A stretch of DNA of 64,000 bases. It comes from Verrucomicrobiia bacterium (GTDB lineage Bacteria > Verrucomicrobiota > Verrucomicrobiia > Palsa-1439). This document shows positions 1 through 64,000 of the stretch, in pieces (positions within the stretch are counted from its first letter, which is position 1; each line of letters begins with the position of its first letter). The stretch covers positions 12,303 to 76,302 of the forward strand of contig JBEKFI010000006.1 of assembly GCA_050013395.1 (NCBI GenBank), in the 5' to 3' direction. The translations under genes and the position numbers were made by a program. The notes below the pieces were generated by a model that ran no database searches, was not told where the DNA came from, and saw nothing but the letters and a program-made list of their open reading frames with translations.

Positions 1-2
1 TA

Positions 3-1562
3 ATGGAGCGATGGAGTAATGGAGCGATGGGAACGACCGAACCCAGTACTCCAGCACTCCAACACTCCATCACTCCGTTTGTTGGTTTCTCTTCCATCAC
101 CAAAACGTTCGTCGGTGTGACGGCGCTGGACGGCGTCAGCCTCGCGATCGAGCGCGGCGAATGTCACGGGTTGATGGGCGAGAACGGCGCGGGCAAATCC
201 ACGCTCGGCAAAATTCTGGCGGGCATTCATCGTCCCGACTCCGGTGAAATTCGTATCGACAGCAAACCGCATCATTTCCACTCGCCCCGCGACGCGGCGC
301 GAGCTGGCGTCGGCATGGTGCACCAGGAACTGGCTTTCTGCCCCGACCTGACCGTTGCCGAAAACCTCAGTCTGGGTCAGTACCCGCGCCGGTTCGGCAT
401 CATGACCGACCGCCGCGCGATGGTGGCACGCGCGCAGAAACTTCTCGGCGAGATTGGCGTCACGCTCGACGTGCGTCAGCCGATGAAGCAACTCACCACC
501 GGCCAGGAACAACTCGTTCAGATCGCCGCTGCGGTCGGCACCGGCGCCAAGATCCTCGTCTTCGATGAACCGACCAGTTCGCTGTCGGAAGCCGAGTCGC
601 AACGCCTGTTCGAGTTGATCGAGCGGTTGCGTCAACGCGGCGTGACGATGATTTACGTCTCGCATCGGCTGCCGGAAGTGTTCCGGTTGTGCGACCGCAT
701 CAGCGTGTTGCGCGACGGGCGTTACGTCGGCACGCTCAGCCGCGCCGACGCCACACAGGACAAAGTGGTGCAGATGATGATCGGGCGCCCGCTCGCCGAC
801 TATTTCCCGCATCATCTCAGCGTCCCGCGAGGCGGGATGAAACTGCGGGTCAAAAACCTCACGTCGCCGGGAAAGTTTGAGGATATTTCCTTCGAGGTGC
901 GCGCCGGGGAGATTGTCGGCCTGGCCGGCCTCGTCGGTTCCGGCCGCAGCGAAGTGGCGCAAGCCATCTTCGGCCTGGACCCGGACGCGCGCGGCACCGT
1001 GGAAGTGGACGGCCAACCGTTGCGGCTCGGTTCCGCGCGGGAAGCGCTGCGGCGCGGCGTCGGTCTGATCCCCGAAGACCGCAAACGTCAGGGACTGGTG
1101 TTGATGATGAGCGGTCGCGGCAATTTCTCGTTGGCGATTCTGGATCGATTGCGCAGGTTCGGGTTGCTGAACCGCAAACAGGAAGCCTGCGAGGCCGGGG
1201 AGCTGTTCGCGCATCTGCGCGTGAAAACGCCGAGCATCGAGACGCCCGTGGCCGCGCTCAGCGGCGGCAACCAACAGAAGGTCGTCCTCGCCAAATGGCT
1301 CGCCGCCCACTGCCGCATTCTCATGGTGGACGAACCGACGCGCGGCGTGGACGTCGGCGCGAAGGCGGAGATTCATGGATTGATCGATCAACTCGCCAAC
1401 GAAGGCAGCGGCGTGCTGTTGATCTCCAGCGAACTGCCCGAAGTCATCAATCTTTCGACGCGCATCCTCGTGCTGCGGGCCGGCCGGATCGTTGGCGAAG
1501 TCTCGCGCGACCAGGCGAACCAGGAGACACTGATGCGGTTGATGGCGGGGATTGGGTCGTGA
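3..1562 (+). CDS. Sugar (ribose/xylose-type) ABC transporter ATP-binding protein with two nucleotide-binding domains
   Basis: Two Walker A motifs (GENGAGKST; GLVGSGRSE) and a signature motif (LSGGNQQKV). Domain order is RbsA/MglA-like. The start may be the internal ATG at 27. Confidence 0.8.
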   Translation: MERWSNGAMGTTEPSTPALQHSITPFVGFSSITKTFVGVTALDGVSLAIERGECHGLMGENGAGKSTLGKILAGIHRPDSGEIRIDSKPHHFHSPRDAARAGVGMVHQELAFCPDLTVAENLSLGQYPRRFGIMTDRRAMVARAQKLLGEIGVTLDVRQPMKQLTTGQEQLVQIAAAVGTGAKILVFDEPTSSLSEAESQRLFELIERLRQRGVTMIYVSHRLPEVFRLCDRISVLRDGRYVGTLSRADATQDKVVQMMIGRPLADYFPHHLSVPRGGMKLRVKNLTSPGKFEDISFEVRAGEIVGLAGLVGSGRSEVAQAIFGLDPDARGTVEVDGQPLRLGSAREALRRGVGLIPEDRKRQGLVLMMSGRGNFSLAILDRLRRFGLLNRKQEACEAGELFAHLRVKTPSIETPVAALSGGNQQKVVLAKWLAAHCRILMVDEPTRGVDVGAKAEIHGLIDQLANEGSGVLLISSELPEVINLSTRILVLRAGRIVGEVSRDQANQETLMRLMAGIGS

Positions 1563-1608
1563 AGCGTGGAGCGTCGGAGCGTGAGAGCGTGGAGCGCAAG
1601 GGAATTGT

Positions 1609-1637
1609 AGCCGCGAGACTTTCTCGCGGCGTTTGTT
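1609..1637 (+). terminator. Putative intrinsic terminator after the ABC ATPase gene
   Basis: GC stem gccgcgaga-cttt-ctcgcggc followed by a T-rich stretch (gtttgttg). It is preceded by a GAGCGT-rich micro-repeat. Confidence 0.35.
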
Positions 1638-1717
1638 GCCGGGGCGGGAGGGTCGCGACAAGTCTTGCATCTATCTCGTAGGATCGCCATTCTTGGCGCG
1701 ACCGGGACACCGCGACG

Positions 1718-3106
1718 ATGAGTGAGCAACCACAGCAAATTCCTGCCAAACGCCGCCGCTGGCCGCGACGGATTCTTGTCGTCATCCTCGTCCTCGCGGC
1801 TCTCTACGCCGCGTACCGCTACACGCTCCATCGCATGGTCGAAGCCAAGCTCGATGAAATCCGCAAGCAAGGCTACCCCGTCACGCTCACTGAGTTGGAC
1901 AAATGGTATCCGCAACCGCCGCCGGGAGAGAATGCGGCGGATGTTTATGAAAACGCCTTCTCACGGTATGCGAAATGGGACTACGAGAAACTTCGGGTCT
2001 TGCCTGTAGTGGGAGACGTACGCCGGCCAAAACGTGGCGAACCATTGCCAAGCCAACTGCGCGAAACTGCTGCAACCTATTTGGCTGAAAGCGAACCGGC
2101 CTTGAGACTGCTCCATGCCGGAGTTGCGCGGAAGCGCTGTCGGTATCCTGTCAGTTTCTCCGAGGGAGTCGAAACACCTTTGCCACACTTGAACGAAGTG
2201 CGTCAAGGGGCCCGGCTGCTCTCCCTTGAGGCCACCTTGCATGCTGCTGGGGGCGAAGCGCAGAGTGCGGCCAGTTCCATCTCTGCAGCGGTGGCTCTGG
2301 CACGTTCACTGACAGACGAACCGGGACTTGTTGACCAACTTGTTCGGGTAGCAGTGCTGCGAATAGACGCGTCATGCCTGGAAGACATCCTCAATCGGAC
2401 TGCATTCGCAGATGCTCAATTGCGGGAACTTGACGCTGCCTTAGGCGAATCGGAAACCACCAACGGTCTTGCGCGGGCGCTTGGAAGTGAAATCGTCATC
2501 CATGTCGATCTCTTCCATCGGCCGGTAAAACGCCAACTCACATCGATGCTTCCGCCGCCGCCGCCCGACGGCTTTATGAACAGCGTTGGCTTTTTGATCC
2601 CGGCTTGGTACAGGCGGCCGCAATTCTATTTTCTCAAGGCGTCAGGATTGATGGAGATCGATCTTCTGCATCATCTGAGGATTATGGAAGGCTATCTTCA
2701 TGCCGCACAGCTTCCCCTGCCTGAAAGACTTGCCGCTGCGAAGTTTGTCGATAGCGAGACGCGAAAGCTACCGAAGTTCTGTGTGATGTCAAACTGGCTA
2801 TGCGGCTATGGTAGTGGTAGCATGAGCGCATTCGTTGCGAAAGACTTGGCTGCTATCGCCAGCCTGCGATGTTGCCGTACTTCTTTTGCCTTGGAACGCC
2901 ATCGACTCGCTAGTGGCAACCCGCCTGATCGCTTTGATGAACTTGTGCCCACCTATCTCGCTGCCGTTCCCACCGATCCCTTCGATGGCCAGCTGTTGCG
3001 ATACAAGAAGTTGGAGAATGGGTACGTCGTGTATAGCGTCGCCGAGGACGGCAAGGACGATGGCGGCGACGAGAAGAAGGACATCACGTTCACGGTCGAG
3101 CGATAA
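1718..3106 (+). CDS. Hypothetical membrane-anchored protein, paralog A of a tandem pair
   Basis: Basic N-terminus followed by one TM helix (ILVVILVLAALYAAY). Shares the conserved motif EIRKQGYPVTLTELDKWYPQ and the C-terminal motif GYVVYSVAEDGKDDGGDEKKDITF with the downstream paralog. Confidence 0.5.
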   Translation: MSEQPQQIPAKRRRWPRRILVVILVLAALYAAYRYTLHRMVEAKLDEIRKQGYPVTLTELDKWYPQPPPGENAADVYENAFSRYAKWDYEKLRVLPVVGDVRRPKRGEPLPSQLRETAATYLAESEPALRLLHAGVARKRCRYPVSFSEGVETPLPHLNEVRQGARLLSLEATLHAAGGEAQSAASSISAAVALARSLTDEPGLVDQLVRVAVLRIDASCLEDILNRTAFADAQLRELDAALGESETTNGLARALGSEIVIHVDLFHRPVKRQLTSMLPPPPPDGFMNSVGFLIPAWYRRPQFYFLKASGLMEIDLLHHLRIMEGYLHAAQLPLPERLAAAKFVDSETRKLPKFCVMSNWLCGYGSGSMSAFVAKDLAAIASLRCCRTSFALERHRLASGNPPDRFDELVPTYLAAVPTDPFDGQLLRYKKLENGYVVYSVAEDGKDDGGDEKKDITFTVER

Positions 3107-3225
3107 GAGGTCGTGAAGCGTGGAGCGTTAGAGCGTGGGAGCGACAGGCAGAACTTTGTCCCAAACACTCCGGCACCGGTTCTGGTTGCGCGGCGGAGGA
3201 AAAAACGATAGGTAAGGGGGCAGGT

Positions 3226-4608
3226 ATGAGCGCGACAGCAACCAGTTCTCTTTGGAGTCGCAGACGCAAGTGGGCGCTGCGGCTGCTGATTGCCGGGCTG
3301 GTCTTGGTCGCGCTGTTTACTGTCTATCGATACACTCTGGAACGCGTGCTGGCATCGAAGCTGGAGGCGATCCGCAAGCAAGGCTACCCGGTCACGCTGG
3401 CGGAGTTGGACAAATGGTATCCGCAAGTGCTCGCGGGCGGGAACGGCGCGGACGCGTTCGGCGTGGCCTTCACCCGATTGGCAAACGGAACGGATCCGCC
3501 ATCATCGCCTCGCGTCGATCTGGCCGGCCTCACTCCGCACACCACGCCGCTGTCTGACGCCATAAAGCAGGCCATGACGAGTTTGCTGGCCAGCAACGCG
3601 GAGGCCATGGCCCTCTTGCACGAGGCTGCATCCACCAAGCGGAGCCGCTATCCGCTGAATCTGGAAAGACTTTCCCTGTTGCCCTATCCGCATCTGGTGA
3701 ACCTGCACCGCAGCGCGTATTTGCTGGAATTGGAGGCCGTCGGCTACGCTGAGAACGAGAATCCGGCGCTGGCCGCCCGCTCGGTGGATTCGCTGCTGGG
3801 TCTCGCGCGCTCCCTGGCGGCCGAACCGCTGGTGCGCTCTTATCTGGCGCGCCTTGAGTGTCAGCGCGTTGCCGTGGCCAGCTTCCAGCAAGTCCTCAAC
3901 AAGGTGACCCCGACCGATTCACAACTGGGCAGTCTGAGCGAGGCGCTGCAGCAGGCGAACAACTCGTACAGTCTGTCGCGCGCTTTCATCGGCCAACGCT
4001 GCATCGGCATTTACAGTTTCGAATTGATGGGCGGCATGGCTGACGTGTGGCGAATGCGTCTCGGGCGCAATTGGCACTGGTGGCAGCGACTGGTCATCAA
4101 ACTGACGGTGTTCTTCAGTTCGTCTGCCTGTCTCTACGACGCCTCCGGCCTGCTGCAATGGGACGAACTGCGTTACCTGCAGTTGATGGATCGGTACATC
4201 GAGGCGGCGCGAGCGGACTTTCCCGAGCGGATTGCCGTCGCGCGCACCCTGCAAAGCGCTGTTCGGCAGTTGCCGCGATCTCATGTATTCACGGGACAAT
4301 GGCTGCGGGGTATGAACGGCTCGGACCTCATTCTGAAAGACGCCTCAATGACGGCCCGCTTGCGCGCCGCGCAGATCGCTATCGCCACCGAACGGTATCG
4401 CCTCGCGCACGACCAGCCTCCTGAGACTCTGGCAATGTTGGCCCCGACCTGCCTGGAGACGGTGCCGACCGATCCATTCGATCCCGCCTCGGCGGGACTG
4501 CGGTATAAGAAGCTGACGAAGGGCTACGTTGTGTACAGCGTCGGCGAGGATGGCCAGGACGATGGAGGCGACGAGAAGAAAGACATCACGTTCGCAGTCG
4601 AACGGTGA
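3226..4608 (+). CDS. Hypothetical membrane-anchored protein, paralog B of a tandem pair
   Basis: Same architecture and the same N- and C-terminal motifs as 1718..3106; about 40% identity by eye. Confidence 0.5.
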   Translation: MSATATSSLWSRRRKWALRLLIAGLVLVALFTVYRYTLERVLASKLEAIRKQGYPVTLAELDKWYPQVLAGGNGADAFGVAFTRLANGTDPPSSPRVDLAGLTPHTTPLSDAIKQAMTSLLASNAEAMALLHEAASTKRSRYPLNLERLSLLPYPHLVNLHRSAYLLELEAVGYAENENPALAARSVDSLLGLARSLAAEPLVRSYLARLECQRVAVASFQQVLNKVTPTDSQLGSLSEALQQANNSYSLSRAFIGQRCIGIYSFELMGGMADVWRMRLGRNWHWWQRLVIKLTVFFSSSACLYDASGLLQWDELRYLQLMDRYIEAARADFPERIAVARTLQSAVRQLPRSHVFTGQWLRGMNGSDLILKDASMTARLRAAQIAIATERYRLAHDQPPETLAMLAPTCLETVPTDPFDPASAGLRYKKLTKGYVVYSVGEDGQDDGGDEKKDITFAVER

Positions 4609-4981
4609 GGCGGGCGTGGCGGATGGCGTGCTTGCGATGATAGCCGCAGACTGCGCAGAACTCATCGAGGATTTTGGATCTGAACTGGCGGCCCACGTGT
4701 TGATAGCGGGCACGGATGGTTCCGCCGTGGCGGGATATTCGTGTTTGGGATTTGTCCCCATAATGCAGGTTCCTTTCGGTAACCTGCATTATGAGTCAAC
4801 GACCCCTTCCCCCCGCACACCCTTTCCCTTCCCCGGTAACATTTAGTTAGAGCCAATTCGTCCTTGCCTCAAACCGGGCTTTTTACTTGATTCGCTTCAG
4901 CTTTCTGGGAAAATCGCTGCACTCGCGTTGCGCGCGAGAAGAACGAAGTTCTGAAGCGGGAATGTTTTCCGGAGATTTCCT

Positions 4982-7018
4982 ATGCCTTTTGATGCCTCGA
5001 AAGTTCGTGCCGTGGCTGTCGTCGGCCACGCTTCCAGTGGTAAAACTTCACTCATCGACAGCACGCTGTTCATGGCCAAAGCCGTGCCCACCCACGGGCG
5101 CGTGGCCAACGGCACCAGCGTCGCCGATTGTTTGCCCGACGAAATCGAGCGTAAAATCACGATTCACGCCAAACCGCTGCACTGCAAATGGCAGGATTAT
5201 CAGGTTTACTTGCTCGACACGCCCGGCGTCGCCGATTTCTACGGCGACACGATGGCGGCAATCCGTGCCGCCGATGCGGCCATCGTTGTCGTCGATGGCG
5301 TCAACGGCGTCGAAATCGGAACGAGGCGCATTTGGAAACTGCTCGACGAGATGCAAAAGCCGCGTCTGATCTTTGTCAGCAAGCTGAACAAGGAAAACAG
5401 CGATTTCTTCCGCTGCATCGAACAGATCAGGGGCGCCTTCGGCAAGAACTGCATTCCGTTTGAGCTACCGGTCGGCAAGGAGGCGGGCTTTTCAAAGGTT
5501 GTGAACCTGCGCACGACGCCCGAAGCGGAAGTGCCTGCCGAATTGCGCGACCAATTCAAGAGCGCCCACGACAGCCTGGAAGAAGCCGCCGCTGAGCAAG
5601 ACGACAAGCTGCTGGAAGAATACCTCGGCGGACAGAAGCTCACCGTTGACGAAATCACCAATGGCACGCGCGTCGGCGTGGCCCGCGGCGCAACGGTCCC
5701 GATTTACTGCGGTTGCGCCGAGAAGGAAATTGGGTTGCGCCAATTGCTTGACGGCGTCACGGCGTTGCTTCCGTCGCCGATTGACCGCGGACCCGTATCA
5801 TCCGAAAACGGCGAAAAGATTGAGCCCAAGGCCGACGCGCCGTTCAGTGGATTTGTCTTCAAGGCGACAGTCGATCCGTACGCCGGTCATCTGGCCTACG
5901 TGCGGGTGTACTCAGGGACGTTGCGGGCCGACCTGGATGTGTTGAACGCGACGCGCGGCGGCAAGGAACGCGTGCCGCAACTGTTGCGGCTGCAGGGCAG
6001 GACCCAAACGGTCGTCGCCGACGCGGGCCCGGGCGAGATCGTTGCGCTGGCCAAACTCAAGGACACGCACATCAACAACACGCTGTGCGATCCGTCGCGA
6101 AAAATCACTTTCCCGCCGATCCGGTTCCCGCGGCCGGTGATGAGTTTTGCGGTTCATCCGCACACGCAGAAGGACGAGGAAAAGATCAGCCTCGCCTTGC
6201 ATCGGTTGATCGAAGAAGACGCCACGTTTCACATGGAACGCAATCCCAACACCAAGGAGTTGGTCATCTCGGGCATGGGTGACATGCATCTGGCGGTCGT
6301 GGTGGACAACCTGAAACGCAGACTCGGCGTCAACGTGGATCTCAGCACGCCGAAGGTCGATTACAAGGAAACCATCACGGGGCGCGGCGACGGCCATTAC
6401 AAACACAAGAAACAGTCCGGCGGTCGCGGCCAGTATGGCGAAGCGTACGTCAAGGTCGAGCCGCAGGAACGCGGCAAGGGATTCGAGTACGTGGACGAGG
6501 TGGTCGGCGGCGCGATCCCGCGCAACTTCATCCCGGCCGTCGAAAAGGGCTGCGTGGAAGCGATGCTGGGCGGCGTGGTGGCCGGCTATCCCGTCGTGGA
6601 CGTGCGGGCGATTGTCTATGACGGCTCCTATCACGACGTGGACTCCAGCGAAATCAGCTTCAAGATCGCCGGCCTGCACGCGTTCAAGGACGCGATGAGC
6701 AAGGCGCGGCCCGTGTTGCTCGAGCCGATCATGAACGTCACCGTCTATGTGCCCGATCAATACATGGGCGACATCACCGGCGACCTCAACCACCGTCGCG
6801 GCCGCATCACGACCGTCGAACCGGCCGATGGCCTGCAAGCCATCAAGGCGCAGGTGCCGCAGGCCGAGGTTTTCAAGTACTCCAGTGAACTCCGTTCGAT
6901 GACGGGCGGCCGCGGAAGCTTCGAACTGGAGTTCTCGCACTACGAACAGGTCCCGCAGCACATCGCCCAGAAGGTCATCGCCGAAGCCCAAGCCGCCAAG
7001 AAAGCCGAGCAGGAGTGA
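4982..7018 (+). CDS. Elongation factor G family translational GTPase (EF-G paralog)
   Basis: G1 motif AVVGHASSGKT, DTPG, NKLD-like; EF-G domain IV/V-like C-terminus. Total length 678 aa. Confidence 0.8.
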   Translation: MPFDASKVRAVAVVGHASSGKTSLIDSTLFMAKAVPTHGRVANGTSVADCLPDEIERKITIHAKPLHCKWQDYQVYLLDTPGVADFYGDTMAAIRAADAAIVVVDGVNGVEIGTRRIWKLLDEMQKPRLIFVSKLNKENSDFFRCIEQIRGAFGKNCIPFELPVGKEAGFSKVVNLRTTPEAEVPAELRDQFKSAHDSLEEAAAEQDDKLLEEYLGGQKLTVDEITNGTRVGVARGATVPIYCGCAEKEIGLRQLLDGVTALLPSPIDRGPVSSENGEKIEPKADAPFSGFVFKATVDPYAGHLAYVRVYSGTLRADLDVLNATRGGKERVPQLLRLQGRTQTVVADAGPGEIVALAKLKDTHINNTLCDPSRKITFPPIRFPRPVMSFAVHPHTQKDEEKISLALHRLIEEDATFHMERNPNTKELVISGMGDMHLAVVVDNLKRRLGVNVDLSTPKVDYKETITGRGDGHYKHKKQSGGRGQYGEAYVKVEPQERGKGFEYVDEVVGGAIPRNFIPAVEKGCVEAMLGGVVAGYPVVDVRAIVYDGSYHDVDSSEISFKIAGLHAFKDAMSKARPVLLEPIMNVTVYVPDQYMGDITGDLNHRRGRITTVEPADGLQAIKAQVPQAEVFKYSSELRSMTGGRGSFELEFSHYEQVPQHIAQKVIAEAQAAKKAEQE

Positions 7019-7158
7019 TCGGCACAGGGGCAACTCAGCGATACATCGGTATCCGATGTATGCCGTCGTCACGTCATCGCCCGTCCTGGGGAATACCGAC
7101 CCAATCTCCGCTTCGCGCTCACGTACCGGCTAACATCGTCAAATGGAGAATAGATAGA

Positions 7159-7668
7159 TCAGACCCCGGTCTGTCCATATAGTGTATAGCTCGGGCCGCT
7201 CCCAACGGGTGACAACGGGATGGCTTGTCCGTCGAAGCTCACGGCAAAACTGGCTCCCAACCACGGGAACACTTCCAACTGAATGGACTTGGCACTCACC
7301 GGAACCAAACCGACTTGGGCCAGGGAAGCATCGAGGAGGTCTGATGAGTCGCGGGTAAATGGGTTACCCCCGCATTGGAGAAGCGCAGTATATTGGCCTT
7401 GGATGATACCACCATAGGGCCAATCCGGGCCAAAGATATCGATGCTGGCATCTCCGAGTGTGGAGTTATTCTGCAACACTTGAGTGACTTGATTGGTGCC
7501 GAGATAGCCCGTCCAGTGTGGAATCGCGTCCGTAATCGGCACGAAGCCTCCATACTGAACTGGCGCGAGGTCGGCATCTTCAAAATCGAGATTTTGAAAG
7601 GTCTGACGCAATAGGCCGGACGTGCAACTCAGGTACAACACCAAAGAATAAACTAACCCTTTCCTCAT
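7159..7668 (-). CDS. PEP-CTERM-family paralog, C-terminally truncated (lacks the PEP-CTERM anchor)
   Basis: Signal peptide MRKGLVYSLVLYLSCTSG and TFQNLDFE/LPGW/GTNQ motifs are shared with the two upstream paralogs. The ORF stops before the PEP-CTERM region. Confidence 0.45.
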   Translation of the reverse strand: MRKGLVYSLVLYLSCTSGLLRQTFQNLDFEDADLAPVQYGGFVPITDAIPHWTGYLGTNQVTQVLQNNSTLGDASIDIFGPDWPYGGIIQGQYTALLQCGGNPFTRDSSDLLDASLAQVGLVPVSAKSIQLEVFPWLGASFAVSFDGQAIPLSPVGSGPSYTLYGQTGV

Positions 7669-7709
7669 CACCGACCTCGCAAGGGACAATACTCGTTGCC
7701 CGGAAGTTT

Positions 7710-8411
7710 TCACGCGGCCCGGCGGTAGGTCAAACGCCACAAGCCAAGCGCCGCGACTCCGATCACCAGTAAACTCAAACCACTCGGTTCAGGAATCGGG
7801 TCAGGCGAGAACTCGATGGAATCCAAGGTCAATCCATGGAGTTGGCCCTCGTACGGATTCTGGGCGAACACCGTAAACGTTAACTCAGCCGCTTGCCCTG
7901 CAAATGATGAAATATCGGCTTCGTATAGACTATAGTTTTGACCGGTCACCGGAGAAGAAACCAAGTTGAGACTTGAACCTCCCAAGGATACTGCGAATGG
8001 ACCGAAGGCATTTGCAAGAAAACTCAGCGACTTTGTACCTACCGGAACCAATCCGGTTTGGGAGAGTGATGCATCAGCGGATATCGAAGAACTGCCGAGT
8101 TGAAGACCTGCTTCGAGAGAAAGAGTGTAGTTCCCTTGAATGACCGGAAACGCGCCGCTGGAACTCCAAAGGGCGATACCTGTGGAATCCAAGAAAGCGT
8201 TGTCGTACAAAATCCAGTCCAGTTGATTGGTTCCCGAAAACCCATTCCAACCGGGCAACGCCTCGCTGAGGTAAACACCGTTATGAGGATCGCCAGAAAT
8301 TGGGACCAACGTTGCCGACTCAAAGTCTAAATTTGTGAAGGTGCCCGACGCCCACAGAACGGAAGTGCAACTCACATACAACACGAAGGAGCAAACAATC
8401 CCTTTCCTCAT
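7710..8411 (-). CDS. PEP-CTERM sorting domain-containing secreted protein
   Basis: N-terminal signal peptide. C-terminus PIPEPSGLSLLVIGVAALGLWRLTYRRAA matches PEP + TM + basic tail. Confidence 0.7.
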   Translation of the reverse strand: MRKGIVCSFVLYVSCTSVLWASGTFTNLDFESATLVPISGDPHNGVYLSEALPGWNGFSGTNQLDWILYDNAFLDSTGIALWSSSGAFPVIQGNYTLSLEAGLQLGSSSISADASLSQTGLVPVGTKSLSFLANAFGPFAVSLGGSSLNLVSSPVTGQNYSLYEADISSFAGQAAELTFTVFAQNPYEGQLHGLTLDSIEFSPDPIPEPSGLSLLVIGVAALGLWRLTYRRAA

Positions 8412-8451
8412 CCATCACCTCGAACAGGACAATACTCGTTGCCCGCTGTTT

Positions 8452-9129
8452 TCACGCGGTCTTGCGATAAGTCACGCGCCAACAGCCAAGCGCCACAACT
8501 CCAATCACCAGTAAACTCAAACCACTCGGTTCAGGGATCGGCTGGGCGGCGAACGAGATCGCGTCAAGATCGCATGGGGCGCTACCGTGAGCGGTACCTA
8601 TCGTGAATCTCATTTCTTCAACAGAGCCCGCAAACGAGGAAATATCACAGCCGAAGAAGCCGGAGCCAAGTGGAAATACCGTTGTATTTTGACTACCAAC
8701 CGTAACAGTCAGGTCATTCGTATAAAACAACCTGGCTTCAAACTGGAGAGAATTCGCCCAAACGGGGATCAGACCCGTCTGGGCGATGCTTGCTGGCTGT
8801 GCTCCTTCGTTTTGAGTGCCTCCAGCTTGGAGGATTGCTGTGTAGGTCCCCTCAAGCGGCTGGTAACCGAACGAATACTGAGGCCCCATAATGCCGACGT
8901 TGGCATCGCCCAGTGTAATGGCGTTATGCCCTACTTGGGTGAGTTGTTTCGTGCCGATGTACGCTGACCAGCCGGGAAGTCCATCCGAAACGGACACAAA
9001 TTCCTCGTAATCGGGAGGCAAATTGCTGACGTTAGCCGACTCGAAATCGAGATTTTGAAAAGTCTGTGCCCGAAGGGCAGAAGTGAAGCTTACACACAAC
9101 AGCACAGCTAGAACAATTCCCTTTCTCAT
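8452..9129 (-). CDS. PEP-CTERM sorting domain-containing secreted protein
   Basis: C-terminus PIPEPSGLSLLVIGVVALGCWRVTYRKTA. Paralogous to 7710..8411. The 5' leader is conserved among the three paralogs. Confidence 0.7.
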   Translation of the reverse strand: MRKGIVLAVLLCVSFTSALRAQTFQNLDFESANVSNLPPDYEEFVSVSDGLPGWSAYIGTKQLTQVGHNAITLGDANVGIMGPQYSFGYQPLEGTYTAILQAGGTQNEGAQPASIAQTGLIPVWANSLQFEARLFYTNDLTVTVGSQNTTVFPLGSGFFGCDISSFAGSVEEMRFTIGTAHGSAPCDLDAISFAAQPIPEPSGLSLLVIGVVALGCWRVTYRKTA

Positions 9130-9381
9130 CACCGACCTCGTAGCGCACAATACTCGTTGCCCGCCAGTCTCGCAAGCCAGAACTGGAGCGGGCAGAGACT
9201 GTGAGGTTCGATCTCGCACATTAGTCGCTCCGAATGTTGTTTGTTGAAACCTTGAACCCATTGGCTTGCCCACACGGTGCATACTGGCGTCGATGAGCCG
9301 CGGCTACATCTCACCGAGCAGCCGGCCGTACCTATTTCGGGTGTGACCACTTGAATAAGTGCGCGCTGGATACGTCTATCG

Positions 9382-12117
9382 GTGCGATTACACCTCGGAG
9401 GACATGAAGCCGGACTTGGATTGACGATGGAGCGATTTCTTGCTACAGGTATTGTCAGCAAGTTGCCAAGCCGAGGAACCATTCTCGAAGGCGAGGATTT
9501 TGTGCCAGGACCCCAAATCATCGAAGCGCCAGCGCCCCTTGTTACGGCCAAAGCCGTCAACGAAGGTGGCGTAAGCAGCGTATCCCCGCAGGCTGTTGTC
9601 CCCGCCGAGCGGGTGCTGACGGACGGAAAGTTCTTCCGCATCGGGGCACAGAAGTTTTACCCGAAAGGCGTCACCTACGGCACGTTCAAGCCCGATGCGT
9701 CCGGGTGCACGTTCCCCAAGCCGGAACAGGTGGAGTGGGACTTCGAGTTGATCAAGCAACTCAATGCCAATTGCGTCCGCGTTTACCACGTGCCGCCGCG
9801 CTGGTTCTTGGATTTAGCGCAGCAGCATGGGCTGAAGGTACTGATTGATTGCGTCTGGTCCAAGCACACCTGTTTCCTCGATGACCCCGAGACGATGGAA
9901 AACGCCCGACGCGCCGTGCGCCAAGCGGCGGAAACGGTGGCGGGCCATCCGGCGGTGTTCGCGCTGGTGCTGGCCAACGAGATTCCGCCGGACATTGCGC
10001 GCTGGTACGGCGCGCGCCGGATCGAAAGCTTCATCGACGACCTGGCGGCCATCGTGAAACGAATCGATCCGCAACGGCTGGTCACCTTCGTCAATTTCCC
10101 GCCCACGGAGTTCCTCCGCCCCAGCAGTCTGGACTTTGTCAGCTTTAACGTTTACCTGCACGAGCAGCGGCCGTTCTCAAACTATCTGGATCGACTCCAA
10201 AGCATCGCGGGCGACAAACCGCTGGTGCTCGCGGAGTTCGGCATCGACTCGATCCGCGAGAGCGAAGAACGCAAGGCGCAGATTCTGAGCAGCCACATCG
10301 AGATCGCCTTCCGCGCCGGGCTGGCCGGTACGTTCATTTTTGCCTTCACCGACGATTGGCACACGGGTGGTCACCAAATTGAAAACTGGTTCTTCGGGTT
10401 GACCGACCGCGAACGGCAGCCACGCCGTTCGTATCACGCGATTGCCGAGCAGTACAAGCGCGCCCCGCACTTTCCGTTGCCGGATTACCCAAAGGTAAGC
10501 GTCGTGGTGGCGAGCTACAACGGCGGGCGGACTCTGCCCGCGTGCCTGAATTCGCTGACGCATCTGAATTATCCCAACTACGAGATCATCCTCGTCGATG
10601 ACGGCTCGACCGACGACACGGCGAAGATTGCCTCGCATTACCCTTCAGTGCGAACGATTCATCAGCCCAACCTTGGCTTGAGTGCCGCCCGCAACACAGG
10701 CATTGCGGCGGCTGAGGGCGACTTGATCGCTTTTACCGACAGCGATTGTCGCGCTGACGAAGACTGGCTTTACTATCTCGTTGGCGACCTGCTGAAGACA
10801 GACGCCGCCGCCATTGGCGGTCACAACTTTCCTCCGGCGGAGGACGACTGGATTGCGGGCGCCGTGGCGGTTTCGCCCGGCGGCCCAGCGCACGTCATGC
10901 TCGATGACCGCAACGCGGAGCACATCCCCGGCTGCAACATGATGTTCTGGAAGTGGTCGCTCGAGGGGATCGAAGGATTCGATCCGCAATACCGCGCGGC
11001 GGGCGACGACGTGGACGTTTGCTGGCGGCTGCTGCAACGCGGATACAAGATCACCTTTTCGCACGCCGGTTTCGTCTGGCATTACCGCCGCAACACCTTC
11101 GCCGCCTACTTGAAACAGCAGCGCGGCTACGGCGTGGCCGAGGCGCTGCTGCGCTACAAACATCCTGAATACTTCAACAGCCTCGGCGGCATGCGCTGGC
11201 ACGGTCGGATTTACAATCCGACGCGGGCGGCGGGCGCGTTCGGGCGGTTCGTGATTTATCACGGCATCTTCGGCAGCGGCCTGTTTCAAACACTCTACAC
11301 TCCCGAACCAGCCGGATTGCTGCCGATCCTGACCAGCCTGGAATGGCACGTGTTGTTTACGTTGGGCGGGGTTTTGCTGGCGATGATGTGGCCGGCGCTC
11401 TGGCCACTGCCGGCACTAACGCTCCTGGCGAGCCTGAGTGCGGCGGCGCTGGCTGCCGCGCGCGTCGATCTGCCTCCCTGGCAACGGCGCATCTGGTCGC
11501 GGCCGCTCGTCACCGGATTGTATTTGCTTCAGCCGATCGTGCGCGGTTGGCCAAGGTACGCGCATCGATTGCGCCGATCGGAGACGCCGACGACGGCGCA
11601 CGCGACGGTGAGAGAGTTGGCCGAGCAGTACGACGGCGTGTCGAGCATTCACACGGTCAATTACTGGAACGAGCAGGGGATCGAACGCGTTGCTTTTTTG
11701 CAGAAGCTTTTGGAGGTTCTGGAGCGCGACCAGTGGCAGGCCAGCGCCGATAGCGGTTGGGACGAGCATGACGTGACGATTCACGGCGACCGCTTCACCA
11801 AGGCTGTCGTCAACACCGTTTGCGAAAACCATGGCGGCGACAAGCGATTGCTGCGGGCGCGATTGTGCGCCCGCTGGACACTGCTGGCGAAAGTGCTGCT
11901 GTGGACTGACGTCGCGCTGGTGGCGCTCTTCCTCGTGGTGGCACAGCATGCCTTGTGGGCGCTATCGGCGTGGTTGCTGGTGGTGCTGGTGGCGGCGTAC
12001 CTGCATTTGCGCTCGCATCGCACGTTGCGGTTGGCGATTGCCCTCTTGGATGTGACGGCGCAGCAGATGGGACTCACCAAGCTCACGGCTCCGAAAAAGT
12101 TTGAAAAGCCCGCGTAG
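9382..12117 (+). CDS. Fusion protein: clan GH-A (TIM-barrel) glycoside hydrolase domain + family 2 glycosyltransferase + C-terminal multi-TM region
   Basis: GH-A catalytic motifs LANEIP and LAEFG. GT2 motifs VVVASYNGG, ILVDDGSTDDT, FTDSDC. Several hydrophobic helices at the C-terminus. Start codon uncertain (possibly 9427). Confidence 0.65.
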   Translation: MRLHLGGHEAGLGLTMERFLATGIVSKLPSRGTILEGEDFVPGPQIIEAPAPLVTAKAVNEGGVSSVSPQAVVPAERVLTDGKFFRIGAQKFYPKGVTYGTFKPDASGCTFPKPEQVEWDFELIKQLNANCVRVYHVPPRWFLDLAQQHGLKVLIDCVWSKHTCFLDDPETMENARRAVRQAAETVAGHPAVFALVLANEIPPDIARWYGARRIESFIDDLAAIVKRIDPQRLVTFVNFPPTEFLRPSSLDFVSFNVYLHEQRPFSNYLDRLQSIAGDKPLVLAEFGIDSIRESEERKAQILSSHIEIAFRAGLAGTFIFAFTDDWHTGGHQIENWFFGLTDRERQPRRSYHAIAEQYKRAPHFPLPDYPKVSVVVASYNGGRTLPACLNSLTHLNYPNYEIILVDDGSTDDTAKIASHYPSVRTIHQPNLGLSAARNTGIAAAEGDLIAFTDSDCRADEDWLYYLVGDLLKTDAAAIGGHNFPPAEDDWIAGAVAVSPGGPAHVMLDDRNAEHIPGCNMMFWKWSLEGIEGFDPQYRAAGDDVDVCWRLLQRGYKITFSHAGFVWHYRRNTFAAYLKQQRGYGVAEALLRYKHPEYFNSLGGMRWHGRIYNPTRAAGAFGRFVIYHGIFGSGLFQTLYTPEPAGLLPILTSLEWHVLFTLGGVLLAMMWPALWPLPALTLLASLSAAALAAARVDLPPWQRRIWSRPLVTGLYLLQPIVRGWPRYAHRLRRSETPTTAHATVRELAEQYDGVSSIHTVNYWNEQGIERVAFLQKLLEVLERDQWQASADSGWDEHDVTIHGDRFTKAVVNTVCENHGGDKRLLRARLCARWTLLAKVLLWTDVALVALFLVVAQHALWALSAWLLVVLVAAYLHLRSHRTLRLAIALLDVTAQQMGLTKLTAPKKFEKPA

Positions 12118-13711
12118 CACCTGGTTTTGGAACGCATTGCTTCTTGCGCTGCTTGTCTGGCAGGCGGCCGTGCTGTCGCTGCACATCAACCGCCCGTGGA
12201 CGGGCCATCACGACTGGAATGGCTTCCTGTGGTCTCAGGCGGCGCACAATCACCTGCTCGCGGGACTGCGCAGCACGCTGGGCGCATCTGCTTGGAACCA
12301 TTTCGGGCCGCCACCGATCCCGCCGGAGGCGTACTACGTTCATCATCCGCCCCTGCTGTCCTTGATTTTGGCGGCGCTTTTTGCCGTGCTCGGCGAACAC
12401 GAGTGGGTCGCCCGCCTCCTGCCGGTCAGTTTCTCAGTCGTCGGCGCGATGTTGCTGTGGCTGCTCGTGCGGGAAGCCGCCGGACCGCGCGCGGCCACGC
12501 TCGCGGTTGCTGTGTTTGCCGCCTGCCCGACGGAGTTGTACTTCGGCCAGATGGTCAATTTCGAGCCGCTGATGGCGGTGTGGATGTTGGGCGCGTTGTG
12601 GTGCCTCCGCCGTTGGCAACTGACCGCCAGCAGCGCGTACCTTGCAGCGGCGCTTGGCCTCGTAGCGCTCGGGCTGTGGACGGAATGGCCGATGTACATC
12701 CTGGCTGTGGTCCTCGCCGCAATGCTGCTGGCCCGACGACCGCCCGATTGGCGCGCGTCGGGCATGCTCACCGCAATCGCACTGGCTTCAGCCATGCTGT
12801 TTCTGTTGCACATTCGGCTGGTGTGCCCCGACGCTTGGCGGGATGCGCTCGGTCAGTTTGCGTTTCGGCTCAGCGCAGACCCCGGGCTGACGAGAGAAAG
12901 CGGGGCGACGTTCACGGCAGCGGAGTGGTTCGTCCGACAGGGCCGGTTTCTGACGCGCGGGATTTTGTGGCCGCTGTGGATTCTGGCGATTGCGGGCGCG
13001 GCGATGTGCTGGCGAAAACGGCTGACCTCGGACGGCCTTCGGTGGCTTGGCTGGGCTGCCCTGAACTTGTTCAGCATGCAGACAATTTATCTGGTTGTGT
13101 GGAGGAACGTCTCGTACACGCATGAGTACGCGAGCTTCTACTTTGTTCTGCCCGTGGCGATCATGGGCGGCGTTGCGTTGGATGGTTTGCTGGGCTGTGT
13201 GCAACAGCGGTGGAGTTCGAAACGTACGCACGTTGTGGCGCATTGCTTGCTGGTCGCTGCTGTTGTCGGGCTGTGCGGATGGGGTTATGCGCAGTCGCGC
13301 GTGTATCACCACCGTTATTACCTCCTCGAATGGGGCGAACCTGAGCCCGAAGACCTGATCCCGTCTCTTGGCCGAACGATTGCGCGGGCGTGTCCCGACG
13401 ACGCAATGATCATCTGCAATTTCCCGTGGATCTCGCCGCAACTGCAGTATTACGCCCGCAAAGAGATGGCCTTTCAGAAGACCGCGTACGCCGACTGGCA
13501 GCCTTATCTGGCGACCAACCGCGCCATTGGCGGTGTCATCTGGCAGGAAGCGCAAGGAGCGGCGGAATTACTCGCGGCGCTGCCGCCAGGCCACCGGGAA
13601 ATCGTCCGCTTTGGCCCCTATAGTTTCTGTCTGTGGCGGCCTGAATCTGCAGGCACGGGCAGATCGCAGGCGCGCAGCAGGGCAGCCAGCGCCTTGTCCG
13701 AATCGAAGTAA
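12101..13711 (+). CDS. GT-C fold glycosyltransferase, family 39 / ArnT-like membrane protein
   Basis: At least 10 predicted TM helices with the typical ArnT/PMT-like N-terminal topology. Sits next to the GT2 gene. Confidence 0.55.
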   Translation: MKSPRSTWFWNALLLALLVWQAAVLSLHINRPWTGHHDWNGFLWSQAAHNHLLAGLRSTLGASAWNHFGPPPIPPEAYYVHHPPLLSLILAALFAVLGEHEWVARLLPVSFSVVGAMLLWLLVREAAGPRAATLAVAVFAACPTELYFGQMVNFEPLMAVWMLGALWCLRRWQLTASSAYLAAALGLVALGLWTEWPMYILAVVLAAMLLARRPPDWRASGMLTAIALASAMLFLLHIRLVCPDAWRDALGQFAFRLSADPGLTRESGATFTAAEWFVRQGRFLTRGILWPLWILAIAGAAMCWRKRLTSDGLRWLGWAALNLFSMQTIYLVVWRNVSYTHEYASFYFVLPVAIMGGVALDGLLGCVQQRWSSKRTHVVAHCLLVAAVVGLCGWGYAQSRVYHHRYYLLEWGEPEPEDLIPSLGRTIARACPDDAMIICNFPWISPQLQYYARKEMAFQKTAYADWQPYLATNRAIGGVIWQEAQGAAELLAALPPGHREIVRFGPYSFCLWRPESAGTGRSQARSRAASALSESK

Positions 13712-14814
13712 TCCACTACGACCGCGCGTGCGGCGCGACAATGTTTTGCGTAGTCGGAGTTGATCTTCTCCACCGCCTCGACCACGTCGTCCTCGGCGCT
13801 GAAGGCAAACAGGCCTTCGCCGCACGGGATGATTTCGCTGAAGCCTGTGTCTTGAACGATGGCGGGTTTGCCTGACGCGAGATAAACCGCCGTGCGGTCG
13901 CTGAACCAGCCGCTGCGCGCCTTGACTTCCAGGTTCACCGCCACGCTGAATTCGCCGCGCGATTGCGCGATGTACTCGAGGTACGTCCACGGCGTGGCCG
14001 TTACCTTGAGCGGATTGGCGATGCGCCAACCGGCGGCGGCGATTTGCTCGCGCGGAGCGTTCGGCCCGGCCAGGGCGATTTCAAACATTGGCCCGACCCG
14101 CTTGGGCAAATCGAAGATCCGTATGAACTCGACGTCCTTCTGCCCGTACTCCTCGCCATTGTAAATGACCGGTTTGCGCGCGCTCCAGCTCATGATTGTC
14201 GTGAAGAACTTCGCCTCCGGTGTAAACCGCGGCGTCACCAACTCCAGCGCCATCGGCCAGCGGGTTGGACGCCAGTTCAGGCCGTGCGTCGGGATCGGGC
14301 AATCCACCTTGCCGATGCGCTCGCCGATGGTGAAATGAAATTGAAAATCGTACGGCGAGGCGTAGCCGTCGCAGGACGGCGCAGGCGTGGCAGGCATGCC
14401 GAACTGCGTGAAGCCGGGATCGGCATCCCAAAAGATGCGCTTCTTGCAGTCGCGAAACTGATCCAGCCAGGTCACGGCCGCTACGCTGAGCAGGAAATCG
14501 GCGTCGCAGCAAACGCGTCCCAATTCCTCGCGCGACATGCCGTGGTAATTGCCGTCCGCGTCCACGTAGCACCATCGGTTCACGCCGATCTTTTCGAACG
14601 CGCGGCGCAGCTCGGCGATGCCGTAGGTCGGATCATTGGTCGAGCTGTTGGTGCGCGGGTCATAACACGAGGACGGCCATCCGTACTGCTCGGCGAACAC
14701 CACCTCGTAGCCAAGCCTCTGCAACCCGACGAGAAAATGGAGCTGGGAAAGCACATGGCCGCCCAGCGGGTAGCGCACCAGATAACCGGCGACAATGGCC
14801 ACCGGCTTGCTCAT
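13618..14814 (-). CDS. CgeB-like glycosyltransferase family protein (paralog 1)
   Basis: The C-terminal segment FSDRTAVYLASGKPAIVQDTG...GEGLFAF resembles the CgeB / Glyco_trans_1_2 domain. Tandem paralog of 14811..16016. Confidence 0.45.
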   Translation of the reverse strand: MSKPVAIVAGYLVRYPLGGHVLSQLHFLVGLQRLGYEVVFAEQYGWPSSCYDPRTNSSTNDPTYGIAELRRAFEKIGVNRWCYVDADGNYHGMSREELGRVCCDADFLLSVAAVTWLDQFRDCKKRIFWDADPGFTQFGMPATPAPSCDGYASPYDFQFHFTIGERIGKVDCPIPTHGLNWRPTRWPMALELVTPRFTPEAKFFTTIMSWSARKPVIYNGEEYGQKDVEFIRIFDLPKRVGPMFEIALAGPNAPREQIAAAGWRIANPLKVTATPWTYLEYIAQSRGEFSVAVNLEVKARSGWFSDRTAVYLASGKPAIVQDTGFSEIIPCGEGLFAFSAEDDVVEAVEKINSDYAKHCRAARAVVVDYFDSDKALAALLRACDLPVPADSGRHRQKL

Positions 14815-16016
14815 ACGCCGACGCGCTCCAGCATCGCCCCCAACACCTTGCGCGCGTCAAACATCTGCTCGGCTATTCCGCGGGCTGCGGCACTGTGCCT
14901 CGCGTAATCGGCATTGATGTGATCGATGCCCGCGATCGCTTCTTCCGCCGTGCTGAACGCAAAAAGCCCGTTGCCGGTCGGATAAATCTTGCTCCAGTCT
15001 GTGTCCTGCAACACGCAGGGTCGCCCGAGCGCCAGATAACACGCGCTGCGGCAACTGAACCAGCCGCTGCGCGATTTGACGTAGCCTTCCTTGGCCACGC
15101 TCCATTCGCCCTTGGAGTTGCCCAAGTAATCGCGGTAGGTCCACGGATCAGGGAGATGCTCGCTCGGCTCGATGATCCGCCAGCCTTTTTGTTGGAGGAG
15201 TTCTGTCGGCCGCTTCATGCCCGGCCCCATGCCCATCGCGATCTCAAACTTCTGCGTCGTCTTCTGAGGCAGGTCAATAAACTTCATGAACTCGACATCT
15301 TTTTGTCCCCAGGTCTCTCCGCCGTACTCGCAGCCCTTGTAAGAAACCCAGTTCATCACCGTGGTGAATACATCGCGGACATCTTCCGTGGGAGCGGCGT
15401 CCCCGCCGCGATTCTGGCCCGGTCGCGGCGGGGACGCCGCTCCCACAAACGGCCACCAATCCAGCACGATCGGCTGGCGCGTCGGAATCCATTTCAATCC
15501 TGCCATCGGCACACGGCAATCAGGCGCTCCGATGTTCTCGGCGAACGTGAAATGAAAATCGTGGGCGTGGATGCGATCGATCACGCCTTGGTTGCCCGAC
15601 ACCAGCGCCACCTGCGTGAACATCGGATCGGAATCGATAAAAACCTTTCTGGGGATTGCGACGTACTCCGGCCGCAACCAGCCGCAGCCGGACACGTTCA
15701 GGTAAACGTCGGCGCTGGCGCAGAATTTCCTGGCCTCGGCCTCGCTAACGCCATGGTAACTGCCGTCGGGCGCGTTGCGGTAAATCCAGCGGTCGCCGAG
15801 GCTGAGCCGGTTCATCACGTCGCCGAGATACTTGACGTTGTAGCTGCAATCGTCGCTGACGGTGTTCTTGATCGGGTCGTACGGCCACGTCTCCGTGTCT
15901 TCGAGATACCACACCTCATGCCCGAGCAGGCGAAATCCCTCGACATACTGCAGGTAATCCCACGCCACCCCGCCGAACGCATACTGCCCGACCAGCCCTG
16001 TCACAATGATCCGCAT
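14811..16016 (-). CDS. CgeB-like glycosyltransferase family protein (paralog 2), carrying an in-frame palindromic-element insertion
   Basis: Same family as 13618..14814. Contains the extra segment GAASPPRPGQNRGGDAAPT, encoded by the palindromic element at 15388..15446, which is absent from the paralog. Confidence 0.45.
   Translation of the reverse strand: MRIIVTGLVGQYAFGGVAWDYLQYVEGFRLLGHEVWYLEDTETWPYDPIKNTVSDDCSYNVKYLGDVMNRLSLGDRWIYRNAPDGSYHGVSEAEARKFCASADVYLNVSGCGWLRPEYVAIPRKVFIDSDPMFTQVALVSGNQGVIDRIHAHDFHFTFAENIGAPDCRVPMAGLKWIPTRQPIVLDWWPFVGAASPPRPGQNRGGDAAPTEDVRDVFTTVMNWVSYKGCEYGGETWGQKDVEFMKFIDLPQKTTQKFEIAMGMGPGMKRPTELLQQKGWRIIEPSEHLPDPWTYRDYLGNSKGEWSVAKEGYVKSRSGWFSCRSACYLALGRPCVLQDTDWSKIYPTGNGLFAFSTAEEAIAGIDHINADYARHSAAARGIAEQMFDARKVLGAMLERVGV
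15388..15446. repeat. RPE-like palindromic element (23-bp inverted termini GTGGGAGCGGCGTCCCCGCCGCG) inserted in-frame in a CDS
   Basis: Near-perfect inverted repeat gtgggagcggcgtccccgccgcg ... cgcggcggggacgccgctcccac. The same termini occur at 48106..48175. Confidence 0.7.
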
Positions 16017-16190
16017 GCCGCCCAGTTTATACCGTGCCGCCGTCCAGCCGACAACAAGTCAGTGCAGCCGCCGCTAAAGCGATCCGTGCACGGTCAGGAA
16101 ACCGGCGCACAACGGGTTGACACGCAACTATGCGGAGTCTAATCTGCCGGTCGACTTTTTCATAATATTGCTGTTAGGTTTTGATGAATG

Positions 16191-16497
16191 TATGAAATGT
16201 CCTTATTGTGAGCATGAGCTTCCGCTGACTTGGCGTCGATATTGGAAGTCGCCTTTTGGTCGCCACCTTTGCCCTAGTTGCAGTCGGCGCTCTAAGTTCG
16301 AGGTGAGCGTGTTGTATTGTCTGCTCCTTCTGCTCGGTGCGGCGGTGGGAGGAGTTCCGTTGTCACTGTTGTTCCACACGTGGAGGGGAGGCCATTGGTG
16401 GATTATGGGTTGGGTTGTCGGAGGTCTGCTCACGTGCATCCCGTTCGACAAATACTTGGAGACGAGACATAGAACACTCGTGAAGATGGAGACCTAA
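16191..16497 (+). CDS. Hypothetical zinc-ribbon membrane protein
   Basis: CPYC...CPSC zinc-ribbon motif followed by two hydrophobic helices. Lies in a lower-GC region. Confidence 0.3.
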
Positions 16498-16547
16498 CCT
16501 GACTTATTCACGATGCGCTTGAAAGCTCGACAGTCTGTCACAGCTCG

Positions 16548-16632
16548 AACCCTCACCCTGACCCTCTCCCTTGGAAAGGGAGAGGGGAAATCTCCTCGCC
16601 CCGCATGCGGGGAGAGGACCAAGGTGAGGGGC
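16548..16632. repeat. ~90-bp nested palindromic intergenic element (copy 1 of 4)
   Basis: CCCTCACCCTGACCCTCTCCC ... GGGAGAGG..GGTGAGGG with internal hairpins. Related copies at 37092, 61711 and 63197. Confidence 0.75.
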
Positions 16633-17021
16633 AGTTCGTTGCGCAAAACTTCATGAATGAGTCAGGCTAGTGCTTGACGTCCGATCCCTCATAGGAGGCC
16701 GACGTCTCATCACAAAGACATTCACGCTGTGAGCGCCATGAATATCGTGATTACTGAAATGCCAAGTGCCGGCAAAGCAACCCAGAAACACGCACGAACC
16801 TTCCCGCGCCGATAACTTGAAATCAGGACGAAAGCTGCCAATGACACCCCCACGGTCGGTAACGCAAATACGTTATCCGGCAAGTGCTGTGTCGTGCCTC
16901 CAGCACCGGCTGCAACCATCGCTCCAGTATTTGTCCAATCCCAAAAAGCGCCTATGACTGCAATGACACAGCCCAGAATGCCAGTACCATTTCGGTCTTA
17001 TTCACGGTGGTGCGAGTCGGC

Positions 17022-17573
17022 CTAACGATAGGTCTTGTCGTCGACACGGCTTAGGTCGATTCCGTCCTTGAAAACTCCGACCGTCACGACAGCGAAGGTG
17101 AACACGCTGGTACCGGCCTCCAGGTGCCCGCCGAACGCCTTGTCGGCGTCGGTCATGGTGAGGTGGGCATGAACGCGGCCGTCGATCACATATCCGTTCA
17201 TGCTCACGATGTCGGCCGGGCCCGCGGGGTTTTTCACGTAGATGTTCTTGGAGGGGAAGGTTCCATTGCTGACCGTGTGGAAATGATAGCTCCGGACCGA
17301 TCCGGCTGCCGCCAGGATCACGGCGTTGCGGATCTTGTGCTGTTTCACCATGCGCTCCAGACCTGCAAGAAGGTCGGTTTGATTCTTGAAGCGCAGCACC
17401 AAGACCCGCTCGAATTGCCCGCTGAGCGCATACACCTCCGGCACCGTGTCGCTGTTCGGTTTCGAATCCTCCGCCGGCGTGGTGGCGTTGGTCACCTCGG
17501 TGCGGGTCGGTTGGGCTGCCGCCGTGCTCATGATCGCCAGAAAACCTAGAATCTGAATCAGTCTACGCATGGG
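17022..17573 (-). CDS. DUF296 / PPC (PCC) domain protein with signal peptide
   Basis: Signal-peptide-like N-terminus MRRLIQILGFLAIMSTAAA. The C-terminal region resembles PPC-domain proteins. Confidence 0.5.
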   Translation of the reverse strand, partial: PMRRLIQILGFLAIMSTAAAQPTRTEVTNATTPAEDSKPNSDTVPEVYALSGQFERVLVLRFKNQTDLLAGLERMVKQHKIRNAVILAAAGSVRSYHFHTVSNGTFPSKNIYVKNPAGPADIVSMNGYVIDGRVHAHLTMTDADKAFGGHLEAGTSVFTFAVVTVGVFKDGIDLSRVDDKTYR

Positions 17574-17729
17574 ATGTCTCCTTGTTCGGTGGATGATGGT
17601 TGAGCCGTATCGTTCATAAACTTGTCCTTGCGAGCCTGTGTGAACTAGGAGCGCATCGTCGCGGCAAGAATGCCGCTCCCACAACGATACAGTTTGTCCG
17701 CACAGCAAGCAGCTCGTGCAATGCACGGG

Positions 17730-19172
17730 TTAAAATTTCATCGAGAGCAGAAACTCGGCGTTGGACTGGGTCTTCTTGAGCTTCTCGACGATCAATTCCA
17801 TCGCTTCAATCGGCGGGACACCGCTCAGCGCCTTGCGCAGAATGTAGATGCGCTCAAGCTCGTCAGGATGATAGAGCAGCTCCTCTTTGCGCGTCCCCGA
17901 CTTTTCGATGTTAATCGCGGGGAAGATGCGCTTGTCCACCAAATGCCGGTCTAGGCACAGCTCCATGTTGCCCGTGCCCTTGAATTCCTCAAAGATGACT
18001 TCGTCCATGCGCGAGCCTGTGTCAACCAGGGCCGTGGCCATGATCGTCAGCGTGCCGCTTTCCTCGATGTTGCGGGCCGAGCCGAAGAATCGCTTGGGCT
18101 TGTGCAACGCGTTGGCGTCCACACCGCCCGACAGGATTTTGCCCGAGTGCGGCGCCAACGTGTTGTAGGCGCGGGCCAGACGCGTGATCGAGTCGAGCAG
18201 GATCACGACGTCCTTCTTGAATTCGACAAGGCGTTTGGCTTTCTCCAGCACCATCTCGGCGACTTGCGCGTGCCGCTCGGGCGGCTCGTCGAACGTGGAA
18301 CTGATGATTTCGGCATCGACGGTGCGCTTGAAGTCGGTGACTTCCTCGGGCCGCTCGTCGATGAGCAGCACGATCACAATCGCTTCGGGATTGTTGGTCA
18401 GAATCGCATTGGCGATTTTCTGCAGCAGAATGGTCTTGCCCGTGCGCGGCGGCGCGACGATCAGGCCGCGCTGGCCCTTGCCGATCGGGCAGAACAAGTC
18501 CAGCACGCGCGTGTTGATCTCCTCCGGCCTCGTTTCGAGGATGAATCGCTTGGTCGGGAAGTACGGCGTGAGGTTGTCGAACTGGATCTTTTCCTTGGCT
18601 TTCTCGGGGTTTTCCCGGTTGACCGCCTGCACCTTCAACAAGGCAAAGAACCGCTCCTTGTCCTTTGGCGGACGCACTTGTCCGGAGACAACGTCACCCG
18701 TCTGCAACTCGAACCGTCGGATCTGTGAGGGCGACACGTAGATGTCCTCGGGGCAGGGCAGATAATTGTAGCTGGGCGAACGCAGGAATCCGAAGCCGTC
18801 AGGCAGGATTTCCAGCACACCCTCGCCGAACATCGTGCCGTTGCGCTCGGCGTTTTTCTTGAGAATCTGGTGGATGATCTCGTGTTTCTTGAGCGTGGCG
18901 ACGGTTTCGACTCCCATGGTGCGCGCCATTTTCTGGAGCGCAGGCATGGACATCTCCTGGAGTTTGCTCAGATCGAGCATCTCACCGGGCGGTTGTTCCG
19001 CAGCGCGCTGCTCCGAAGGGGCTTCCTTCTCCGCCACCGCGGCTGGAGCATCGATTGTTTCCACCGCAGCGGCGGCCTCCTCACCGTTTCCGGCGCTGGA
19101 ACCGTTCTTCACTTCTGTTTCGTTCGGCGTCTCGACCGCCTGTTCCGTCGTCTTAGTTTTTGCTCGGGGCAT
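17730..19172 (-). CDS. rho: Transcription termination factor Rho
   Basis: Rho N-terminal and CSD motifs, Walker A PPRTGKT, strongly conserved RecA-like core. Total length 480 aa. Confidence 0.9.
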
Positions 19173-19779
19173 GGTAGTTCTCCTTGAGGTTTGCCCAAAT
19201 GATGTCGGCCTGTTCCACGAGCACGCGGAACGAGCCGTCGTTCAAAATCACGAAATCTGCTTTGTCCATCTTCTTCTGCATCGGCCACTGCGCTCGGATC
19301 CGTGCGCGCGCCTGCGTTGCGGTCAATCCTTTTGCCGCCAGCCGCGCCAGTTGTGTCTGCTCGCTGCAGCCGACGGCCACGACGCAATCAAATTGATTTT
19401 CCACTCCGACTTCATAAAGCAACGGGATCGAAACCAGCGCGACCGCGACACGCCCCTCGCGCTCCAGCTTTTCCAGGGCTTCCATCCACATCTGGCGAAC
19501 GACTGGATGAACGATTTGATTCAACACCAGGCGCTTCTGTTCATCTCCAAAAACGATTTCGCCCAGCGCGGCCCGGTTGATCGATCCGTCTGCGTTCAAA
19601 ATCCCCTTGCCGAACACCTTGACAATCTCGTCGTAGGTCGTCGTTCCCTGCGCCAGCGTCTGATGAGCCAGTTTGTCGGTCTCAATCACCGCCGTGTCGG
19701 CCTGCCGCCAGCGAGCTGCAACGGCCGATTTTCCAGCGGCGATTCCGCCGGTAAGGCCAAGCTTGAATAGCCATTTCAT
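19153..19779 (-). CDS. coaE: Dephospho-CoA kinase
   Basis: P-loop [11 protein letters not shown] and CoaE-like overall sequence. Overlaps the rho start. Confidence 0.85.
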
Positions 19780-20011
19780 GCTGTCATAACGCCGATTACC
19801 GTACCAAGCGCATTGGGTGGTAAATATCCTGAACAGTGCTTTGGGATGATGACCTAGGAGACCGTCAGATCAACTGTGTACGACCGAAAAATACCTGTCG
19901 AATCCACGTGCGTCAAGTGCCGAATTCAGTTTATTTCAGGTATTGAACCGACTTTGGCGGGAGGACCTTTCGCGCCGCTGCCGAGCCTCCTCCGCCAAGT
20001 GCCTCCGCCGA

Positions 20012-20267
20012 AGCTACGGCACTCACGCGAAGGCGGAAGCAGCATTGGCTGCGACGGCCGGAAGCTATGGCGCGTAGGTGGTCAGGCCCGCGACTCCTCG
20101 CAGCAGTCGCGCGCAGAAGCGCGCTCCTACAGCTCGCACCGCAGCTTCTCAAGGCTGGTTGCCCAAACGTCTTCGGTCGTTGTAGCCGCGCTTCTACGAA
20201 ACGCGGGGCATCGGCTTGCCGAAGAGATTCGGCGCTTCATTCACCCCGAAAGCCTTCGGGGCAGGGA
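20012..20267. repeat. ~250-bp structured non-coding repeat (copy 1) ending in hairpin CCCCGAA-AGCC-TTCGGGG
   Basis: About 90% identical to 30848..31090. No conserved reading frame. Contains internal complementary segments. Confidence 0.75.
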
Positions 20268-20346
20268 CGGACTGCGGATCGAGACGAATGCCGCAATCCA
20301 GCGGCATGTTGATGACGTCCGCGCAGTCGGCCATCTTTATCCTGAC

Positions 20347-20559
20347 TCAGTCCTTTTTGGGGCTCACGACCAGCAACACGATTCCGCCGACCAGCGCGAG
20401 CGCCCCGACGACTGGCGGGATAAAGTGGCTGTGGGTGGTCTCGATGTGCACTCCGAGGAAATCGACGGGCTTTCCCGGAGTCTTGAAAGTGATGCCCGAG
20501 TAAGCGAGCACCACGATGCCGAGAGCGATCAAGATGACGGCAATGGTTTTTGTATTCAT
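20347..20559 (-). CDS. Small two-TM membrane protein (DUF3185-like)
   Basis: 70 aa with two hydrophobic helices. A GGAG RBS lies upstream. Confidence 0.45.
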   Translation of the reverse strand: MNTKTIAVILIALGIVVLAYSGITFKTPGKPVDFLGVHIETTHSHFIPPVVGALALVGGIVLLVVSPKKD

Positions 20560-20588
20560 TTCGAATCTCCAGTTTCCTTGTATCAGTT

Positions 20589-20747
20589 AACCGCTTCTTA
20601 CGACGCTTTTCGGCCCTGAATGATGTTGACCAGAATCATGATCACGGCAATCACCAGCAGAACGTGAATGACTCCGCCCATCGTGTAACTGCTCACCAGT
20701 CCCAGCAGCCACAGAACGATTAGTACGACAGCTATTGTCCACAACAT
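20589..20747 (-). CDS. lmo0937-family small membrane protein
   Basis: The 52-aa sequence MLWTIAVVLIVLWLLGLVSSYTMGGVIHVLLVIAVIMILVNIIQGRKAS matches the lmo0937 family signature. RBS aaggagaat. Confidence 0.6.
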
Positions 20748-20833
20748 ATGATTCTCCTTTTGGTTTGCTTTGAATTCACTACCGACTAGTGCGCCCCATA
20801 CAACTCCCGCACCAGCCAGTAATGAATTGATGT

Positions 20834-21412
20834 CTACTTGTTCTTGGACACGGCCGCCTTTGGCTGTTTCAGCACCACCTTGGCGCCATGCGCGGTCTTG
20901 GTCACCGCTTTGCGAACCGTCTCCACTGCGGTCGAACCGACCTTGCCAGCCGCTTTCAACGCCCCATCGGCAGCCGCCGACGCGGCGTCCTCGGCGCTGA
21001 CTCCCAATTCCTTGGCGCCTGCGATCGCCCCTTCAACAAGACCGGTGGCAGCGGCCTCAAGGTCGCCGCCGACCGCGGCCGTGTCTCGGATCGTGACATG
21101 GGCGGTGTGGCTGATGGTATCCATGACCTCCGTGCCTGCCTCCTTGGTGCCGCGCAGTACCCCGACCATGATCCCTTTCGCGGCATGCCCCAGGTCGGCG
21201 CCAACCTGCACTGCGCCGCGGATCGCGCCGCTCGCAACTGCAGCAATGGCATCGGTTACGGACGTGCCCACCTTGCCGGTATCTTTGATCGTTGTGGCGA
21301 GCGTTTTGGTAATGGTATCCACCGTCGCTTGGACGATGTCACCCGTCCCTTTGATCGCGGCAACAATCCCATCTTTAACCGTCTCAATCATCCCTGAGTG
21401 TTCTGTCTTCAT
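20834..21412 (-). CDS. Repetitive Ala/Thr/Gly-rich hypothetical protein
   Basis: Internal imperfect repeats (TxxDTxxxV / GAIxGAxxxG). No recognisable catalytic motifs. Confidence 0.35.
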   Translation of the reverse strand: MKTEHSGMIETVKDGIVAAIKGTGDIVQATVDTITKTLATTIKDTGKVGTSVTDAIAAVASGAIRGAVQVGADLGHAAKGIMVGVLRGTKEAGTEVMDTISHTAHVTIRDTAAVGGDLEAAATGLVEGAIAGAKELGVSAEDAASAAADGALKAAGKVGSTAVETVRKAVTKTAHGAKVVLKQPKAAVSKNK

Positions 21413-21493
21413 GTTTGCTTTCCTTTCGGATTACCAAGGCTCGTTGCCGGCTGGTGCACTCCTGCACCAGCCAACAGCGATCCTGTGGTTGTG

Positions 21494-22261
21494 TTACTCT
21501 TTCTTGGGCTCTTCGATGGTCATGTTGTTGACCACGCTCTTCACACCGTGAACGTCCTCGACGAGCTTGGTAACCAGATCCTTCTCGGCGGCGTTCCGGG
21601 CTTTGCCACCCAGCGTGACCACGCCATCGTTCGTCTCCACCTTGGTCCGGAGGACGCCGGTCGAGCGATGCGACAGCAACGTCATCTTCACTTGGGCGGT
21701 GATGGAAGCGTCATCAATCTTTTCGCCCATGGTTTCGCCCGGCTTTTCCGGGTTTGCTGCCACCGTCATCTCGTTCTTGACGCCTTTGACGCCTTCGACG
21801 TCTTTGGCGAATTCGGTGGTGAGTTCCTTTTGGGCCTGGCTCGCGGCTTCGCCTTTCAGCGTCACGATGCCATCTTTCACGTAAACCTCCGTTTTGTGGG
21901 CATTCACGTTGCGATGGAACACCAGCGCGGTTTTCACTTTCATGCTGACCCACGTATCCGAGCTCTCGGCGGGGCCTTTGACTTCGATACGATTGTCCAC
22001 GGTCTTGACCCCGGGCAACGCCTCGGCGACGTCTTGGGCCATCGGTTTGTGGGTTTCGTTATACACGTCGCCCGACAAGGTGACGGCTCCATCCTTGGAG
22101 CTGATCTTGATGTGTTCGTCCTTCAGATACGTCTTATAGACGTAGGTCTTTTTGAACGAGGTTTCGATGCGGTCATCCGTCTCGGACGCGCGCAACGGCG
22201 TGCTGCTGCCCACCAGGGCGGCCACAGCCACTACAAGCGCCAATGGATACATTACTTTCAT
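21494..22261 (-). CDS. BON-domain (OsmY-like) periplasmic protein with three BON domains
   Basis: Signal peptide. Three repeats of the ~60-aa BON pattern (V.V.DG.VTL.G.....A...A...V.GVK.V.N). Confidence 0.75.
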   Translation of the reverse strand: MKVMYPLALVVAVAALVGSSTPLRASETDDRIETSFKKTYVYKTYLKDEHIKISSKDGAVTLSGDVYNETHKPMAQDVAEALPGVKTVDNRIEVKGPAESSDTWVSMKVKTALVFHRNVNAHKTEVYVKDGIVTLKGEAASQAQKELTTEFAKDVEGVKGVKNEMTVAANPEKPGETMGEKIDDASITAQVKMTLLSHRSTGVLRTKVETNDGVVTLGGKARNAAEKDLVTKLVEDVHGVKSVVNNMTIEEPKKE

Positions 22262-22377
22262 TCGACTTCCTTCTTTCTGTTGTTACGTCTTTGGGTTGGA
22301 AGCAGGCTACGCGATGGGCTGGCCCTTCGCTATGGGGTAAAACCCTACCTTGGATGTTCAGGGGTCCATGGCCATGC

Positions 22378-23304
22378 TTACGGCTTCTTCACGCGGCCGG
22401 CTTTGTTGGTCGCTGCGGCATCGGCTTGCTCGACGTACTTGCGGATCAGCCAGTGCCGCTGCATCCCTCTGACCAACCGTTCGATCTCGTGCATGGTCTG
22501 CTGCGTCTGCGCCACCAGCGCCGGCAGGTCTTGGGCGCTCTGATTAACCGAACCGGCGATCGCCGGGAAATTCGTGCTCGCTTGCTGAACGTTGCCCAAG
22601 ATGAGCTTCAGTTCGTCCATCGAGGCGTTGGCCTTGGCCAGCAACTCCTCCAACTCATCCGCGACCGTCGGATCTGTCAGCAGTCGGCCCGCCGTGCCTT
22701 TGCCCTGCTGGAGGTCAGTGGCAATGTCGTCCACGCGAACAATCAGTTTGTCCAAGCGCTCCGTCGCGGCGACGAGGTTCGTGCCCAGCGCAGTCCACGT
22801 CTCGAGGCCCGCGCTCAGTTTCTTCAACGCGGGCACGGCCTCGCGGCGGACCTCCTCCAGCGCGGCTTCCAAGGCGCTTGGCTGAAGCTCGTTGCAGATG
22901 ATGGAGGCATTCTTTTCGGGCAACGGCTGGCCATGACCGCGCGTGATCTCAAAGTAGGCATCGCCCATCACGCCGAATTTCCGTTTGACGACCGCCGACG
23001 AGTCCGCGCGCACAAACAGGAAGAAATCGCGGCGGATGTTCACCCGGGCCTCCATGCGCCCGGTCGGATCGACGCTGACATCGGAGACCGTTCCCATGAG
23101 CGTGCCCAGGAAGTACACCTCCGAGCCTTGCCGGATGCCCGCCGCGCCGGTCGCCGGCAGAACGATCCGCAGCGTGACATTGCTTCTGAACCAGCGCTGA
23201 CTGTGACTCGTCCACACGATGGCGGCGATCAGCACGGCGACAACGGCGAGGACAAACGTGCCCGTGATCGCGTTGACGTGCCGAAACTTGAAGCGTTCTT
23301 CCAT
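22378..23304 (-). CDS. MlaD / Mce-family protein
   Basis: N-terminal TM helix, Mce domain (LRIVLPATGAAGIRQGSEVYFLG..G.V) and a long helical C-terminus. Confidence 0.7.
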   Translation of the reverse strand: MEERFKFRHVNAITGTFVLAVVAVLIAAIVWTSHSQRWFRSNVTLRIVLPATGAAGIRQGSEVYFLGTLMGTVSDVSVDPTGRMEARVNIRRDFFLFVRADSSAVVKRKFGVMGDAYFEITRGHGQPLPEKNASIICNELQPSALEAALEEVRREAVPALKKLSAGLETWTALGTNLVAATERLDKLIVRVDDIATDLQQGKGTAGRLLTDPTVADELEELLAKANASMDELKLILGNVQQASTNFPAIAGSVNQSAQDLPALVAQTQQTMHEIERLVRGMQRHWLIRKYVEQADAAATNKAGRVKKP

Positions 23305-23344
23305 CAGTGTGCCTCGTTCGCCTTGTCCGTCATTTCGTTCATGG

Positions 23345-24181
23345 CTACAGATAAGTTAGCAGCGACACCACCGCCGAGATCACAAACAGGCCCGCGACGG
23401 AGCGGGTGAGCGCCCGTTGCGTGGCCCGCGGGATTTCCGTGACCGACCCGCCGACGCCCAGCCCGCCAATGCAACAGGACGCACCGGCAAACAGGGCGGG
23501 CAGGATGCTCTTGGCGAGGATGCTGAACACGTCGTTGGGGCGAACCGCGCTCGACACGGTGTCCGTAAATAACAGCAAATCGCCACTGCCTTTTCCGACC
23601 CATGCCGCGAACACATAACCGCTCGCAAACGCGACCAGGATAAAGATGATCGTCAGGCAAAACGTGGACACGGCCACGCCCAGCACGCGCGGCATCACCA
23701 GATACAGGAACGGATCGCTCCCCTGTGCTTCGAGGGCGTGAACGTCCCCGTTGATTTTGAGAACGGCCAGTTCTGTCGCCATCGCACTGCTGCTGCGCAC
23801 GATCACCACGATGTTGGTCAGTACCGGACCGAGTTCGCGCGCCACGACCGCCACCAACAGCGGCCCGAGCAGTTGTGATTGTCCCGCTGCGCCGACCCAG
23901 AAAGAGAGCTGCACCACCACCGAAATACCGACAAACACCGCCACCCCGCAGACAAACCCGAGCGGTTCGACTCCGATAGCCAGGACCTGCCGCGCCAACA
24001 TGTTCCGCACCGTGCGCACCCAGGACCGCGGTCGAACGCCGACGTACAGGACTGTCCCAATCACCGCCGCCGCATGCCGCAACTCGTCCCACTGCGTCCA
24101 AGCCATCTCCCCCAATCTGCCAATCGCACGCATGAATGGATTCCGAAACTCACCTGCCACTTCGGTTATTCCTACAAACAT
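23345..24181 (-). CDS. MlaE-family ABC transporter permease
   Basis: Multi-TM permease with MlaE-like conserved segments. Adjacent to and co-oriented with mlaD. No MlaF ATPase gene is nearby. Confidence 0.7.
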   Translation of the reverse strand: MFVGITEVAGEFRNPFMRAIGRLGEMAWTQWDELRHAAAVIGTVLYVGVRPRSWVRTVRNMLARQVLAIGVEPLGFVCGVAVFVGISVVVQLSFWVGAAGQSQLLGPLLVAVVARELGPVLTNIVVIVRSSSAMATELAVLKINGDVHALEAQGSDPFLYLVMPRVLGVAVSTFCLTIIFILVAFASGYVFAAWVGKGSGDLLLFTDTVSSAVRPNDVFSILAKSILPALFAGASCCIGGLGVGGSVTEIPRATQRALTRSVAGLFVISAVVSLLTYL

Positions 24182-24668
24182 AGCGCTTGTCTCAGTCTAC
24201 AATCACCTGCTCGCCGTAAAGCCAAGTGGGATGGTTATTCAGTTACTAAGTCTTCATGATGTTTCGACCTGCTGGACGGTTCTTAACCATCCCTTTTCCA
24301 CCACGCCCCTTGGCCGCGCGCTTTTTAGCTGCAGTCATCCTGCCGCCTCTGCTTTTCTTTGCCATATGCAATCACCCCTTCCCTTGTTGCGTTGTTACGT
24401 TTTCCATTACGAAGCATGCTAAGTCGTGGGCTGGCCCTTCGCTATGGGGTGTATACCCCATAGACGGCTTGCCGACGACGCCCTCCAGTTTCTCCAACAA
24501 CAACCCTGGCCCGGTAACGCAAACCGGGCGTCAAGCAGGCGGTGGCTGAAGTCGAACCGCGAGAGTCAACCCTTCTGAGCGAATCGCGGCGCAGGCGTAC
24601 CGGCAGACGTACCGGCATTCAATCGCGGGCTGGTTCGCCGAAGGAGAGCTTGCCCCGACCGGCTCACC

Positions 24669-25724
24669 TTGGCATACTGCGTACCGATGGCTGCGAGTGT
24701 CGCACTTGTAGATTTAGGTGAAACCGTTGACCTAGCGAGGGTGGCGGCGACGGATCATCTTGACCCAGAAAGGCGGGCCGAATTGGGGCAAGTCCTAACG
24801 CCGCATTTCGTTGCAAAGTTGATGGCAGACAGGCTGTCACTGCATCGTTCCTCAATTCGTTTGCTCGATCCGGGTGCCGGAATCGGGTCGTTGACTGCGG
24901 CTGTCGTCGAGCGGATTCTCCAGAGTGACCAGCGGCCTACTTCGCTTCATGTGGATGCTTTCGAGATTGATTCGACGCTTGCTGTCCACTTGGATGATAC
25001 GCTGGAACTTTGCGCGAGACACCTTGCAGGAATCGGCGTCTATTTCTCGCATGTGATTCACCGCACGGACTTCATCTCCGATGCAAGTCTGGCGTTGCGG
25101 GATGACCTTTTTACCGGAGAGCGCCAGCGTTACGATGCTGCAATTCTGAATCCGCCTTACCGGAAGATCGCGACGGATTCGGTGGAACGAAGGCATCTTG
25201 AGGGAGTGGGATTGCCGGTCGTTAATCTTTACACGGCGTTTCTCGGGCTCGTGGTGAAGCTGCTGGCGGAGGACGGGGAGTTGGTGGCGATCACGCCGCG
25301 CAGTTTCTGCAACGGTCCATATCACGCGCCGTTTCGCAGGTTTTTCTTGGACGAGATGGCGATTAAGTCCATGCACGTTTTCGAGTCGCGAAAAGCTGCT
25401 TTCAATGAAGCCGATGTCTTGCAGGAGAATGTCGTCATCCATGCCGTCAAAACGAGAATCAAGCCGCAGACCGTGACAATCTTCACGTCGAGCGGCCAAT
25501 CTGAAGACATGGTTGCCTATCACGAAACACTTTATGACAAAATAGTCCTGCCGGACGATGCACAGCGGTTCATTCGGATTGTCGAAGATAGCGTTGACGA
25601 CGAGATTCAACAGCAGCTTCAGGCGCTGCCCTCTCGTCTCGACCATTTGGGACTGTCAGCGTCAACAGGTCGCGTAGTGGATTTTCGCGCAGCGGACTTG
25701 CTGCAAGCGGAATTGAACGCGTAG
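24669..25724 (+). CDS. N6-adenine DNA methyltransferase (gamma-class)
   Basis: Motif I LDPGAGIGSL, then motif IV NPPY about 85 aa downstream. Lower GC than the flanking DNA. Confidence 0.7.
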   Translation: MAYCVPMAASVALVDLGETVDLARVAATDHLDPERRAELGQVLTPHFVAKLMADRLSLHRSSIRLLDPGAGIGSLTAAVVERILQSDQRPTSLHVDAFEIDSTLAVHLDDTLELCARHLAGIGVYFSHVIHRTDFISDASLALRDDLFTGERQRYDAAILNPPYRKIATDSVERRHLEGVGLPVVNLYTAFLGLVVKLLAEDGELVAITPRSFCNGPYHAPFRRFFLDEMAIKSMHVFESRKAAFNEADVLQENVVIHAVKTRIKPQTVTIFTSSGQSEDMVAYHETLYDKIVLPDDAQRFIRIVEDSVDDEIQQQLQALPSRLDHLGLSASTGRVVDFRAADLLQAELNA

Positions 25725-25741
25725 CCTTGGGCGACCGCACC

Positions 25742-26215
25742 TCAGAACGAGATGCTCCATGTCGGGTAGATTCCTTTCGCCCGGGCGAAAATCCGCGCCA
25801 AGTCGATCTCCGTGTGCTGACGCGTTGTGGTGTTCACCAGCACGAACTTGAACTGGCGCTTTAGGCTTTGCGCAACCAGAACCTCCGCGCCTGTGAGGCC
25901 AAAAAAGAATTTCGAGAAGTCAGATCGAAGATTCTTCTTCGTGGACTTTATTTCGAAGACAGTTACTCGGTGGAGATTGGCTTCCACTGACGCCAAGTCG
26001 TCCAAGTTCACTGAACCGGTTACTTTAACAATGTCGAACGCCTTCCCATAAACGACCTTGCCTTTCTTTGCGAAGGCAACGAGCAGGTTCTGCTTTTGCC
26101 GAGCTGTCGGAATTATAAAACCGGTCTTCTTGGCAACCAGGATGTCGGCGGCTTTCTTGGCGGTCCGTTGACCTGACTGGAAATCGTGTTCTGCGATCTC
26201 GTCCCGTTTGCTCAT
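25742..26215 (-). CDS. Small PD-(D/E)xK-type nuclease; candidate restriction endonuclease
   Basis: D...(V)FEIK motif (NLDDLASVEANLHRVTVFEIKSTKK). Start overlaps the stop of the upstream HTH gene (ATGA). Convergent with the methyltransferase. Confidence 0.35.
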   Translation of the reverse strand: MSKRDEIAEHDFQSGQRTAKKAADILVAKKTGFIIPTARQKQNLLVAFAKKGKVVYGKAFDIVKVTGSVNLDDLASVEANLHRVTVFEIKSTKKNLRSDFSKFFFGLTGAEVLVAQSLKRQFKFVLVNTTTRQHTEIDLARIFARAKGIYPTWSISF

Positions 26216-26490
26216 CGACTTCTGCCTCGCTCAGCCTTGCTGAAGTTGGAGTACGCGGCTGCAAACTTCTCAATGGTCAATCCCAACGCACCGCAGACTT
26301 GTGCCGTCTCAATAAAGTCCAATCGTCTCTCTCCGGTTTCGTACTTGCTCACGAAGCTCTGGGGAACTTTGAGGCGCTCAGCCAACTCGGCTTGGGTTAA
26401 GCCTTTATCTTCGCGCAGCTTCTTGAGCAGCGCGCAGAATGAATCGTAATCGTCTGTTTGGCTCGCTTTACTCACCCGCCCATAATGCAC
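26212..26490 (-). CDS. XRE-family HTH transcriptional regulator, controller (C) protein-like
   Basis: HTH segment LTQAELAERLKVPQSFVSKYETGERRL. Translationally coupled to the downstream nuclease gene. Start codon uncertain (GTG at 26490 or further upstream). Confidence 0.45.
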   Translation of the reverse strand: MHYGRVSKASQTDDYDSFCALLKKLREDKGLTQAELAERLKVPQSFVSKYETGERRLDFIETAQVCGALGLTIEKFAAAYSNFSKAERGRSR

Positions 26491-26527
26491 GACTTGACTT
26501 GAATAACCCAAATTAGGATATTCGAGC

Positions 26528-27100
26528 GTGCGACGTAACCTACCATTCGACGCCGAAAGCATCCGTGAGACTCTGGAAGCCTTTGTTGAGGCCGGTATCG
26601 CAAAGCGAATCGAGCATGCAGCTCCCGTGAAGTTTTCTCGTCGTGCACGCCGCGCTCTCGTCAGAGCCGTCGTCACCAAATTGCACGCGTGCTGGGCGCC
26701 TGCCGGGCGCGTTCTTTACGTTGGCGATGCCGACACGAAATTTGCCCGCTTTGACAAAAGAGGACTCAGCAAATTGGGTGTGCATCTGGAAGAGCACGGC
26801 AAGATGCCCGATGTCATCATCCATTACACAAAGAAAAACTGGCTCCTGTTGATCGAGGCAGTCACCTCGCACGGGCCGGTGAATCCGAAACGACATCAAG
26901 AACTCAAACGCTTATTCGCGAAGTCAAAGGCTGGACTGGTTTACGTCACGGCATTTCTCACCCGCAAAGAAATGGTCGTGCACCTCGGGCAAATTTCTTG
27001 GGAAACAGAAGTCTGGGTCGCAGAGTCTCCGACGCACATGATTCATTTTAATGGTGAAAGGTTTCTTGGCCCGTACCCTGACTCGACGCCGACCCGCTGA
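26528..27100 (+). CDS. BsuBI/PstI-family restriction endonuclease C-terminal (catalytic) domain-like protein; lacks an N-terminal domain
   Basis: The segment PDVIIHYTKKNWLLLIEAVTSHGP resembles the catalytic core of the BsuBI/PstI family. At 190 aa it is shorter than the ~320-aa enzymes in that family. Confidence 0.3.
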   Translation: MRRNLPFDAESIRETLEAFVEAGIAKRIEHAAPVKFSRRARRALVRAVVTKLHACWAPAGRVLYVGDADTKFARFDKRGLSKLGVHLEEHGKMPDVIIHYTKKNWLLLIEAVTSHGPVNPKRHQELKRLFAKSKAGLVYVTAFLTRKEMVVHLGQISWETEVWVAESPTHMIHFNGERFLGPYPDSTPTR

Positions 27101-27389
27101 GAAGAAACGCCGTCGCGCATCCACAAAATGAGCAAGCACGTTCAACGGTTTGTTGTAACCGCGCATCCCGCGGACACCGGCCATTTGCGTTAACTACACA
27201 CTTCCGAATATTTATGGCGCGACGGAGTGCCCATTCCAACGAGGTAGGGTTTTACCCCATCGACAGATTGAAGCAACTGTCAGACATTGACACAAGATTA
27301 GTGGCTCGCCGACGAGGGATCAGGCGTCCCTGAGGGCGGGACAACAACCGAGGCTGCCTTGGTGGTGGCGCATGAATGCGGGATACACT

Positions 27390-28097
27390 ATGAAGCGAAA
27401 ATTGACCGGGTTATCGCGACGCTATGTGGCGGCGTTGCGAAAACACCTGAAGCAAGGGCCACAGGCGAGCTTGCAGCCGGCGCTTGGACTGGGACGCCAG
27501 GCCGCGGCTCTCGGACTGGAGACGTTGGACGTGGCCAGGATTCACGAGGGAGCACTCGCCACACTGGAAGCATCCAGCAGCAGAGATGGGATCATCAAGC
27601 GAGCGGGGATTTTTTTTGCCGAGGCCATCACGCCGATCGAGAAGACTCATCGCGCCGCGCTCAAGGCCAATGCCCGCCTGAATCAACTGAACAACACGCT
27701 GGGCCGGCGCACGGTGCACCTGGCGGCCTCCAACCGGTCCTTGAAACAGGGGATCGTCCGGCGCAAGGCCGTGGAGCAAGCCCTCAAGAAAAGCGCGGGA
27801 CACTACGCCCGGTTGTTGAAGAAGTCCCGTCGCCTGCAGGAATATTTGCAGCATTTGACCCACCAGATTCTATCGGCGCAGGAGGACAAACGAAAGAAGA
27901 TCAGCCGCGAGTTGCATGATGAAGTCGCCCAGACTTTGTTGGGAATCAATGTCCGGCTGTTGACGTTGAAAAAGGCGGCCGCGGTCAACACGGGGGGCCT
28001 TAAAAAAGAGATTGCCAGCACGCAGCAGCTTGTGGAAAAATCAGTGAAAATCATGAGTCGGTTCGCTCGTGAATTCGGCATCCATAATGAAGCGTAA
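27390..28097 (+). pseudogene. Truncated tandem duplicate of the downstream histidine kinase (sensor + HisKA_3 only, no HATPase domain)
   Basis: N-terminus MKRKLTGLSRRY... and the HisKA_3 region ISRELHDEVAQTL are about 70% identical to 28087..29220. The ORF ends exactly where the 5' leader and start of copy 2 begin. Confidence 0.55.
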
Positions 28098-29220
28098 ATT
28101 GACCGGGTTATCGCGACGATATCAGGCGGCGTTGCGAAAACACCTGGAACAAGGTTCACAGGCAAGCTCAGAGACGGCACAAAGATTCGGCCGGCAGGCC
28201 ATGGCCACCGGGCTGGAGACGTTGGACTTGGCCAGGATTCACGAGCAAGCGTTGATTGCCCTCGTGTTGCCGAGCTACTCCCCCTGCACCCGGGGTGCGA
28301 TGGTCCGGCGGGCGGGAACTTTTTTTGCCGAGGCCATCACCCCGATCGAGAAGACTCATCGCACCGCGCGCGAGGCCAGCGTCCGCTTGAATCAAATGAT
28401 CGAGACGTTGAACCGGCGCAGCGCAGATCTGGACGACTCGAACCGGCAGTTGAAACAGGAAACCGCCCGGTGCAAGTCGGTGGAGGAGTCCCTCCGTAAA
28501 AGCGAGCAACACTACAGCCAGTTGCTGGAGCAGTCGCACCGCTTGCAGGAACAATTGCGGCTTCTGTCCCGCCAGCTCCTGGTAGCGCAGGAGGAAGAAC
28601 GCAAGCGGATCAGCCGCGAGCTGCATGATGAAATCGCCCAGACCTTGACGGGCATCAATGTGCGGCTGGCGGCCTTAAAAATGGAGGCCACGGTCAACAC
28701 CAAAGGCCTCCAGAAAAAGATCACCCGCACACAACGGATGGTGGAGAAGTCGGTGAACATCGTGCATCAGTTCGCGCGAGAATTGCGCCCGGCGGTGTTG
28801 GACGACCTGGGGCTGATTCCCGCTCTTCATTCGTTTGTAAAAAGCTTTTCGAAACAGGCGGGCATCCACATTCGCCTGACGGTTTTTGCTGAGGTTGAAA
28901 AATTGGACAATGCCAAGCGAACGGTCCTCTATCGCGTCGCCCAGGAAGCACTGACCAATGTCGCCCGTCATGCGCAAGCCAGCCGGGTGGACGTGAGCAT
29001 CCGGAAACTCCCGGGCGCTGCTCGAATGGAAATAAAAGACAACGGCAAATCCTTTGAGGCGCAACGCGTCATGGACTCCAAACGGAACACACGCTTGGGG
29101 TTGATCGGCATGCGCGAGCGGCTGGAGATGGTCGGCGGCAGCTTTGGCGTCGAATCGGCGCCGGGCAAAGGAACCACCATCCGAGCACAGATTCCGTTCA
29201 CGAAGGGCAACCGGGTTTAA
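28087..29220 (+). CDS. Cytoplasmic NarL-family sensor histidine kinase (HisKA_3 + HATPase_c)
   Basis: H-box RISRELHDEIAQTL, N-box EALTNVARHA, G-boxes DNGKSF and GLIGMRERLEMVGG. No TM segments. Confidence 0.8.
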   Translation: MKRKLTGLSRRYQAALRKHLEQGSQASSETAQRFGRQAMATGLETLDLARIHEQALIALVLPSYSPCTRGAMVRRAGTFFAEAITPIEKTHRTAREASVRLNQMIETLNRRSADLDDSNRQLKQETARCKSVEESLRKSEQHYSQLLEQSHRLQEQLRLLSRQLLVAQEEERKRISRELHDEIAQTLTGINVRLAALKMEATVNTKGLQKKITRTQRMVEKSVNIVHQFARELRPAVLDDLGLIPALHSFVKSFSKQAGIHIRLTVFAEVEKLDNAKRTVLYRVAQEALTNVARHAQASRVDVSIRKLPGAARMEIKDNGKSFEAQRVMDSKRNTRLGLIGMRERLEMVGGSFGVESAPGKGTTIRAQIPFTKGNRV

Positions 29221-29903
29221 TGTCTATGAAACGCATCACCGTCCTGCTGGCTGAAGACCACATGATTGTCCGCGAGGGGTTTCGGAGGTTGTTGGATGCC
29301 GAAGACGATCTCGATGTGGTCGGCGAAGCGGAGACCGGCCGCCAGGCGGTGGCACTGGCCAGGAAACTTCGTCCCGCCGTGGTCGTGATGGACATCGCGA
29401 TGCCATTGCTCAATGGTTTGGAAGCCACCCGTCAGATTCTCAAAGCCGTTCCCGACACCAAGGTGCTCATTCTCTCCGCGCACAGCGATGACGCGTACGT
29501 CCAGCATGCAACCGAGTTGGGCGCGGTAGGATTTCTGCTCAAACAGACATCCTCGCACGAACTGTCCAAGGCGATTCGGGAAGTGCACAAAGGAAACACA
29601 TTCTTCAGCCCCTCCATTGCCAAGCGCCTCGACAATCGCAATCAGAAGTCGCCTGGTCGAGGAGGACGGCTCAAGAAGAAAGTCGCCCGCCTGAGTTCGC
29701 GCGAGGCGGAGGTGCTCCAACTGATTGCCGAAGGCGAACCCAACAAACAAGTGGCAGGTGAACTGGGCATCAGCATCAAAACCGTCGAGAAGCACCGGCA
29801 GAGTCTCATGCAGAAGCTGAACATCCACGACGTTGCCGGTCTCACGCGTTACGCGATCGGGGCGGGCATCATCGAGAGCAGTGTCCAAGTGACCATCGTC
29901 TAG
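29220..29903 (+). CDS. NarL/LuxR-family response regulator
   Basis: Receiver domain (phospho-acceptor D in VVVMDIAMP) plus a LuxR HTH (LSSREAEVLQLIAEGEPNKQVAGELGISIKTVEKHR). Start overlaps the HK stop. Confidence 0.85.
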   Translation: MSMKRITVLLAEDHMIVREGFRRLLDAEDDLDVVGEAETGRQAVALARKLRPAVVVMDIAMPLLNGLEATRQILKAVPDTKVLILSAHSDDAYVQHATELGAVGFLLKQTSSHELSKAIREVHKGNTFFSPSIAKRLDNRNQKSPGRGGRLKKKVARLSSREAEVLQLIAEGEPNKQVAGELGISIKTVEKHRQSLMQKLNIHDVAGLTRYAIGAGIIESSVQVTIV

Positions 29904-30357
29904 CCCGCGGCCACCCCGACTTGCCGCGTCGGGACTGAATTCATGAAATCTCCCATAGGGTGAACACCCCATAGCGCCCGCCCGGTTTCCCGTGCTTATT
30001 ATCATGCCATGAAAAATAAGCCGGCCAGCACACCGTTGCCGACGACGACTACGGACGCGGACGATACCAGAATTGATGTCGATCAGTTGGAGACCGAAGC
30101 CCAAACGCATGACTGCCGCCGCGATGACAGTGAAAAGGAAAAGCCCGTTGTCCCGTCCGGCAGTGCGGCACGGGAGAAAGCAGGAGCAGTTCGATTACTG
30201 TTGCCCGGTCAAACATCGGGGCGGTGCCTTTTGCTTTGCACTCAGTCAGCACCTCCGAACGCAGTCTGACCCGGCGTCTGCCAGAAATCAGGACGAGATT
30301 CGAACTTGATGCTGTTTCAAAATCGTTAGCTGGACCAAATCGAAAAAGGAGAATTGC

Positions 30358-30759
30358 ATGAAAACGACCGCGGGTTTGTGGATTGATCATCGGAAGGCTG
30401 TGATCGCGATTGTCTCGGCCGAAGGGGAAGAGACTATGGAGATCAGATCAAACGTTGAGAAACAGCCGGGACGTTTTGCTGGCGTACGTTCGACGACTCA
30501 CTATGGACAGCAGGTGCCGGCAGATGATAGCCACGAGAGGGAGTTTACGGGCCATCTCAACAATTACTACGATGAGGTGATTGCGGCGATTCGTGATGCC
30601 GAATCGATTCTGCTGTTTGGTCCGGGTGAGGCCAAGGGCGAGTTGAAACAACGTCTCGAGAAAGACAAACTCGGTGGACACATCATCGCTGTGGAAACAG
30701 TTGACAAGATGACTGATCGCCAGATCGCGGCAAAAGTCCGCGAGTACTTTCACGAATAG
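30358..30759 (+). CDS. Hypothetical protein
   Basis: Strong RBS aaaaaggagaa. 133-aa ORF with no recognisable motifs. Confidence 0.4.
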   Translation: MKTTAGLWIDHRKAVIAIVSAEGEETMEIRSNVEKQPGRFAGVRSTTHYGQQVPADDSHEREFTGHLNNYYDEVIAAIRDAESILLFGPGEAKGELKQRLEKDKLGGHIIAVETVDKMTDRQIAAKVREYFHE

Positions 30760-30847
30760 AGTTCAGCCATCGGATCGAGATCGAACCACCCAGCACGGTG
30801 CGGCAGCGGACGCGAACAGGCCGCGCCGCCGAGCTCGCGCAGGCGGG

Positions 30848-31090
30848 AGCTACGGCACTCACTCGAAGGCGGAAGCAGCATTGGCTGCGACGGCCGGAAG
30901 CTATGGCGCGCAGGTGGTCAGGCCGCGACTCCTCGCAGCAATCGCGCGCCGAAGCGCGCTCCGCAGCTTCTCAAGGCCGGTTGCCCAAACGTCTTCGGTC
31001 GTTGTAGCCGCGCTTCTACGAAGCGCGGGGCGTCGGCTTGCCGAAGAGATTCGGCGGCTTCATTCACCCCGAAAGCCTTCGGGGCAGGGA
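30848..31090. repeat. ~250-bp structured non-coding repeat (copy 2)
   Basis: About 90% identical to 20012..20267, including the terminal hairpin CCCCGAAAGCCTTCGGGG. Confidence 0.75.
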
Positions 31091-31198
31091 AGCGCCGCTA
31101 CATCGGCACGACGAAGGTTCTGGAGAGGATCGAAATGTAGCCGCACCCTTCAGGGTGCGCTCGTCGGCATCTGAACCCGCGCAGGCTGAAGCCTGCGG

Positions 31199-34100
31199 CT
31201 ACGGAACCAATCGGATGCGGTAGAAGCGCGAAGGCGCGGTGGTCGCGGCACCTATGTCAAGATAGTTGGTGGTCGCGTCGCCACTGTCGGGAATGATAAT
31301 CAGTCCGCTGATGTCACTGAAGTTGGTCGTGAAACTGCCGTCGGCGTCGGAGCCGGCCGCCTGCACCGCATTGGTCCGCCCGCCCGCCGTCATCCAAGTG
31401 ATCTCCACATCGTCGCCTTCCTGCACGATGCCGGTAATGCGCAGCCCTGACGCGCTGTTGGTCGGATCGGTGCCGGCCTGAAACTCCTGTAGGTTGGTGA
31501 GTCCGTCGCCGTCGGGGTCGCCACTCGCGCCATCGTTGCCGCTCGAAGACTTCGGATTGAGACCGTAATTCATCTCCCAAACGTTCGGGAGGCCATCACC
31601 GTCGGGGTCGCCGTTGGAACCATTGGCCCCCGTGGGGTCGAACATGTCAAGTCCGTTTGCCAACTCCCAACCGTTTGGCAATCCATCGGCGTCCGCATCG
31701 AAGGACGAAACATAATTGACGCTGAGGAAGAAGACTGTTCCGCCGGTATGTATGAACCGGGAGCAGGCATTGGTCACGACCAGTCGGTCCACCACGAGCG
31801 CGCCGCCGCTGACTGTGAACGTGCCGCCGCGAACGTCCAGCGTTGCGGTGTGCGCCGCGTTAGTAACGTACAGTTTCCCGCCGGCGAGCGTTACCACGCC
31901 CGCTCCGCCGCCGCTGCAGTTCCCGATGACGAAATCGGACGACACTGTGTTGGTGCCACCGACCTGTGTGAATCTGCCACCCGCCGAGGCAGTGATGTCA
32001 CTCACATGCAAACTGCGAGCGAGGACGGTGCCGTTGGATTGTGTTAAGAACCCCGTCTCGGGCAGACCAACCGTGATCGTTCCATTGGTGACAAGTAACT
32101 GACCGCCCGTGATCCAGACTGTCGAGGTGCTGCCCGAGTTGAATTGCCCCATGGCTAGATCGTTTTGAACGGTAAGCTTACCGCCTGCGACAAGAAGCGT
32201 GGGGGAAGATTGATACGATGCTTGGAGCGCGACACCGCGCGCCAGCATATTGCCGTTAGAGACTACCAACGTGCCACGGCTCTGGCCGATGATCACGTCT
32301 CCGTTTGTCACGGTGAGCTGTCCGCCGGTCACCCACACCGTGCCTGTTGCACTCTCGCGCGCAATCCGCAGTTCGGAGCCAAGGGTCATGGTGCCGCCTG
32401 CAACGGTCAGCGTTCCCTTCCCGCCAAGATAGCCAACGCCGTAGTAACCGAAGTCGGTCGTGACAATGCCGTTGGATACGACGATCTGGCCGAAGGTGTT
32501 GTAGTTGCCGAAGAACACAGGCGCGTCGAAGTTTCCACCATTGACAGTGACGATGGCGGGGGCCGATGGGTTGGTGTTTCCGATGTTTAAATAGCGAAAC
32601 GCAGGCGAGATCAGAGTCCCTCCGGTCATCACGTCGAGGCTGCCGCGGACGCTCGCCCCGTTACAACGCAACTCGCCGCCGTTTACCGTGATCTTTCCAC
32701 GCGGATCGGCCAAAGTCCCGACAAGCATTTGCGCGTTGGCGATGGCCAGCACCCCGCCGTCAATTCTCACGGCTCCGTTGGCAACGGTGAGGTTGCTGGT
32801 GTAGGTGCCGCCATTGACCTGCACAGTCGAGTTCGTGATAATCAACAAGCCATTCGTGCTGATCGTGCACTGATTGATAATAGTCAGTGGCGTGTTCGTG
32901 CCCGCATTGGACAGCAGCAATGTATTCGTCGAGCCGGTCGGCGAGGAAAGCGCCAGGTTACTGATCGTCATCGTGCTGGGAAAACTTCCTGATGTACTCG
33001 CATCAATCGTGACAGTCTTGGTGGTGGCGTTGGTGATCAACACCGCCGAGCGACTGGTGGAAGGAACCCTCCCGAACGCCCAGTTGTCGCTGCCTTCCCA
33101 TTTGTCGCTGCCTGTATTGGTCCAGCGACTTTGGTCAGGCGGATGAGACGCCGCGTTGTTCGGCTGCGTGCCCGCTTGGTATTCTTCGAAATTGCTGAAC
33201 CCGTCCCCATCCGGATCGCCACTGGCTCCGTCGTTGCCCGCAGCGGAAAGCGGGTTCAATCCGTACGCGGTTTCCCAACCATTCGGCAGACCGTCGCCAT
33301 CCGCATCGCCGTTGATGTCGAGGGTGGTGGCACTGGCTTGGTTGCTGTAGTCGGAATTCCCTCCCGAGTTATACGCTCGGACGCGGTACCAGTAGGTCGT
33401 GGTCGCCGACAATCCTGTGTCGCTGTAGATCGTAACGTTGCTCGACACGGTTGCGATCTGCGTCCACGTCCCGGGCGTGCCGCTGTTGTCGGGGGCGCGC
33501 TCGATCTTGAAGCCGTCCTCGTTGGCCGCGTTATCCGTCCACCCTAGGTTGATCTGATTGATGGATACCGCCGTTGCTGTCAGACTCGACGGCGGCGCGG
33601 GCGGAAGTGGCAGAGTCGTCGCGCTCGCTTGGTTGCCATACGGCGAATTGCCGCCGGTGTTGTAGGCTCGGACGCGATACCAGTACTTCGTGTCCGCCGA
33701 CACATTCGTGTCGCTGTAGGTCGTGACATCCGCGCCTACAGTTGCGATCTGCGTCCAAGTACCCGGAACTCCGCCATTGTCTGGTGCCCGCTCGGTCAAA
33801 AAACCGGTCTCGTCGCTGGAGTTATCAGTCCATGACAAGTTGATCTGGTTCGTAGAGACGGCGATCGCTGTGAGGGCGGTCGGGGCGGCGGGACTGCACG
33901 TCATCGCGAGACCATGGTACTCACCCGCGGCGATGCTCACCACGCCCATCAATCCATCCGGCGGCGTTATCGAAGTGCCCCAGCTAACGACCGTGCCTTC
34001 ACCTGTCAACGCCAAATTGTAAGAACCGCTGGTGCTGATGGCGACAACGTTGGTCAAACCGTTGGGCGGCGTTGCCTGGCCCTGATCGTTGCGACCCCAA

Positions 34101-36181
34101 CCGACGACGGTGCCATCGCCCTTGAGCGCGAGGCTATATTCATCGCCTGCGGCAACGGCGACAACTCCCGTCAGTCCGGCCGGCGGCGTAGCTTGGCCAT
34201 AGTAATTGTTCCCCCAGCCAACAACGGTGCCATCGCTCCTGAGCCCGAGCCCGTGGATGTCGTAGCCTTTGGCGATGGCGACAATGCCGCTCAATCCTGG
34301 AGGCGTCACGTCACCGTAAGCTCCCCAACCGACGACGGTGCCATCGCTCCGAAGCGCCAAGCTGTCCCAGAAACCGGCGGCTATGGCGACCGCGTTCGTC
34401 AGTCCTGCGGGAGGCGTCGCTTGCCCGTAGTAATTCCAGCCCCAACCGACAACGCTGCCATCGCTTTTGAGAGCAAGGCTGTAGAGGCCACCGGCGGCAA
34501 TAGCAACCACATTCGTCAGCCCGGGCGGAGGCGTCGCTTGTCCGTAGTCATTCGCTCCCCACCCGGCGACATTGCCGCTGCTTGACAAGGCCAAACTATG
34601 GTAACCGCCACCGGAGACAGCCACCACTCCTGTTAGACCGATCGGAGGTGTCGCGTAACCTTCCCAAACAACAATGGCCGGCGGGCACAAGGCCGAGGTG
34701 TTGGTGACCGTGACGCCGGAATAGTCCGAGCTAGTTACAGAATTATACGCCTGCACGCGGTAATAATGAGTGGTGTCGGGGAACAGCCCGGTATTGCGAT
34801 AACTTGTCGTATTAGCTAATACCTGCGCGATCTGCGTGAAGTTCGTCCCGTCGGTGGAACGCTCGATCTTGAACCCGTCCTCGTCGCCGGAGTTATCGGC
34901 CCACGACAAGTTGATCTGGCTACTGGAAACTGTTGTTGCCGTCAGACCCGATGGAGGCGCAAGCGGCGTGGTGGCACTCACTTCGTTGCTGCAGTCTGAA
35001 TTCCCGCCCCCATTGTAGGCCCGCACCCGATACCAATAGGTCGTGTTCGGCAATAGCTCCGTGTCGCTGTGGTTGGTGACATTCGCGCCCACAGTCGTAA
35101 TTTCCGCCCAAGCGCCCGGAACACCACCATTGTCCGGCGCCCGCTCGATCTTGAAGCCATCCTCGTTGTTGGAGTTGTCGGCCCATGACAGATTGATCTG
35201 ATTGGTGGACACGGCTGTCGCCGTCAGAGCTGAGGGAGCAAGAGGCGGTGTCGTAGCGTTTGCTTGGTTGCTGTAGGTAGAATCACCGCCCGTGTTGTAC
35301 GCCCGCACCCGGTACCAATACTTCGTGTCCGCCGATGCTGTCAGATCACTGTAGGCGGTAACGTTCGAACCGACGGTCGCAATCTGCGTCCACGCGCCTG
35401 GAACGCCGCCGATGTCGGGCGCCCGCTCGATCTTGAAACCGTCCTCGTTGCCGGAGTTATCCGTCCACGACAAGCTGATTTGGTTCGACGAGACAGTGCT
35501 CGCAGTGAGGCTCGACGGTGCGGCTGGCGGCAGCGGCAAGGTAGTGGCGCTGGTCTGGCTGCTGTAGGCTGAATCACCGCTCCCGCTGGATGCGCGAACA
35601 CGGTACCAATACTTCGTGTTTGGTGATAACGGGGTGTCGCTGTAAGCCGTAACGTTGCTCGACACGGTTGCGATCTGCGTCCACACGCCCGGAGCACCAC
35701 TGCTGTCTGGAGCGCGTTCGATTTTGAAACTGCTCTCAGTGTTCGAGTTGTCCGTCCAAGACAGGTTGATCTGGTTGGTGGAGATGGCTGTCGCCGTGAG
35801 ACTCGATGGAGGCGGTGGCGGAGTGGTCGCACTGGCCTGGTTGCTGTAGGCGGAATCACCGCCGTTCTTGTACGCGCGCACACGGTACCAGTATCTCGTG
35901 TCCGCTGACACTCCCGTGTCGCTGTAGCTCGTGATATTCGCGCCCACGGTAGCGATCTGCGTCCAAGGTCCGGGAATGCCGCCGTTATCCAACGCCCGTT
36001 CGACCTTGAAGCCGGTCTCGTTGTTGGAGTTGTCCGTCCAAGACAGGTTGATCTGGTTGGTGGAGACGGCAGTGGCCGCCAGGTTCGTCGGCGCTTTCGG
36101 AGCGGCGTGGGCAGAGGAATAAAACGCGGTGAGCCAGAGGAACAGGCCGCATACCGACCAGCATTGAAGGTGCTTCTTCAT
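31199..36181 (-). CDS. Giant secreted/surface protein with fibronectin type III repeats, RCC1-like beta-propeller repeats, thrombospondin type-3-like Ca-binding repeats and beta-helix-like repeats
   Basis: Signal peptide MKKHLQCWSVCGLFLWLTAFYSSAHA. At least 8 FN3-like units (NLSWTDNS..GFKIERA..WYRVRAYN). RCC1 blades (GY.HSLAL..DG.V.GWG.N.YGQ). DADGDGLPNGWE Ca-binding loops. Total length 1660 aa. Confidence 0.7.
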   Translation of the reverse strand: MKKHLQCWSVCGLFLWLTAFYSSAHAAPKAPTNLAATAVSTNQINLSWTDNSNNETGFKVERALDNGGIPGPWTQIATVGANITSYSDTGVSADTRYWYRVRAYKNGGDSAYSNQASATTPPPPPSSLTATAISTNQINLSWTDNSNTESSFKIERAPDSSGAPGVWTQIATVSSNVTAYSDTPLSPNTKYWYRVRASSGSGDSAYSSQTSATTLPLPPAAPSSLTASTVSSNQISLSWTDNSGNEDGFKIERAPDIGGVPGAWTQIATVGSNVTAYSDLTASADTKYWYRVRAYNTGGDSTYSNQANATTPPLAPSALTATAVSTNQINLSWADNSNNEDGFKIERAPDNGGVPGAWAEITTVGANVTNHSDTELLPNTTYWYRVRAYNGGGNSDCSNEVSATTPLAPPSGLTATTVSSSQINLSWADNSGDEDGFKIERSTDGTNFTQIAQVLANTTSYRNTGLFPDTTHYYRVQAYNSVTSSDYSGVTVTNTSALCPPAIVVWEGYATPPIGLTGVVAVSGGGYHSLALSSSGNVAGWGANDYGQATPPPGLTNVVAIAAGGLYSLALKSDGSVVGWGWNYYGQATPPAGLTNAVAIAAGFWDSLALRSDGTVVGWGAYGDVTPPGLSGIVAIAKGYDIHGLGLRSDGTVVGWGNNYYGQATPPAGLTGVVAVAAGDEYSLALKGDGTVVGWGRNDQGQATPPNGLTNVVAISTSGSYNLALTGEGTVVSWGTSITPPDGLMGVVSIAAGEYHGLAMTCSPAAPTALTAIAVSTNQINLSWTDNSSDETGFLTERAPDNGGVPGTWTQIATVGADVTTYSDTNVSADTKYWYRVRAYNTGGNSPYGNQASATTLPLPPAPPSSLTATAVSINQINLGWTDNAANEDGFKIERAPDNSGTPGTWTQIATVSSNVTIYSDTGLSATTTYWYRVRAYNSGGNSDYSNQASATTLDINGDADGDGLPNGWETAYGLNPLSAAGNDGASGDPDGDGFSNFEEYQAGTQPNNAASHPPDQSRWTNTGSDKWEGSDNWAFGRVPSTSRSAVLITNATTKTVTIDASTSGSFPSTMTISNLALSSPTGSTNTLLLSNAGTNTPLTIINQCTISTNGLLIITNSTVQVNGGTYTSNLTVANGAVRIDGGVLAIANAQMLVGTLADPRGKITVNGGELRCNGASVRGSLDVMTGGTLISPAFRYLNIGNTNPSAPAIVTVNGGNFDAPVFFGNYNTFGQIVVSNGIVTTDFGYYGVGYLGGKGTLTVAGGTMTLGSELRIARESATGTVWVTGGQLTVTNGDVIIGQSRGTLVVSNGNMLARGVALQASYQSSPTLLVAGGKLTVQNDLAMGQFNSGSTSTVWITGGQLLVTNGTITVGLPETGFLTQSNGTVLARSLHVSDITASAGGRFTQVGGTNTVSSDFVIGNCSGGGAGVVTLAGGKLYVTNAAHTATLDVRGGTFTVSGGALVVDRLVVTNACSRFIHTGGTVFFLSVNYVSSFDADADGLPNGWELANGLDMFDPTGANGSNGDPDGDGLPNVWEMNYGLNPKSSSGNDGASGDPDGDGLTNLQEFQAGTDPTNSASGLRITGIVQEGDDVEITWMTAGGRTNAVQAAGSDADGSFTTNFSDISGLIIIPDSGDATTNYLDIGAATTAPSRFYRIRLVP

Positions 36182-36522
36182 TTCTCTCACCCAATCTCGT
36201 CGCGACCGAAGACTGATACGCCGAATCCTAACGAGCGGGGTAGGGGCTAGCAGTTTACTGGTTTCGAGTCGAGCGAAAACTGGCGTTCGGCGAGGTTTCC
36301 AAAGTGGACGGGAGACCTTCGGTCGAAGACGGTGCGCGGTCAGGAGACCGGCGCACAACGTCACGACACGCTTCATTTGGAGGGCTACGCTCCGTCGTGG
36401 CCGCCGGAACATCACGGACGCGACGGAGAGCGCGTCCCTCCAACCAGCCGAGCGAATCAACTGTGCCGGAGTACCGGCTTTTGCTTTTCAGGCTACGACC
36501 GGTCGGCTAAGGTTCTCCCGCC

Positions 36523-37083
36523 ATGCAGCCGATGCGCGACGACCTCGAAGAAATCCTGATCACCGAACAGCAAATCCAGCAGCGAATGGATGCGTTGGCG
36601 TTGGAAATCCAGTGCGAGTATGCGGCGAAAGATTTGACGTTGGTGGCAGTGCTGACAGGCAGCGTGATGTTCATCGCCGACCTGTTGAGACGATTGCCGA
36701 TGCAGCTCCGGTTCGATTACATCGGCGTTTCCAGTTACCAAGGCGAGACGCGTTCGACGGGCGATCTCATCGTCACCAAAGCCTTGACCTTGGACGTCCG
36801 CGGACACGACGTGCTCGTGGTGGACGATATTCTCGACACGGGACTGACGTTGGTGAAAATCCGCGAGATGATTCTCAAGCTGCAGCCGCGCAGCCTGAAG
36901 TTCGGCGTTTTTCTGGAGAAGGACGTCCCTCACCATGAAGGGTTTCAAGCCCACTTTGTCGCCTTCCGCATCCCGGACAAGTTCGTCGTCGGCTACGGAC
37001 TGGACTATCAGGAGCGGTACCGCAACCTGCCGTATGTGGCGACGCTCCGACCCGAAGTAACCAGTCATGGAGATGCGATCTAA
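36523..37083 (+). CDS. hpt: Hypoxanthine-guanine phosphoribosyltransferase
   Basis: PRPP-binding motif VLVVDDILDTGLT and overall Hpt-like sequence. Length 186 aa. Confidence 0.85.
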   Translation: MQPMRDDLEEILITEQQIQQRMDALALEIQCEYAAKDLTLVAVLTGSVMFIADLLRRLPMQLRFDYIGVSSYQGETRSTGDLIVTKALTLDVRGHDVLVVDDILDTGLTLVKIREMILKLQPRSLKFGVFLEKDVPHHEGFQAHFVAFRIPDKFVVGYGLDYQERYRNLPYVATLRPEVTSHGDAI

Positions 37084-37091
37084 GATGTCGG

Positions 37092-37172
37092 CCCCTCACC
37101 TTGATCCTCTCCCCCGAGCGGGGAGAGGAATTCCCCTCTCCCTTTTCGCAAGGGAGAGGGTCCGTGTGAGGG
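37092..37172. repeat. ~90-bp nested palindromic intergenic element (copy 2 of 4)
   Basis: CCCCTCACCTTGATCCTCTCCCCCGAGCGGGGAGAGG...CCCTCTCCCTTTTCGCAAGGGAGAGGGTCCGTGTGAGGG. Confidence 0.75.
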
Positions 37173-37233
37173 TTTTGCCTGCCACTGCTCATCGCAATCA
37201 ATCGCAAATGCAATCCGCTCCCACAGAAATGCC

Positions 37234-37863
37234 ATGACCATCACCGTCCAATTCTTCAGTTTTCTGCGCCCACTTGTTGGGCAGAATGAACTACAACTTG
37301 AAGTCGCGCCAGAATCGACCGTGGCCGATGCGCTGGCTGAGTTACACCGCCGGTTCCCCAAGCTGAAGGAAGCGGAGAAGACCACGCTGATCGCGGTCGG
37401 CGTCGAGTTTGCGAAGCCCAAGGACAGGCTGCGCGACGGCGACGTGCTTGCGTTAATGCCGCCGCTGCATGGCGGTGCGGACGACGAACTTCTCATCACC
37501 GACCAGCCGATCCATCCAGTCGAAGCGCACGTCGGCCCGGCCGTAGGCGACGTGGGCGGTATTGTCGTGTTCTGGGGGGTCGTGCGCGACATCGAAGAGA
37601 GTCAACAAATCACGGCGCTCGATTACACCGCCTACCGCGAAATGGCCGAGCACCAGTTCCGCAACTTGCTCGCCGAGACGCGCAAGAAGTGGCCGCTCAA
37701 ACGCATCCGCGTCGTTCATCGTCTCGGCGTCATCCCCGTCGGCGAGCCGTCGCTGTTGGTGCGCGTCGAAGCCGCTCACCGCGGCGAAGCGTTCGCCGCG
37801 GCGCAGTTCATCATTGACGAACTGAAACAGAAAGTCCCGATCTGGAAACGCGGCGCTACTTGA
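37234..37863 (+). CDS. Molybdopterin synthase MoaD-MoaE fusion protein
   Basis: N-terminal MoaD-like ubiquitin fold ending in PPLHGG, then a MoaE catalytic-subunit-like domain. Confidence 0.75.
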   Translation: MTITVQFFSFLRPLVGQNELQLEVAPESTVADALAELHRRFPKLKEAEKTTLIAVGVEFAKPKDRLRDGDVLALMPPLHGGADDELLITDQPIHPVEAHVGPAVGDVGGIVVFWGVVRDIEESQQITALDYTAYREMAEHQFRNLLAETRKKWPLKRIRVVHRLGVIPVGEPSLLVRVEAAHRGEAFAAAQFIIDELKQKVPIWKRGAT

Positions 37864-38182
37864 CGACGTTCTTCGGCGTGCCCGCTGCGAATGCCACGAT
37901 GTTGTCCGCTGTCGTCTGGAGGATTCGCTCCAGCGCTTCCTGGCTGTTGAAGGCATTGTGCCGGGTAAAGACGACGTTGGACTTCTTCAGAATGACGTGG
38001 TTCTGAATCGCCTGCCGTAACCGCTCGGGGTTCACCGCGTCGCCCAGCAATGCGCTCTCTTCGTAGATAGCCTCTTCGCCCTCCAACACCTCGCGGATCG
38101 CCACCACCTCGTGCGCGCCGTCCACGTGCTCGCGCAGGTATTGCTCTTCCCAGTCGTGAAGTTCAAAGAAGACGATTCGCAT
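37856..38182 (-). pseudogene. Possible remnant of a D-isomer 2-hydroxyacid dehydrogenase (N- and C-terminal catalytic-domain pieces, NAD-binding core missing)
   Basis: MRIVFFEL... start, and a C-terminus TRHNAFNSQEALERILQTTADNIVAFAAGTP resembling the family's C-terminal segment. Only 109 aa. Confidence 0.3.
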
Positions 38183-38391
38183 CTCACCGCTCTTTGTCAT
38201 TCTGAGCGAAGCGAAACCGCTGCTGGCCGTCTGTCGTTCGACGGCAAATCTCTGCTGTTTCTCGCAGTCTCCGGAACGACTGAGACCCTTCCCCTTCGCG
38301 GACTCAGGGCTTCGGCTCACGACACTCAGGGTGACAAAACCAAAGTGGCGGGCACTCCTCAAGCACGGTTTTGGCGAAAGGGTGCGACCCT

Positions 38392-39504
38392 TCATGCGTG
38401 ACGCGCTTCCCATTGTTGTTCAGCTTCGGTGAAGTATTCGACGCGCACCTTCTTCCATTCCTTGGTCGAGTAGAGCGCGGCATAGTCGGTGATGCCGGTT
38501 TCCCTGGAAATCTCCGCCAGCACGGTTTCGCACTCTGCCGGTGTGCGGCCGTGAACCATCGTGAACAGGTTGTACGGCCAGTCGGGATAGGTCGGGCGCC
38601 GATAGCAGTGCGTCACCGCGCGAAACCCGGCCATCTTCTCGCCCGCGGCCAGAATCTCGGCGTCGGTACCGCCCACGGCCCAGACGCCCATGGCGTTCGC
38701 GGTGAACCCGACCTCGCGATGCCGCAGCACGGCGCTGAAGCGGCGCATCCTGCCGTTTTCGATCATGGCCGCAGCAGTCCGCTGCAGTTCTTCGAGGCTG
38801 ACGCCGAGTCGCGACGCGGTGGCGACGAACGGTTCGGGTTCAATCGCCAAGTCCTTCTGCATCTCGCGCACGAACCGAATCTCCAAATCCGTCAGCGACG
38901 TGTCGGCTGCCTTGCGGTCTTTGTGCGTGTAGCCACCAGACTTCTTCTCGCACAGATTGGCTGTGCCTTCGACGTCGAGTTCGACGCCGATCTTGAACAG
39001 GTGGAGTGTCGGCAGCAGCCGCGTCGTGATCGCGCCGCTGGTCTCGTGGAGAACCTGCACCGTCCGCTCCAGACCGAGCCGCGAGTCGGGGCTGACTGCG
39101 ATGGTGTACCAGAGGTTGAACGCGTGGTTGCGCTGGTAGTTGTGCGAGACGCCGGGGTGCGCGTTGACGATCGCAGCGGCGGCGTCCATCCCGCTCCGAG
39201 CGGGATCCACGCGGGCGGAGTCGTACTGCGCCGCCACCAGCGACGATTCGTAACCGAGCGAGCGCGTGTCGAAAATGGCGCTGATCTGGCGGATGATTTT
39301 GGCAGCCTTCAACGCCCGCACGCGTTCCATCACCTCCGCCTCGCCGACACCGCCGAGCCGTTCGCCGACCTCGCCCCAGGGTCGGGGCGCGATCGGTACC
39401 TCGGTTTGCAGGAGGTTCAACAGCTTCTTGTCGGTGCCATCCATACGGTCTGCATGCGTCTCAGCGCCAAGATACGGGAACTTGCCCGCCGCGGCAACCC
39501 GCAT
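38392..39504 (-). CDS. Lrp/AsnC-like tandem-domain siroheme decarboxylase (AhbA-AhbB / NirDL-type fusion)
   Basis: Two Lrp/AsnC-like modules. The N-terminus DKKLLNLLQTEVPIAPRPWGEVGERLG is typical of AhbA/NirD-family proteins. Confidence 0.5.
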   Translation of the reverse strand: MRVAAAGKFPYLGAETHADRMDGTDKKLLNLLQTEVPIAPRPWGEVGERLGGVGEAEVMERVRALKAAKIIRQISAIFDTRSLGYESSLVAAQYDSARVDPARSGMDAAAAIVNAHPGVSHNYQRNHAFNLWYTIAVSPDSRLGLERTVQVLHETSGAITTRLLPTLHLFKIGVELDVEGTANLCEKKSGGYTHKDRKAADTSLTDLEIRFVREMQKDLAIEPEPFVATASRLGVSLEELQRTAAAMIENGRMRRFSAVLRHREVGFTANAMGVWAVGGTDAEILAAGEKMAGFRAVTHCYRRPTYPDWPYNLFTMVHGRTPAECETVLAEISRETGITDYAALYSTKEWKKVRVEYFTEAEQQWEARHA

Positions 39505-39568
39505 CCATCTTGCGGTGGACGCTCGCGGACAATTCGGCTACTATTCCGGGCAAACCGAGCAGACATCC

Positions 39569-39883
39569 ATGAGCGAATTCGTCCCCGTGGCCAAGGTGGC
39601 CGACCTCAAACCCGGCGAATGCAGGACCGTCATGGCGGACGGGCGGGAACTCGCTCTGTTCAACGTCGGGGCAAAGTTCTACTGTCTGGACAACGTTTGC
39701 CCGCACCGCGGCGGCCCGTTGGGCGAGGGGACGCTCGACGGGACCGTCGTCACCTGCCCGTGGCACGGCTGGCGGTTTGATGTGACGACCGGCGTGTCGC
39801 CCGTTGTGCCGACCGCGAAGGTGGAGAAGTTCGACTGCGTCGTCGAAGGCAACGATGTGAAGGTGAAATTGAATGGCAATTAA
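39569..39883 (+). CDS. Rieske [2Fe-2S] domain protein (NirD-like small subunit)
   Basis: CPHRGGPL ... CPWHGW Rieske ligand boxes. Length 104 aa. Confidence 0.75.
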   Translation: MSEFVPVAKVADLKPGECRTVMADGRELALFNVGAKFYCLDNVCPHRGGPLGEGTLDGTVVTCPWHGWRFDVTTGVSPVVPTAKVEKFDCVVEGNDVKVKLNGN

Positions 39884-40163
39884 ATCCGCATACGAACTCG
39901 CCCTGGAGCGGATGGCGAAACAATCGCCACAGCCCACCCGTAAGCTCACCGCCGAAGGCAAGGCGAAGTTGGCCGAGCTTGACCGCGTTTACACGGCGAA
40001 GATCGCCGAGCAGGAGTTCGCGCTGAAACCCAAGATTGCCGAAGCCCGCGCCGCGGGAAAGTTTGAAGACGCCGAGAAGCTGGAAGAAACCCTGCACGCC
40101 GAAGTCCAAAAGCTCCGTGGCAAACTCGAAGCGGAGAAGGAAGCCGTGCGGCGGGGCAAGTGA
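39873..40163 (+). CDS. Small coiled-coil hypothetical protein
   Basis: 96-aa charged, helical ORF overlapping the Rieske gene stop. The hairpin repeat follows it. Confidence 0.3.
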   Translation: MAIKSAYELALERMAKQSPQPTRKLTAEGKAKLAELDRVYTAKIAEQEFALKPKIAEARAAGKFEDAEKLEETLHAEVQKLRGKLEAEKEAVRRGK

Positions 40164-40215
40164 ACGCCTGAACGCTCAACGCTCAACGCTTTCACCCCGA
40201 AAGCCTTCGGGGCAA

Positions 40216-40914
40216 GCCGCTCAACGCCAGTCTGTCTGCGCTCTGGTCAGCGGCGGCTTGGACAGTAGCGTGATGCTGGCGATGCTGGCGAAGCGTCACG
40301 CGAAAGTTTATCCTGTCTTCATCCGCCACGGCCTCGTGTGGGAGGAGGCGGAGCTTCGGGCACTGCGGCAATTCCTTCGCGCTCTTCGTCGTTCTTCATC
40401 CTTCATCCCTCATCCTTCATCTTTGGCTTCACTCACCGTCCTCTCTCTTCCCGTGCGCGACATTTACGGCGCGCACTGGAGCACGACTGGCCGCAAAGTT
40501 CCGCATGCCAGTACTCCTGACGACGCAGTCTATCTGCCCGGACGAAACCTGCTGCTGCTCTCCAAAGCGGCTGTCTTCTGCGCCGAGCGCGGCATCCCCA
40601 TCATCGCCGTCGGCTCGCTCGGCCACAACCCGTTCGCCGACGCGACGCCCAAATTCTTCCGCGACTTCTCTGCTGCCGCCAGTGCCGGGCTAAGCTGTCG
40701 GCTGAAAGTCATCGCACCGTTTCGCACGTTGACGAAAGAGCAAGTCATTCGGCGCGGTAAACATCTTCCGCTTCGCCTCAGCTTCTCTTGCATATCCCCG
40801 CGCCGCGACCAGCACTGCGGCCGCTGCAACAAATGCGCCGAACGACAGCGCGCGTTTCAGGAGGCGGGCATCCATGATCTAACCCAATACGCGTCCAACA
40901 GCTTGTCACCCTGA
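40216..40914 (+). CDS. queC: 7-cyano-7-deazaguanine synthase
   Basis: PP-loop LVSGGLDSS and C-terminal zinc motif CGRCNKC. No canonical start codon sits immediately upstream of the PP-loop, so the start is unresolved. Confidence 0.7.
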   Translation, partial: AAQRQSVCALVSGGLDSSVMLAMLAKRHAKVYPVFIRHGLVWEEAELRALRQFLRALRRSSSFIPHPSSLASLTVLSLPVRDIYGAHWSTTGRKVPHASTPDDAVYLPGRNLLLLSKAAVFCAERGIPIIAVGSLGHNPFADATPKFFRDFSAAASAGLSCRLKVIAPFRTLTKEQVIRRGKHLPLRLSFSCISPRRDQHCGRCNKCAERQRAFQEAGIHDLTQYASNSLSP

Positions 40915-41030
40915 TCCCGCAGTCGCGGGAGAATGGCCTCTGCTGAAATGCTCACGCGCGACTGAGAAAGGCCGAGGTTCTTCGCTTCGCTCAGAATGAC
41001 AAACAGAGCGGTTTGTGTTATGACTCGCGC

Positions 41031-42569
41031 ATGGCCTACGATTCGTTGCGGGAGTTCGTGCAGAGATTGGACGCGGCTGGTGAACTGAAACGCGTCTCCG
41101 TCGAGGTCGATCCTGTTCTGGAGATCACCGAGTTCGCCCACCGCGAGATGAAGTCGCCCCATGGCGGCAAGGCGTTGCTGTTCGAGAAGTGCAAAGGGTC
41201 AAGTTTCCCGCTGCTCATCAACGCTTACGGGTCTTGGAAACGGATGGCGATGGCGCTCGGCGTGAACGATGTCGAAGATGTCGCACGCGAGTTGGAAAGT
41301 TTGCTCAAAGCCAAGCCACCGACATCTTTCCAGGAAGCCATCGCGCTGCTCGGCACGGCGCTGGAGTTGCGGCATGCGAAACCAAAGGTCGTGGAGCGTT
41401 CCGCCTTCGCCAAGGCTTCGGCGGACAGGGGAGCGTGTCAGGAGATGGTGCATGATCTGAGCGGGCAGGCCGGTCGCGGCAAGAATGCCGCTCCCACGGG
41501 GCTGGAGCTTTTGCCGATACAGAAATGCTGGCCGGAGGATGCGGGGCGGTTCATCACGTTGCCGCTGGTTATCACCCGCGATCCCGATACCGGCACGCGC
41601 AATGTCGGCTGCTACCGGATGCAGGTGATCGATGGGCGCACCACCTTCATGCACTGGCAACTGCAGAAAACGGGTGCGCGTCATTGGCGGCGGCATGTCG
41701 GGTTGAGGCAGCGGATGACCGTGGCCGTGGCGCTCGGCGGCGATCCGGTTTATGCGTTTGCGGCGGCCGCGCCGTTGCCGGATGGCATCGACGAATTCAT
41801 GTTCGCCGGTTTCCTGCGGAAGAAATCCGTGGAGATGGTGAAGTGCCAGACGAACGATTTAGAGGTGCCCGCCGATTGCGATTTCGTGCTGGAGGGTTAT
41901 GTGGAGCCGGACGAGAAGCTGGAGATGGAAGGCATGTTCGGCGATCACACAGGTTACTATTCGCTGCCCGAGCCGTATCCGAAATTCCACGTCGAGCGGA
42001 TCATGCACCGCCGCGATGCAATTTATCCGAGCACGATCGTCGGCGTGCCGCCGATGGAAGACTTTTACATGGGCGCGGCCAGCGTGCGGATCTTCCTGCC
42101 GGTGTTCAAGATGAATTTCCCCGAAATCGTGGACATGGCGTTGCCGGCCGAGGGCGTGTTTCACAATCTCGTCTTTGTCTCCATCAAGAAAGCGTTCCCG
42201 TATCACGCGATGAAGGTGATGCACGGGTTGTGGGGCATGGGGCAGATGATGTTCACGAAAATCATCGTGGTGGTCGACCACGACGTGAACGTGCACGACA
42301 CCAGCGAGATGTTATTCCGCCTCTGCGCCAATATCGATCCCGAGCGCGACATCATTTTCACCAAGGGGCCTGCGGACGTTTTGGATCATGCGACGCCCGT
42401 GCTCGGCTGCGGGAGCAAAATCGGCATCGACGCCACGCATAAACTACCAAGCGAAGCCAACACGCGTCTTTGGCCGCCCCCGATCAAGATGGATGACGCG
42501 GTGAAGAAACGCGTGGGAGAACTCGTGAGAGCGTTGGAGCGTGGCAGCGTTAGAGCGTGGCAGCGTTAG
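41031..42569 (+). CDS. UbiD-family decarboxylase
   Basis: UbiD family N-terminal, core and C-terminal conserved blocks (e.g. FITLPLVITRDPDTG..NVGCYRMQV). Contains an in-frame half-copy of the palindromic-element terminus, encoding GRGKNAAPTG. Confidence 0.75.
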   Translation: MAYDSLREFVQRLDAAGELKRVSVEVDPVLEITEFAHREMKSPHGGKALLFEKCKGSSFPLLINAYGSWKRMAMALGVNDVEDVARELESLLKAKPPTSFQEAIALLGTALELRHAKPKVVERSAFAKASADRGACQEMVHDLSGQAGRGKNAAPTGLELLPIQKCWPEDAGRFITLPLVITRDPDTGTRNVGCYRMQVIDGRTTFMHWQLQKTGARHWRRHVGLRQRMTVAVALGGDPVYAFAAAAPLPDGIDEFMFAGFLRKKSVEMVKCQTNDLEVPADCDFVLEGYVEPDEKLEMEGMFGDHTGYYSLPEPYPKFHVERIMHRRDAIYPSTIVGVPPMEDFYMGAASVRIFLPVFKMNFPEIVDMALPAEGVFHNLVFVSIKKAFPYHAMKVMHGLWGMGQMMFTKIIVVVDHDVNVHDTSEMLFRLCANIDPERDIIFTKGPADVLDHATPVLGCGSKIGIDATHKLPSEANTRLWPPPIKMDDAVKKRVGELVRALERGSVRAWQR

Positions 42570-42582
42570 AGCGTGAGGAGCG

Positions 42583-43058
42583 CATGAAGGTAGCGGATTA
42601 CAGAGACTTGCGGGTGTATCAACTGGCGTTTGAATCGGCGATGGAGATTTTCGAGTTGAGTCGAGCGTTCCCAACGGAAGAGAAATTACGCGCTCACCGA
42701 TCAGATGCGGCGGTCGTCACGGTCGGTCTGCGCGGACATTGCCGAAGCGTGGCGAAAACGCCGTTACGAGGCGGCGTTTGTAAGCAAACTCAGCGACGCC
42801 GATGGCGAGGCAACGGAAACCGAAGTGCACCTTGAGTTCGCGCTGCGCTGCGGTTACCTGCAGAACGACGTGCACGCCCGGCTCAAAGACAAGTACGATC
42901 ACATCTGCCGGCAGTTGACGCTCATGATGGATGACGCTGCGGCTTGGTGCACGCTCGGTGAACGCGTCCGGGAAGAGCTTGCGGAGTACTTCGCCGCACG
43001 CTCCCACGCTCCACACGCTCAACGCTCTCACGGTTCAATGGACGCTCCACGCTCATGA
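42583..43058 (+). pseudogene. Four-helix-bundle protein (TIGR02436-like, '23S rRNA intervening-sequence protein' family) with an apparent +1 frameshift
   Basis: Frame A encodes MKVADYRDLRVYQLAFESAMEIFELSRAFPTEEK. After a single extra T near 42680 the family motif continues in another frame (YALTDQMRRSSRSVCADIAEAWRKRRY...). Confidence 0.5.
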
Positions 43059-43345
43059 CGCTCAAACGCTCTGACGATCCGTTTATTTGTCCGAACTGCG
43101 GTGCAGATGTGCCGGCCGGAGCGAAGGCGTGTCCTGAGTGTGGATCGGATGAAAAGACCGGTTGGTCCGACAAAACCATCTACGACGGGACTGGCATCGA
43201 AGACCCGGACGAAGACGATTTCAACTACGAAGATTGGAGGCGGCGCGAGTCTGGCGGCGCACCCCACAAGAGCAGTATGGGCTGGCTCTGGTGGCTCGTG
43301 GCAGTGGTGGTGTTGGTGATGGTTGTGTGGTTGATGATTAGGTAG
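43055..43345 (+). CDS. Zinc-ribbon protein with C-terminal TM helix
   Basis: CPNCG...CPECG zinc-ribbon motif. C-terminal helix WLWWLVAVVVLVMVVWLMI. Confidence 0.4.
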   Translation: MTLKRSDDPFICPNCGADVPAGAKACPECGSDEKTGWSDKTIYDGTGIEDPDEDDFNYEDWRRRESGGAPHKSSMGWLWWLVAVVVLVMVVWLMIR

Positions 43346-43425
43346 GGGCGGACCGCCGGGCCGCCCGCAACTTGATGACAATCGGACACGGCGCGCCCGG
43401 CGGTCGCGCCCTACCCGAGATGTTG

Positions 43426-44460
43426 ATGATGAAAGCAGTGATCTTTCGAGATCATGGCGGAATCGAAAAGCTGGAATACGCGGACGTGCCCGAACCGAAA
43501 ATTTCCGCCGAAGAAGTGTCGGTGCGGGTGCGCGGGTGCGCGCTGAATCACCTCGACATCTGGGTGCGGCAGGGACTGGGGATTCCGATCGACATGCCGC
43601 ACATCGGCGGCAGCGACATTGCGGGCGAAGTGGCGGCGGTCGGAGCGAACGTGAAGAATCTGAAGCCGGGCCAGCGTGTGATCGTTTCTCCCGGCGTCAC
43701 CGACGGCGCGATTGATGAGTGGACGACGAGTGGTTGGGATTCGATGAGTCCGAGTTTCGACATCGTCGGAATGCGACGGCAGGGCGGTTACGCGGAGTTT
43801 GCGAAGGCGCATCACAGCGACGTGTTGCCCGTCAGCGACAAACTGAGTTTCGAGGAATGGGCGGCGATTCCGCTGGTGACTTTGACCGCGTGGCACATGT
43901 TGGTGACGCGGGCGCAATTGCGCGCCGGCGAAACCGTGCTGGTGCATGCGGCGGGGTCGGGGATCGGTGCGATGGCGATTCAAGTGGCGAAGCTCTGCGG
44001 CGCTTCATTAGTCATCACGACGGTCGGCTCGGACGAAAAGGCGGCGAAAGCCCTGGCGCTGGGCGCGGATGTGGTGATCAACTACCGCAAACAGGATTTT
44101 GCCGAGGAAGTTCTGAAACTGACAAACAAGCGCGGCGTGAACGTGATCTTCGAGCACATCGGCCCGGAAACATGGCCGAAGAACCTGTCGTGCCTAGCGC
44201 GCTTGGGTCGGATGGTCACGTGCGGCGCGACGAGCGGCCCGCAGGCAACAATGGAAATTCGCGGGTTGTACGTCCGTCAGCACACGATCATGGGCTGTTA
44301 CATGGGCGGTCGCAAAGAATTGCTGGAGGTATTGCGCCTCGTCGAAGCGGGCAAACTCCGTCCCGTCGTGGATCGCATGTTTCCGTTGAAGGAAGCCACC
44401 GCCGCCCAGCAGTACATGCTCGACCGAAAGAATTTCGGGAAGATCGTGCTGAAGGTGTAG
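43426..44460 (+). CDS. Zinc-type alcohol dehydrogenase / quinone oxidoreductase (MDR superfamily)
   Basis: GroES-like N-terminal domain. Rossmann motif VLVHAAGSGIGAMAIQVAK. Length about 345 aa. Confidence 0.8.
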   Translation: MMKAVIFRDHGGIEKLEYADVPEPKISAEEVSVRVRGCALNHLDIWVRQGLGIPIDMPHIGGSDIAGEVAAVGANVKNLKPGQRVIVSPGVTDGAIDEWTTSGWDSMSPSFDIVGMRRQGGYAEFAKAHHSDVLPVSDKLSFEEWAAIPLVTLTAWHMLVTRAQLRAGETVLVHAAGSGIGAMAIQVAKLCGASLVITTVGSDEKAAKALALGADVVINYRKQDFAEEVLKLTNKRGVNVIFEHIGPETWPKNLSCLARLGRMVTCGATSGPQATMEIRGLYVRQHTIMGCYMGGRKELLEVLRLVEAGKLRPVVDRMFPLKEATAAQQYMLDRKNFGKIVLKV

Positions 44461-44809
44461 CGTTCTGCTTGAGCTACGGCGATTGGCTTATTTCATTAAG
44501 GTTTTTCCTGAGCTTTTTCCGCCGGCTCATCGCTTTTTTGGCTTCGTCAAAATACGCGACATACCGAAGCCATGATATGGCTCTGCAGGAATTCGGTTTG
44601 TTTGCATAACTCGAGTTTATCCCGTGTAGAACCGCGTTGCGGTTCACTATTTCCCCAGAGGCAAATTTGTGTGCCTCGGTATCATTAAGCGGTACTTGCA
44701 GCAAGACGACCGTCAGAATATCTCTTTCGAGATGGACCGACGAGTCAACCCGCGCATCATCACGCTTGCGCGGGATGCAGCCACATTGTAGCCTCAAGGC
44801 TGTGATTCC

Positions 44810-45272
44810 ATGAAGCTGTACTTGGAAACGTCCGTGCCGAACTTCCTGTTTCACGATGACGCGCCCGAAAAGCAGGATGTCACCAAACGTTTCTTTCAGT
44901 GGTTGCGGCATTGCGACGATGAATTGTTCACGTCGGTCATCGTGGAGGCGGATAATCAGGCGCGCGCCGCTGCCGCTGCGGGCCAGTCTGCTGGAGGCAA
45001 TGGCGCGTTTGCCGGTGACAACCTTGGAATTGACTCCCGAAGCGGTCGGATTGGGAGAAGTGTACGTGCAGCGCGGGATTATCCCCCGGCGATTTCTCAA
45101 CGATGCGTTGCAGGTCGCCATCGCTGTTTGCCAGCAGATGGATGTTGTCGTAAGCTGGAACATGAAGCATCTGGTCAATGTGCGGAAAGTCGCGGCCATG
45201 AATCGTGTCAACTTGGAATACGGGTTGCCGCCGATCCGCATTCACACGCCCGAAGAGGTGATGCCGTTATGA
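44810..45272 (+). pseudogene. PIN-domain (VapC-like) protein gene interrupted by a frameshift
   Basis: N-terminus MKLYLETSVPNFLF in one frame. The C-terminal PIN signature NDALQVAIAVCQQMDVVVSWNMKHLVN is in another frame (ORFs 44810.. and 44856..). Confidence 0.45.
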
Positions 45273-45469
45273 AACGCGCGACCGAACCCAGGGCACTGAA
45301 AGAGTTGCACCGCATCCGGGAACGCATGGCCGGGGAGGCACGGAAAGTGGGCGTGGCGCGGTATTATCTGGCGCTGAACAAATCCTCTGAATGGCTTCGC
45401 GGAAAACCCCGCACGAGGCAGGCGGCGGCAGCCGTTTGCGAGAAACCAACTCGCAAATACGGCAGCTAG
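45269..45469 (+). CDS. Small hypothetical protein overlapping the PIN gene end (possible TA partner)
   Basis: ATGA overlap with the PIN ORF stop. 66-aa basic protein. Confidence 0.2.
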   Translation: MKRATEPRALKELHRIRERMAGEARKVGVARYYLALNKSSEWLRGKPRTRQAAAAVCEKPTRKYGS

Positions 45470-45627
45470 GAACACGCAAAAGAACCAGAGACTCTTCTCC
45501 CGCCAAGGCGGGATCAGAATGACAACCTTAAGTAGGGATTGGTTTACGGAGAAGCTCTGACCGCCTTGCCAAAAGGCTTGCGCGTGTACTGGCTCACTCC
45601 TAAAGTCGCGGTGGTTAAACTTGCGCG

Positions 45628-48600
45628 ATGAAACATTCTGACTTCGTCCATCTGCACCTGCACACCGAGTACAGCCTGCTCGATGGGGCGTGCCGCATTG
45701 ACGACGTGGTGGAGAAGGCGCACGCGGCAAAGATGCCGGCGGTGGCGATCACCGATCACGGCAACATGTACGGCGCGATCGATTTCTACAAGGCGGCGTC
45801 GGAACGCGGCATCAAACCGATCATCGGCTGCGAGGCGTACATCGCGCCGGGCAGCCGGCTCGACAAGAAATCCAGCAACGCGCGGGACGCGGCGTATCAT
45901 CTGGTGCTTCTGGCCAAGGACGAGGTCGGCTACAAGAATTTGATCAAGCTCATCACGGCGGCGCATCTCGAAGGGTTTTACTACAAACCGCGCATCGACA
46001 AGGAAATTCTGGCGCAACACGCGAAAGGGCTGATCGGGTTCACGTCCTGCCTCAAGGGCGAGGTGCCGAACAAGATCAAAGATGAGCAGATCGAACAGGC
46101 GAAGGCCGCGCTGGACGAGTACCGCCACATTTTCGAGCCGGGCGATTATTACGTCGAACTCCACAATCACGGGATTGAAGATCAACGAAAGGTCAATCGC
46201 GTGCTCATCGAATGGGCCAAGGAATTCAACCTGCCGCTTGTGGCGACCAACGACGTGCATTACATCGAGCGCAAGGATTGGGAGGCGCATGATTGCCTGA
46301 TTTGTTTACAGACGCAATCGCTGGTGGCCGACGAGAAGCGGATGCGGTACGCGGCCCAGCAGTTTTATCTGCGCACGCCGGAAGAGATGCACGAATTGTT
46401 CAAGGAGACACCGGAGGCGATCCGCAACACTCTGGCGGTCTCCGAGAAATGCAACGTGCTTCTGGAGTTCGGCAAACTTCGGTTTCCCGTTTATCAGCCG
46501 CCCGAGGGGTTGGGCCGCGAACAATACCTACGGCAGTTGTGCGAACAGGGATTGCGGGAACGCTATGGTATCGAATGGAAGAAACCGAAGTCCGAACAGG
46601 AAAAGGCCCTCATCGAACGGTTGGAATACGAACTGAAGGTGATCGAGAAGACCGGGTTCGCCAGTTATTTCCTGATCGTCTGGGACTTCGTACATTTCGC
46701 CAAGAGTAAAGCCATTCCGGTCGGACCGGGCCGCGGCAGCGCCGCAGGCAGTCTCGTGGCGTACCTGTTGCGCATCACCGACATCGATCCGTTGCGGTAC
46801 AACCTGCTATTCGAGCGGTTCCTCAATCCCGAGCGCGTGTCGCCGCCCGACATCGACATGGATTTCTGTTACAACCGGCGGCCCGAGGTCATCGATTACG
46901 TCCGCCACAAATACGGCAACGATCACGTGGCGCAGATCATCACGTTCGGCACGCTCGGCGCCAAGATGGTCGTGCGCGACGTGGGCCGCGTGCTGGGATT
47001 GAGCTACGGCGAATGCGACCGCATCGCGAAGATGATCCCACCCGACATCGGGATGACACTGGCGAAAGCGCTGGACATCAGTCCCGAACTCAAGAACGCC
47101 TATCAAAACGAAGACATGGTGCGGCGCGTGATCGGCTACGGGTTCACGCTCGAAGGTCTCGCGCGCAACGCCAGCACGCACGCGGCGGGCGTGGTCATCG
47201 GTGCCGAACCATTGATCAATGTCGTGCCCCTGACCACCGGGACGAACTCGAATGAAGTCGTCACGCAGTACTCGATGAACCCGCTTGGCGATCTCGGATT
47301 GCTGAAGATGGACTTCCTCGGGCTGAAAACGCTGACCGTCATCAAGGACGCGCTCGATCTCGTCGAGCAAACGACGGGCAAGCGCATCGACATCGACAAG
47401 ATTCCGCTCGACGACGCGAAGGCGTTCGACCTGCTCAACAAGGCCAATACTATCGGCGTGTTCCAGCTTGAATCACAGGGGATGCGCGATCTGTGCCGGC
47501 GCATTGGGGTGGACTCGATTGACGTGATCATCGCGCTGATCGCGCTGTTTCGTCCCGGGCCGATGAACATGCTCGACGATTACGTGAACCGCAAACACGC
47601 GAAGACGAAGGTCGAGTACGATCATCCGCTGCTGGAGCCGATCCTGAAGGAGACATTCGGCGTGTTCGTGTATCAGGAGCAGGTCATGCAGGCGGCCAAC
47701 GTGCTGGCGGGATACTCGCTCGGCGGCGCCGATATTCTGCGACGCGCAATGGGGAAGAAAAAGCCCGCCGAGATGGAGAAGCAGCGCGAGGTCTTCATCA
47801 AGGGTTGTCACGAGAAAAACAAAATCCCGCGCGGCAAAGCAGAGAGAATCTTCGAGACACTCGCCAAGTTTGCCGGGTACGGCTTCAACAAGTCGCACAG
47901 CGCGGCGTACGCGGTCGTCGCCTACCAGACCGCGTGGCTGAAGGCGAATTACCCGGTCGAGTTCATGGCGGCGTTGCTATCCAACGAACTGGCCAACACC
48001 GACAAAATCCGGCTTTTCATCAACGAATGCCGCCGCATGGGCATTGAAGTGTTGCCGCCCGACGTGAACCAGAGCGGCGTGCGGTTTACGGTGCATCTTC
48101 GCAGTGTGGGAGCGGCGTCCCCGCCGCGACCGGTGGCCGGGCCTGAGACAATCGCGGCGAGGACGCCGCTCCCACAAGACAAGGAGCCTACTAAAGCAAA
48201 ACATCATCAAGGCGCGCGACGCAGGCGGAAAACTCAAATCGTTCAGCGACTTCTGCGAGCGCGTGGACCTGCGCATGGTCAATCGCAAGGTGCTGGAAAG
48301 CTTGGTGAAGTGCGGCACGTTCGATTCGCTCGATCCGCAGCGCGCGCGGCTGTATGCGGAGATTGACTACCAGATGAATCGCGCCAGCAGCCTCCAACGC
48401 GACCGCGAACGCGGACAGGCAGCGCTGTTCGACGTCGAGCCGGTCAACGCGCGCAAACAGGCGACCGGTAAACCGCCCGAGGTCGAGTGGTCGCAAAGCG
48501 AGATGCTGGCGTTTGAGAAGGAACTGCTGGGCTTTTACGTCACAGGACACCCGTTGTCGCAATACGCGGACATCCTTCGTCGCTACGAGTTGGCGTCGTC

Positions 48601-49189
48601 GGCCCGGCTGGCCCAGTTGCAGGACGGGCAGACGACACGCATCGGCGGCATCGTCAGCAAACTGCAGCCGAAGATGACGAAACAGGGAAAACCGATGGCC
48701 ATCGTGACGTTGGAGGATTTGGATGGTTCAGTGGAAGTCCTGATCTTTCCCGAGGCGTACGCGAAGTGCTCGATCCATTTGCGCGCGGATGCTGCGATCT
48801 TTGTCTGCGGGACAGTCAATCTGCGCGAGGACAAGCCGAAGATTTTCGCCGACCATATCATTCCGCTCGACGAAGTCCCGAAGCGGTTCACCAAGGCCGT
48901 CCACATCCGCCTGCCCGCCGAGACGACCGAAGAAGCGGCGCTGACGCGCGTGCGGGAGGCGTTGCAAGCGCATCAAGGCAATGTGCCGGTGATGTTTTGC
49001 TTCATGTACGACGATGGCAAGCTGGTGTTCATCGAGACCCACGACAACTTTTTCGTTACGCCGTCAGAGGCGCTGGTGCAGGAACTGGAACGGATCCTCG
49101 GCGAAGACACCGTCTGGCTGAAGGTGGACACCGAGAAGATGGCCAACGGAAATGGCTCGCGTCAGGAGAGTCGGTTCGCCAAGGAGTGA
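45628..49189 (+). CDS. dnaE: DNA polymerase III alpha subunit, reading frame interrupted near 48100 by a palindromic element
   Basis: PHP domain start MKHSDFVHLHLHTEYSLLDG, polymerase core, YGFNKSHSAAY, an OB-fold region and a C-terminal domain. The N-terminal 912-aa ORF (45628..48366) and the C-terminal 361-aa ORF (48104..49189) are in different frames. Confidence 0.85.
48106..48175. repeat. RPE-like palindromic element (23-bp inverted termini) inside dnaE
   Basis: gtgggagcggcgtccccgccgcg-(24 nt)-cgcggcgaggacgccgctcccac. It occupies the position where the conserved HhH (GIGAIKGVG-type) motif is expected. Length 70 bp, so it shifts the frame by +1. Confidence 0.65.
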
Positions 49190-49228
49190 TGTCCTGCGCT
49201 TCGCTCGGGATGACAACCAGAGCAGTTG

Positions 49229-49783
49229 TCACTTGGGAATGATCAGCTTCTGACCGATTTTGATCTCGTTTGGATTGGAGATGTTGTTGGATTTCTTTAA
49301 ATCCTCAACCGATACGCCGTAGGCTTTGGCGATCGTGGTCAGAGTTTCGCCCTTGGCAACAACATGCTCCTTCCCTGCGCTGGTGGTGGCGCTTGCTGAT
49401 GTCGAGCCACCGGCCTTTTCGCCTGCTCGGGGCGGGTTCAAGGCGGCAATTTCCTTGGCGAGTTGATCGATGATCGCCTGTTTGTCCTTTTGTCGGGCGG
49501 CATCCAGCTCATCAACGCGTGCTTGGAGAGCTTGGAGATCGCTGGTGGACGCGCCGCCAGCAGAGCGGCGTAACGCCTGCAAATCCTCTTGGATTTTGGC
49601 GATGTCCTTTTGCATTTGCTGCTGTTTGAACTGCAGGTCTTCCACGTCGGCGCGCAAATGGCTCAGTTTCTCATCCAAGATATTCAGGCTCTCGGTGACA
49701 GTTTGCTGGGCCGCGAAGGGAGTCCCGATGGCTGACAAAATCACAGAAGCGACAAAAATGTGTGGGAGGATTCTCAATTTCAT
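49229..49783 (-). CDS. LysM-domain protein with signal peptide and coiled-coil region
   Basis: C-terminal LysM HVVAKGETLTTIAKAYGVSVEDLKKSNNISNPNEIKIGQKLIIP. Signal peptide at the N-terminus. Confidence 0.7.
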   Translation of the reverse strand: MKLRILPHIFVASVILSAIGTPFAAQQTVTESLNILDEKLSHLRADVEDLQFKQQQMQKDIAKIQEDLQALRRSAGGASTSDLQALQARVDELDAARQKDKQAIIDQLAKEIAALNPPRAGEKAGGSTSASATTSAGKEHVVAKGETLTTIAKAYGVSVEDLKKSNNISNPNEIKIGQKLIIPK

Positions 49784-50212
49784 ACGGCCAGTTTAGAAAG
49801 GGGCTTCAGCGGATGCAAGCTCGCTGTCGCATTTGGAGAAACGTTATAGAGCCGAGCGACGCACCCCGAAGGCATGTGAGCCTCGCGATTTGATTGATCG
49901 CGCCGTCGAAGTCTGCAAATACCGGAGAGAACCCATCCGATTAACGCAGGACGTACTGGATTTGGCTTGGGATGGGTATTTCGGCGCGTCTGTAAGTGGC
50001 TAACCCGCATATTTCACACGCCCGTGTGAAATATGCGCCCGCAGGGCCGACCCCGACACACAGAGTGTGTCGGCCTCGGGAGCGCCGCGCCCCCACGCGC
50101 GGCGCTCCCGAGGTGGACACTTCACGACTACCTACTGGCAGGTGTGAAATATCCAAGCTAAGCATTGGCAAAATTGACGGACGCGACTTAACCTGCTATA
50201 TAAGGAACACAA

Positions 50213-50272
50213 ATGAACGACAAAGGCCAACACAGCACAGCAGATCAGGCTTGGTTCTGGTTTTATTTTAGC
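50213..50272 (+). CDS. Attenuator leader peptide MNDKGQHSTADQAWFWFYF (6 consecutive aromatic codons)
   Basis: RBS taaggaacacaaATG. The 19-codon ORF ends in W-F-W-F-Y-F-stop. Followed by alternative hairpins and an intrinsic terminator immediately upstream of the DAHP synthase RBS. Confidence 0.5.
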
Positions 50273-50318
50273 CACGATCTGCGGGCGCTGTGTTGACGAC
50301 ACGGAAGCACACGTCAAA

Positions 50319-50349
50319 CCGTCCCGCAGACGCGGGGCGGTTTTTTTAT
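50319..50349 (+). terminator. Intrinsic terminator of the aromatic attenuator (ccgtcccgc-aga-cgcggggcgg + TTTTTTTAT)
   Basis: 9-bp GC stem followed by a 7-T run, 44 nt upstream of the DAHP synthase ATG. Confidence 0.6.
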
Positions 50350-50392
50350 TGCCCGTGACCGTCCCGCCGAGGCGGGGACGAAGGAGCGAACG

Positions 50393-51418
50393 ATGATCAT
50401 CATAATGAAAACAGGGAGAACGGGGCAGGAGATTCAACAGGTGGTGGATGCAGTAAAACAATTCGGTTACGAGCCTAAACTGATCCGCGGCGTCGAGCGC
50501 ACTGTCGTTGCCTGCGTCGGCGACGAGCGCAACCATCACACGCTGGAATCTCTTATCGTGTTGCCACAGGTCGAAAGCGTGATGCCGGTCCAGAAGCGGT
50601 ACAAGCTGGTCAGTCGCGAATACCAGCCTCAGGACAGCATTCTCGACGTCTGCGGCCTCAAGATCGGCGGTGACACTTTTCACGTCATCGCCGGGCCGTG
50701 TTCGGTCGAAACCCAGGAGCAGACTTTGGAAACCGCGAAAGCGGTGAAGTCGTACGGCGGCACACTGTTTCGCGGCGGCGCATTCAAACCGCGCACCTCG
50801 CCGTACGACTTCCAAGGTCTGGGCCGCGACGGACTGGAAATGTTGAGGCAGGCCCGCGCCGCCACCGGGCTACCTATTGTCACCGAAGTCATGTCGCCGC
50901 AGGATGTGGACATGGTAGCCGAGATTGCCGACGTGCTGCAGATCGGCGCGCGCAACGCGCAGAACGTTCCGCTGCTCGCCGCCGCCGCCGCTTCCGGCAA
51001 AACGATCCTCCTCAAGCGCGGCATGTCGAGTTTCATCGACGAATGGCTGCTCGCCGCTGAATACATCTGCGTGCAGGGTAACAGCAAGGTCATCCTCTGC
51101 GAACGCGGCATCCGCACCTTCGAGCACGCCTGCCGCAACACGCTCGACATCAGCGCCGTCGCCGTGGCGAAAAAGGAAACACATCTGCCCGTGTTCGTCG
51201 ATCCGAGTCACGCGGCGGGCCGCTACGACATGGTCATTCCGCTGGCCCGCGCCGCCGTGGCCGCGGGAGCGGACGGCTTGCTCGTCGAAGTGCATCCCAA
51301 TCCTGCCGTCGCCCTCAGCGACGGCGGCCAACAACTCAAACCGAAACAGTTCGGTCAACTGATGTCCGAAATCCGTCCGCTGGTTGAGGTGATGGGCAAA
51401 AAACTAGGCGGAGAGTGA
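50393..51418 (+). CDS. 3-deoxy-7-phosphoheptulonate (DAHP) synthase, class I-beta with N-terminal regulatory domain
   Basis: KDO8PS/DAHPS I-beta core (GPCSVE, KPRTSPY, GARN, DPSH) preceded by an ACT/FL-like extension of about 80 aa. Confidence 0.8.
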   Translation: MIIIMKTGRTGQEIQQVVDAVKQFGYEPKLIRGVERTVVACVGDERNHHTLESLIVLPQVESVMPVQKRYKLVSREYQPQDSILDVCGLKIGGDTFHVIAGPCSVETQEQTLETAKAVKSYGGTLFRGGAFKPRTSPYDFQGLGRDGLEMLRQARAATGLPIVTEVMSPQDVDMVAEIADVLQIGARNAQNVPLLAAAAASGKTILLKRGMSSFIDEWLLAAEYICVQGNSKVILCERGIRTFEHACRNTLDISAVAVAKKETHLPVFVDPSHAAGRYDMVIPLARAAVAAGADGLLVEVHPNPAVALSDGGQQLKPKQFGQLMSEIRPLVEVMGKKLGGE

Positions 51419-51486
51419 ACAAACAACCCCACGCTGAACGTGATTCTTAATTCAATGCTACATATGTAGTGTAAGATTCAGACGCC

Positions 51487-52275
51487 CTATTTCCCTTTCG
51501 GGAGCGATGAACTGAGCGCGCTCAGGACGCGGCGTCGCGACTGCCATGCTTTTACGCCGAGGTAGTCGTGGGGCAATAAAGATCGAGGCAAGAGCGGGTC
51601 CAGCGAAAAGGCGTGTTGCCACGCGATGCGTTCCGCACGCAGCCACTGGCTGGCGCGAGCAAATCCCAAGCGACGGTCTGGCAGGCTCAACGCTTGCCTT
51701 CCGAAACCGGCCAAGTAGGCCGCGTACCGCTTGTTGATTTCGTCGAAGTCCCATGCGCCGCGAACGACGGCCTCATTCGAATACCCCGCACCGCATTCCG
51801 CATCCATGATCGTCAGTGATTCCACATCGTCTCGGTAGTCGTTGAGCGCCTCAGCCACCTCCGTCAGTGGATCCGTGTGGATCCAGACGCTATTCTGCAA
51901 ATACCCGAAGCCGTTTTGACGCAGCCACCGCGGCAATTGCTGACGCAGCGACTGTCGCCCCGTTGGCAAATCAAACAAAACCATCCTCCATTTCCCATCC
52001 CAATCACGCGCCCAACGCGCTTCTGGATCGCGTCCTCCCAAGGCTGCGATGCGACCCAACTCCGTCATATGATACACCCATCCTGCCGCCTGACGTTCGC
52101 GCAGTAGCAGCCCGCGTCGTTCCAGATAGTAAAGCTGATTATGGAACCGACGGCGATGCTCCCAAGCCTCGTAAGGCTCGAACAAATTCCGAAATGTTGG
52201 GTGAGATAAGCGACCCACACCCCAAAACAACACGAGCAACCAATCCTCTAACATCGGCGTAATTTTCTCTTTCAT
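51487..52275 (-). CDS. PaaX-family transcriptional regulator
   Basis: DGKWRMVLFDLP..RQQLPRWLRQNGFGYLQNSVWIHTD and LLPRSLLPHDYLGVKAWQ align with the PaaX C-terminal domain (DGKW...LP; LLPEELLP). Confidence 0.55.
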   Translation of the reverse strand: MKEKITPMLEDWLLVLFWGVGRLSHPTFRNLFEPYEAWEHRRRFHNQLYYLERRGLLLRERQAAGWVYHMTELGRIAALGGRDPEARWARDWDGKWRMVLFDLPTGRQSLRQQLPRWLRQNGFGYLQNSVWIHTDPLTEVAEALNDYRDDVESLTIMDAECGAGYSNEAVVRGAWDFDEINKRYAAYLAGFGRQALSLPDRRLGFARASQWLRAERIAWQHAFSLDPLLPRSLLPHDYLGVKAWQSRRRVLSALSSSLPKGK

Positions 52276-52300
52276 TACCTTTTCCTTGTGTTCCGAAATT

Positions 52301-52320
52301 TATGCTACATCTGTAGCATA
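52301..52320. promoter_or_regulatory. Palindromic candidate operator TATGCTACA-TC-TGTAGCATA upstream of the PaaX-like gene; related site at 51455..51470
   Basis: 9-bp inverted arms located 26 bp upstream of the regulator start. A second imperfect copy (ATGCTACATATGTAGTG) lies at the other end of the inserted segment. Confidence 0.4.
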
Positions 52321-52423
52321 ATTTTCAGAAGATTGGTCAAGGAGCAGTTTTGTCAGGCTGCGCGGTGGGTTGGGCGAGCGGTTAGTTCGAGTTGGTCCCA
52401 AAGGTGAATTGTCATCGCTGCGC

Positions 52424-52615
52424 CTACTCGCGGATGGCCGCCAGCATTGCAGCATCGAAAGCCTTGTCAGAGGTGTTAGCGCCCTTCTTTATTTCCTCCG
52501 CGATGAACTGCTGGCGCTTCTGGCTCAGTTCGTTGATTTGCTTTTGTGGGTCGGCGCGTTCCTTCGCTTTCTGGTCGAGGTACATTTTGCGCTGTTCCAG
52601 CGTCGTGTTTTGCAT
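52424..52615 (-). CDS. Small hypothetical protein (63 aa, charged/helical)
   Basis: ORF only; lower GC. Confidence 0.2.
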   Translation of the reverse strand: MQNTTLEQRKMYLDQKAKERADPQKQINELSQKRQQFIAEEIKKGANTSDKAFDAAMLAAIRE

Positions 52616-52624
52616 CTCGGCCGG

Positions 52625-52788
52625 CAGTGGCGGCGGGAGCGGACGGCTTGCTCGTCGAAGTGCATCCCAACCCTGCAGTGGCGCTGAGCGACGGCGGCCA
52701 ACAACTCAAACCGAAACAGTTCGGTCAGCTAATGTCGGAAATCCGTCCCTTGGTGGAAGTGATGGGTAAACAACTCGGCGGAGCGTAA
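52625..52788 (+). repeat. Diverged duplicate of the DAHP synthase 3' end (last ~55 codons + stop)
   Basis: About 88% nt and 95% aa identity to 51255..51418. Encodes AGADGLLVEVHPNPAVALSDGGQQLKPKQFGQLMSEIRPLVEVMGKQLGGA*. Confidence 0.8.
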
Positions 52789-53283
52789 CGGTACCGTGGA
52801 GCGATGAGCGTAGAGCGAAGGGTGAAGGTGCAAGTCACCTGGGTGAATCACGCCGGCGAGAGCGCCACCAGCGCCCTCGTCCAGATCGTCGTGCCGTGGC
52901 GACGGCAAGTTACTGTAGCGGCGGTCTACGACCGCCGAAGGGAGAGGCTAGCGAAGCTACTGGGCGACAGCCGCCTGCTGAGCGGCTGTCGGCTCGGTTG
53001 AGTTGCTAGGTCTTGGTTGAATCAACCCGTTCTGATTCGGCGGCGTTTGTGGCACTTGCCGTTTTAGAAACTCCAGAACATCCTTTCGTTTCGTCCATAC
53101 CTCATTCGCCAATGTCTCTGCCTTGTCGCTCACGTAGAAGACGTTAACTTTGGTCTCGATATAGTAGACCGGGGCGTGTCATCAACATGATTGTGTCAGG
53201 TGGTGCTTCCGTGGAGGGCGCAACATAGAGGTAGCGCCGATTTCACGCTAACCCTGAAGCAACAGGGCGCCGATCCGTTGCCC

Positions 53284-54396
53284 TCACACACGTGACACAC
53301 GCCAGAGGAGCCAGAGGCCGAGCATCTCGAAGCCGAAGCTGGGGAGCCACATGATCGCTTCGGGGTAGAGGTACGGGCGATTACGCAGGACGTTGGCCAG
53401 CACCATCGTGAAGTAGTAAATCAGTGCCAGACCGAGGCTGATCGCAACGCCGATTGAAGTTTCGCGCCGGCTCGTCTTCACGCCCAGCGGAATGCCGATC
53501 AGCGTGAAGGCGACGCATGCGACGGCCATCGCCACGCGTTGGTGGGCTTCCATTAATGCGGCGGCAGGATAGATTCCTTGGCCGCGTAGACTTTCGCTCT
53601 GCTCGATCAGTTCCGAGAACAATAAATCGGATAATCGCCGCGACGTCCTCGCCTGCCGGAACGCGTTCCCCAAATCCAGTTCGACCGGATAACGCAGCGC
53701 CGTGGTGCCGGGGCGGATTTTACGGATGTTAGTCGGATCGTTGGGATCGCGCAGGTCGCCGCGCACGTTGTACAAGTCCAGCAAGAGCTTCTTCTCCTGC
53801 GGTTCACCTTTCACCAGCCCTTTTTGCGCCCGCAGGCTGGAGACGACGTTGCCGTTGCTATCCAACGCGTACAACGTCACGTCCTCGATGATGTTCTGCT
53901 TCTTGCGTCCCACGTAGATCACGTAGCCGGGAAAATCCTTGAGGTAAGCGCCTTCCTCGATGAGCGCCATCGGTTGCTTCGTGCCCATCTCCAGGAACAG
54001 GGTGCGAAACTTGAACCGACACTCCGGCGCGAGCGTCGTGTTCATGTAGAAGCAAATTGCGCCCACCAGCGCGGAAAGCAGGATGACGGGCGCAGCAACG
54101 CGTCCCAAGCCGATCCCGCTGGCGCGCATTGCGGTGATTTCGTTGTCGGCGCTCATCCGGCCAAACACGAGCAGCGCCGTCGTCAGCATCGCCATCGGCA
54201 GCGAAAAACTCAGCACGGTCGGCAGCAGCAACAACAAGAACCACCCGACAATCCCCGGTCCCACCTGCCGATTGATCAGCAACTCGCTGAGTTCCTTCAG
54301 CACCCGCGCCAGCAACAGGACAAACGTGAACACACCCACGCTGAAAAACAGGGTGATGACCGTCTGGCGTGTGATATACTTCGGCAGAATTTTCAT
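53284..54396 (-). CDS. LptF/LptG-family (YjgP/YjgQ) LPS export permease
   Basis: Six TM helices with a periplasmic beta-jellyroll insert between TM3 and TM4, matching family topology and length (370 aa). Confidence 0.75.
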   Translation of the reverse strand: MKILPKYITRQTVITLFFSVGVFTFVLLLARVLKELSELLINRQVGPGIVGWFLLLLLPTVLSFSLPMAMLTTALLVFGRMSADNEITAMRASGIGLGRVAAPVILLSALVGAICFYMNTTLAPECRFKFRTLFLEMGTKQPMALIEEGAYLKDFPGYVIYVGRKKQNIIEDVTLYALDSNGNVVSSLRAQKGLVKGEPQEKKLLLDLYNVRGDLRDPNDPTNIRKIRPGTTALRYPVELDLGNAFRQARTSRRLSDLLFSELIEQSESLRGQGIYPAAALMEAHQRVAMAVACVAFTLIGIPLGVKTSRRETSIGVAISLGLALIYYFTMVLANVLRNRPYLYPEAIMWLPSFGFEMLGLWLLWRVSRV

Positions 54397-54401
54397 CGAC
54401 A

Positions 54402-57251
54402 GTGCGTACGACTAACAATATTCCCGCCGAAACGCCACGCAAAAGCTCGCTCAGTCGTTTCGCCGAGGCGCTTGCCAAATCTTGCCGTGCCCATCTGCTC
54501 CGCGAAAAATGGTTGTTGGCCCCTTCGTATCGCGTCGGGCAACAATGGTTGGATGTCGTCGCGCGCAACGGCCAACCTGTCGTCAATGGCCGCCTCAAAA
54601 CCCTTCGGTCCCTCGCAGTCGAACTCGCCGGGCCGTTACTGGCGCGCGATGGCCTGCAACCGCTCTCGCCGCTCGGTCGACTCGTTGTGGTGCGACAGCT
54701 TCTCGAACAACACCGCGAACACCATTCGGTCGAGAGCTACCTCGGATCGCTGCCAGCCAGCCTTGCTTTTGTCCAACAAATGGCCGCCACGCTGCGCGAC
54801 CTGCGGTTGGCTGGCTTGGGGCCGGACGATCTTGAGCGCGGCCAATACGAAGCCACGCAGAAGGGGCGCGAACTCATCGGCTTGCTCCGCGCCTATCAGG
54901 ACGCCTTGCGGCAGCGCCGACTCGCGGACGAAGCCGACGTGTTACGCCGCGCCGCAGCGGGCGACTTCAACGTTGACGCTCTCGTGCTCGTGCCGGAAGA
55001 CCTTGAACTGGCAGCACTGGAACGTGCGCTGCTCGGCGCGATTCCTCGCCAACAGCGGATCGACTTGCCGGTTGACCCGCCATCGGATCGTCGCGTGGAC
55101 GAGGTGTTTCGCGCCGTCGGCGAAATCAACGAGGTGCGCGAGGTTTTGCGGCGTTGTCTCGCCAACGGCTGGTCGCTCGATCACGTTGAACTGCTTTCCA
55201 CGGATCCCGACCTTTACGGCAGTCTCGTGTACGAAGTGACCGCCGCGCTGCGCCGCGAAGACGCGGTCACGTTTGCAGACGGCATCCCTGTGCGCTACAC
55301 GCGACCGGCGCGCGCGCTGAATGCGTGGCTTGCGTGGCGCCGGGCCGAATTCCCGCAGTCGTCGCTGGTGGCGATGGTGCAGGACGGGTTACTCGCTCTA
55401 CCGGAGAATCTGTTGCCGGCGCGCTTGGCCGGTGTCCTGCGCAATGTGCCGATCGGTTTTGGACGCGAGCGTTATCTGTCCAAGCTGGACGAGTTCATGG
55501 GCGGTCTCATGCGCCGGCTCACCGACGCGGATGAGGAACGTCGCCCAAGCGTGGAGCGTCGTCTCGAAACCGCGCGGGCGCTGCGTCCCCTGGTCGAACG
55601 TTTGTTGCAGACCACGTGCGACTCCTTGCTGCCTTCCGCCGCCGCTTTCCTGCGCGACCATGCGCGCTGCGCAACAGAATTGGACAACAATGCCCGGCAG
55701 GTGCTTCTCGAACGAATCGAGGAAATGGCGGCGTTGCTGGAAGCGGACGGCACTGCCTCGGTGAACGAGGCGGAGTGGCTGGAGATGCTGCTGCGCGAAT
55801 CGCGCGTGCTCGGTCTTGGCCCGCGTCCCGGTTGCCTGCACGTAGCGAGCATCTGGTCGGGCGGCCATTCAGGAAGACCCCACACGTTCATCGTGGGCCT
55901 GGACAGCGGGCGTTTTCCTCCGGCGGGCGGGCAAGACCCCGTGTTGCTGGACGGAGAACGCCAGTCACTTTCCGAGCATCTCGCCACTTCCGGCCAGCGA
56001 CGCGAGCAGGTTGTGCAACAGTTCGCGCGATTGCTCGCGCGTTTGCGCGGAAGCGTCACACTGAGTTATTCCAGCCGCGACTTGGCTGACGACGCCGAAA
56101 CGTTCCCAAGCAGCGCCAGCCTCAAGCAACTCGCTGACGAAGAGGAGCTGCCGCCCGCCTGCGCGTTCGCGCCGACACGTGCCGAGGGCAGTCTGGATGA
56201 AACCGAGTGGTGGCTTTGGCGTTTGTGCGCCGCCGCGCCGGTCCGCGAGCCGATGACGCTGGTGGGCGAATGTTTCCCGCGGCTGGGCCGTGGACTGCGC
56301 GCCGCGCAGCAACGCGCCAGCGAGGTGTTCACCGCGTATGACGGGTTCGTGCCGGAGGCCGGGCCGGACCTCGACCCGGCACGCTCGCCCGACCGCCTGT
56401 TCTCGCCGCGTCGGCTGGAAACGCTCGGCGCGTGTCCGCTTCGGTACTTTTACCAATACGCCCTGGGCTTGGAGTTGCCGGACGAGTTGGAGCTTGATCC
56501 GCATCGCTGGCTGCAGCCGGCGGAGTTCGGCCAGTTGCTGCACGAGGTGTTTCACCGGTTCCTGCGCGATGGCGGGCGGTTGGCGGACATCTTGCAGGAG
56601 CGCATTGAGCATTACGGGGAAAAGTTCCCGCCGCCGAACGAGGGCGTATTCCGTCGTGATTGTCGGCGGCTCGAACGCGCCGGGCGCATCTTTCTGGCGG
56701 AGGAGGAAGAACTGCGGCAGACATGCCGGCCGATCGAGTTCGAGAAGGAAATCAGCGGCGTGCCGGTGCGCTTGCCGGACGGCGGAACGATCCACGTGCG
56801 CGGGCGGATCGACCGCGTGGACGAGATGGCCGGCAGGCTCGCGTTGTGGGACTACAAGACCGGCAACCCATCGCGCTTCGCCAAGACTTCGAAGGATCCG
56901 TTTGCGCAAGGCCGCATTCTGCAACACGCGCTCTACATCGCGCTGGCGGAGGCGCACTACGGTCGGCCGGTCGCGCAGTTCGGCTATTTCTTTCCGACAG
57001 AAAAAGGCAGCGGAGAGCGAATCTTTTTCACACCGGCGAAACTGGCTGATGCCCCAAACGTTCTCGTCCGGCTCAGGGAACTGATCGCCCGCGGCGCGTT
57101 CCCGGCGACAAACCAGATGGATGACTGCGCGTATTGCGATTACCGGCCGATCTGCCGCGACATCGAAACCATCACCGCTCAGAGCGCCGGTAAGCTGGCG
57201 TCACCGGCCAACAACGTCTTGCAACCGTTTCGGGAGTTGCGCCCGCAATGA
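54402..57251 (+). CDS. AddB-like PD-(D/E)xK nuclease-family subunit of a helicase-nuclease complex (no intact Walker A)
   Basis: C-terminal RecB-type nuclease with a Cys cluster (C..C..C; DYKTG). No GKT/S motif found. Lies upstream of the addA-like gene, as in addBA operons. Confidence 0.6.
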   Translation: MRTTNNIPAETPRKSSLSRFAEALAKSCRAHLLREKWLLAPSYRVGQQWLDVVARNGQPVVNGRLKTLRSLAVELAGPLLARDGLQPLSPLGRLVVVRQLLEQHREHHSVESYLGSLPASLAFVQQMAATLRDLRLAGLGPDDLERGQYEATQKGRELIGLLRAYQDALRQRRLADEADVLRRAAAGDFNVDALVLVPEDLELAALERALLGAIPRQQRIDLPVDPPSDRRVDEVFRAVGEINEVREVLRRCLANGWSLDHVELLSTDPDLYGSLVYEVTAALRREDAVTFADGIPVRYTRPARALNAWLAWRRAEFPQSSLVAMVQDGLLALPENLLPARLAGVLRNVPIGFGRERYLSKLDEFMGGLMRRLTDADEERRPSVERRLETARALRPLVERLLQTTCDSLLPSAAAFLRDHARCATELDNNARQVLLERIEEMAALLEADGTASVNEAEWLEMLLRESRVLGLGPRPGCLHVASIWSGGHSGRPHTFIVGLDSGRFPPAGGQDPVLLDGERQSLSEHLATSGQRREQVVQQFARLLARLRGSVTLSYSSRDLADDAETFPSSASLKQLADEEELPPACAFAPTRAEGSLDETEWWLWRLCAAAPVREPMTLVGECFPRLGRGLRAAQQRASEVFTAYDGFVPEAGPDLDPARSPDRLFSPRRLETLGACPLRYFYQYALGLELPDELELDPHRWLQPAEFGQLLHEVFHRFLRDGGRLADILQERIEHYGEKFPPPNEGVFRRDCRRLERAGRIFLAEEEELRQTCRPIEFEKEISGVPVRLPDGGTIHVRGRIDRVDEMAGRLALWDYKTGNPSRFAKTSKDPFAQGRILQHALYIALAEAHYGRPVAQFGYFFPTEKGSGERIFFTPAKLADAPNVLVRLRELIARGAFPATNQMDDCAYCDYRPICRDIETITAQSAGKLASPANNVLQPFRELRPQ

Positions 57252-60200
57252 ACCCTCCGGATCACCGGCAGCGTGAACTGATTGTGAAGCGGCTCGATGC
57301 GACCATGATCGTCGAAGCCGCCGCCGGCACCGGCAAAACGCGTTCGATGACCGACCGGATGGTGGCGCTGCTGGCCGGCGGCAAGTGCCGCATCGAAACA
57401 CTGGTCGCCGTCACCTTCACGCGCAAGGCCGCTGCCGAGTTACAGAACCGTTTTCAATTCGCTCTCGAAGACGCGGCGCGCCACGCGAGCGGCAAACCTG
57501 CCGAACGTCTGCGCCACGCCCGCAACCACGTCGAGCTTTGTTTCATCGGCACGGTGCACTCGTTCTGCGCACGGCTGTTGCGCGAGCGTCCCGTGGAAGC
57601 GGGCGTTGACCCGGCCTTCGAGGAACTCGACGAGGAGCGCGACGCGCGGCTGCGCCAGCAGGCGTGGGAGACGTTCGGCAACGAGTTGTTTGCAGCCGAT
57701 GATCCCGTGCTGGATGAGTGCGAGGAACTCGGGTTGACACTGGCGGAGTTGCGCGAGGCCTTCCTGCAATTCGCCGATTACCCGGACGTGGACGAGTGGC
57801 CCGCGCCTGCCGTGCCCGCGCCGGCGCTGAAGCCGGCCATGCAGGCGTTGTGCGAGTACACGGCGCACATGGCGCGTGTGCTGCCGACCTTGCCGGCAGA
57901 GGGAGGCACGGATGAGTTGATCGGACTGTTTCGGCGGGTGTTGCGCATGATGCGGTCGCGCGATCTCGAACGCCACGCCGATGTGGCAGAAGTGTTCGAG
58001 CAGTTCAAGCCTGAGCGGAAATGCACGCAGAAGAATTGGCCGGGCGGCAAAGAGCAGGCGTTGCGCGAACACGAGCGGTGGAATGGATTTGCCACGGAGG
58101 TGGCCGCGCCGTTTGTCGCTGCGTGGCGGGCGCACCGCTATCCGACCGTGTTGCGCGTGCTGGAGCGGGCGTGCGCGGTCTATGACCGGCAACGCCAGGT
58201 TGCGCACGGGTTGAACTTTCAGGATATGCTGATGCGCGCCGCCGCGTTGTTGCGCGACCGGCCGGAAATCCGCCGGTATTTCCGCCTGCGGTTCACGCAC
58301 GTGTTGGTGGACGAGTTTCAGGACACCGATCCGGTGCAGGCCGAGGTGCTGTTGCTGCTCACGGCCGACGACCCGCGCGAGCGCGATTGGCGCAAATGCC
58401 GGCCCGTGCCGGGCGCGTTGTTTGTCGTCGGCGACCCGAAACAATCCATCTACCGGTTTCGCCGTGCCGACATCGTGACCTACAATACCGTCAAAGAAAT
58501 CATCACCAGCACCGGCGGCTTGTGCGTCACGCTCACGGCCAACTTCCGCTCTGCCGCCCCGGTGGTGGACTGGGTGAACGCGGTATTTCAGTCGGGAGGG
58601 TTCTTCCCGGCCACAGCGAATGATTTCTCGCCGTCGTACGCGCCGTTTTTGGTGGGCCGCACGGAGGACGCCGCGGCGCCCGGTGTTTTCCGGATTGCCA
58701 TCCCTGGCAACCTGAGCAATCAGGACGAGATCGCGGCGTACGAAGCCGACTTGCTAGCGCGGCAAATCCGCCACGCGGTCGACGGCGATGCGCGCGCGCC
58801 CGGCGACTTCCTCATTGTGACGCGCCAGAAGAAACGGCTCAGCGTGTACGCCGCGGCGCTGCAACGGCTAGGCATTCCGCACGAAGTGACCGGCGGCAGT
58901 TCGCTTAATGAAGTACGCGAACTCAGTATGCTAAACACGGCGTTGCGCGCCGCGCTCGAACCCGACAACACGGTCGCTGTGGTGGCCGCCTTGCGCAGCG
59001 AGTTGTTCGGGTTCAGCGACCAACAGTTGTATGCGTTCCGGCGCGCGGGTGGGCGGTTCGATTTCCGTGGCACGACGCCGGAAACGCCTGCGGCTGAGTT
59101 GTTCGACGACGCGTTTGCCTGCCTGTCCCGGTACGCCGACTGGCTGGCCAATCTCGCGCCGATCATCGCCATCGAACGCATCACCGCGGATCTCGGTCTC
59201 GCGCCGCTCGCTGCCGCTGCGCCCGGCGGCGATGTGCAGGCCGGCAGCCTCGGCAAAGCCATCGAGTTGCTCCGGGCTGCGCAGGCGGATTTGCCCACTG
59301 CCGCGGATTTTGTGGCGCAATTGGGCCGGTTGATCGAGCAAGCCGAGCAATACGACGGCGTGCCCGCCACCGCGCCCATGCCGTCGGTTGTCCGGGTGAT
59401 GAACCTGCACAAGGTCAAAGGACTCCAGGCGCCCGTCGTGTTTCTGGCCGATCCATCGGGCGCGTCGGAGCACGCCGTCAGGCTGCAAGTGGATCGCCGT
59501 CAGGACCGCGTCACAGGCTACCTCGCGTTGCACGGCGAACGCAACATCTGGGGGCAGGCCTCGCTGTTGGCGCATCCGCCGGACTGGGAAACGCTGGCGT
59601 CGCGGGAACAGCAGTTTCAGGCCGCCGAGAATCACCGGCTGCTCTATGTCGCCGCCACGCGCGCGCGCGACCGACTCATCGTGACATTGCGCGGCAAGCG
59701 CGCCGATTCCAACCCGTGGCAGCCGTTGGCCGGGCAACTTGCCGACGCACCGGAGTTGCCGGACCCCGGCCCGCAACAACCGCCGGGCGTCGAGACGGAG
59801 ACCGTAACGCAGGCCGATGTCGCTGCTGCGCTCGATCAGATTCGCGCCCGCTGGCAAACCGTGCTGGCGCCTACTTACAGCGCCCGCGCCGCCAAGCAAA
59901 TCAGTTTTCCCAGCGCGCCGCTGGCCACGCGCGACGAAGCGAGCGGCGTGCGTTGGGGCGGTGTGATCCATGCGTTGTTGCAGGCGGCGATGAGCGCGCC
60001 GAAAACCGACTGGCAGGCGCTCGCCACGGCGTTGCTTCAAGCTGCGGACTTGGACGTCACGCTGATCGAAGAAGCCGTGGAAATCGTTCGGCATGTCATG
60101 GAGTCAACGCTCTGGCAGCGCGCCTCCAGCAGCCGGCAACGCTCCACTGAATTGCCGTTCGTCGTGCTTGACGCCGGCGACGGCGCGTTGGTGCGCGGCG

Positions 60201-60415
60201 TGATTGACCTCGCGTTTGAAGAATCGGATGGTTGGGTCATTGTGGATTACAAGACCGACCGCGCTACGGGACAGCAACTGGAGAAGCTCGCGGAGACCTA
60301 CCGTCCGCAAGTGACCGTCTATCGCACAGCATGGGCGCAAATCTTGCAGCAGCCTGTGAAAGAAGTTGGGCTGTATTTCACGCATGCGAACCGGTACGTG
60401 ACTGTGACACCATGA
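57248..60415 (+). CDS. AddA-like UvrD/Rep-family helicase with C-terminal RecB-type nuclease
   Basis: Walker A AAGTGKT, DEFQDTD, helicase motifs, C-terminal nuclease motif VIDLAFEE..VIVDYKTD. Start overlaps the addB-like stop. Confidence 0.8.
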   Translation: MNPPDHRQRELIVKRLDATMIVEAAAGTGKTRSMTDRMVALLAGGKCRIETLVAVTFTRKAAAELQNRFQFALEDAARHASGKPAERLRHARNHVELCFIGTVHSFCARLLRERPVEAGVDPAFEELDEERDARLRQQAWETFGNELFAADDPVLDECEELGLTLAELREAFLQFADYPDVDEWPAPAVPAPALKPAMQALCEYTAHMARVLPTLPAEGGTDELIGLFRRVLRMMRSRDLERHADVAEVFEQFKPERKCTQKNWPGGKEQALREHERWNGFATEVAAPFVAAWRAHRYPTVLRVLERACAVYDRQRQVAHGLNFQDMLMRAAALLRDRPEIRRYFRLRFTHVLVDEFQDTDPVQAEVLLLLTADDPRERDWRKCRPVPGALFVVGDPKQSIYRFRRADIVTYNTVKEIITSTGGLCVTLTANFRSAAPVVDWVNAVFQSGGFFPATANDFSPSYAPFLVGRTEDAAAPGVFRIAIPGNLSNQDEIAAYEADLLARQIRHAVDGDARAPGDFLIVTRQKKRLSVYAAALQRLGIPHEVTGGSSLNEVRELSMLNTALRAALEPDNTVAVVAALRSELFGFSDQQLYAFRRAGGRFDFRGTTPETPAAELFDDAFACLSRYADWLANLAPIIAIERITADLGLAPLAAAAPGGDVQAGSLGKAIELLRAAQADLPTAADFVAQLGRLIEQAEQYDGVPATAPMPSVVRVMNLHKVKGLQAPVVFLADPSGASEHAVRLQVDRRQDRVTGYLALHGERNIWGQASLLAHPPDWETLASREQQFQAAENHRLLYVAATRARDRLIVTLRGKRADSNPWQPLAGQLADAPELPDPGPQQPPGVETETVTQADVAAALDQIRARWQTVLAPTYSARAAKQISFPSAPLATRDEASGVRWGGVIHALLQAAMSAPKTDWQALATALLQAADLDVTLIEEAVEIVRHVMESTLWQRASSSRQRSTELPFVVLDAGDGALVRGVIDLAFEESDGWVIVDYKTDRATGQQLEKLAETYRPQVTVYRTAWAQILQQPVKEVGLYFTHANRYVTVTP

Positions 60416-61131
60416 TCAAAGTGGATTTGCACATGCACTCGGGAGAAGACCCGGAGGATGGACTGAAGTATCCGGCAACGGCGTTGATTGACAAGGCGGT
60501 CGAACTGGGCTTCAGTGCAATCGCCATCACGCTTCACGGCAAGGTGCTGGAGGACGAGCGCGTGTTCGAATACGCACAGCGGAACGGGCTGCTGCTCATC
60601 CGGGCGGTCGAGTGGAACATCCTGGGCCGCGACGTACTGTTGTACAACATCACGCAGCGCGAGGCGGAGAAGCTACAGACATTCAAAGACCTGCGTGCCC
60701 ACAAGCGTGAGCGCGGTGAAGATCTTCTGGTCGTCGCGCCGCACCCGTTTTACCCGAAGGGCCACAGCCTCGGACGCGAGTTTGAGCGTAACATCGACTT
60801 ATTCGACGCGGTCGAGTACGCGCAGATCCATTTCCCGTGGTTCGACGCGTTTAACCAGCGCGCGGTGCGCATCGCGCAGAAGCACGGCAAGCCGATCATC
60901 GCAAATTCGGACTCGCACAATGTCTGGATGTTTGGCCGGCACTACACCGTCGTCGATGCCGAGCCGACGATGCCTTCGATCTTTCGTGCCATTCGAGAGG
61001 GACGCATCGAACGGCACAGTCCCCACGTCTCGATCTGGGACTGCCTGCGCATGTTCGTGTTCGATCCGTTGCTAGAGCGTCAGCCCGGTCGCGTGATGGA
61101 GAGTTTTCCCAGCGCTCAGCCGGTGAAATAA
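60412..61131 (+). CDS. PHP (polymerase/histidinol-phosphatase) domain metal-dependent phosphoesterase
   Basis: N-terminal VDLHMHS, His/Asp-rich PHP motifs (HP..P; NSDSH). ATG overlaps the addA stop (ATGA). Confidence 0.6.
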   Translation: MIKVDLHMHSGEDPEDGLKYPATALIDKAVELGFSAIAITLHGKVLEDERVFEYAQRNGLLLIRAVEWNILGRDVLLYNITQREAEKLQTFKDLRAHKRERGEDLLVVAPHPFYPKGHSLGREFERNIDLFDAVEYAQIHFPWFDAFNQRAVRIAQKHGKPIIANSDSHNVWMFGRHYTVVDAEPTMPSIFRAIREGRIERHSPHVSIWDCLRMFVFDPLLERQPGRVMESFPSAQPVK

Positions 61132-61694
61132 ACCGCGATTCGCTTCGGGCCATGCGCGCCCATCACGACGATCTTCTCGATATCGGCGGTGCGGCTCGGC
61201 CCAGTGATGAGGCAAAGTGAACTCGGCCAGTGTCGATCGTAACGTTTTCGGATCAGCGCGAACGCTGCCGCGAGATCGGGCACGAGTTGATCGCGCCGCG
61301 CGATCACCAGATGCACCGGCGGCAGCACCGACAGCGCCCGTCCCCCCGCCGAGCGCGTGGTCACAAAGACTGAACCCGTCTGGGCGATTAGACAATCGCA
61401 GCCGGTGACGCCGATGTCCGCCTCGCGCACACTGGCATTTCCATCGCCCACCGCCAAACGGACCAACTCGCTGCCGTCGGTGGCGACTCGCTCGAATGGT
61501 TTCAAGAACTCAGGGAGTTTGTCCGCGCCGTCAATAAGTTCGCCGCGCAGTGCGACGAACTCTTCGCGGAACCGCGTCTCGATATCGCCTACGGGCAGCC
61601 AGATCGGCATCTCGGTCGGCACGGGCGGGCGTGGGGCCTCCGTGCGCAACGCGGCGCGGACGCGGGCAAGAATATTCTCGCGGGCGGGAGTCAA
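61116..61694 (-). CDS. lutC: Lactate utilization protein C (LUD domain, YkgG family)
   Basis: LUD-domain pattern (ADIGVTGCDCLIAQTGSV). Gene order lutA-lutB-lutC. Confidence 0.65.
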   Translation of the reverse strand: MTPARENILARVRAALRTEAPRPPVPTEMPIWLPVGDIETRFREEFVALRGELIDGADKLPEFLKPFERVATDGSELVRLAVGDGNASVREADIGVTGCDCLIAQTGSVFVTTRSAGGRALSVLPPVHLVIARRDQLVPDLAAAFALIRKRYDRHWPSSLCLITGPSRTADIEKIVVMGAHGPKRIAVYFTG

Positions 61695-63193
61695 TGCTCA
61701 CCCCGGTTTGCCCCCTCACCCTGATCCTCTCCCCCGGCGGACGGGGGAGAGGAGGGAACTTCCCTCTCCCTTGCCGTGTAAGGGAGAGGGTCAGGGTGAG
61801 GGTTAAGTTTTTCCCACCATTCCCGAAAATTTTGTGGCGGCGGTTCGGGCAATTCGCGGCCTTGCGTCCATGGTTTCGCCAGCGACGCGGCCCAACCGAG
61901 CCGCATGGCGAGGCGCGCGAGTTTGCCAGCCACGACGTACCGCTTTTCCGATTGCATCGCCCAAAGCCACACTTTGAACGCGAACCGTTGGAGCGGATTG
62001 TCGAACTTGTGCTGCACGGCGTTGCGACGGTTGTGCAGCAGGTGATGGTGCAGATCAATCCGCACCGGGCAAACGTCGGTGCACGCGCCACACAGCGAAC
62101 TGGCGTAGGGCAAATGCGACCAATCCGCCGCATCGCGCAAATGCGGTGTGATGACCGAGCCGATCGGCCCTTGATACGTCGTGCCGTAGGCGTGGCCGCC
62201 GATGTTCCTGTAAATCGGACATGCGTTGAGGCACGCGCCGCAGCGGATGCAGTACAGCGCATCGCGTTGCTCTGCGTCGGCCAGCAGGTGCGTGCGACCA
62301 TTGTCGAGAAGCACGACGTGAAATTCTTCCGGGCCGTCCATCTCGCCGTCGCGTCGCGGGCCGCCGATGAGAGTGTTATAAACCGTGACGGCCTGCCCGT
62401 TGCCGGCTATGGCGAGGACAGGCCACATCAAGGCGAGGTCTTCAAGTCGCGGGATAAGTTTCTCAATGCCGGCCACGGCGACGTGGATGCGCGGCAGCGA
62501 CACGCTCAGGCGACCATTGCCTTCGTTGGTACTGATGGTGATCATGCCGGTGTCGGCGATAAGGAAGTTGGCGCCGGTGACGCCCATGCCCGCCGTAAGG
62601 AATTCCTGGCGGAGCTGCGCGCGCGCGATGCCGGCCAGTTCCTCGGCGGTGGCGTCGGGCGCCGTGCCGAATTTCTCATGGAATGTCCGGGCGATGTCGG
62701 CTTTCGTCAGATGCATCACCGGCGTCACGATGTGGTAGGGCGGTTCGCGGCGGATCTGGCAGATGTACTCGCCGAGGTCGGTCTCCACGACCTGAATCTC
62801 CGCCGCTTCAAGCGCTTCGTTGAGATGGATTTCTTCGGTCGTCATCGACTTGGATTTGACGACCTTGCGGACGTTGCGAGTGCGTGCGATCTGCAGGATG
62901 TATGCGCGTGCTTCTTCAGCCGTTTCGGCCCAGAACACGCGGCCGCCATTTTCAATCACCTTGCGCTCGAACTGTTCGAGGTAACGGTCGAGATGGTTGA
63001 TCGTCTCCCATTTGATCTGCGCGGCGTGAGAGCGGGCGTTCTGCCAATCGGCGAACCGCGTCTTGCCCAGCGCGACGGCGGCATGGTAGGTGCCGATGGC
63101 CTTCTGAATGACGGCGCGGTGATGGAGATTGCCCGCCTTCTCCGCTGCGGCGCGCTTGAATCGGATGGCTGAAGAGGTCATGGCGCACACCAA
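61691..63193 (-). CDS. lutB: Lactate utilization protein B (4Fe-4S, DUF162/LUD)
   Basis: Two CxxCxxCxxxCP ferredoxin motifs (CIRCGACLNACP; CGACTDVCP). The last ~30 codons and the stop lie inside the palindromic element at 61711..61803. Confidence 0.8.
   Translation of the reverse strand: MVCAMTSSAIRFKRAAAEKAGNLHHRAVIQKAIGTYHAAVALGKTRFADWQNARSHAAQIKWETINHLDRYLEQFERKVIENGGRVFWAETAEEARAYILQIARTRNVRKVVKSKSMTTEEIHLNEALEAAEIQVVETDLGEYICQIRREPPYHIVTPVMHLTKADIARTFHEKFGTAPDATAEELAGIARAQLRQEFLTAGMGVTGANFLIADTGMITISTNEGNGRLSVSLPRIHVAVAGIEKLIPRLEDLALMWPVLAIAGNGQAVTVYNTLIGGPRRDGEMDGPEEFHVVLLDNGRTHLLADAEQRDALYCIRCGACLNACPIYRNIGGHAYGTTYQGPIGSVITPHLRDAADWSHLPYASSLCGACTDVCPVRIDLHHHLLHNRRNAVQHKFDNPLQRFAFKVWLWAMQSEKRYVVAGKLARLAMRLGWAASLAKPWTQGRELPEPPPQNFREWWEKLNPHPDPLPYTAREREVPSSPPSAGGEDQGEGANRGEH
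61711..61803. repeat. ~90-bp nested palindromic element (copy 3 of 4), overlapping the lutB 3' end
   Basis: CCCCCTCACCCTGATCCTCTCCCCCGGCGGACGGGGGAGAGGAGGG...CCCTCTCCCTTGCCGTGTAAGGGAGAGGGTCAGGGTGAGGG. Confidence 0.75.
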
Positions 63194-63196
63194 TTC

Positions 63197-63290
63197 ACCC
63201 CCTCACCTTGATCCTCTCCCCCGACGAGCGGGGGGCGAGGAGAATCCCATCGCCCTTGCTATGCAAGGGAGAGGGTCAGGGTGAGGGTTT
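63197..63290. repeat. ~90-bp nested palindromic element (copy 4 of 4) between lutA and lutB
   Basis: CCCCCTCACCTTGATCCTCTCCCCCGACGAGCGGGGGGCGAGGAG...CTTGCTATGCAAGGGAGAGGGTCAGGGTGAGGG. Confidence 0.75.
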
Positions 63291-63306
63291 TTGAAATCAA
63301 TCCTCT

Positions 63307-63999
63307 TCATCTCGCCGCCAGGACCTCCGCCAAATGAATGGTTTTAATGGGCATTCTTTGGCGACGGAGGTAACCGTCAATTTGCATCAGGCAACTCGAA
63401 TCGCCTGAGACAACGTACTCCGCGCCCGTTTGCTTGATGGACGTACATTTCATTTCGTCCATCGCGTAGGAAATCATCGGGAACTTCACTGAAAACGTGC
63501 CGCCGAAGCCGCAGCACGTCTCGGCTTCGCTCATTTCCACCAGTTCAAGTTCTTCGACGTTTCGGAGCAGTTCGCGTGGCTCGTCCTTCAGGCGCAGTTC
63601 GCGCAAGGCGTGACAGGCGTCGTGATACGTCACCTTGGCGGGAAATCTCGCGCCCACGTCGGTGACGCCGAGTTGGCGCACGAGGAACTCGGAAAACTCG
63701 AACGTGTTGGCCGTGACGCGCGTCGCTTTGCCGAGAAGTTCAGGATAAAAATTCCTGACCATTGCCGTGCACGAGCCTGACGGGCAGACGATCGCGTCCG
63801 CGTCGGCGAAAATCTCGCAATAACGCCTGGCCAGTTCCCGAGCCTCGTCCCAGTAACCGGTGTTGAACGCCGGCTGGCCACAGCAGGTTTGCTGGAGCGG
63901 GTAATCGACCTCGATATTCAGCCGCCGCAACACCTTGACCATTGCGATGCCAACGTTCGGAAAGAGTTGGTCAACAAAGCACGGAATGAACAGTGCCAC
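63307..63999 (-). CDS. lutA: Lactate utilization protein A (CCG-domain Fe-S oxidoreductase, GlcF/YkgE-like); 5' end at or beyond the window edge
   Basis: Two CCG-type Cys motifs (CCGQPAFNTG; CCGFGGTF). Likely GTG start at 63997..63999, or the gene is truncated by the window. Confidence 0.75.
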   Translation of the reverse strand: MALFIPCFVDQLFPNVGIAMVKVLRRLNIEVDYPLQQTCCGQPAFNTGYWDEARELARRYCEIFADADAIVCPSGSCTAMVRNFYPELLGKATRVTANTFEFSEFLVRQLGVTDVGARFPAKVTYHDACHALRELRLKDEPRELLRNVEELELVEMSEAETCCGFGGTFSVKFPMISYAMDEMKCTSIKQTGAEYVVSGDSSCLMQIDGYLRRQRMPIKTIHLAEVLAAR

Positions 64000-64000
64000 G

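Follow-up and report, generated by a model that had tools for sequence, protein, structure and literature searches.

The window, the whole stretch of 64,000 nucleotides analysed here, carries four adjacent genes in the order methyltransferase (M351, plus strand), small nuclease (X157, minus strand), HTH regulator (minus strand) and PstI-type catalytic domain (R190, plus strand). The HTH and X157 genes are referred to together as the cassette, and the coordinates of all features are given in Table 1. The segment 24641-27101 has a GC content of 0.540 against 0.597 for the whole window, which is the 2nd percentile among windows of the same size and agrees with the lower GC noticed in the initial sequence-only reading. 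That reading had placed the start of the island at 24420. This has to be corrected, as homology with related loci (blastn) begins at 24641 for L111, L112, L113 and L032 and at 24685-24687 for L031 and L110, and leftward of these borders no homology to the same six loci was found. The right border of homology with the relatives falls at 27081-27101. At the edges of the island and of the cassette only short direct or inverted repeats at chance level were present, no tRNA or Rfam element was found as integration site, and a search of viral contigs and phage records returned no copies of the cassette.

Table 1. Position, strand and supporting evidence of the features of the locus
Feature	Position	Strand	Evidence
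Left edge of the conserved island	24641..24686	+	Sequence before the methyltransferase start still common to the closest relatives
M351, 3'-truncated PstI/BsuBI-family (Eco57I-type, gamma-class) N6-adenine DNA methyltransferase	24687-25724 (alternative start 24669)	+	Pfam, PADLOC, tblastn
Junction of M remnant and X157 3' end	25725..25741	.	Adjoining 9 bp common to L030 and L110
X157, 157-aa stand-alone PD-(D/E)xK nuclease (predicted), distantly NOV_C/DUF3883-like	25742-26215	-	Residue conservation, NOV_C affinity
X157 predicted catalytic residues	D61 26033-26035; E88 25952-25954; K90 25946-25948; E111 25883-25885	-	Family conservation
XRE-family HTH regulator, about 92 aa	26212..26490	-	Pfam HTH_3 (E=1.3e-12), HTH_31
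Shared control region	26494..26523	.	Conserved imperfect palindrome, promoter consensus match
R190, BsuBI/PstI/SdaI-family endonuclease catalytic domain only, 190 aa	26528-27100	+	PF06616, SdaI, PADLOC; GTG start

Relationship to PstI/BsuBI-family operons

In the methyltransferase the AdoMet-binding motif I (DPGAGIG, 24867-24887) is followed by motif IV (NPPY, 25149-25160), which is the gamma order, and Pfam matches it to Eco57I (E=1.7e-10, 41.7 bits, cut-off 25.3) and to N6_Mtase. The class proposed from its motifs is therefore correct, and the ORF coordinates agree with the proposed convergence of the gene on a minus-strand HTH-nuclease bicistron. When the 506-aa methyltransferase of L028 was used as tblastn query the window gene aligned over residues 2-335 only; the stop codon follows the end of the alignment within a few codons, and the protein is short of the target-recognition part, about 171 residues at the C-terminus. 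In PADLOC the gene covers positions 6-324 of 494 of the MTase_II profile (PDLC03227) and positions 9-352 of 840 of the M-R fusion profile (PDLC03359), and the latter is matched in the window at 9-352 and 683-839 with its middle absent. M351 is probably a 3'-truncated pseudogene in which the catalytic domain is still present. The C-terminal truncation had been overlooked in the sequence-only reading.

R190 is matched by PF06616 at positions 7-154 of 154 (E=2.4e-52, 176.9 bits, cut-off 27), aligns by phmmer with residues 147-321 only of SdaI (PDB 2ixs, E=7e-40), covers positions 153-315 of 317 of the PADLOC REase_II profile and aligns with residues 192-322 of the classical 322-aa endonuclease of L028. 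Its description as only the catalytic domain of a BsuBI/PstI-like enzyme is thus supported. The N-terminal wHTH DNA-recognition domain (PF17728), present in the classical relative at 12-149, gave no Pfam match in R190. According to work of Tamulaitiene et al. from 2006, the specificity determinants of SdaI reportedly reside in this N-domain, which is absent from R190. The active-site motif is kept (P94-D95, 26807-26812; E110, 26855-26857) together with all the family-invariant residues (PD...EAVTS, SWETEVW and HFNGERF). The first 35 aa or so of the protein are a new segment, common to other short forms and conserved between loci that are only ~50% identical, and the new N-terminus and start codon are directly beside the cassette operator. 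With a dN/dS of 0.13-0.17 versus close relatives, R190 has the appearance of a maintained gene and of no decaying stump. Catalytic-domain-only PstI-type ORFs also exist after a complete methyltransferase and without the cassette (L116 and L118), which refutes the idea that every such ORF is a by-product of the cassette, and a neighbour-joining tree of the catalytic domains was too coarse to separate a single origin of the short form from several.

The two genes of BsuBI/PstI/SdaI operons have clear homologues in M351 and R190, with order and strand unchanged. In the classical operon of L028 the 506-aa methyltransferase is followed by the overlapping 322-aa endonuclease, which makes the target-recognition 3' end of the former contiguous with the wHTH-encoding 5' end of the latter. 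Unlike these operons, the locus lacks the 3' third of the methyltransferase gene and the wHTH of the endonuclease and has an opposite-strand two-gene cassette instead. Judging from these comparisons, the origin of 24641-27101 is a Type II operon of the PstI/BsuBI family, the middle of which (methyltransferase 3' end and endonuclease 5' end) was replaced by the HTH-X157 cassette. No working restriction-modification (RM) system is predicted at the locus, where the methyltransferase is without its recognition region and R190 without its recognition domain.

The HTH gene, its operator and X157

The maximal ORF of the HTH gene spans 26212-26679, although homologues favour a start near 26490 (likely GTG), and the HTH domain itself lies at about 26266-26427. 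The ATGA overlap with the nuclease gene, already seen in the letters, was found at 26212-26215 (HTH stop 26212-26214, X157 start 26213-26215). The best NCBIfam matches of the regulator are antitoxins of the Y4mF/HipB/MqsA type, all below threshold; PADLOC matched it with HTH_VI and CapH and weakly with Control_protein profiles (E=1e-5 to 4e-3). An inverted repeat had been pointed out upstream of this gene and it corresponds to the imperfect palindrome GAATAACCCAAATTAGGATATTC (26501-26523), which occurs once in the window, where chance would predict 0 matches. The family consensus of the operator on the HTH strand is ATATCC(C/T)A(A/T)TTTGGGTTAT, a 20-bp palindrome, and 71 of 75 non-redundant loci have it ahead of the HTH gene, mostly at a distance of 21-40 bp. 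Classic C-boxes have the form GACT...AGTC, from which the window operator differs in sequence. The palindrome falls within a putative sigma-70-like promoter directed toward R190 (TTGACT 26494-26499, 17-nt spacer, GATATT 26517-26522), a match to the consensus only, in a host that is a Verrucomicrobial MAG.

X157 is predicted to be a PD-(D/E)xK nuclease with likeness to NOV_C. Its family comprises 716 homologues (315 clusters at 50% identity) distributed across Verrucomicrobiota, Planctomycetota, Acidobacteriota and Proteobacteria, in which D61 and K90 are invariant and E88 and E111 near-invariant. The predicted core has the order alpha-beta-beta-beta-alpha-beta, strands 2 and 3 carrying D...(D/E)xK, as defines the PD-(D/E)xK superfamily. 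The window protein matches PF13020 (NOV_C) with E=0.014 and 15.9 bits, under the Pfam cut-off of 22.1, and weak matches to this model at E<=0.01 were obtained for 13 of 42 family members (best E=1.2e-5). Searches of the PDB by sequence, with the single sequence and with a profile, returned nothing significant, and Foldseek returned no PDB match with E<0.06, every weak match being a PD-(D/E)xK protein. The PD-(D/E)xK fold suggested earlier is supported, with the residue triad kept and the affinity to NOV_C. No model in Pfam, NCBIfam or PADLOC covers X157 and no known toxin-antitoxin toxin family was matched; it belongs to no known restriction-enzyme family either, as had been suspected.

Phage defence by HmaA was described to depend on NOV_C, a nicking nuclease in which a D..ExK..E pattern is combined with an Hjc-like fold (PMC11232893). 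X157 shares the D...ExK...E pattern and the Hjc-like fold with this C-terminal domain of the HmaA helicase (PMC11232893, PMC3424549), but it is a stand-alone protein of 157 aa with no helicase or ATPase domain context, and the window protein is below the Pfam threshold. No Rosetta-stone fusion of X157 to a partner was found, all 315 representative clusters being small stand-alone proteins. The invariant nuclease triad and the persistence of X157 without the methyltransferase do not support a function as specificity subunit common to methyltransferase and endonuclease. An in-place inversion of the operon middle, which would have turned the recognition region of the methyltransferase and the wHTH of the endonuclease into the minus-strand genes, was rejected, since the HTH is clearly XRE/HTH_3 and X157 has a nuclease fold, unlike either missing part.

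Recurrence of the architecture and loss of the methyltransferase

The recurrence was counted in 91 non-redundant related loci, and the denominators (91, 83, 80 and 75) vary by the feature assessed. X157 is intact in 87 of the 91 and is among the most conserved genes of these loci, and an intact HTH gene precedes it in 75/80 assessable ones. In 60 of 83 loci (72%) the neighbour of the HTH gene is a divergent PF06616-only gene. The PstI-type partner is missing in 23/83, so the HTH-X157 pair can stand alone and R190 may be optional. The catalytic Asp is no longer present in class 2, about half of the partner genes, so the role of the PstI-type partner need not be cleavage. The four-gene order of the window is found again in L003-L006, L013, L014, L016, L017, L020, L023, L110, L111 and others. 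On these counts the HTH-X157-bearing architecture is recurrent, in dozens of other bacteria, and no one-off decayed island.

A PstI-type methyltransferase gene adjoins X157 in only 30 of 75 non-redundant loci, and among these 30 genes five are near-full, reaching residue 470 of 506 (six with L099, in which the contig ends inside the gene), and 25 are truncated at at least 20 different positions. Eroded or absent methyltransferases thus account for 70 of the 75 loci. The truncated gene ends no more than 75 bp from the X157 stop in 24/25 cases, and in the window's own clade the remnants measure 351, about 263, about 121 or about 95 aa, or the gene is absent. In comparison with the window, L110 has a clean deletion of 813 bp (window 24920-25732) that ends at a point 9 bp past the X157 stop; the sequence GGTGCGGTC (X157 strand; 25733-25741), beside that stop, is common to the window, L030 and L110, and beyond it the three sequences diverge. 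Within groups that have no methyltransferase the dN/dS of X157 is <=0.1, with dS saturated, and the methyltransferase is by this evidence dispensable for the cassette. In the window's clade the purifying signal is just as strong for the methyltransferase remnant (dN/dS 0.11-0.135), and part of it must therefore pre-date the decay.

A proposed nuclease module without methylation and the competing explanations

The sequence-only reading had called the locus an RM island remnant with a classic C-R layout. The first description holds for the truncated methyltransferase and the inactive RM system but not for the rest, as the architecture is recurrent, HTH-X157 is intact and selected and R190 is maintained. 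Of the second, the overlapping HTH and nuclease genes and the upstream palindrome remain valid, but X157 is kept where the methyltransferase is truncated or absent. That HTH-X157 stays intact and under purifying selection in such loci argues against X157 as an ordinary methyltransferase-dependent restriction enzyme.

The reading that we favour, with a probability of about 0.5, is that of an operon-derived locus with an HTH-X157 cassette in which R190, HTH and X157 form an HTH-repressed nuclease module free of methylation. The selected unit appears to be these three genes because X157, the operator and R190 recur and the methyltransferase is mostly truncated or absent. Of the four genes the methyltransferase alone would be a dead remnant, the rest having the look of a functional unit. 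The HTH protein would bind the palindrome, which closely precedes its own gene and falls within the putative promoter of R190, and from this position it would both repress R190 and autoregulate its bicistron with X157. The effectors would then be X157 and R190, in a nuclease module that needs no protective methylation and acts in defence or addiction (toxin-like), firing once repression is lost. Such a role is the most likely one; we infer it from the context, as PADLOC has no model for X157, and the mechanism likewise.

It is rather unlikely that the locus is a plain type II toxin-antitoxin pair, with the HTH protein as antitoxin and X157 as nuclease toxin, inserted by chance into an RM operon of which R190 and M351 are unrelated functionless relics. 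The antitoxin-first order, the 4-bp overlap, the palindromic operator in the pair's own promoter, the small size and the horizontal spread are those of systems with XRE/HipB-type antitoxins. The sub-threshold antitoxin matches of the HTH protein, the independence of the pair from the methyltransferase, its very high conservation over several phyla and the loci that have no PstI-type partner are also in its favour. Nevertheless a third gene, the PstI-type partner, usually accompanies the pair and is divergent from the HTH gene with the operator in common, R190 has its catalytic residues, a conserved new N-terminus and a low dN/dS, and X157 is outside the known toxin families.

Comparative work by Kobayashi and colleagues is said to have described RM gene complexes as mobile, rearranging units which insert into other RM genes. 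Insertion in an RM operon, nesting and variable loss of the flanks are seen here as in such complexes and in free-standing homing endonuclease genes, but the inserted HTH-X157 is no RM system, it has no methyltransferase and no target site was found for it. An improbable explanation along these lines is a selfish HTH-X157 cassette, usually with a PstI-type catalytic-domain gene, that invades the methyltransferase/endonuclease junctions of RM operons. It would repeatedly land in, or home to, PstI-family and other gamma-methyltransferase operons and destroy both specificity domains. X157 would be a homing-type nuclease whose DNA break drives the insertion or the flank deletions anchored at the X157 3' end, and the PstI-type domain, devoid of a recognition part or catalytically dead, would be a decoy that poisons the leftover endonuclease, so that the host survives the loss of methylation. 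Between a methyltransferase 5' fragment and an endonuclease 3' fragment the cassette does occur in both orientations, one in the window, L100, L105, L107, L003 and L024 and the other in L029 and L015/L059/L063, although the second could be explained by in-place inversion. The flanks are truncated at many points, the distal endonuclease fragments beginning at residues 18 to 280, yet they always adjoin the cassette ends, and three close relatives reuse the junction 9 bp past the X157 stop. In addition, other RM genes or fragments lie beside X157, in L092 a piece of an N6_Mtase gene (Pfam), in L001 a sequence that is putatively part of a methyltransferase (weak Pfam match and motifs) and in L090 an NgoFVII-like PLD nuclease, and the class-2 partners have no catalytic Asp. 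The whole island of L004 is within an MmeI-like gene, but the flanking MmeI_N and MmeI_C fragments are restricted to that lineage and are no general feature. Against invasion, the search for an empty target site, a target sequence, terminal repeats and a recombinase was negative, as was that for copies on viral contigs or phage records, and in the window's clade the methyltransferase remnant co-diverges with the cassette at a similar dS near 1, which fits in-place deletions better than fresh insertions.

Still less probable is a decaying C-protein-controlled Type II RM system, now inert, in which X157 would be the matched restriction enzyme of M351, as in Esp1396I, and R190 the leftover of an older PstI-type enzyme. 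Esp1396I has a methyltransferase convergent with its C-R genes and a palindrome upstream. Likeness to it and to PvuII is given by the small XRE HTH gene overlapping a small PD-(D/E)xK nuclease gene, the converging methyltransferase, the conserved palindrome and the weak Control_protein matches. The five loci (six with L099) that keep the methyltransferase to residue 470 also agree with this, as does the absence of CTGCAG avoidance in the window (25 sites vs 18 +/- 3.5 expected), which is consistent with an inactive system, and on a plasmid of Sphingomonas and another of Agrobacterium vitis distant relatives of X157 are encoded after methyltransferase genes. In the Sphingomonas case the partner of 304 aa turned out not to be kin of the PstI-type enzymes. 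However, in decaying systems the endonuclease is usually lost first, whereas here the methyltransferase is the eroded gene and X157 the intact one, under strong purifying selection in the groups that have no methyltransferase; moreover loss of the methyltransferase beside an active matched endonuclease would kill the host. Unlike C-controlled systems, the locus has a second nuclease gene under the same operator and a methyltransferase of a dispensable, usually truncated kind, and X157 is in no known restriction-enzyme family.

For genome annotation, the pipeline labels "BsuBI/PstI family restriction endonuclease" and "methyltransferase" would lead this locus to be miscounted as an RM system, since the methyltransferase is apparently a dead gene and no recognition domain is left in the endonuclease. 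Repeated deletion of the methyltransferase, anchored at the 3' end of the cassette, is a pattern worthy of attention in its own right. If the invasive explanation were true, the cassette would be a mobile element preying on RM systems and a new kind of selfish element. X157, the shared operator and the recognition-less PstI-type cleavage domain make up a compact three-gene module that can be directly tested. Should its function be defence or addiction, an RM operon would here have been rebuilt into a methylation-free nuclease system.

A PstI-family operon with its middle replaced

The window locus is a PstI-family operon whose middle has been swapped for a conserved cassette, made up of an HTH gene and the gene of a NOV_C-like nuclease (X157). 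The four ORFs of the sequence-only reading are all present as it described them, and, as it noted, an ATGA is shared by the stop codon of the HTH gene and the start codon of X157. Its 190-aa ORF, here R190, was rightly taken for a catalytic domain alone: it covers positions 7-154 of 154 of PF06616 in the family search (E=2.4e-52), and its match to the solved SdaI enzyme (2ixs) is confined to residues 147-321 of 323. The lower GC content also holds (0.540 in the island and 0.597 over the whole window, which puts the island at the 2nd percentile of windows its size) and the upstream inverted repeat is real, GAATAACCCAAATTAGGATATTC occurring once in the window, at 26501-26523. A sigma-70-like promoter directed toward R190 (TTGACT, 17 nt, GATATT), a match to the consensus only, has its 3' end 6 bp before the R190 start, and the motif conserved upstream of the HTH gene falls within its spacer.

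Genes of the window locus
Feature	Position	Strand	Family match
M, methyltransferase gene (ORF)	24669/24687-25724	+	Pfam Eco57I and N6_Mtase
X157, 157-aa ORF	25742-26215	-	Nothing significant in family searches
HTH ORF	26212-26679 (maximal); start near 26490 favoured by homologues	-	HTH_3
R190, 190-aa ORF	26528-27100	+	PF06616 (BsuBI_PstI_RE)

The PADLOC MTase_II profile matches the window M only at positions 6-324 of 494, and on the 840-position PADLOC profile of an M-R fusion M lies at 9-352 and R190 at 683-839, the middle being unmatched. In a classical relative from a Nitrospirota MAG (L028) a 506-aa M is followed on the same strand by an overlapping 322-aa R, which has BsuBI_PstI_RE_N (an HTH domain according to its Pfam description) over residues 12-149 and its catalytic domain over 161-314. 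The window M aligns with residues 2-335 of this M and R190 with residues 192-322 of this R. The contiguous stretch encoding the C-terminal third of M and the recognition domain of R has thus given way to about 0.8 kb in which the HTH gene and X157 lie on the other strand. Of the methyltransferase only a truncated remnant, M351, is left. R190 has been maintained as a catalytic domain lacking the recognition part; the family-invariant residues are still in place, its dN/dS is low and its new N-terminus is conserved in loci sharing only about 50% identity.

At the DNA level the window is homologous to its closest relatives only over 24641/24687-27101, and the surrounding genes are different in every genome. 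About 460 bp (24182-24640) separate the island from an mlaE-like permease gene (23345-24181, minus strand); a convincing ORF, a tRNA, an Rfam match and homology in related loci were looked for in this stretch and none was found. Within the stretch lie a CTGCAG site (24329) and a short palindrome (24404-24429). The lowest GC of the entire window (0.531 in a 2.46-kb frame, slightly below the island) is at about 7000-9500, possibly another acquired segment. Overlapping tandem histidine-kinase paralogues, which look like a partial tandem duplication, are found at 27372-28097 (241 aa, RsbU_N and HisKA_3 without a HATPase domain) and 28069-29220 (383 aa, complete); a GerE-type response regulator comes next (29220-29903).

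The X157 family

X157 has 716 homologues, the best 120 of them 69-100% identical, which come from Verrucomicrobiota, Planctomycetota, Acidobacteriota and one Betaproteobacterium. No Pfam domain was found in the homologues, and a Foldseek search did not find a close structure. The exhaustive profile search gave 315 clusters at 50% identity, every one of which is a small stand-alone protein. An alignment reaching down to 26% identity shows no variation at D61, K90 and F105 and very little at E88 and E111, and weak matches to NOV_C (PF13020) occur in 13 of 42 family members. Steczkiewicz et al. (PMC3424549) placed NOV_C/DUF3883 among the PD-(D/E)xK proteins. In the defence protein HmaA it is a DNA-nicking domain with an Hjc-like fold and a D..ExK..E pattern, which X157 has in common with it (PMC11232893). 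X157 is a predicted nuclease of an undescribed family.

The wider family is found in other settings. A protein of the Sphingomonas sp. AP4-R1 plasmid NZ_CP053347 is a true though distant member (hhalign probability 99.2%), encoded last in an operon after an Eco57I-type M and a 304-aa unknown protein (L115 24-2876). Another distant X157-like member comes last after genes for a methyltransferase and a ResIII helicase in Agrobacterium vitis pAvCG78b (L114 1-4420), and both operons may be RM-like systems with a separate nuclease subunit. In Photobacterium kishitanii (L120 2624-10115) a gene of the X157 subfamily precedes unknown ORFs of 163 and 219 aa without a methyltransferase; the three are flanked by an AAA_15/AAA_21 ATPase gene and a SIR2_2 plus DUF87 gene pair, a setting that resembles a defence island. 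In such contexts X157-like proteins could serve RM or defence systems as a trans-acting nuclease module, which does not fix the role in the window.

Recurrence of the cassette and erosion of its flanks

Among 91 non-redundant loci with an X157 homologue, X157 is intact in 87, and the HTH gene upstream of it in 75 of the 80 that could be assessed. The motif ATATCC(C/T)A(A/T)TTTGGGTTAT, that of the inverted repeat, lies 5' of the HTH gene in 71/75 loci, at a distance of 21-40 bp in most. An ORF with PF06616 only, confirmed with Pfam, is divergent from the HTH gene in 60 of the 83 loci with enough upstream sequence. These partner genes form two classes. The first, to which the window belongs, keeps KMPDV...EAVTS...SWETEVW as in the classical enzymes; in the second PD is changed to P(N/T/S) and SWETEVW to PWGTxAW, and judging by these residues its proteins are probably catalytically dead. 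L012, L057, L060 and L091 have a different partner in place of the PstI-type one, a conserved protein of about 120-170 aa (KGYTKxGKRIIGTYDLIPATAF...) for which no Pfam match was found. Cassette-free PstI-family operons with a complete M of 565 or 548 aa also exist (L118 2431-5498, L116 3191-5543), in which a gap of 160-360 bp is followed by a sole catalytic-domain ORF of 165-180 aa; in L118 an 88-aa HTH gene is divergent from M. They represent a separate route to recognition-less R ORFs, which here are probably frameshifted R genes.

The methyltransferase is outside the conserved unit. Of the 75 loci whose sequence extends 300 bp or more past X157, 30 have a convergent PstI-type M adjoining it. 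Five of these extend to residue 470 of 506, the ORF then running antisense through the X157 end, and the other 25 end at no fewer than 20 different positions between residues 74 and 404, at most 75 bp from the X157 stop in 24 cases. Elsewhere X157 is adjoined by an N-terminal fragment of another N6_Mtase (Pfam; L092), by a putative methyltransferase fragment recognized by motifs and a weak Pfam match (L001), or by an NgoFVII-like PLD nuclease (L090). In the near-full-M loci L074, L088, L098, L099, L014 and L017 a perfect 8-bp-stem hairpin, CGCAGGTC-N9-GACCTGCG, lies in the M 3' coding end directly past the X157 stop, within the first 40 bp or so, and in L020, L023, L096 and L079 the first 20-50 bp of the stretch remain before a jump to upstream M sequence. 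The stretch may act as a hotspot of deletion or as a bidirectional terminator.

Members of the window's clade (X157 82-94% identical) have M remnants of different lengths: 351 aa (window), about 263 aa (L111 and L032), about 121 aa (L031) and about 95 aa (L110), and none was found in the 341 bp available for L030. A clean deletion of 813 bp separates L110 from the window; its cassette-side endpoint lies 9 bp past the X157 stop, where the window and L030 also turn to unrelated sequence. The dN/dS of the remnant (0.11-0.135) is about equal to that of X157, the HTH gene and R190, with dS near 1; M was therefore functional for most of the clade's history, and it was truncated recently, in independent events.

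In type B loci a class-2 partner adjoins the HTH gene and is followed by a classical R fragment, cut 5' at residue 18, 54, 62, 72, 100, 154, 160, 165, 223, 272 or 280, with M fragments on the other side. This places the cassette between remnants of M-5' and R-3', with both flanks eroded as far as its ends. Its orientation relative to the R fragment is reversed in L029 and in L015/L059/L063, which implies either an inversion or two or more separate insertions. L029 (3131-5624), opposite relative to both M and R, is fully decayed, with M and X157 frameshifted, the class-2 partner broken and stop codons in the R fragment. In the L004 lineage (L004 4834-7757; also L005, L006 and L034) the entire M...R island with its cassette lies inside an MmeI-like gene, between 76-aa MmeI_N and 85-aa MmeI_C fragments on the same strand, so that an RM operon has come to lie within a different RM gene.

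Proposed working of the module

X157 has dN/dS of 0.1 or less, with saturated synonymous sites, within groups entirely without M, and the HTH-X157 pair is selected independently of methylation. We propose that the HTH protein would bind the palindrome, controlling both divergent transcription units, and that X157 and R190 could be the effectors of a repressed nuclease module, for defence or addiction. The composite of this module with the cassette-in-PstI-operon architecture has a probability of roughly 0.5, its architectural part being held much more firmly than the functional one.

The earlier term "RM island remnant" is apt for M, and fails for the retained R190 and the independently selected HTH-X157 pair. 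A plain toxin-antitoxin pair with relic neighbours appears unlikely. We hold it still less probable that the cassette is a selfish RM-invading or homing element with the PstI-type domain as a decoy. The most doubtful is a decaying C-controlled RM system, a C-R restriction system with this M as first proposed. The two strongest observations against it are that M was lost with X157 kept, whereas normal RM decay runs the opposite way, and that X157 is under selection in the M-less lineages.

The components all come from known superfamilies, and elements inserting into RM loci are known in general. Judged by Pfam, NCBIfam, PADLOC and the literature that could be searched, the X157 family and its operator are new, and so are its regular pairing with a recognition-less PstI-type domain and its recurrent place in the deleted middle of PstI-family operons.

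Follow-up and report, generated by a model that had tools for sequence, protein, structure and literature searches.

An in-frame REPIN and a separate 50-nt gap in the dnaE gene of a Verrucomicrobiia genome assembly

Introduction

REPs of the GTAG superfamily, which are associated with RAYT transposases, carry a 5' GT[AG]G head outside the stem (PMC3116915, PMC3337134, PMC3733652). REPINs are inverted doublets of such units that have short variable spacers and form one long hairpin. REPs are typically extragenic, with intragenic copies a documented minority (PMC3733652), and one study describes REPIN-RAYT systems as mostly vertically inherited (bioRxiv 10.1101/2022.05.22.493013). Rickettsia palindromic elements (RPE), in turn, belong to the CGTC superfamily.

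REP dimers have previously been reported in frame within verrucomicrobial replication and repair genes (PMC3733652). Di Nocera et al. (2013) described in-frame REPs in dnaE2 of Opitutus terrae (Oter_4053, residues 934-971), most GTAG-20 units of which carry a GTGG tag, and an in-frame insert in dnaE of Rickettsia conorii (RC1211, residues 853-861). They also reported REP dimers coding for 20-30 or more residues in replication and repair genes, the top load being in a verrucomicrobium (PMC3733652). These inserts were presumed to lie in tolerant loops.

Every genome has at least one C-family polymerase, and almost all members of this family have the (HhH)2 domain (PMC3919608). A frameshifted dnaE is usually a sequencing or assembly error; split dnaE records have been treated as probable errors of this kind and rejoined (PMC3919608). 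Here, we describe a dnaE gene with a changed reading frame next to a palindromic element in the genome of an uncultured Verrucomicrobiia bacterium. The window refers throughout to the whole 64-kb stretch of DNA that was analysed.

Results

The dnaE reading frame changes within the helix-hairpin-helix domain

The ORF list and Pfam (PF02811, PF07733, PF17657) place the upstream part of dnaE in frame 1 of the forward strand (positions 45628 to 48198). This part comprises the PHP domain, Pol3 core, fingers, and the start of the HhH domain, followed by an element-coded loop. From the start at 45628, frame 1 reads ...PPDVNQSGVRFTV, with V822 at 48091-48093, and aligns without gaps to two intact genes (on contigs L001 and L004) up to 48197-48199; past 48198 the ORF is out of register and stops at 48364-48366. 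DnaE homology picks up again in frame 2 at 48200 (NIIKARDAGGKLKSF...). This downstream part (48200 to 49189, forward strand, stop at 49187-49189) contains the rest of the HhH domain, the OB fold, and the C-terminal domain. The change from frame 1 to frame 2 agrees with the initial annotation.

The split yields ORFs of 912 aa and 361 aa, the latter with a mechanical start at GTG 48104, within the element; both frames are stop-free across 48104 to 48363. The downstream piece has been deposited separately (361 aa, MGD0649843.1, "OB-fold nucleic acid binding domain-containing protein"; NCBI, PGAP), and the PGAP-annotated MAG has MGD0649810.1, MGD0649843.1, and MGD0649845.1 together on a single contig of 83,765 bp. 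In the downstream ORF, Pfam detects the OB fold and a match to HHH_6 that covers only profile positions 39-90 of 90, indicating that no frame encodes the beginning of the HhH domain. The DnaE1-type layout, i.e., PHP, Pol3 core, (HhH)2, OB, and CTD in one polypeptide, does not occur in the window; it is present in the ~99.94%-identical allele of contig L004 (1203 aa).

The element at the break has the architecture of a REPIN

The element (48106 to 48175, unstranded) consists of two 24-nt REPs, inverted, with their GTGG heads outward and a 22-nt spacer between them. Each follows the architecture GTGG-GA-GCGGCG-TCCY-CGCCGC-GA. As inverted-repeat arms, 48105-48129 and 48152-48176 span 25 nt each and are 96% complementary across the 22-nt spacer, and the RNA fold of the element has a computed energy of -63.6 kcal/mol (z = -4.4). 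The 24-nt arm GTGGGAGCGGCGTCCCCGCCGCGA occurs four times in the 64-kb window, as two doublets, compared to zero times in 100 shuffles; this bears out the earlier observation of a palindrome at the break that shares its termini with an element at 15388. Judged by this architecture, the element is a REPIN, i.e., an inverted doublet of a GTGG-tagged REP. It has the head outside the stem that defines the GTAG superfamily, the same GA extra bases, 6-bp stem, 4-nt loop, and GA-plus-next-base 3' tail as GTAG-1/2 (PMC3733652), and the GTGG tag seen in O. terrae. With its GTGG head and no CGTC tag, it has in common with RPE the in-frame insertion behaviour alone. In contrast to typical REPs, both copies in the window are intragenic, in frame, and translated.

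The dnaE REPIN lies within a loop insert (HLRSVGAASPPRPVAGPETIAARTPLPQDKEPTKA, 48094 to 48198, forward strand) of 35 in-frame codons that takes the place of a 4-codon loop, GDGG. Protein and nucleotide alignments to P0001/L001, L004, and P0002/L002 delimit this insert, which measures 105 nt compared to 12 nt in element-free orthologues, a net in-frame gain of 93 nt or 31 codons. It falls between residues 824 and 831 of E. coli alpha. An AF2 model built with an alignment predicts, at low confidence, a coil that links two beta-strands, and its flanks exceed pLDDT 90; this model was used in place of a single-sequence AlphaFold prediction of the P0001 fragment, which was unusable (pLDDT 43). As in the cases of Di Nocera et al., the insertion is in frame in a replication gene; here, however, it is the replicative dnaE1 of an uncultured Verrucomicrobiia bacterium that hosts the insert, and the REP sequence is different.

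There are signs that the same loop received other repeats. The sequence GTAGGCTCC (48183 to 48191, reverse strand; forward strand GGAGCCTAC) is a putative head of an older GTAG-type REP. It is probably a remnant, to which we infer homology, such that the present REPIN would be nested in that REP. Relatives carry other palindromic inserts in this dnaE loop, each terminating with CCYAC and 7 further nt ahead of ATYCG (IRF), as in L128 (...GCTTGCCCTACGAAAGCC followed by ATC). Judged by these inserts, the dnaE loop has been a recurrent insertion site for different palindromic repeats among members of a verrucomicrobial clade.

Close relatives encode intact DnaE with the element in frame

One near-identical relative is an independent ENA contig (ERZ27250059 k141_271794, L004), which shares ~99.94% identity with the window and codes for an intact DnaE of 1203 aa in which the element is in frame. 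When aligned to window positions 10184-29172 and 43279-57418, this contig differed by 20 SNPs, and the sole indel in the ~33 kb comparison was a 50-nt gap in the window, the 50 nt being retained in L004. Given the 20 SNPs, the two are not the same consensus, and the deletion may be a genuine strain difference. From 48198 to 57418 the window and L004 are 100% identical, leaving the downstream part of dnaE without a further lesion; its 330 codons match the intact allele and are open to the normal stop, showing no pseudogene decay.

The other relatives gave the same picture. An exact search with the left junction recovered L001 and three more JGI contigs, all intact, and all cluster members with this REPIN at the dnaE site were likewise intact (P0245, on 16 contigs; P0246, on 15 contigs; P0247, P0251, and P0256). 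The initial annotation had proposed a check of orthologues for the element, and this found the same element in frame in the DnaE of intact relatives: at least six proteins (P0001, P0244-P0246, P0251, P0256) and five contigs, with the HhH segment directly 3' of the element. The intact DnaE proteins of element-bearing relatives are 1203-1206 aa long. P0050, from another assembly of the clade, contains compensated frameshifts that are typical of assembly error.

A 50-nt gap downstream of the element accounts for the lost residues

Nucleotide alignments place the deletion junction at 48197 to 48200 (forward strand), where 50 nt of L004 (AATTCGGTTCGGGCTCGCCGCGATCAAGAACGTCGGCGAGATCGCGGTGG) are absent. 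The gap begins 21-23 nt 3' of the REPIN, its placement being ambiguous by a 2-nt AA microhomology, and no direct repeats longer than 2 nt flank it. The absent nucleotides code for 17 residues, IRFGLAAIKNVGEIAVE; without them, the HhH hairpin is gone and the reading frame moves by +1, splitting the gene. The initial annotation had stated that the HhH residues are not encoded. Their absence from all frames holds, but they number 17 and are lost through the gap 3' of the element.

We also considered how such a gap could arise. On its own, the deleted segment gave no significant DNA fold (z = -1.7); simple excision of these 50 nt as a hairpin is therefore unsupported. The right arm of the REPIN (ATCGCGGCGAG) is perfectly complementary over 11 nt to the deleted segment (CTCGCCGCGAT), a pairing through which a real, hairpin-associated deletion could plausibly have arisen in the cell. 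With only the 2-nt AA shared at the junction, a de Bruijn assembler would need spanning reads to create it, which argues that the deletion was present in at least some of the molecules or reads.

The same REP occurs elsewhere in the window and in other genomes

The second REPIN copy (15388 to 15446, unstranded; coded as VGAASPPRPGQNRGGDAAPT) has perfect 24-nt arms and an 11-nt spacer. It is in frame inside a 401-aa glycosyltransferase-family gene (14811-16016, reverse strand). Most homologues of this gene are 382-383 aa long and lack the insert, and its relatives contain many other inserts at the same loop. Among the matches listed, more than 115 stretches of other genomes contain the same 24-mer, usually in doublet form, and it lies on dozens of contigs in one Thiohalocapsa MAG. 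There were 78 inverted REP doublets in the loci fetched, and doublet spacers ranged from 10 to 37 nt in many genomes. The stems of copies in other genomes covary (GCGGCG/CGCCGC, GCGCCG/CGGCGC, GCGACC/GGTCGC). The exact 24-mer is common to several phyla, unlike the mostly vertical REPIN-RAYT inheritance described in the study cited above.

RAYT genes flanked by the same 24-mer were present in three other genomes (L027, L064, L069). These genes were found by a HUH/Tyr motif screen. They scored 133-135 bits on NCBIfam NF047646 (REP-associated tyrosine transposase; cut-off 80 bits), and Pfam PF01797 also matched. All-against-all clustering of the ORFs near REP matches yielded no dominant transposase.

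Discussion

We propose that dnaE in this Verrucomicrobiia lineage normally carries an in-frame REPIN, which would be a substrate of RAYT tyrosine transposases. The REPIN would sit in a beta-hairpin loop just before the first helix-hairpin-helix of (HhH)2 and be translated as a flexible loop of ~35 residues. Separately, the 50-bp stretch coding for the 17 HhH residues, 21-23 nt past the REPIN, is missing from the MAG contig, with loss of the HhH hairpin and a +1 shift. This lesion is private to the assembly and is either an assembly, consensus, or library artefact (or a minority-variant path taken in assembly), or a very recent deletion in a few cells. We assign this reading, i.e., an in-frame REPIN plus a separate private 50-bp lesion that is an artefact or very recent, a probability of about 0.88. 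Within it, an artefact or non-representative variant is the probable origin of the lesion, and a real recent deletion is a possible but less likely one. We infer that the lesion is not representative of the living population. Comparison with intact alleles indicates that the split dnaE is not a recoding site, a stable split gene, or a gene damaged by insertion of the element.

This reading agrees with what is known of fragmented dnaE records, in which the gene is split by a frameshift and close relatives are intact (PMC3919608). The lesion described here differs from the 1-2-nt indels of those records in being a 50-nt gap that removes a conserved motif. The initial annotation had considered an error inside a hard-to-sequence hairpin; assembly error is still the leading explanation, but it would lie in the 50-nt gap after the hairpin rather than in the repeat.

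It is improbable that the deletion is real and fixed, such that dnaE would be a fresh pseudogene and replication would depend on another C-family polymerase gene. The lesion is part of the sequence as deposited, with the 3' ORF annotated separately by PGAP; there is no repeat at the junction to mislead an assembler; and the SNPs relative to the intact contig may denote a different strain. However, the ~99.94%-identical strain is intact at this locus, the 3' part contains zero further changes, and there is no second dnaE within the 64-kb window. In each fetched contig of the clade, the sole dnaE is the syntenic one. Loss of the sole replicative polymerase would be lethal. A related proposal is that the deletion is real in living cells, the intragenic REPIN rendering an essential gene fragile through mispairing of the right arm with the complementary CTCGCCGCGAT in the HhH-coding DNA, and that cells survive on a truncated or two-piece Pol III alpha without the first HhH hairpin or on another polymerase. 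We regard this as very improbable.

There is still less reason to favour a functional two-piece DnaE, in which an N-terminal core would act with a separately initiated OB/CTD fragment. The GTG at 48104 does open a frame-2 ORF from within the REPIN, and DnaE is split via inteins in cyanobacteria (PMC3919608), where an essential gene is likewise interrupted. Here, however, intein domains are absent, Pfam giving polymerase domains alone, and the conserved HhH hairpin is lost. The arrangement also occurs in one assembly only, and its pieces are nowhere separately conserved.

Recoding, which the initial annotation had listed as an option, would require the ribosome to shift by +1, or to bypass part of the message, in the vicinity of the REPIN hairpin. 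The mRNA does have a very stable hairpin (-63.6 kcal/mol) just upstream of the frame change and the stop-free overlap of frames 1 and 2 extends from 48104 to 48363, yet no frameshift restores the 17 missing HhH residues. The near-identical strain needs no recoding: its allele and all relatives are uninterrupted, and no recoding signal is conserved. In contrast to the programmed frameshifting of prfB and dnaX, no slippery site can be recognised at ACT AAA GCA AAA CAT. Rfam searches of 47000-49500 returned no frameshift element; the only matches were of the hairpin to a plant miRNA model (35 bits compared to a gathering score of 268), which we treated as meaningless. Whereas 50 extra nucleotides are skipped in the T4 gene 60 bypass, 50 coding nucleotides are absent here, the same number being coincidental. 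We consider recoding extremely unlikely.

Equally unlikely, and refuted by the alignments, is the original proposal that insertion of the 70-bp element (1 mod 3), which does lie at the break, itself disrupted dnaE and displaced or replaced the HhH segment, since the full insert block of 105 nt compared to 12 nt is read through in intact DnaE and the same element stands in frame, directly followed by HhH, in the at least six intact proteins and five contigs described above.

For annotation, the split dnaE of this MAG, including the half deposited as MGD0649843.1, is best regarded as a probable lesion of the assembly, or else a private deletion, and provides no evidence for recoding, a split polymerase, or a missing replicase. 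By its sequence, the locus is a clear example of a replicative polymerase with a translated RAYT-type REPIN within it, and it extends the findings of Di Nocera et al. on Opitutus terrae and Rickettsia. The deletion, if real, would illustrate the cost of hairpin repeats inside essential genes.

The break in dnaE and an adjacent 50-nt gap

The dnaE gene starts at 45628 and is encoded in frame 1 up to ...PPDVNQSGVRFTV, continuous with the peptide encoded by the palindromic element (HLRSVGAASPPRPVAGPETIAARTPLPQDKEPTKA, 48094–48198). Beyond 48198, frame 1 encodes residues unrelated to DnaE and reaches a stop codon at 48364–48366; from 48200 to the normal stop at 49189, DnaE similarity is found in frame 2 instead (starting NIIKARDAGGKLKSFSDFCERVD...). 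In Pfam searches, the upstream ORF matched PHP, Pol3, and finger domains, and the downstream ORF matched an OB fold plus HHH_6, the latter at profile positions 39–90 of 90 only. The inverted repeat at the break has 25-nt arms (48105–48129 and 48152–48176) that are 96% complementary and separated by a 22-nt spacer. The two frames, the inverted repeat, and the partial HHH_6 match bear out the initial annotation, which placed a palindrome at a broken dnaE frame. No second dnaE was found within the 64-kb window.

The closest database homolog, P0001 (97% identical, 1206 aa), contains the same element-encoded peptide in frame, followed directly by IRFGLAAVKNVGEIAVENIIK. In a nucleotide alignment with its locus (L001), the window is gap-free to 48197, after which exactly 50 nt are missing. 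An independent MEGAHIT contig (ENA ERZ27250059 k141_271794; loci L004, L005, L125, and L129), whose neighboring proteins are identical to those of the window, differs by 18 SNPs across 10184–29172, 2 SNPs across 43279–48199, and none across 48198–57418. The sole indel in this ~33 kb comparison is the 50 nt AATTCGGTTCGGGCTCGCCGCGATCAAGAACGTCGGCGAGATCGCGGTGG, present in the ENA contig and missing from the window; with these nucleotides, the ENA allele encodes an unbroken 1203-aa DnaE (...EPTKA-IRFGLAAIKNVGEIAVE-NIIKARD...). The +1 frame shift and the loss of the helix-hairpin-helix (HhH) hairpin are thus both due to this gap. The gap sits 21–23 nt downstream of the palindrome, its position is ambiguous by a 2-nt AA microhomology only, and no direct repeat longer than 2 nt flanks it. 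Palindrome length, which had been proposed as the cause of the shift, does not explain it: relative to element-free orthologs (P0002, locus L002; RFTV-GDGG-IRFGL), 105 nt replace 12 nt, in frame. Disruption of dnaE by the element itself is ruled out by intact alleles carrying the element.

Assignment of the palindrome to REPINs

In the arms (GTGG-GA-GCGGCG-TCCY-CGCCGC-GA), a 5' GT[AG]G head and two extra bases precede a 6-bp stem with a 4-nt loop, after which comes a short tail. The layout matches the published architecture of GTAG-1/2 REPs, and most units of Opitutus terrae GTAG-20 have GTGG heads (PMC3733652). The 24-nt arm has four matches in the window, compared to none in 100 shuffles, and is shared with the element at 15388, a perfect doublet of the same arm (15388–15446).

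Searching species-representative genomes for the 24-mer GTGGGAGCGGCGTCCYCGCCGCGA returned at least 115 stretches (L010–L124); the matches listed include Thiohalocapsa, Halothiobacillus, Methyloversatilis, Pseudoxanthomonas, Desulfosarcina, Ectothiorhodospiraceae, Verrucomicrobiota, and others, with cultured isolates among them. The listed loci hold at least 276 REP copies (up to four mismatches), at least 78 convergent doublets among them with spacers mostly of 10–37 nt, and the inner stems of the copies covary. In three of the listed genomes, the same doublets flank a small gene; all three genes match Pfam Y1_Tnp, and the two that were scored against the REP-associated tyrosine transposase (RAYT) family NCBIfam NF047646 reach 133–135 bits (cut-off 80). 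Given the architecture, the doublets, and the RAYT genes flanked in other genomes, the element is classified by sequence as a REPIN as defined by Bertels and Rainey (PMC3116915, PMC3337134). Among the matches listed, the exact 24-nt REP spans Gamma-, Beta-, and Deltaproteobacteria and Verrucomicrobiota, with single matches in Armatimonadota and Aminicenantes MAGs.

Origin of the gap

Orthologs of close relatives, which the initial annotation had proposed to check for the element, have the HhH intact: within the 90%-identity protein cluster, no member covering the region lacks the segment, and seven contain this REPIN, in full or shortened, two of them seen on 16 and 15 contigs. An in-frame REPIN is the usual state of dnaE in this lineage. 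When JGI metagenome contigs were searched for exact matches to the left junction, three more turned up, each with the 50 nt present. In public data, the 361-aa downstream ORF is matched exactly only by NCBI MGD0649843.1, labeled 'OB-fold nucleic acid binding domain-containing protein' (MAG, Verrucomicrobiia bacterium), on an 83,765-bp contig that also holds MGD0649810.1 and MGD0649845.1, identical to two other window proteins. The lesion is private to this source MAG, and the downstream part shows no decay, since its 330 codons are identical to the intact allele. The deposited sequence does contain a broken frame, and the private 50-nt gap accounts for it.

We assign a probability of about 65% to the gap being an artifact or minority variant. 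According to Timinskas et al., each bacterial genome has at least one C-family polymerase and (HhH)2 domains are near-universal; where close relatives were intact, these authors regarded dnaE genes fragmented by frameshifts as probable sequencing or assembly errors (PMC3919608). A homolog from another assembly of this clade, P0050 (ENA, 1175 aa, 95% identical), contains two long out-of-frame stretches, each returning to frame, because of which it lacks a Pfam HHH_6 match; such compensated frameshifts point to error-prone assembly among these data. A real recent deletion is less likely: no junction repeat could mislead a k-mer assembler, which favors a deletion in at least some molecules, but an essential gene is affected, the lesion is confined to one assembly and shows no accompanying decay, and a ~99.94%-identical strain has an intact locus. 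At its inner end, the REPIN right arm (ATCGCGGCGAG, 48152–48162) pairs perfectly, in a fold without the left arm, with CTCGCCGCGAT, which lies inside the deleted segment (L004 3769–3779) in native HhH-coding DNA (GLAAI codons). This complementarity could be relevant to target choice or deletion, and template switching during replication or library amplification would be a plausible route. The deleted segment's own hairpin was not significant by DNA folding. Native CTCGCCGCGAT is, in addition, similar to the left arm at its inner end (CCCGCCGCGA). That the gap is anything functional is highly improbable. Recoding was rejected (17 residues are beyond its reach, there is no conservation, and no Rfam signal), as was an intein split of DnaE (no intein domains in the Pfam search).

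Insertion hot spots

Relatives contain other palindromic inserts at exactly the same DnaE loop position: GTAGCGCAAGCTTCCAGCTTGCG...GCAAGCTGGAAGCTTGCCCTAC in L128, a decayed palindrome in L127, two hairpins in L126 (one being GTGGGACAGGCGTCTCGCCTGTC on the minus strand), and different inserts again in P0243 and P0250, despite their membership of the same 90%-identity cluster. Every one of these inserts ends in CCYAC plus 7 nt, after which the IRF codons follow. Because CCTAC also occurs outside the REPIN in the window (48187–48191), the REPIN may be nested in an older REP. This pattern points to a single ancestral insertion followed by repeated replacement or nesting, or else to site-specific targeting. 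Between the window and L001, the REPIN stretch (~48050–48195, ~146 nt) shows 100% identity, where ~9 differences are expected as dnaE overall is only ~94% identical; this hints at homogenization, recent exchange, or constraint on the element.

The gene at 14811–16016 (minus strand) encodes a conserved glycosyltransferase-family protein of 401 aa, whose homologs are mostly 382–383 aa; the REPIN at 15388–15446 lies in frame in one of its loops. In relatives, this loop (LDWW...RDVFTTVMNW) holds many different palindrome-like inserts, e.g., EGRASARP..GLDGARPS, NPPLAPPRRG..., DGAPGGRALP, and ..AEMLRQAQHD, which makes it a second hot spot for in-frame insertions.

In an alignment with solved Pol III alpha sequences, the DnaE insert maps between E. 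coli residues 824 and 831 (Taq 882/886), immediately N-terminal to the IxxGLxAIKGVGE hairpin. An AlphaFold model of P0001 residues 701–1000 (34 aligned homologs; mean pLDDT 79) places short strands at fragment residues 121–124 and 156–159 around a coil (pLDDT ~53), with flanking helices at pLDDT 90–97, consistent with a tolerated surface loop.

The window also contains a ~170-nt direct repeat, 88% identical (51251–51420 and 52620–52789), which is the 3' end of the DAHP synthase gene and brackets a ~1.2-kb segment with a PaaX-like gene (51487–52275, minus strand) and a small ORF. Because lptF/G directly follows DAHP synthase in L001, the segment resembles an insertion by which the 3' end was duplicated or restored. 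REPIN-like inverted repeats of other families occur at 43341–43415, 50067–50120, and 61713–61802; one is GTAG-headed (GGTAGGGGCGGACCGCCGGGC / GCCCGGCGGTCGCGCCCTACC), upstream of an alcohol dehydrogenase-like gene.

Intragenic GTAG REPs were reported by Di Nocera et al. (2013) to be most numerous in the verrucomicrobium O. terrae; over half are dimers encoding 20–30 residues, and a large number are located in genes for replication and repair, including O. terrae dnaE2 (Oter_4053, residues 934–971) and R. conorii dnaE (RC1211, residues 853–861) (PMC3733652). The dnaE REPIN is a further case of this known phenomenon, and the value of the present findings lies mainly in annotation quality and in the observation of REPIN hot spots.

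Follow-up and report, generated by a model that had tools for sequence, protein, structure and literature searches.

A probable leader-peptide transcription attenuator upstream of a verrucomicrobial class I-beta DAHP synthase gene

The 64-kb stretch of verrucomicrobial DNA analysed here (the window, 64,000 nt) contains a DAHP synthase gene preceded by a short open reading frame with six consecutive aromatic codons and by a series of potential RNA hairpins, raising the question of how entry into the aromatic pathway is controlled at this locus. An earlier note on this DNA had proposed an attenuator in which a ribosome reading the aromatic codons of a leader peptide stalls. RNA folds, conservation in 15 relatives and enrichment across the enzyme family lend support to this proposal, and we consider it very probable that this monocistronic gene is governed by a ribosome-mediated leader-peptide transcription attenuator. 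Several details of the mechanism first put forward required revision, and a number of alternative explanations were weighed against it.

The DAHP synthase gene and its leader reading frame

The regulated gene had been identified as a class I-beta DAHP synthase, and domain and structure searches bear this out. The encoded protein presents both the catalytic barrel (PF00793, DAHP_synth_1, E 5e-82) and the ferredoxin-like domain (PF18152, DAHP_snth_FXD, E 3.5e-18) that characterize the Thermotoga maritima type, matches PDB entries 1RZM/3PG9 over its full length (residues 1-338, E 1e-109), and has homologues in the Verrucomicrobiota named 3-deoxy-7-phosphoheptulonate synthase. The gene is monocistronic at this locus, and the features identified in and upstream of it are collected in Table 1.

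Table 1. Features of the DAHP synthase locus (positions are those of the window).
Feature	Position	Strand	Description	Basis
Predicted promoter of the leader transcript	50174..50202	+	sigma-70-type; -35 TTGACG 50174-79, -10 TATATA 50197-50202, spacer 17 nt carrying a TGc extended -10 (50194-96)	sequence reading, comparison with relatives
Leader ORF	50213..50296	+	27 codons plus stop, ATG at 50213, in-frame TGA at 50294-96; peptide MNDKGQHSTADQAWFWFYFSHDLRALC	translation
Segment 1	50228..50251	+	5' strands of the anti-antiterminator: CAACACAGC 50228-36, GCAGATC 50240-46, GGCT 50248-51	MFE folds
Regulatory codons	50252..50269	+	Trp-Phe-Trp-Phe-Tyr-Phe (TGG TTC TGG TTT TAT TTT)	translation
Segment 2	50270..50295	+	3' strands of the 1:2 hairpin: AGCC 50270-73, GATCTGC 50276-82, GCTGTGTTG 50287-95	folds
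Small hairpin	50293..50317	+	TTGACG/CGTCAA, nested in the antiterminator loop, stabilises the antiterminator	
Intrinsic terminator	50316..50347	+	12-bp stem AAACCGTCCCGC/GCGGGGCGGTTT (arms 50316-27/50332-43), loop AGAC, seven T (50341-47)	fold and scan
Segment 3	50320..50330	+	antiterminator 3' strand CG-T-CCCGCAGA	MFE of truncated transcript
Second hairpin	50360..50380	+	CGTCCCGCC/GGCGGGACG-like, 9 bp, no T-run	fold, direct repeat, alignment
Shine-Dalgarno of the DAHP synthase gene	50381..50386	+	AAGGAG	sequence
DAHP synthase gene	50393..51418	+	class I-beta, N-terminal ferredoxin-like regulatory domain	Pfam, PDB match

The six aromatic codons stand in frame with the leader ATG, as originally described, with Phe-Tyr-Phe as codons 17-19. 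The ORF had been given a length of 19 codons, but the TAG at 50269-71 lies in another frame, and the leader reads on to the TGA. A scan of the six frames of the window identified WFWFYF as the sole run of at least four W/F/Y residues, and the chance expectation for runs of at least six in the window is 0.005, so that the aromatic run lies far beyond chance. As read from the sequence, the locus thus presents a candidate short upstream ORF with clustered codons for the end products of the pathway.

To establish how far these features extend, the locus was compared with those of 15 distinct verrucomicrobial relatives, the DAHP synthases of which are 78-98% identical. The organism itself is known from metagenomes only. 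The predicted promoter is present in all 15 relatives as TTGACN-17/18-TANNNN, with a spacer of 18 nt in one of them and 17 nt otherwise, and its -10 box lies 7-13 nt from the leader ATG. In the window, transcription is predicted to start near 50209, with a 5' UTR of some 2-5 nt. Given that the promoter ends only 7-13 nt before the ATG, translation of the leader ORF probably starts at, or very close to, the 5' end of its mRNA, which would be leaderless or nearly so. Sequences resembling a Shine-Dalgarno were found before the DAHP synthase gene in 14 of the 15 relatives and before the leader ORF in two. The aaggaa sequence at 50202-07, which the earlier note had taken for the ribosome binding site of the leader, abuts or overlaps the predicted -10 box and is missing from all relatives, including one that is 98% identical (L087); it was hence rejected as a conserved leader ribosome binding site. 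A promoter and terminator consensus scan returned no promoter call at 50174-50202, because the -10 of the window ends in A.

Alternative RNA structures of the leader

Folding of the leader yielded the three mutually exclusive structures that an attenuator needs, in agreement with the original expectation. The first of these, the 1:2 hairpin (50228-50295), has a folding energy of -31.7 kcal/mol when folded alone; in the MFE fold the aromatic codons form its apical loop, and the leader stop codon falls within its 3' strand. The complementarity of CCAACACAGC (50227-36) and GCTGTGTTG, reported previously, was verified on the sequence. Segment 2 also holds, overlapping the 1:2 strands, TCTGCGGGCG (50278-87), which serves the antiterminator as its 5' strand. 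In the second structure this strand, TCTGCGGG(CG), pairs with (CG-T)CCCGCAGA at 50320-30. The resulting antiterminator, TCTGCGGGCG/CGTCCCGCAGA, is the MFE of a transcript that stops short of the terminator's 3' arm (-22.5 kcal/mol), and it shares positions 50320-27 with the 5' arm of the third structure, the intrinsic terminator. This terminator (-21.6 kcal/mol), correctly anticipated as canonical, was found both by folding and by a terminator scan, and separates the leader ORF from the structural gene. The MFE of the full leader comprises the 1:2 hairpin and the terminator (z = -4.1 versus shuffles).

The antiterminator defined by these folds differs from the pairing first proposed, and the true competitor of the terminator (50278-87/50320-30) was not among the hairpins listed in the earlier note. 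That note had assigned the antiterminator role to TTGACG (50293-98) and CGTCAA (50312-17). The two are indeed complementary, but their hairpin overlaps the terminator in only two basal A-U pairs and coexists with a 10-bp terminator (-24.3 kcal/mol together), so it is not an antiterminator by itself and was rejected in that capacity. Its contribution lies in the stability of the antiterminator, which amounts to -14.0 kcal/mol alone and to -21.6 kcal/mol with the small hairpin nested in it. Further downstream, the second hairpin is approximately a copy of the terminator stem (direct repeat D3, 50318-37/50358-77, 90%); it abuts the Shine-Dalgarno of the DAHP synthase gene and is present in the closest relatives only.

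These elements suggest a regulatory mechanism in which we infer the transcription start, ribosome occupancy and physiological response. The strong promoter would start the transcript a few nucleotides before the ATG, and the 27-codon ORF would be read leaderless or nearly so. When charged tRNA-Trp, tRNA-Phe and tRNA-Tyr are plentiful, the ribosome would reach the TGA and cover the antiterminator 5' strand; upon its release, the very stable 1:2 hairpin would sequester segment 2, the terminator would form and transcription would end 44 nt before the gene. A ribosome stalled by slow decoding at any of the six aromatic codons would cover segment 1 together with the upper part of the hairpin, which would leave TCTGCGGGCG available for pairing with CGTCCCGCAGA before synthesis of the terminator 3' arm. 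The nested TTGACG/CGTCAA hairpin would help this pairing and, with the antiterminator formed, RNA polymerase would read through into the DAHP synthase gene. Under coverage estimated from standard footprint sizes, formation of the anti-antiterminator would thus depend on the position of the ribosome.

Equilibrium folds in which a 29-nt ribosome footprint was masked at each aromatic codon kept the terminator every time. Since the terminator wins at equilibrium whatever is masked, the switch must be kinetic. Such folds do not probe a kinetic switch, and transcripts cut off ahead of the terminator 3' arm were therefore folded in their place. In several relatives, at the stage at which the arm and loop are out, the MFE favours the antiterminator by 0.3-6 kcal/mol without a ribosome, so that the off state relies on the persistence of the 1:2 hairpin formed earlier.

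Conservation of the leader and competing explanations

The leader ATG and an in-frame TGA are kept in all 15 relatives, in ORFs of six different lengths that are all multiples of 3. The comparison also found the aromatic run to be maintained, as the attenuator hypothesis had anticipated: none of the 15 relatives departs from Phe-Tyr-Phe, and 13 of them have Trp. Among the codon changes in the leader are synonymous ones (TTC/TTT, TAT/TAC) and replacements of one aromatic residue with another. The conserved stretches of the peptide, QHS and LRALC followed by the stop, are encoded by precisely those RNA strands that engage one another or segment 3 in pairing.

The RNA structures are conserved as well. 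In the relatives the 1:2 hairpin takes shape ahead of transcription of the terminator arm, with its three segment 1 helices paired in 84%, 78% and 65% of cases and some compensatory changes, and the antiterminator becomes the MFE in 15/15 once segment 1 is masked. Pairing across the relatives reaches 93% for the antiterminator with its nested hairpin (34-47% in slid controls; 92% for the 3' strand), 95% for the small hairpin, with a CG-to-UA compensatory change in four sequences, and 98% for the terminator. Shuffle controls for pairing were borderline (5-11 of 500) in this set of related sequences, and true covariation is sparse because the strands of the antiterminator and the terminator hardly vary. 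RNAalifold on a MAFFT alignment recovered the terminator and part of the long-range 1:2 helix, and nothing more. This partial recovery reflects the poor alignment of segment 1, and per-sequence folds are more informative. The leader is absent from two relatives with about 79% identity (L170 and L171), indicating that it is dispensable.

Conservation of the peptide blocks, including the C-terminal LRALC beside the stop codon, might also be expected if the aromatic run and this C-terminus stalled the ribosome on a free amino acid, in a nascent-peptide arrest of the TnaC type. The conserved blocks coincide, however, with paired RNA strands, and synonymous positions are conserved too. Furthermore, induction by excess product would have the wrong sign for a biosynthetic enzyme, and the leader carries a canonical Rho-independent terminator and an antiterminator. 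Peptide arrest is hence the most improbable of the explanations considered here.

In most relatives a gene for a 447-aa protein lies on the same strand and ends about 210 nt before the DAHP synthase gene, and the terminator could therefore also stop read-through from upstream. The proposition that the hairpin and T-run are simply the terminator of this co-directional gene, or a general insulator, and that the aromatic ORF is a chance frame, appears nonetheless extremely improbable. In the window the 447-aa gene is reduced to a 68-codon remnant, and a conserved promoter separates this upstream gene from the leader ORF. Conservation also covers the reading frame of the leader, its aromatic run and the antiterminator. 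Reverse-complemented loci, in addition, yielded no aromatic ORFs and shuffled ones few, and the run has the expectation per window given above (0.005).

Alternative terminator and antiterminator folds are likewise the output module of riboswitches and T-boxes, and in the Firmicutes aromatic genes are under T-box or TRAP control. A ligand- or protein-binding RNA switch (a riboswitch, T-box or TRAP-like site) could hence run the terminator and render translation of the ORF irrelevant, but this too is highly improbable. No Rfam family reached its gathering score in the window or at the loci of 19 verrucomicrobial and acidobacterial relatives, no riboswitch or T-box family matched positions 49500-51000 even at E up to 10, and neither specifier or T-box elements nor a GAG/UAG repeat array are visible in the sequence. 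The restriction of indels to strict multiples of 3 and the synonymous variation argue, moreover, for translation.

Translation of the leader and stalling at its aromatic codons thus remain the preferred explanation, within which joint sensing of Trp, Phe and Tyr is plausible. The same attenuator might effectively report only the charging of tRNA-Phe, and perhaps tRNA-Tyr, with the Trp codons contributing little. Phe-Tyr-Phe is the sole invariant part of the run, and two of the 15 relatives (L169 and L172) have no Trp codon. In the aroR leader of Corynebacterium glutamicum, the one analogue that has been studied, read-through is reported to be raised by limitation for Phe alone, with no effect of Tyr (PMC11802643), and the presence of a codon hence does not prove sensing. 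Against this, the run opens with one or two Trp codons in 13 of the 15 relatives. With the ribosome halted at the first of the Trp codons, none of the antiterminator strand is covered and the antiterminator fold reaches its greatest stability (-22.5 kcal/mol, versus -17.5 kcal/mol for a halt at the last codon). Trp is, moreover, normally the scarcest amino acid. On balance, a sensor limited to Phe, and perhaps Tyr, seems unlikely, if well short of improbable.

Known attenuators and distribution across phyla

The leader resembles the trpL and pheL attenuators of Escherichia coli (RF00513, RF01859) in its short ORF with tandem codons for the end products, its alternative 1:2, 2:3 and 3:4 hairpins, its intrinsic terminator just upstream of a biosynthetic gene, and a stop codon whose position lets a ribosome that terminates there block the antiterminator. 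It differs from them in lacking sequence or structure homology, in mixing three amino acids, with the codons placed in the apical loop that joins segments 1 and 2, in its probably leaderless translation, in targeting the entry enzyme of the common pathway rather than a terminal branch, and in belonging to the Verrucomicrobiota. In agreement with this, Phe_leader (RF01859) scored 17.8 bits in the window against a gathering threshold of 55, and Trp_leader (RF00513) returned no match there. The sub-threshold Rfam matches (rnk_pseudo, Phe_leader, ncS54 and RNAI) all rest on the terminator hairpin.

The earlier note had regarded attenuation of a DAHP synthase gene as unusual, an assessment that two precedents show to be overstated. 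In the genome of Photobacterium sp. BZF1 (L063, 2739-2831), a Trp_leader match (RF00513, 43 bits versus a gathering score of 41) places a leader-peptide attenuator directly before an orthologous I-beta DAHP synthase gene (52% identity). Its leader (...AFSSWWWHF) carries a Trp-only run and belongs to the proteobacterial Trp_leader family, a model that the verrucomicrobial element does not fit. The aroF enzyme of C. glutamicum, the second precedent, is presumably not of the Thermotoga-like I-beta type with a ferredoxin-like domain. In that system, credited to Neshat et al. 2014 in later summaries, the aroR leader (Phe-Tyr-Phe) controls the DAHP synthase gene aroF (PMC11802643; PMC7356990), and ribosome stalling under aromatic amino-acid limitation raises read-through (PMC11802643). 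The verrucomicrobial leader shares with aroR a Phe-Tyr-Phe sequence directly upstream of a DAHP synthase gene, a functional analogy only; unlike this actinomycetotal leader, as there described, it adds Trp codons in a row of six aromatic codons.

A parallel for the predicted leaderless start is found in mycobacteria, where polycysteine leaderless ORFs are described as short-ORF attenuators (bioRxiv 10.1101/834739). These actinobacterial systems similarly have a regulatory short ORF at or next to the transcript 5' end and no Shine-Dalgarno, but they involve another amino acid and another phylum, and for the verrucomicrobial leader a leaderless status is suggested by the promoter-to-ATG spacing only.

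Across the enzyme family, aromatic leader ORFs were detected before class I-beta DAHP synthase genes at 93 of 165 loci, mostly in Acidobacteriota and Verrucomicrobiota, and a hairpin with a T-run follows in 90 of these 93. Such ORFs were strongly enriched, being present at 42/80 loci, compared with 0/80 on the reverse complement and about 2/80 (2.2) in shuffled sequences. A covariance model of the element (R1) gave marginal scores (17-30 bits) on the more distant verrucomicrobial and acidobacterial leaders, including acidobacterial ones of the SFRFW type, and every match fell at the expected position and in the correct orientation. Searches of the open literature for an element of this kind in Verrucomicrobia or Acidobacteria, or for surveys of DAHP synthase attenuators, returned only the C. 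glutamicum aroR reports.

Attenuation hence appears to be common with the Thermotoga-type DAHP synthase. We tentatively suggest, as a possibility rather short of even, that these leaders form a large and undescribed set of attenuators outside Rfam, probably leaderless, associated with I-beta DAHP synthase across the Verrucomicrobiota and Acidobacteriota, in which a single peptide may integrate up to three tRNAs (Trp, Phe and Tyr). If so, a multi-input attenuator would control entry into the aromatic pathway as a whole, as opposed to the one-amino-acid designs of textbooks. The mechanism is classical and attenuation of DAHP synthase genes has precedents, so that the advance lies in distribution and annotation rather than in concept. 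Annotation pipelines do not report the element because it is missing from Rfam, and the alignment and covariance model could seed a new family.

To our knowledge, almost no gene regulation has been characterised in the Verrucomicrobiota and Acidobacteriota. The leader offers a concrete mechanism, open to testing, by which the first committed step of aromatic biosynthesis would be regulated in the Verrucomicrobiota and, by extension, in many Acidobacteriota, and its promoter-to-ATG spacing predicts leaderless translation in the Verrucomicrobiota. Furthermore, the mixed Trp/Phe/Tyr run makes it a natural system in which to ask how one leader combines several signals.

Leader reading frame and downstream gene

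The element preceding the DAHP synthase gene is of the classical leader-peptide attenuator kind, presenting all the defining features of such systems that can be tested computationally; it is real, well conserved and very probably functional. The attenuator interpretation of the earlier note holds in substance, but the end of the leader ORF, its ribosome-binding site and the identity of the antiterminator had to be revised. In-frame translation yields the peptide MNDKGQHSTADQAWFWFYFSHDLRALC; contrary to what had been assumed, the frame continues past the last Phe codon and remains open to the TGA at 50294-50296, and the TAG at 50269-50271 was rejected as a leader stop, being out of frame with the ATG. 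The six consecutive Trp, Phe and Tyr codons previously described were recovered, and constitute the sole run of at least four such codons in any frame, on either strand, of the 64-kb window, where 0.005 runs of six or more would be expected (5.9% aromatic codons).

The gene following the leader encodes, as proposed, a class I-beta DAHP synthase with a catalytic domain (PF00793) and an N-terminal ferredoxin-like domain (PF18152). It matches over its full length the solved enzyme 1RZM/3PG9 of Thermotoga maritima (E 1e-109), and its closest database relatives are in Verrucomicrobiota metagenome bins. In Thermotoga, the ferredoxin-like domain is what allows Tyr and Phe to inhibit the enzyme allosterically. 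Since the enzyme in the window carries this type of domain, transcriptional and allosteric control would act jointly.

Features of the attenuator region in the window
Feature	Position	Strand	Sequence or detail
Leader ORF	50213-50296		27 codons, ATG to TGA
Aromatic codons	50252-50269		TGG TTC TGG TTT TAT TTT
1:2 helix one	50228-50236 / 50287-50295		CAACACAGC / GCTGTGTTG
1:2 helix two	50240-50246 / 50276-50282		GCAGATC / GATCTGC
1:2 helix three	50248-50251 / 50270-50273		GGCT / AGCC
Antiterminator	50278-50287 / 50320-50330		TCTGCGGGCG / CGTCCCGCAGA, T50322 bulged
Nested hairpin	50293-50298 / 50312-50317		TTGACG / CGTCAA
Intrinsic terminator	50316-50327 / 50332-50343	+	AAACCGTCCCGC / GCGGGGCGGTTT; loop AGAC; seven T, 50341-50347
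DAHP synthase gene, class I-beta	start 50393	+	Shine-Dalgarno (SD) AAGGAG, 50381-50386

Leader RNA structures and proposed mechanism

The free leader RNA (50200-50395) folds into a long hairpin and the terminator (-77.3 kcal/mol; z = -4.1 against dinucleotide shuffles). The hairpin, an anti-antiterminator pairing segment 1 (50228-50251) with segment 2 (50270-50295), is built from three helices, reaches -31.7 kcal/mol on its own and holds the aromatic codons in its apical loop. The canonical intrinsic terminator postulated before the gene is present, with 12-position arms and a stability of -21.6 kcal/mol. When segment 1 was withheld to mimic ribosome occupancy and the transcript ended before the terminator 3' arm, the minimum free energy structure (MFE; -22.5 kcal/mol) paired segment 2 with segment 3 (50320-50330). 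This pairing uses up 50320-50327 of the terminator 5' arm and is therefore a true antiterminator, nearly equal in stability to the terminator. The folding check envisaged in the earlier note hence returned all three alternative structures (1:2, 2:3 and 3:4). The competing pairings it listed also exist, but the TTGACG/CGTCAA hairpin it regarded as the antiterminator was rejected in that role, as it overlaps just the two basal A-U pairs of the terminator and both can form together (-24.3 kcal/mol). This hairpin is likely a nested helix stabilising the antiterminator, with predicted energies of -14.0 kcal/mol for the antiterminator alone and -21.6 kcal/mol with the hairpin. In full-length equilibrium folds the terminator prevailed under every masking tried, indicating that, as in classical systems, the choice must be co-transcriptional.

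The analysis establishes these structures, how they exclude one another and their conservation; ribosome positions, timing and physiological response we infer along the following lines. In replete cells, a ribosome would reach the leader TGA, and its standard footprint (~50278-50308) would hide the antiterminator 5' strand; once it leaves, segment 1 would capture segment 2, the terminator would form and the transcript would end at ~50345. In starved cells, a ribosome paused within the aromatic codons would hide segment 1 and the hairpin apex, with the 3' edge of its footprint (~50265-50282) leaving all or most of TCTGCGGGCG available to the emerging segment 3 for pairing; the terminator would be blocked and the DAHP synthase gene transcribed. 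In an untranslated leader, the 1:2 hairpin and the terminator would form, leading to termination.

Conservation and genomic context in verrucomicrobial relatives

Genome contigs and metagenome contigs were each scanned once for upstream regions, and ten close homologues of the DAHP synthase were looked up in addition; the element was present in 15 distinct verrucomicrobial sequences (DAHP synthase 78-98% identical). All 15 present the leader ATG and a TGA within GTGTTGA, separated by 75, 78, 81, 84, 87 or 96 nt, in every case a multiple of three. The comparison with relatives bears out the aromatic codon run, in which Phe-Tyr-Phe is invariant and preceded by further aromatics (variants include WFWFYF, WYWFYF, SYYWFYF, WYYFYF, WFYYF, GFYYF and GFYF); Trp is found in 13 sequences, and changes are either synonymous (TTC/TTT, TAT/TAC) or replace one aromatic with another. 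The terminator is also kept throughout, the antiterminator is the MFE in all 15 sequences with segment 1 masked, and the 1:2 hairpin (-27 to -44 kcal/mol) forms in all of them ahead of terminator arm transcription.

Across relatives, the antiterminator and nested hairpin are 93% paired, compared with 34-47% when the partners are slid, and four sequences show a CG-to-UA double change. The terminator is 98% paired, but the near invariance of the antiterminator and terminator strands means that the counts reflect conserved pairing potential more than covariation. The three 1:2 helices are 84%, 78% and 65% paired, with several double changes. Shuffle controls on the pair counts were borderline; RNAalifold independently recovered the terminator and the long-range 1:2 helix. 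Two blocks of the peptide are conserved, QHS (CAACACAGC) and LRALC-stop (CTGCGGGCGCTGTGTTGA), and both coincide exactly with RNA strands that pair mutually or with segment 3, so that peptide conservation is accounted for at the RNA level.

A predicted TTGACN-TANNNN promoter with a 17-nt spacer (18 in one case) precedes the leader in all 15 sequences, with a TGN extended -10 in ten. The -10 box lies merely 7-13 nt from the leader ATG, predicting a 5' UTR of 0-6 nt if transcription starts 6-8 nt past the box; in the window, the predicted start is near 50209, ~4 nt before the ATG. The ribosome-binding site proposed for the leader does not extend to relatives, an SD-like sequence being found in the window only and lost even in the 98%-identical L087 locus, whereas 14 of the 15 DAHP synthase genes present a clear SD. 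Judging from this spacing and the lack of a conserved leader SD, translation of the leader most likely begins on a leaderless or nearly leaderless mRNA.

Two loci with ~79% identical DAHP synthases (L170 and L171) lack the whole leader element, terminator included, and their DAHP synthase gene lies 33-36 nt after the upstream gene, indicating that the attenuator was lost or gained inside this clade. A promoter-like TTGAC persists in the spacer (L170 1468-1500, L171 1465-1500).

The terminator stem is repeated 40 nt downstream (50358-50380; ACCGTCCCGC.G..GCGGGG, 90%) as a 9-bp hairpin without a T-run, which reaches into the DAHP synthase SD region by one base and is confined to the closest relatives. 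The last 163 nt of the gene (51254-51416) recur 1,370 nt downstream (52624-52786; 89% identity), and the two copies enclose a segment with a PaaX-family regulator gene (51487-52275, minus strand; PF20803 and PF08223), an arrangement suggestive of a scar left by insertion or recombination. A convergent LptF/LptG gene directly follows the DAHP synthase gene in most relatives, and a PaaX-like gene is also found downstream in L168. Upstream, 49797-50003 (plus strand) holds a 68-codon 3' remnant (...ACEPRDLIDRAVEVCKY...WDGYFGASVSG*) of a ~447-aa gene, co-directional and preceding the leader in L165-L169 and L171, the remainder of which is deleted in the window up to a divergent LysM gene (49229-49783, minus strand). 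Three GC-rich palindromes (e.g. arms 50067-50090/50097-50120, 92% complementary) occupy 50005-50125, between this remnant and the leader promoter, and match an sbcD RNA model below threshold (25 bits versus 40). A similar palindrome (GTGGGAGCGGCGTCC...GGACGCCGCTCCCAC, ~48103-48175) sits inside dnaE, exactly at a frame switch between ORFs 45628-48366 and 48104-49189, and may reflect either a REP/MITE-like element or, this gene being essential, a fault of assembly or a frameshift.

Wider distribution and known systems

For each DAHP synthase gene, the preceding 300 nt were scanned for ORFs 8-45 codons long in which four or more residues in a window of six are aromatic. Such leaders were detected in 42 of 80 genome loci, versus none in reverse complements and a mean of 2.2 (maximum 6) in dinucleotide shuffles. 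Positives encompass 35 of 49 Acidobacteriota loci (taxa per database records; leaders such as ...SFSFRFWRF or ...FRYWF), 4 of 13 Verrucomicrobiota loci (the threshold is stringent, and several others have YF or FYF leaders that are weaker), and 3 of 18 from remaining taxa. Among all loci with sufficient upstream sequence, 93 of 165 were positive, and in 90 of these 93 the ORF is followed by a hairpin and T-run, typically 20-60 nt before the gene. Acidobacterial leaders (Bryobacterales, Terriglobia and others; many of loci L010-L079 and L109-L160) have sequences of their own, ...YYWFRF... among them, ~90-230 nt upstream of the orthologous start and followed by a hairpin and T-run. The Opitutia loci L043, L044 and L054 carry ...F(W/S)FIFRSPDAQSG... 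leaders. A covariance model built from the 15 sequences detected a single copy in the window and, in verrucomicrobial and acidobacterial loci of greater divergence, marginal hits (17-30 bits) correctly placed upstream of DAHP synthase.

Rfam holds no family to which the element belongs, and our literature search turned up no description of leaders of this kind from Verrucomicrobia or Acidobacteria. The earlier description of an attenuated DAHP synthase gene as unusual was nonetheless overstated, given two precedents. Published reports describe a Phe-Tyr-Phe leader, aroR, upstream of Corynebacterium glutamicum aroF, with transcription increased under Phe limitation and Tyr without effect (PMC11802643, PMC7356990); this DAHP synthase gene is likewise attenuated. 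In Photobacterium sp. BZF1 (L063 2739-2831), an Rfam Trp_leader match (43 bits; gathering score 41) with leader MVQQIHRQLRAFSSWWWHFPTRVV (...SSWWWHF) lies directly before an orthologous class I-beta gene, so that by sequence this gammaproteobacterium is predicted to control the enzyme through a Trp-specific attenuator. The attenuation principle is already known; what is new is the phylum, an unannotated family, a six-codon mixed Trp/Phe/Tyr run and a probable leaderless start.
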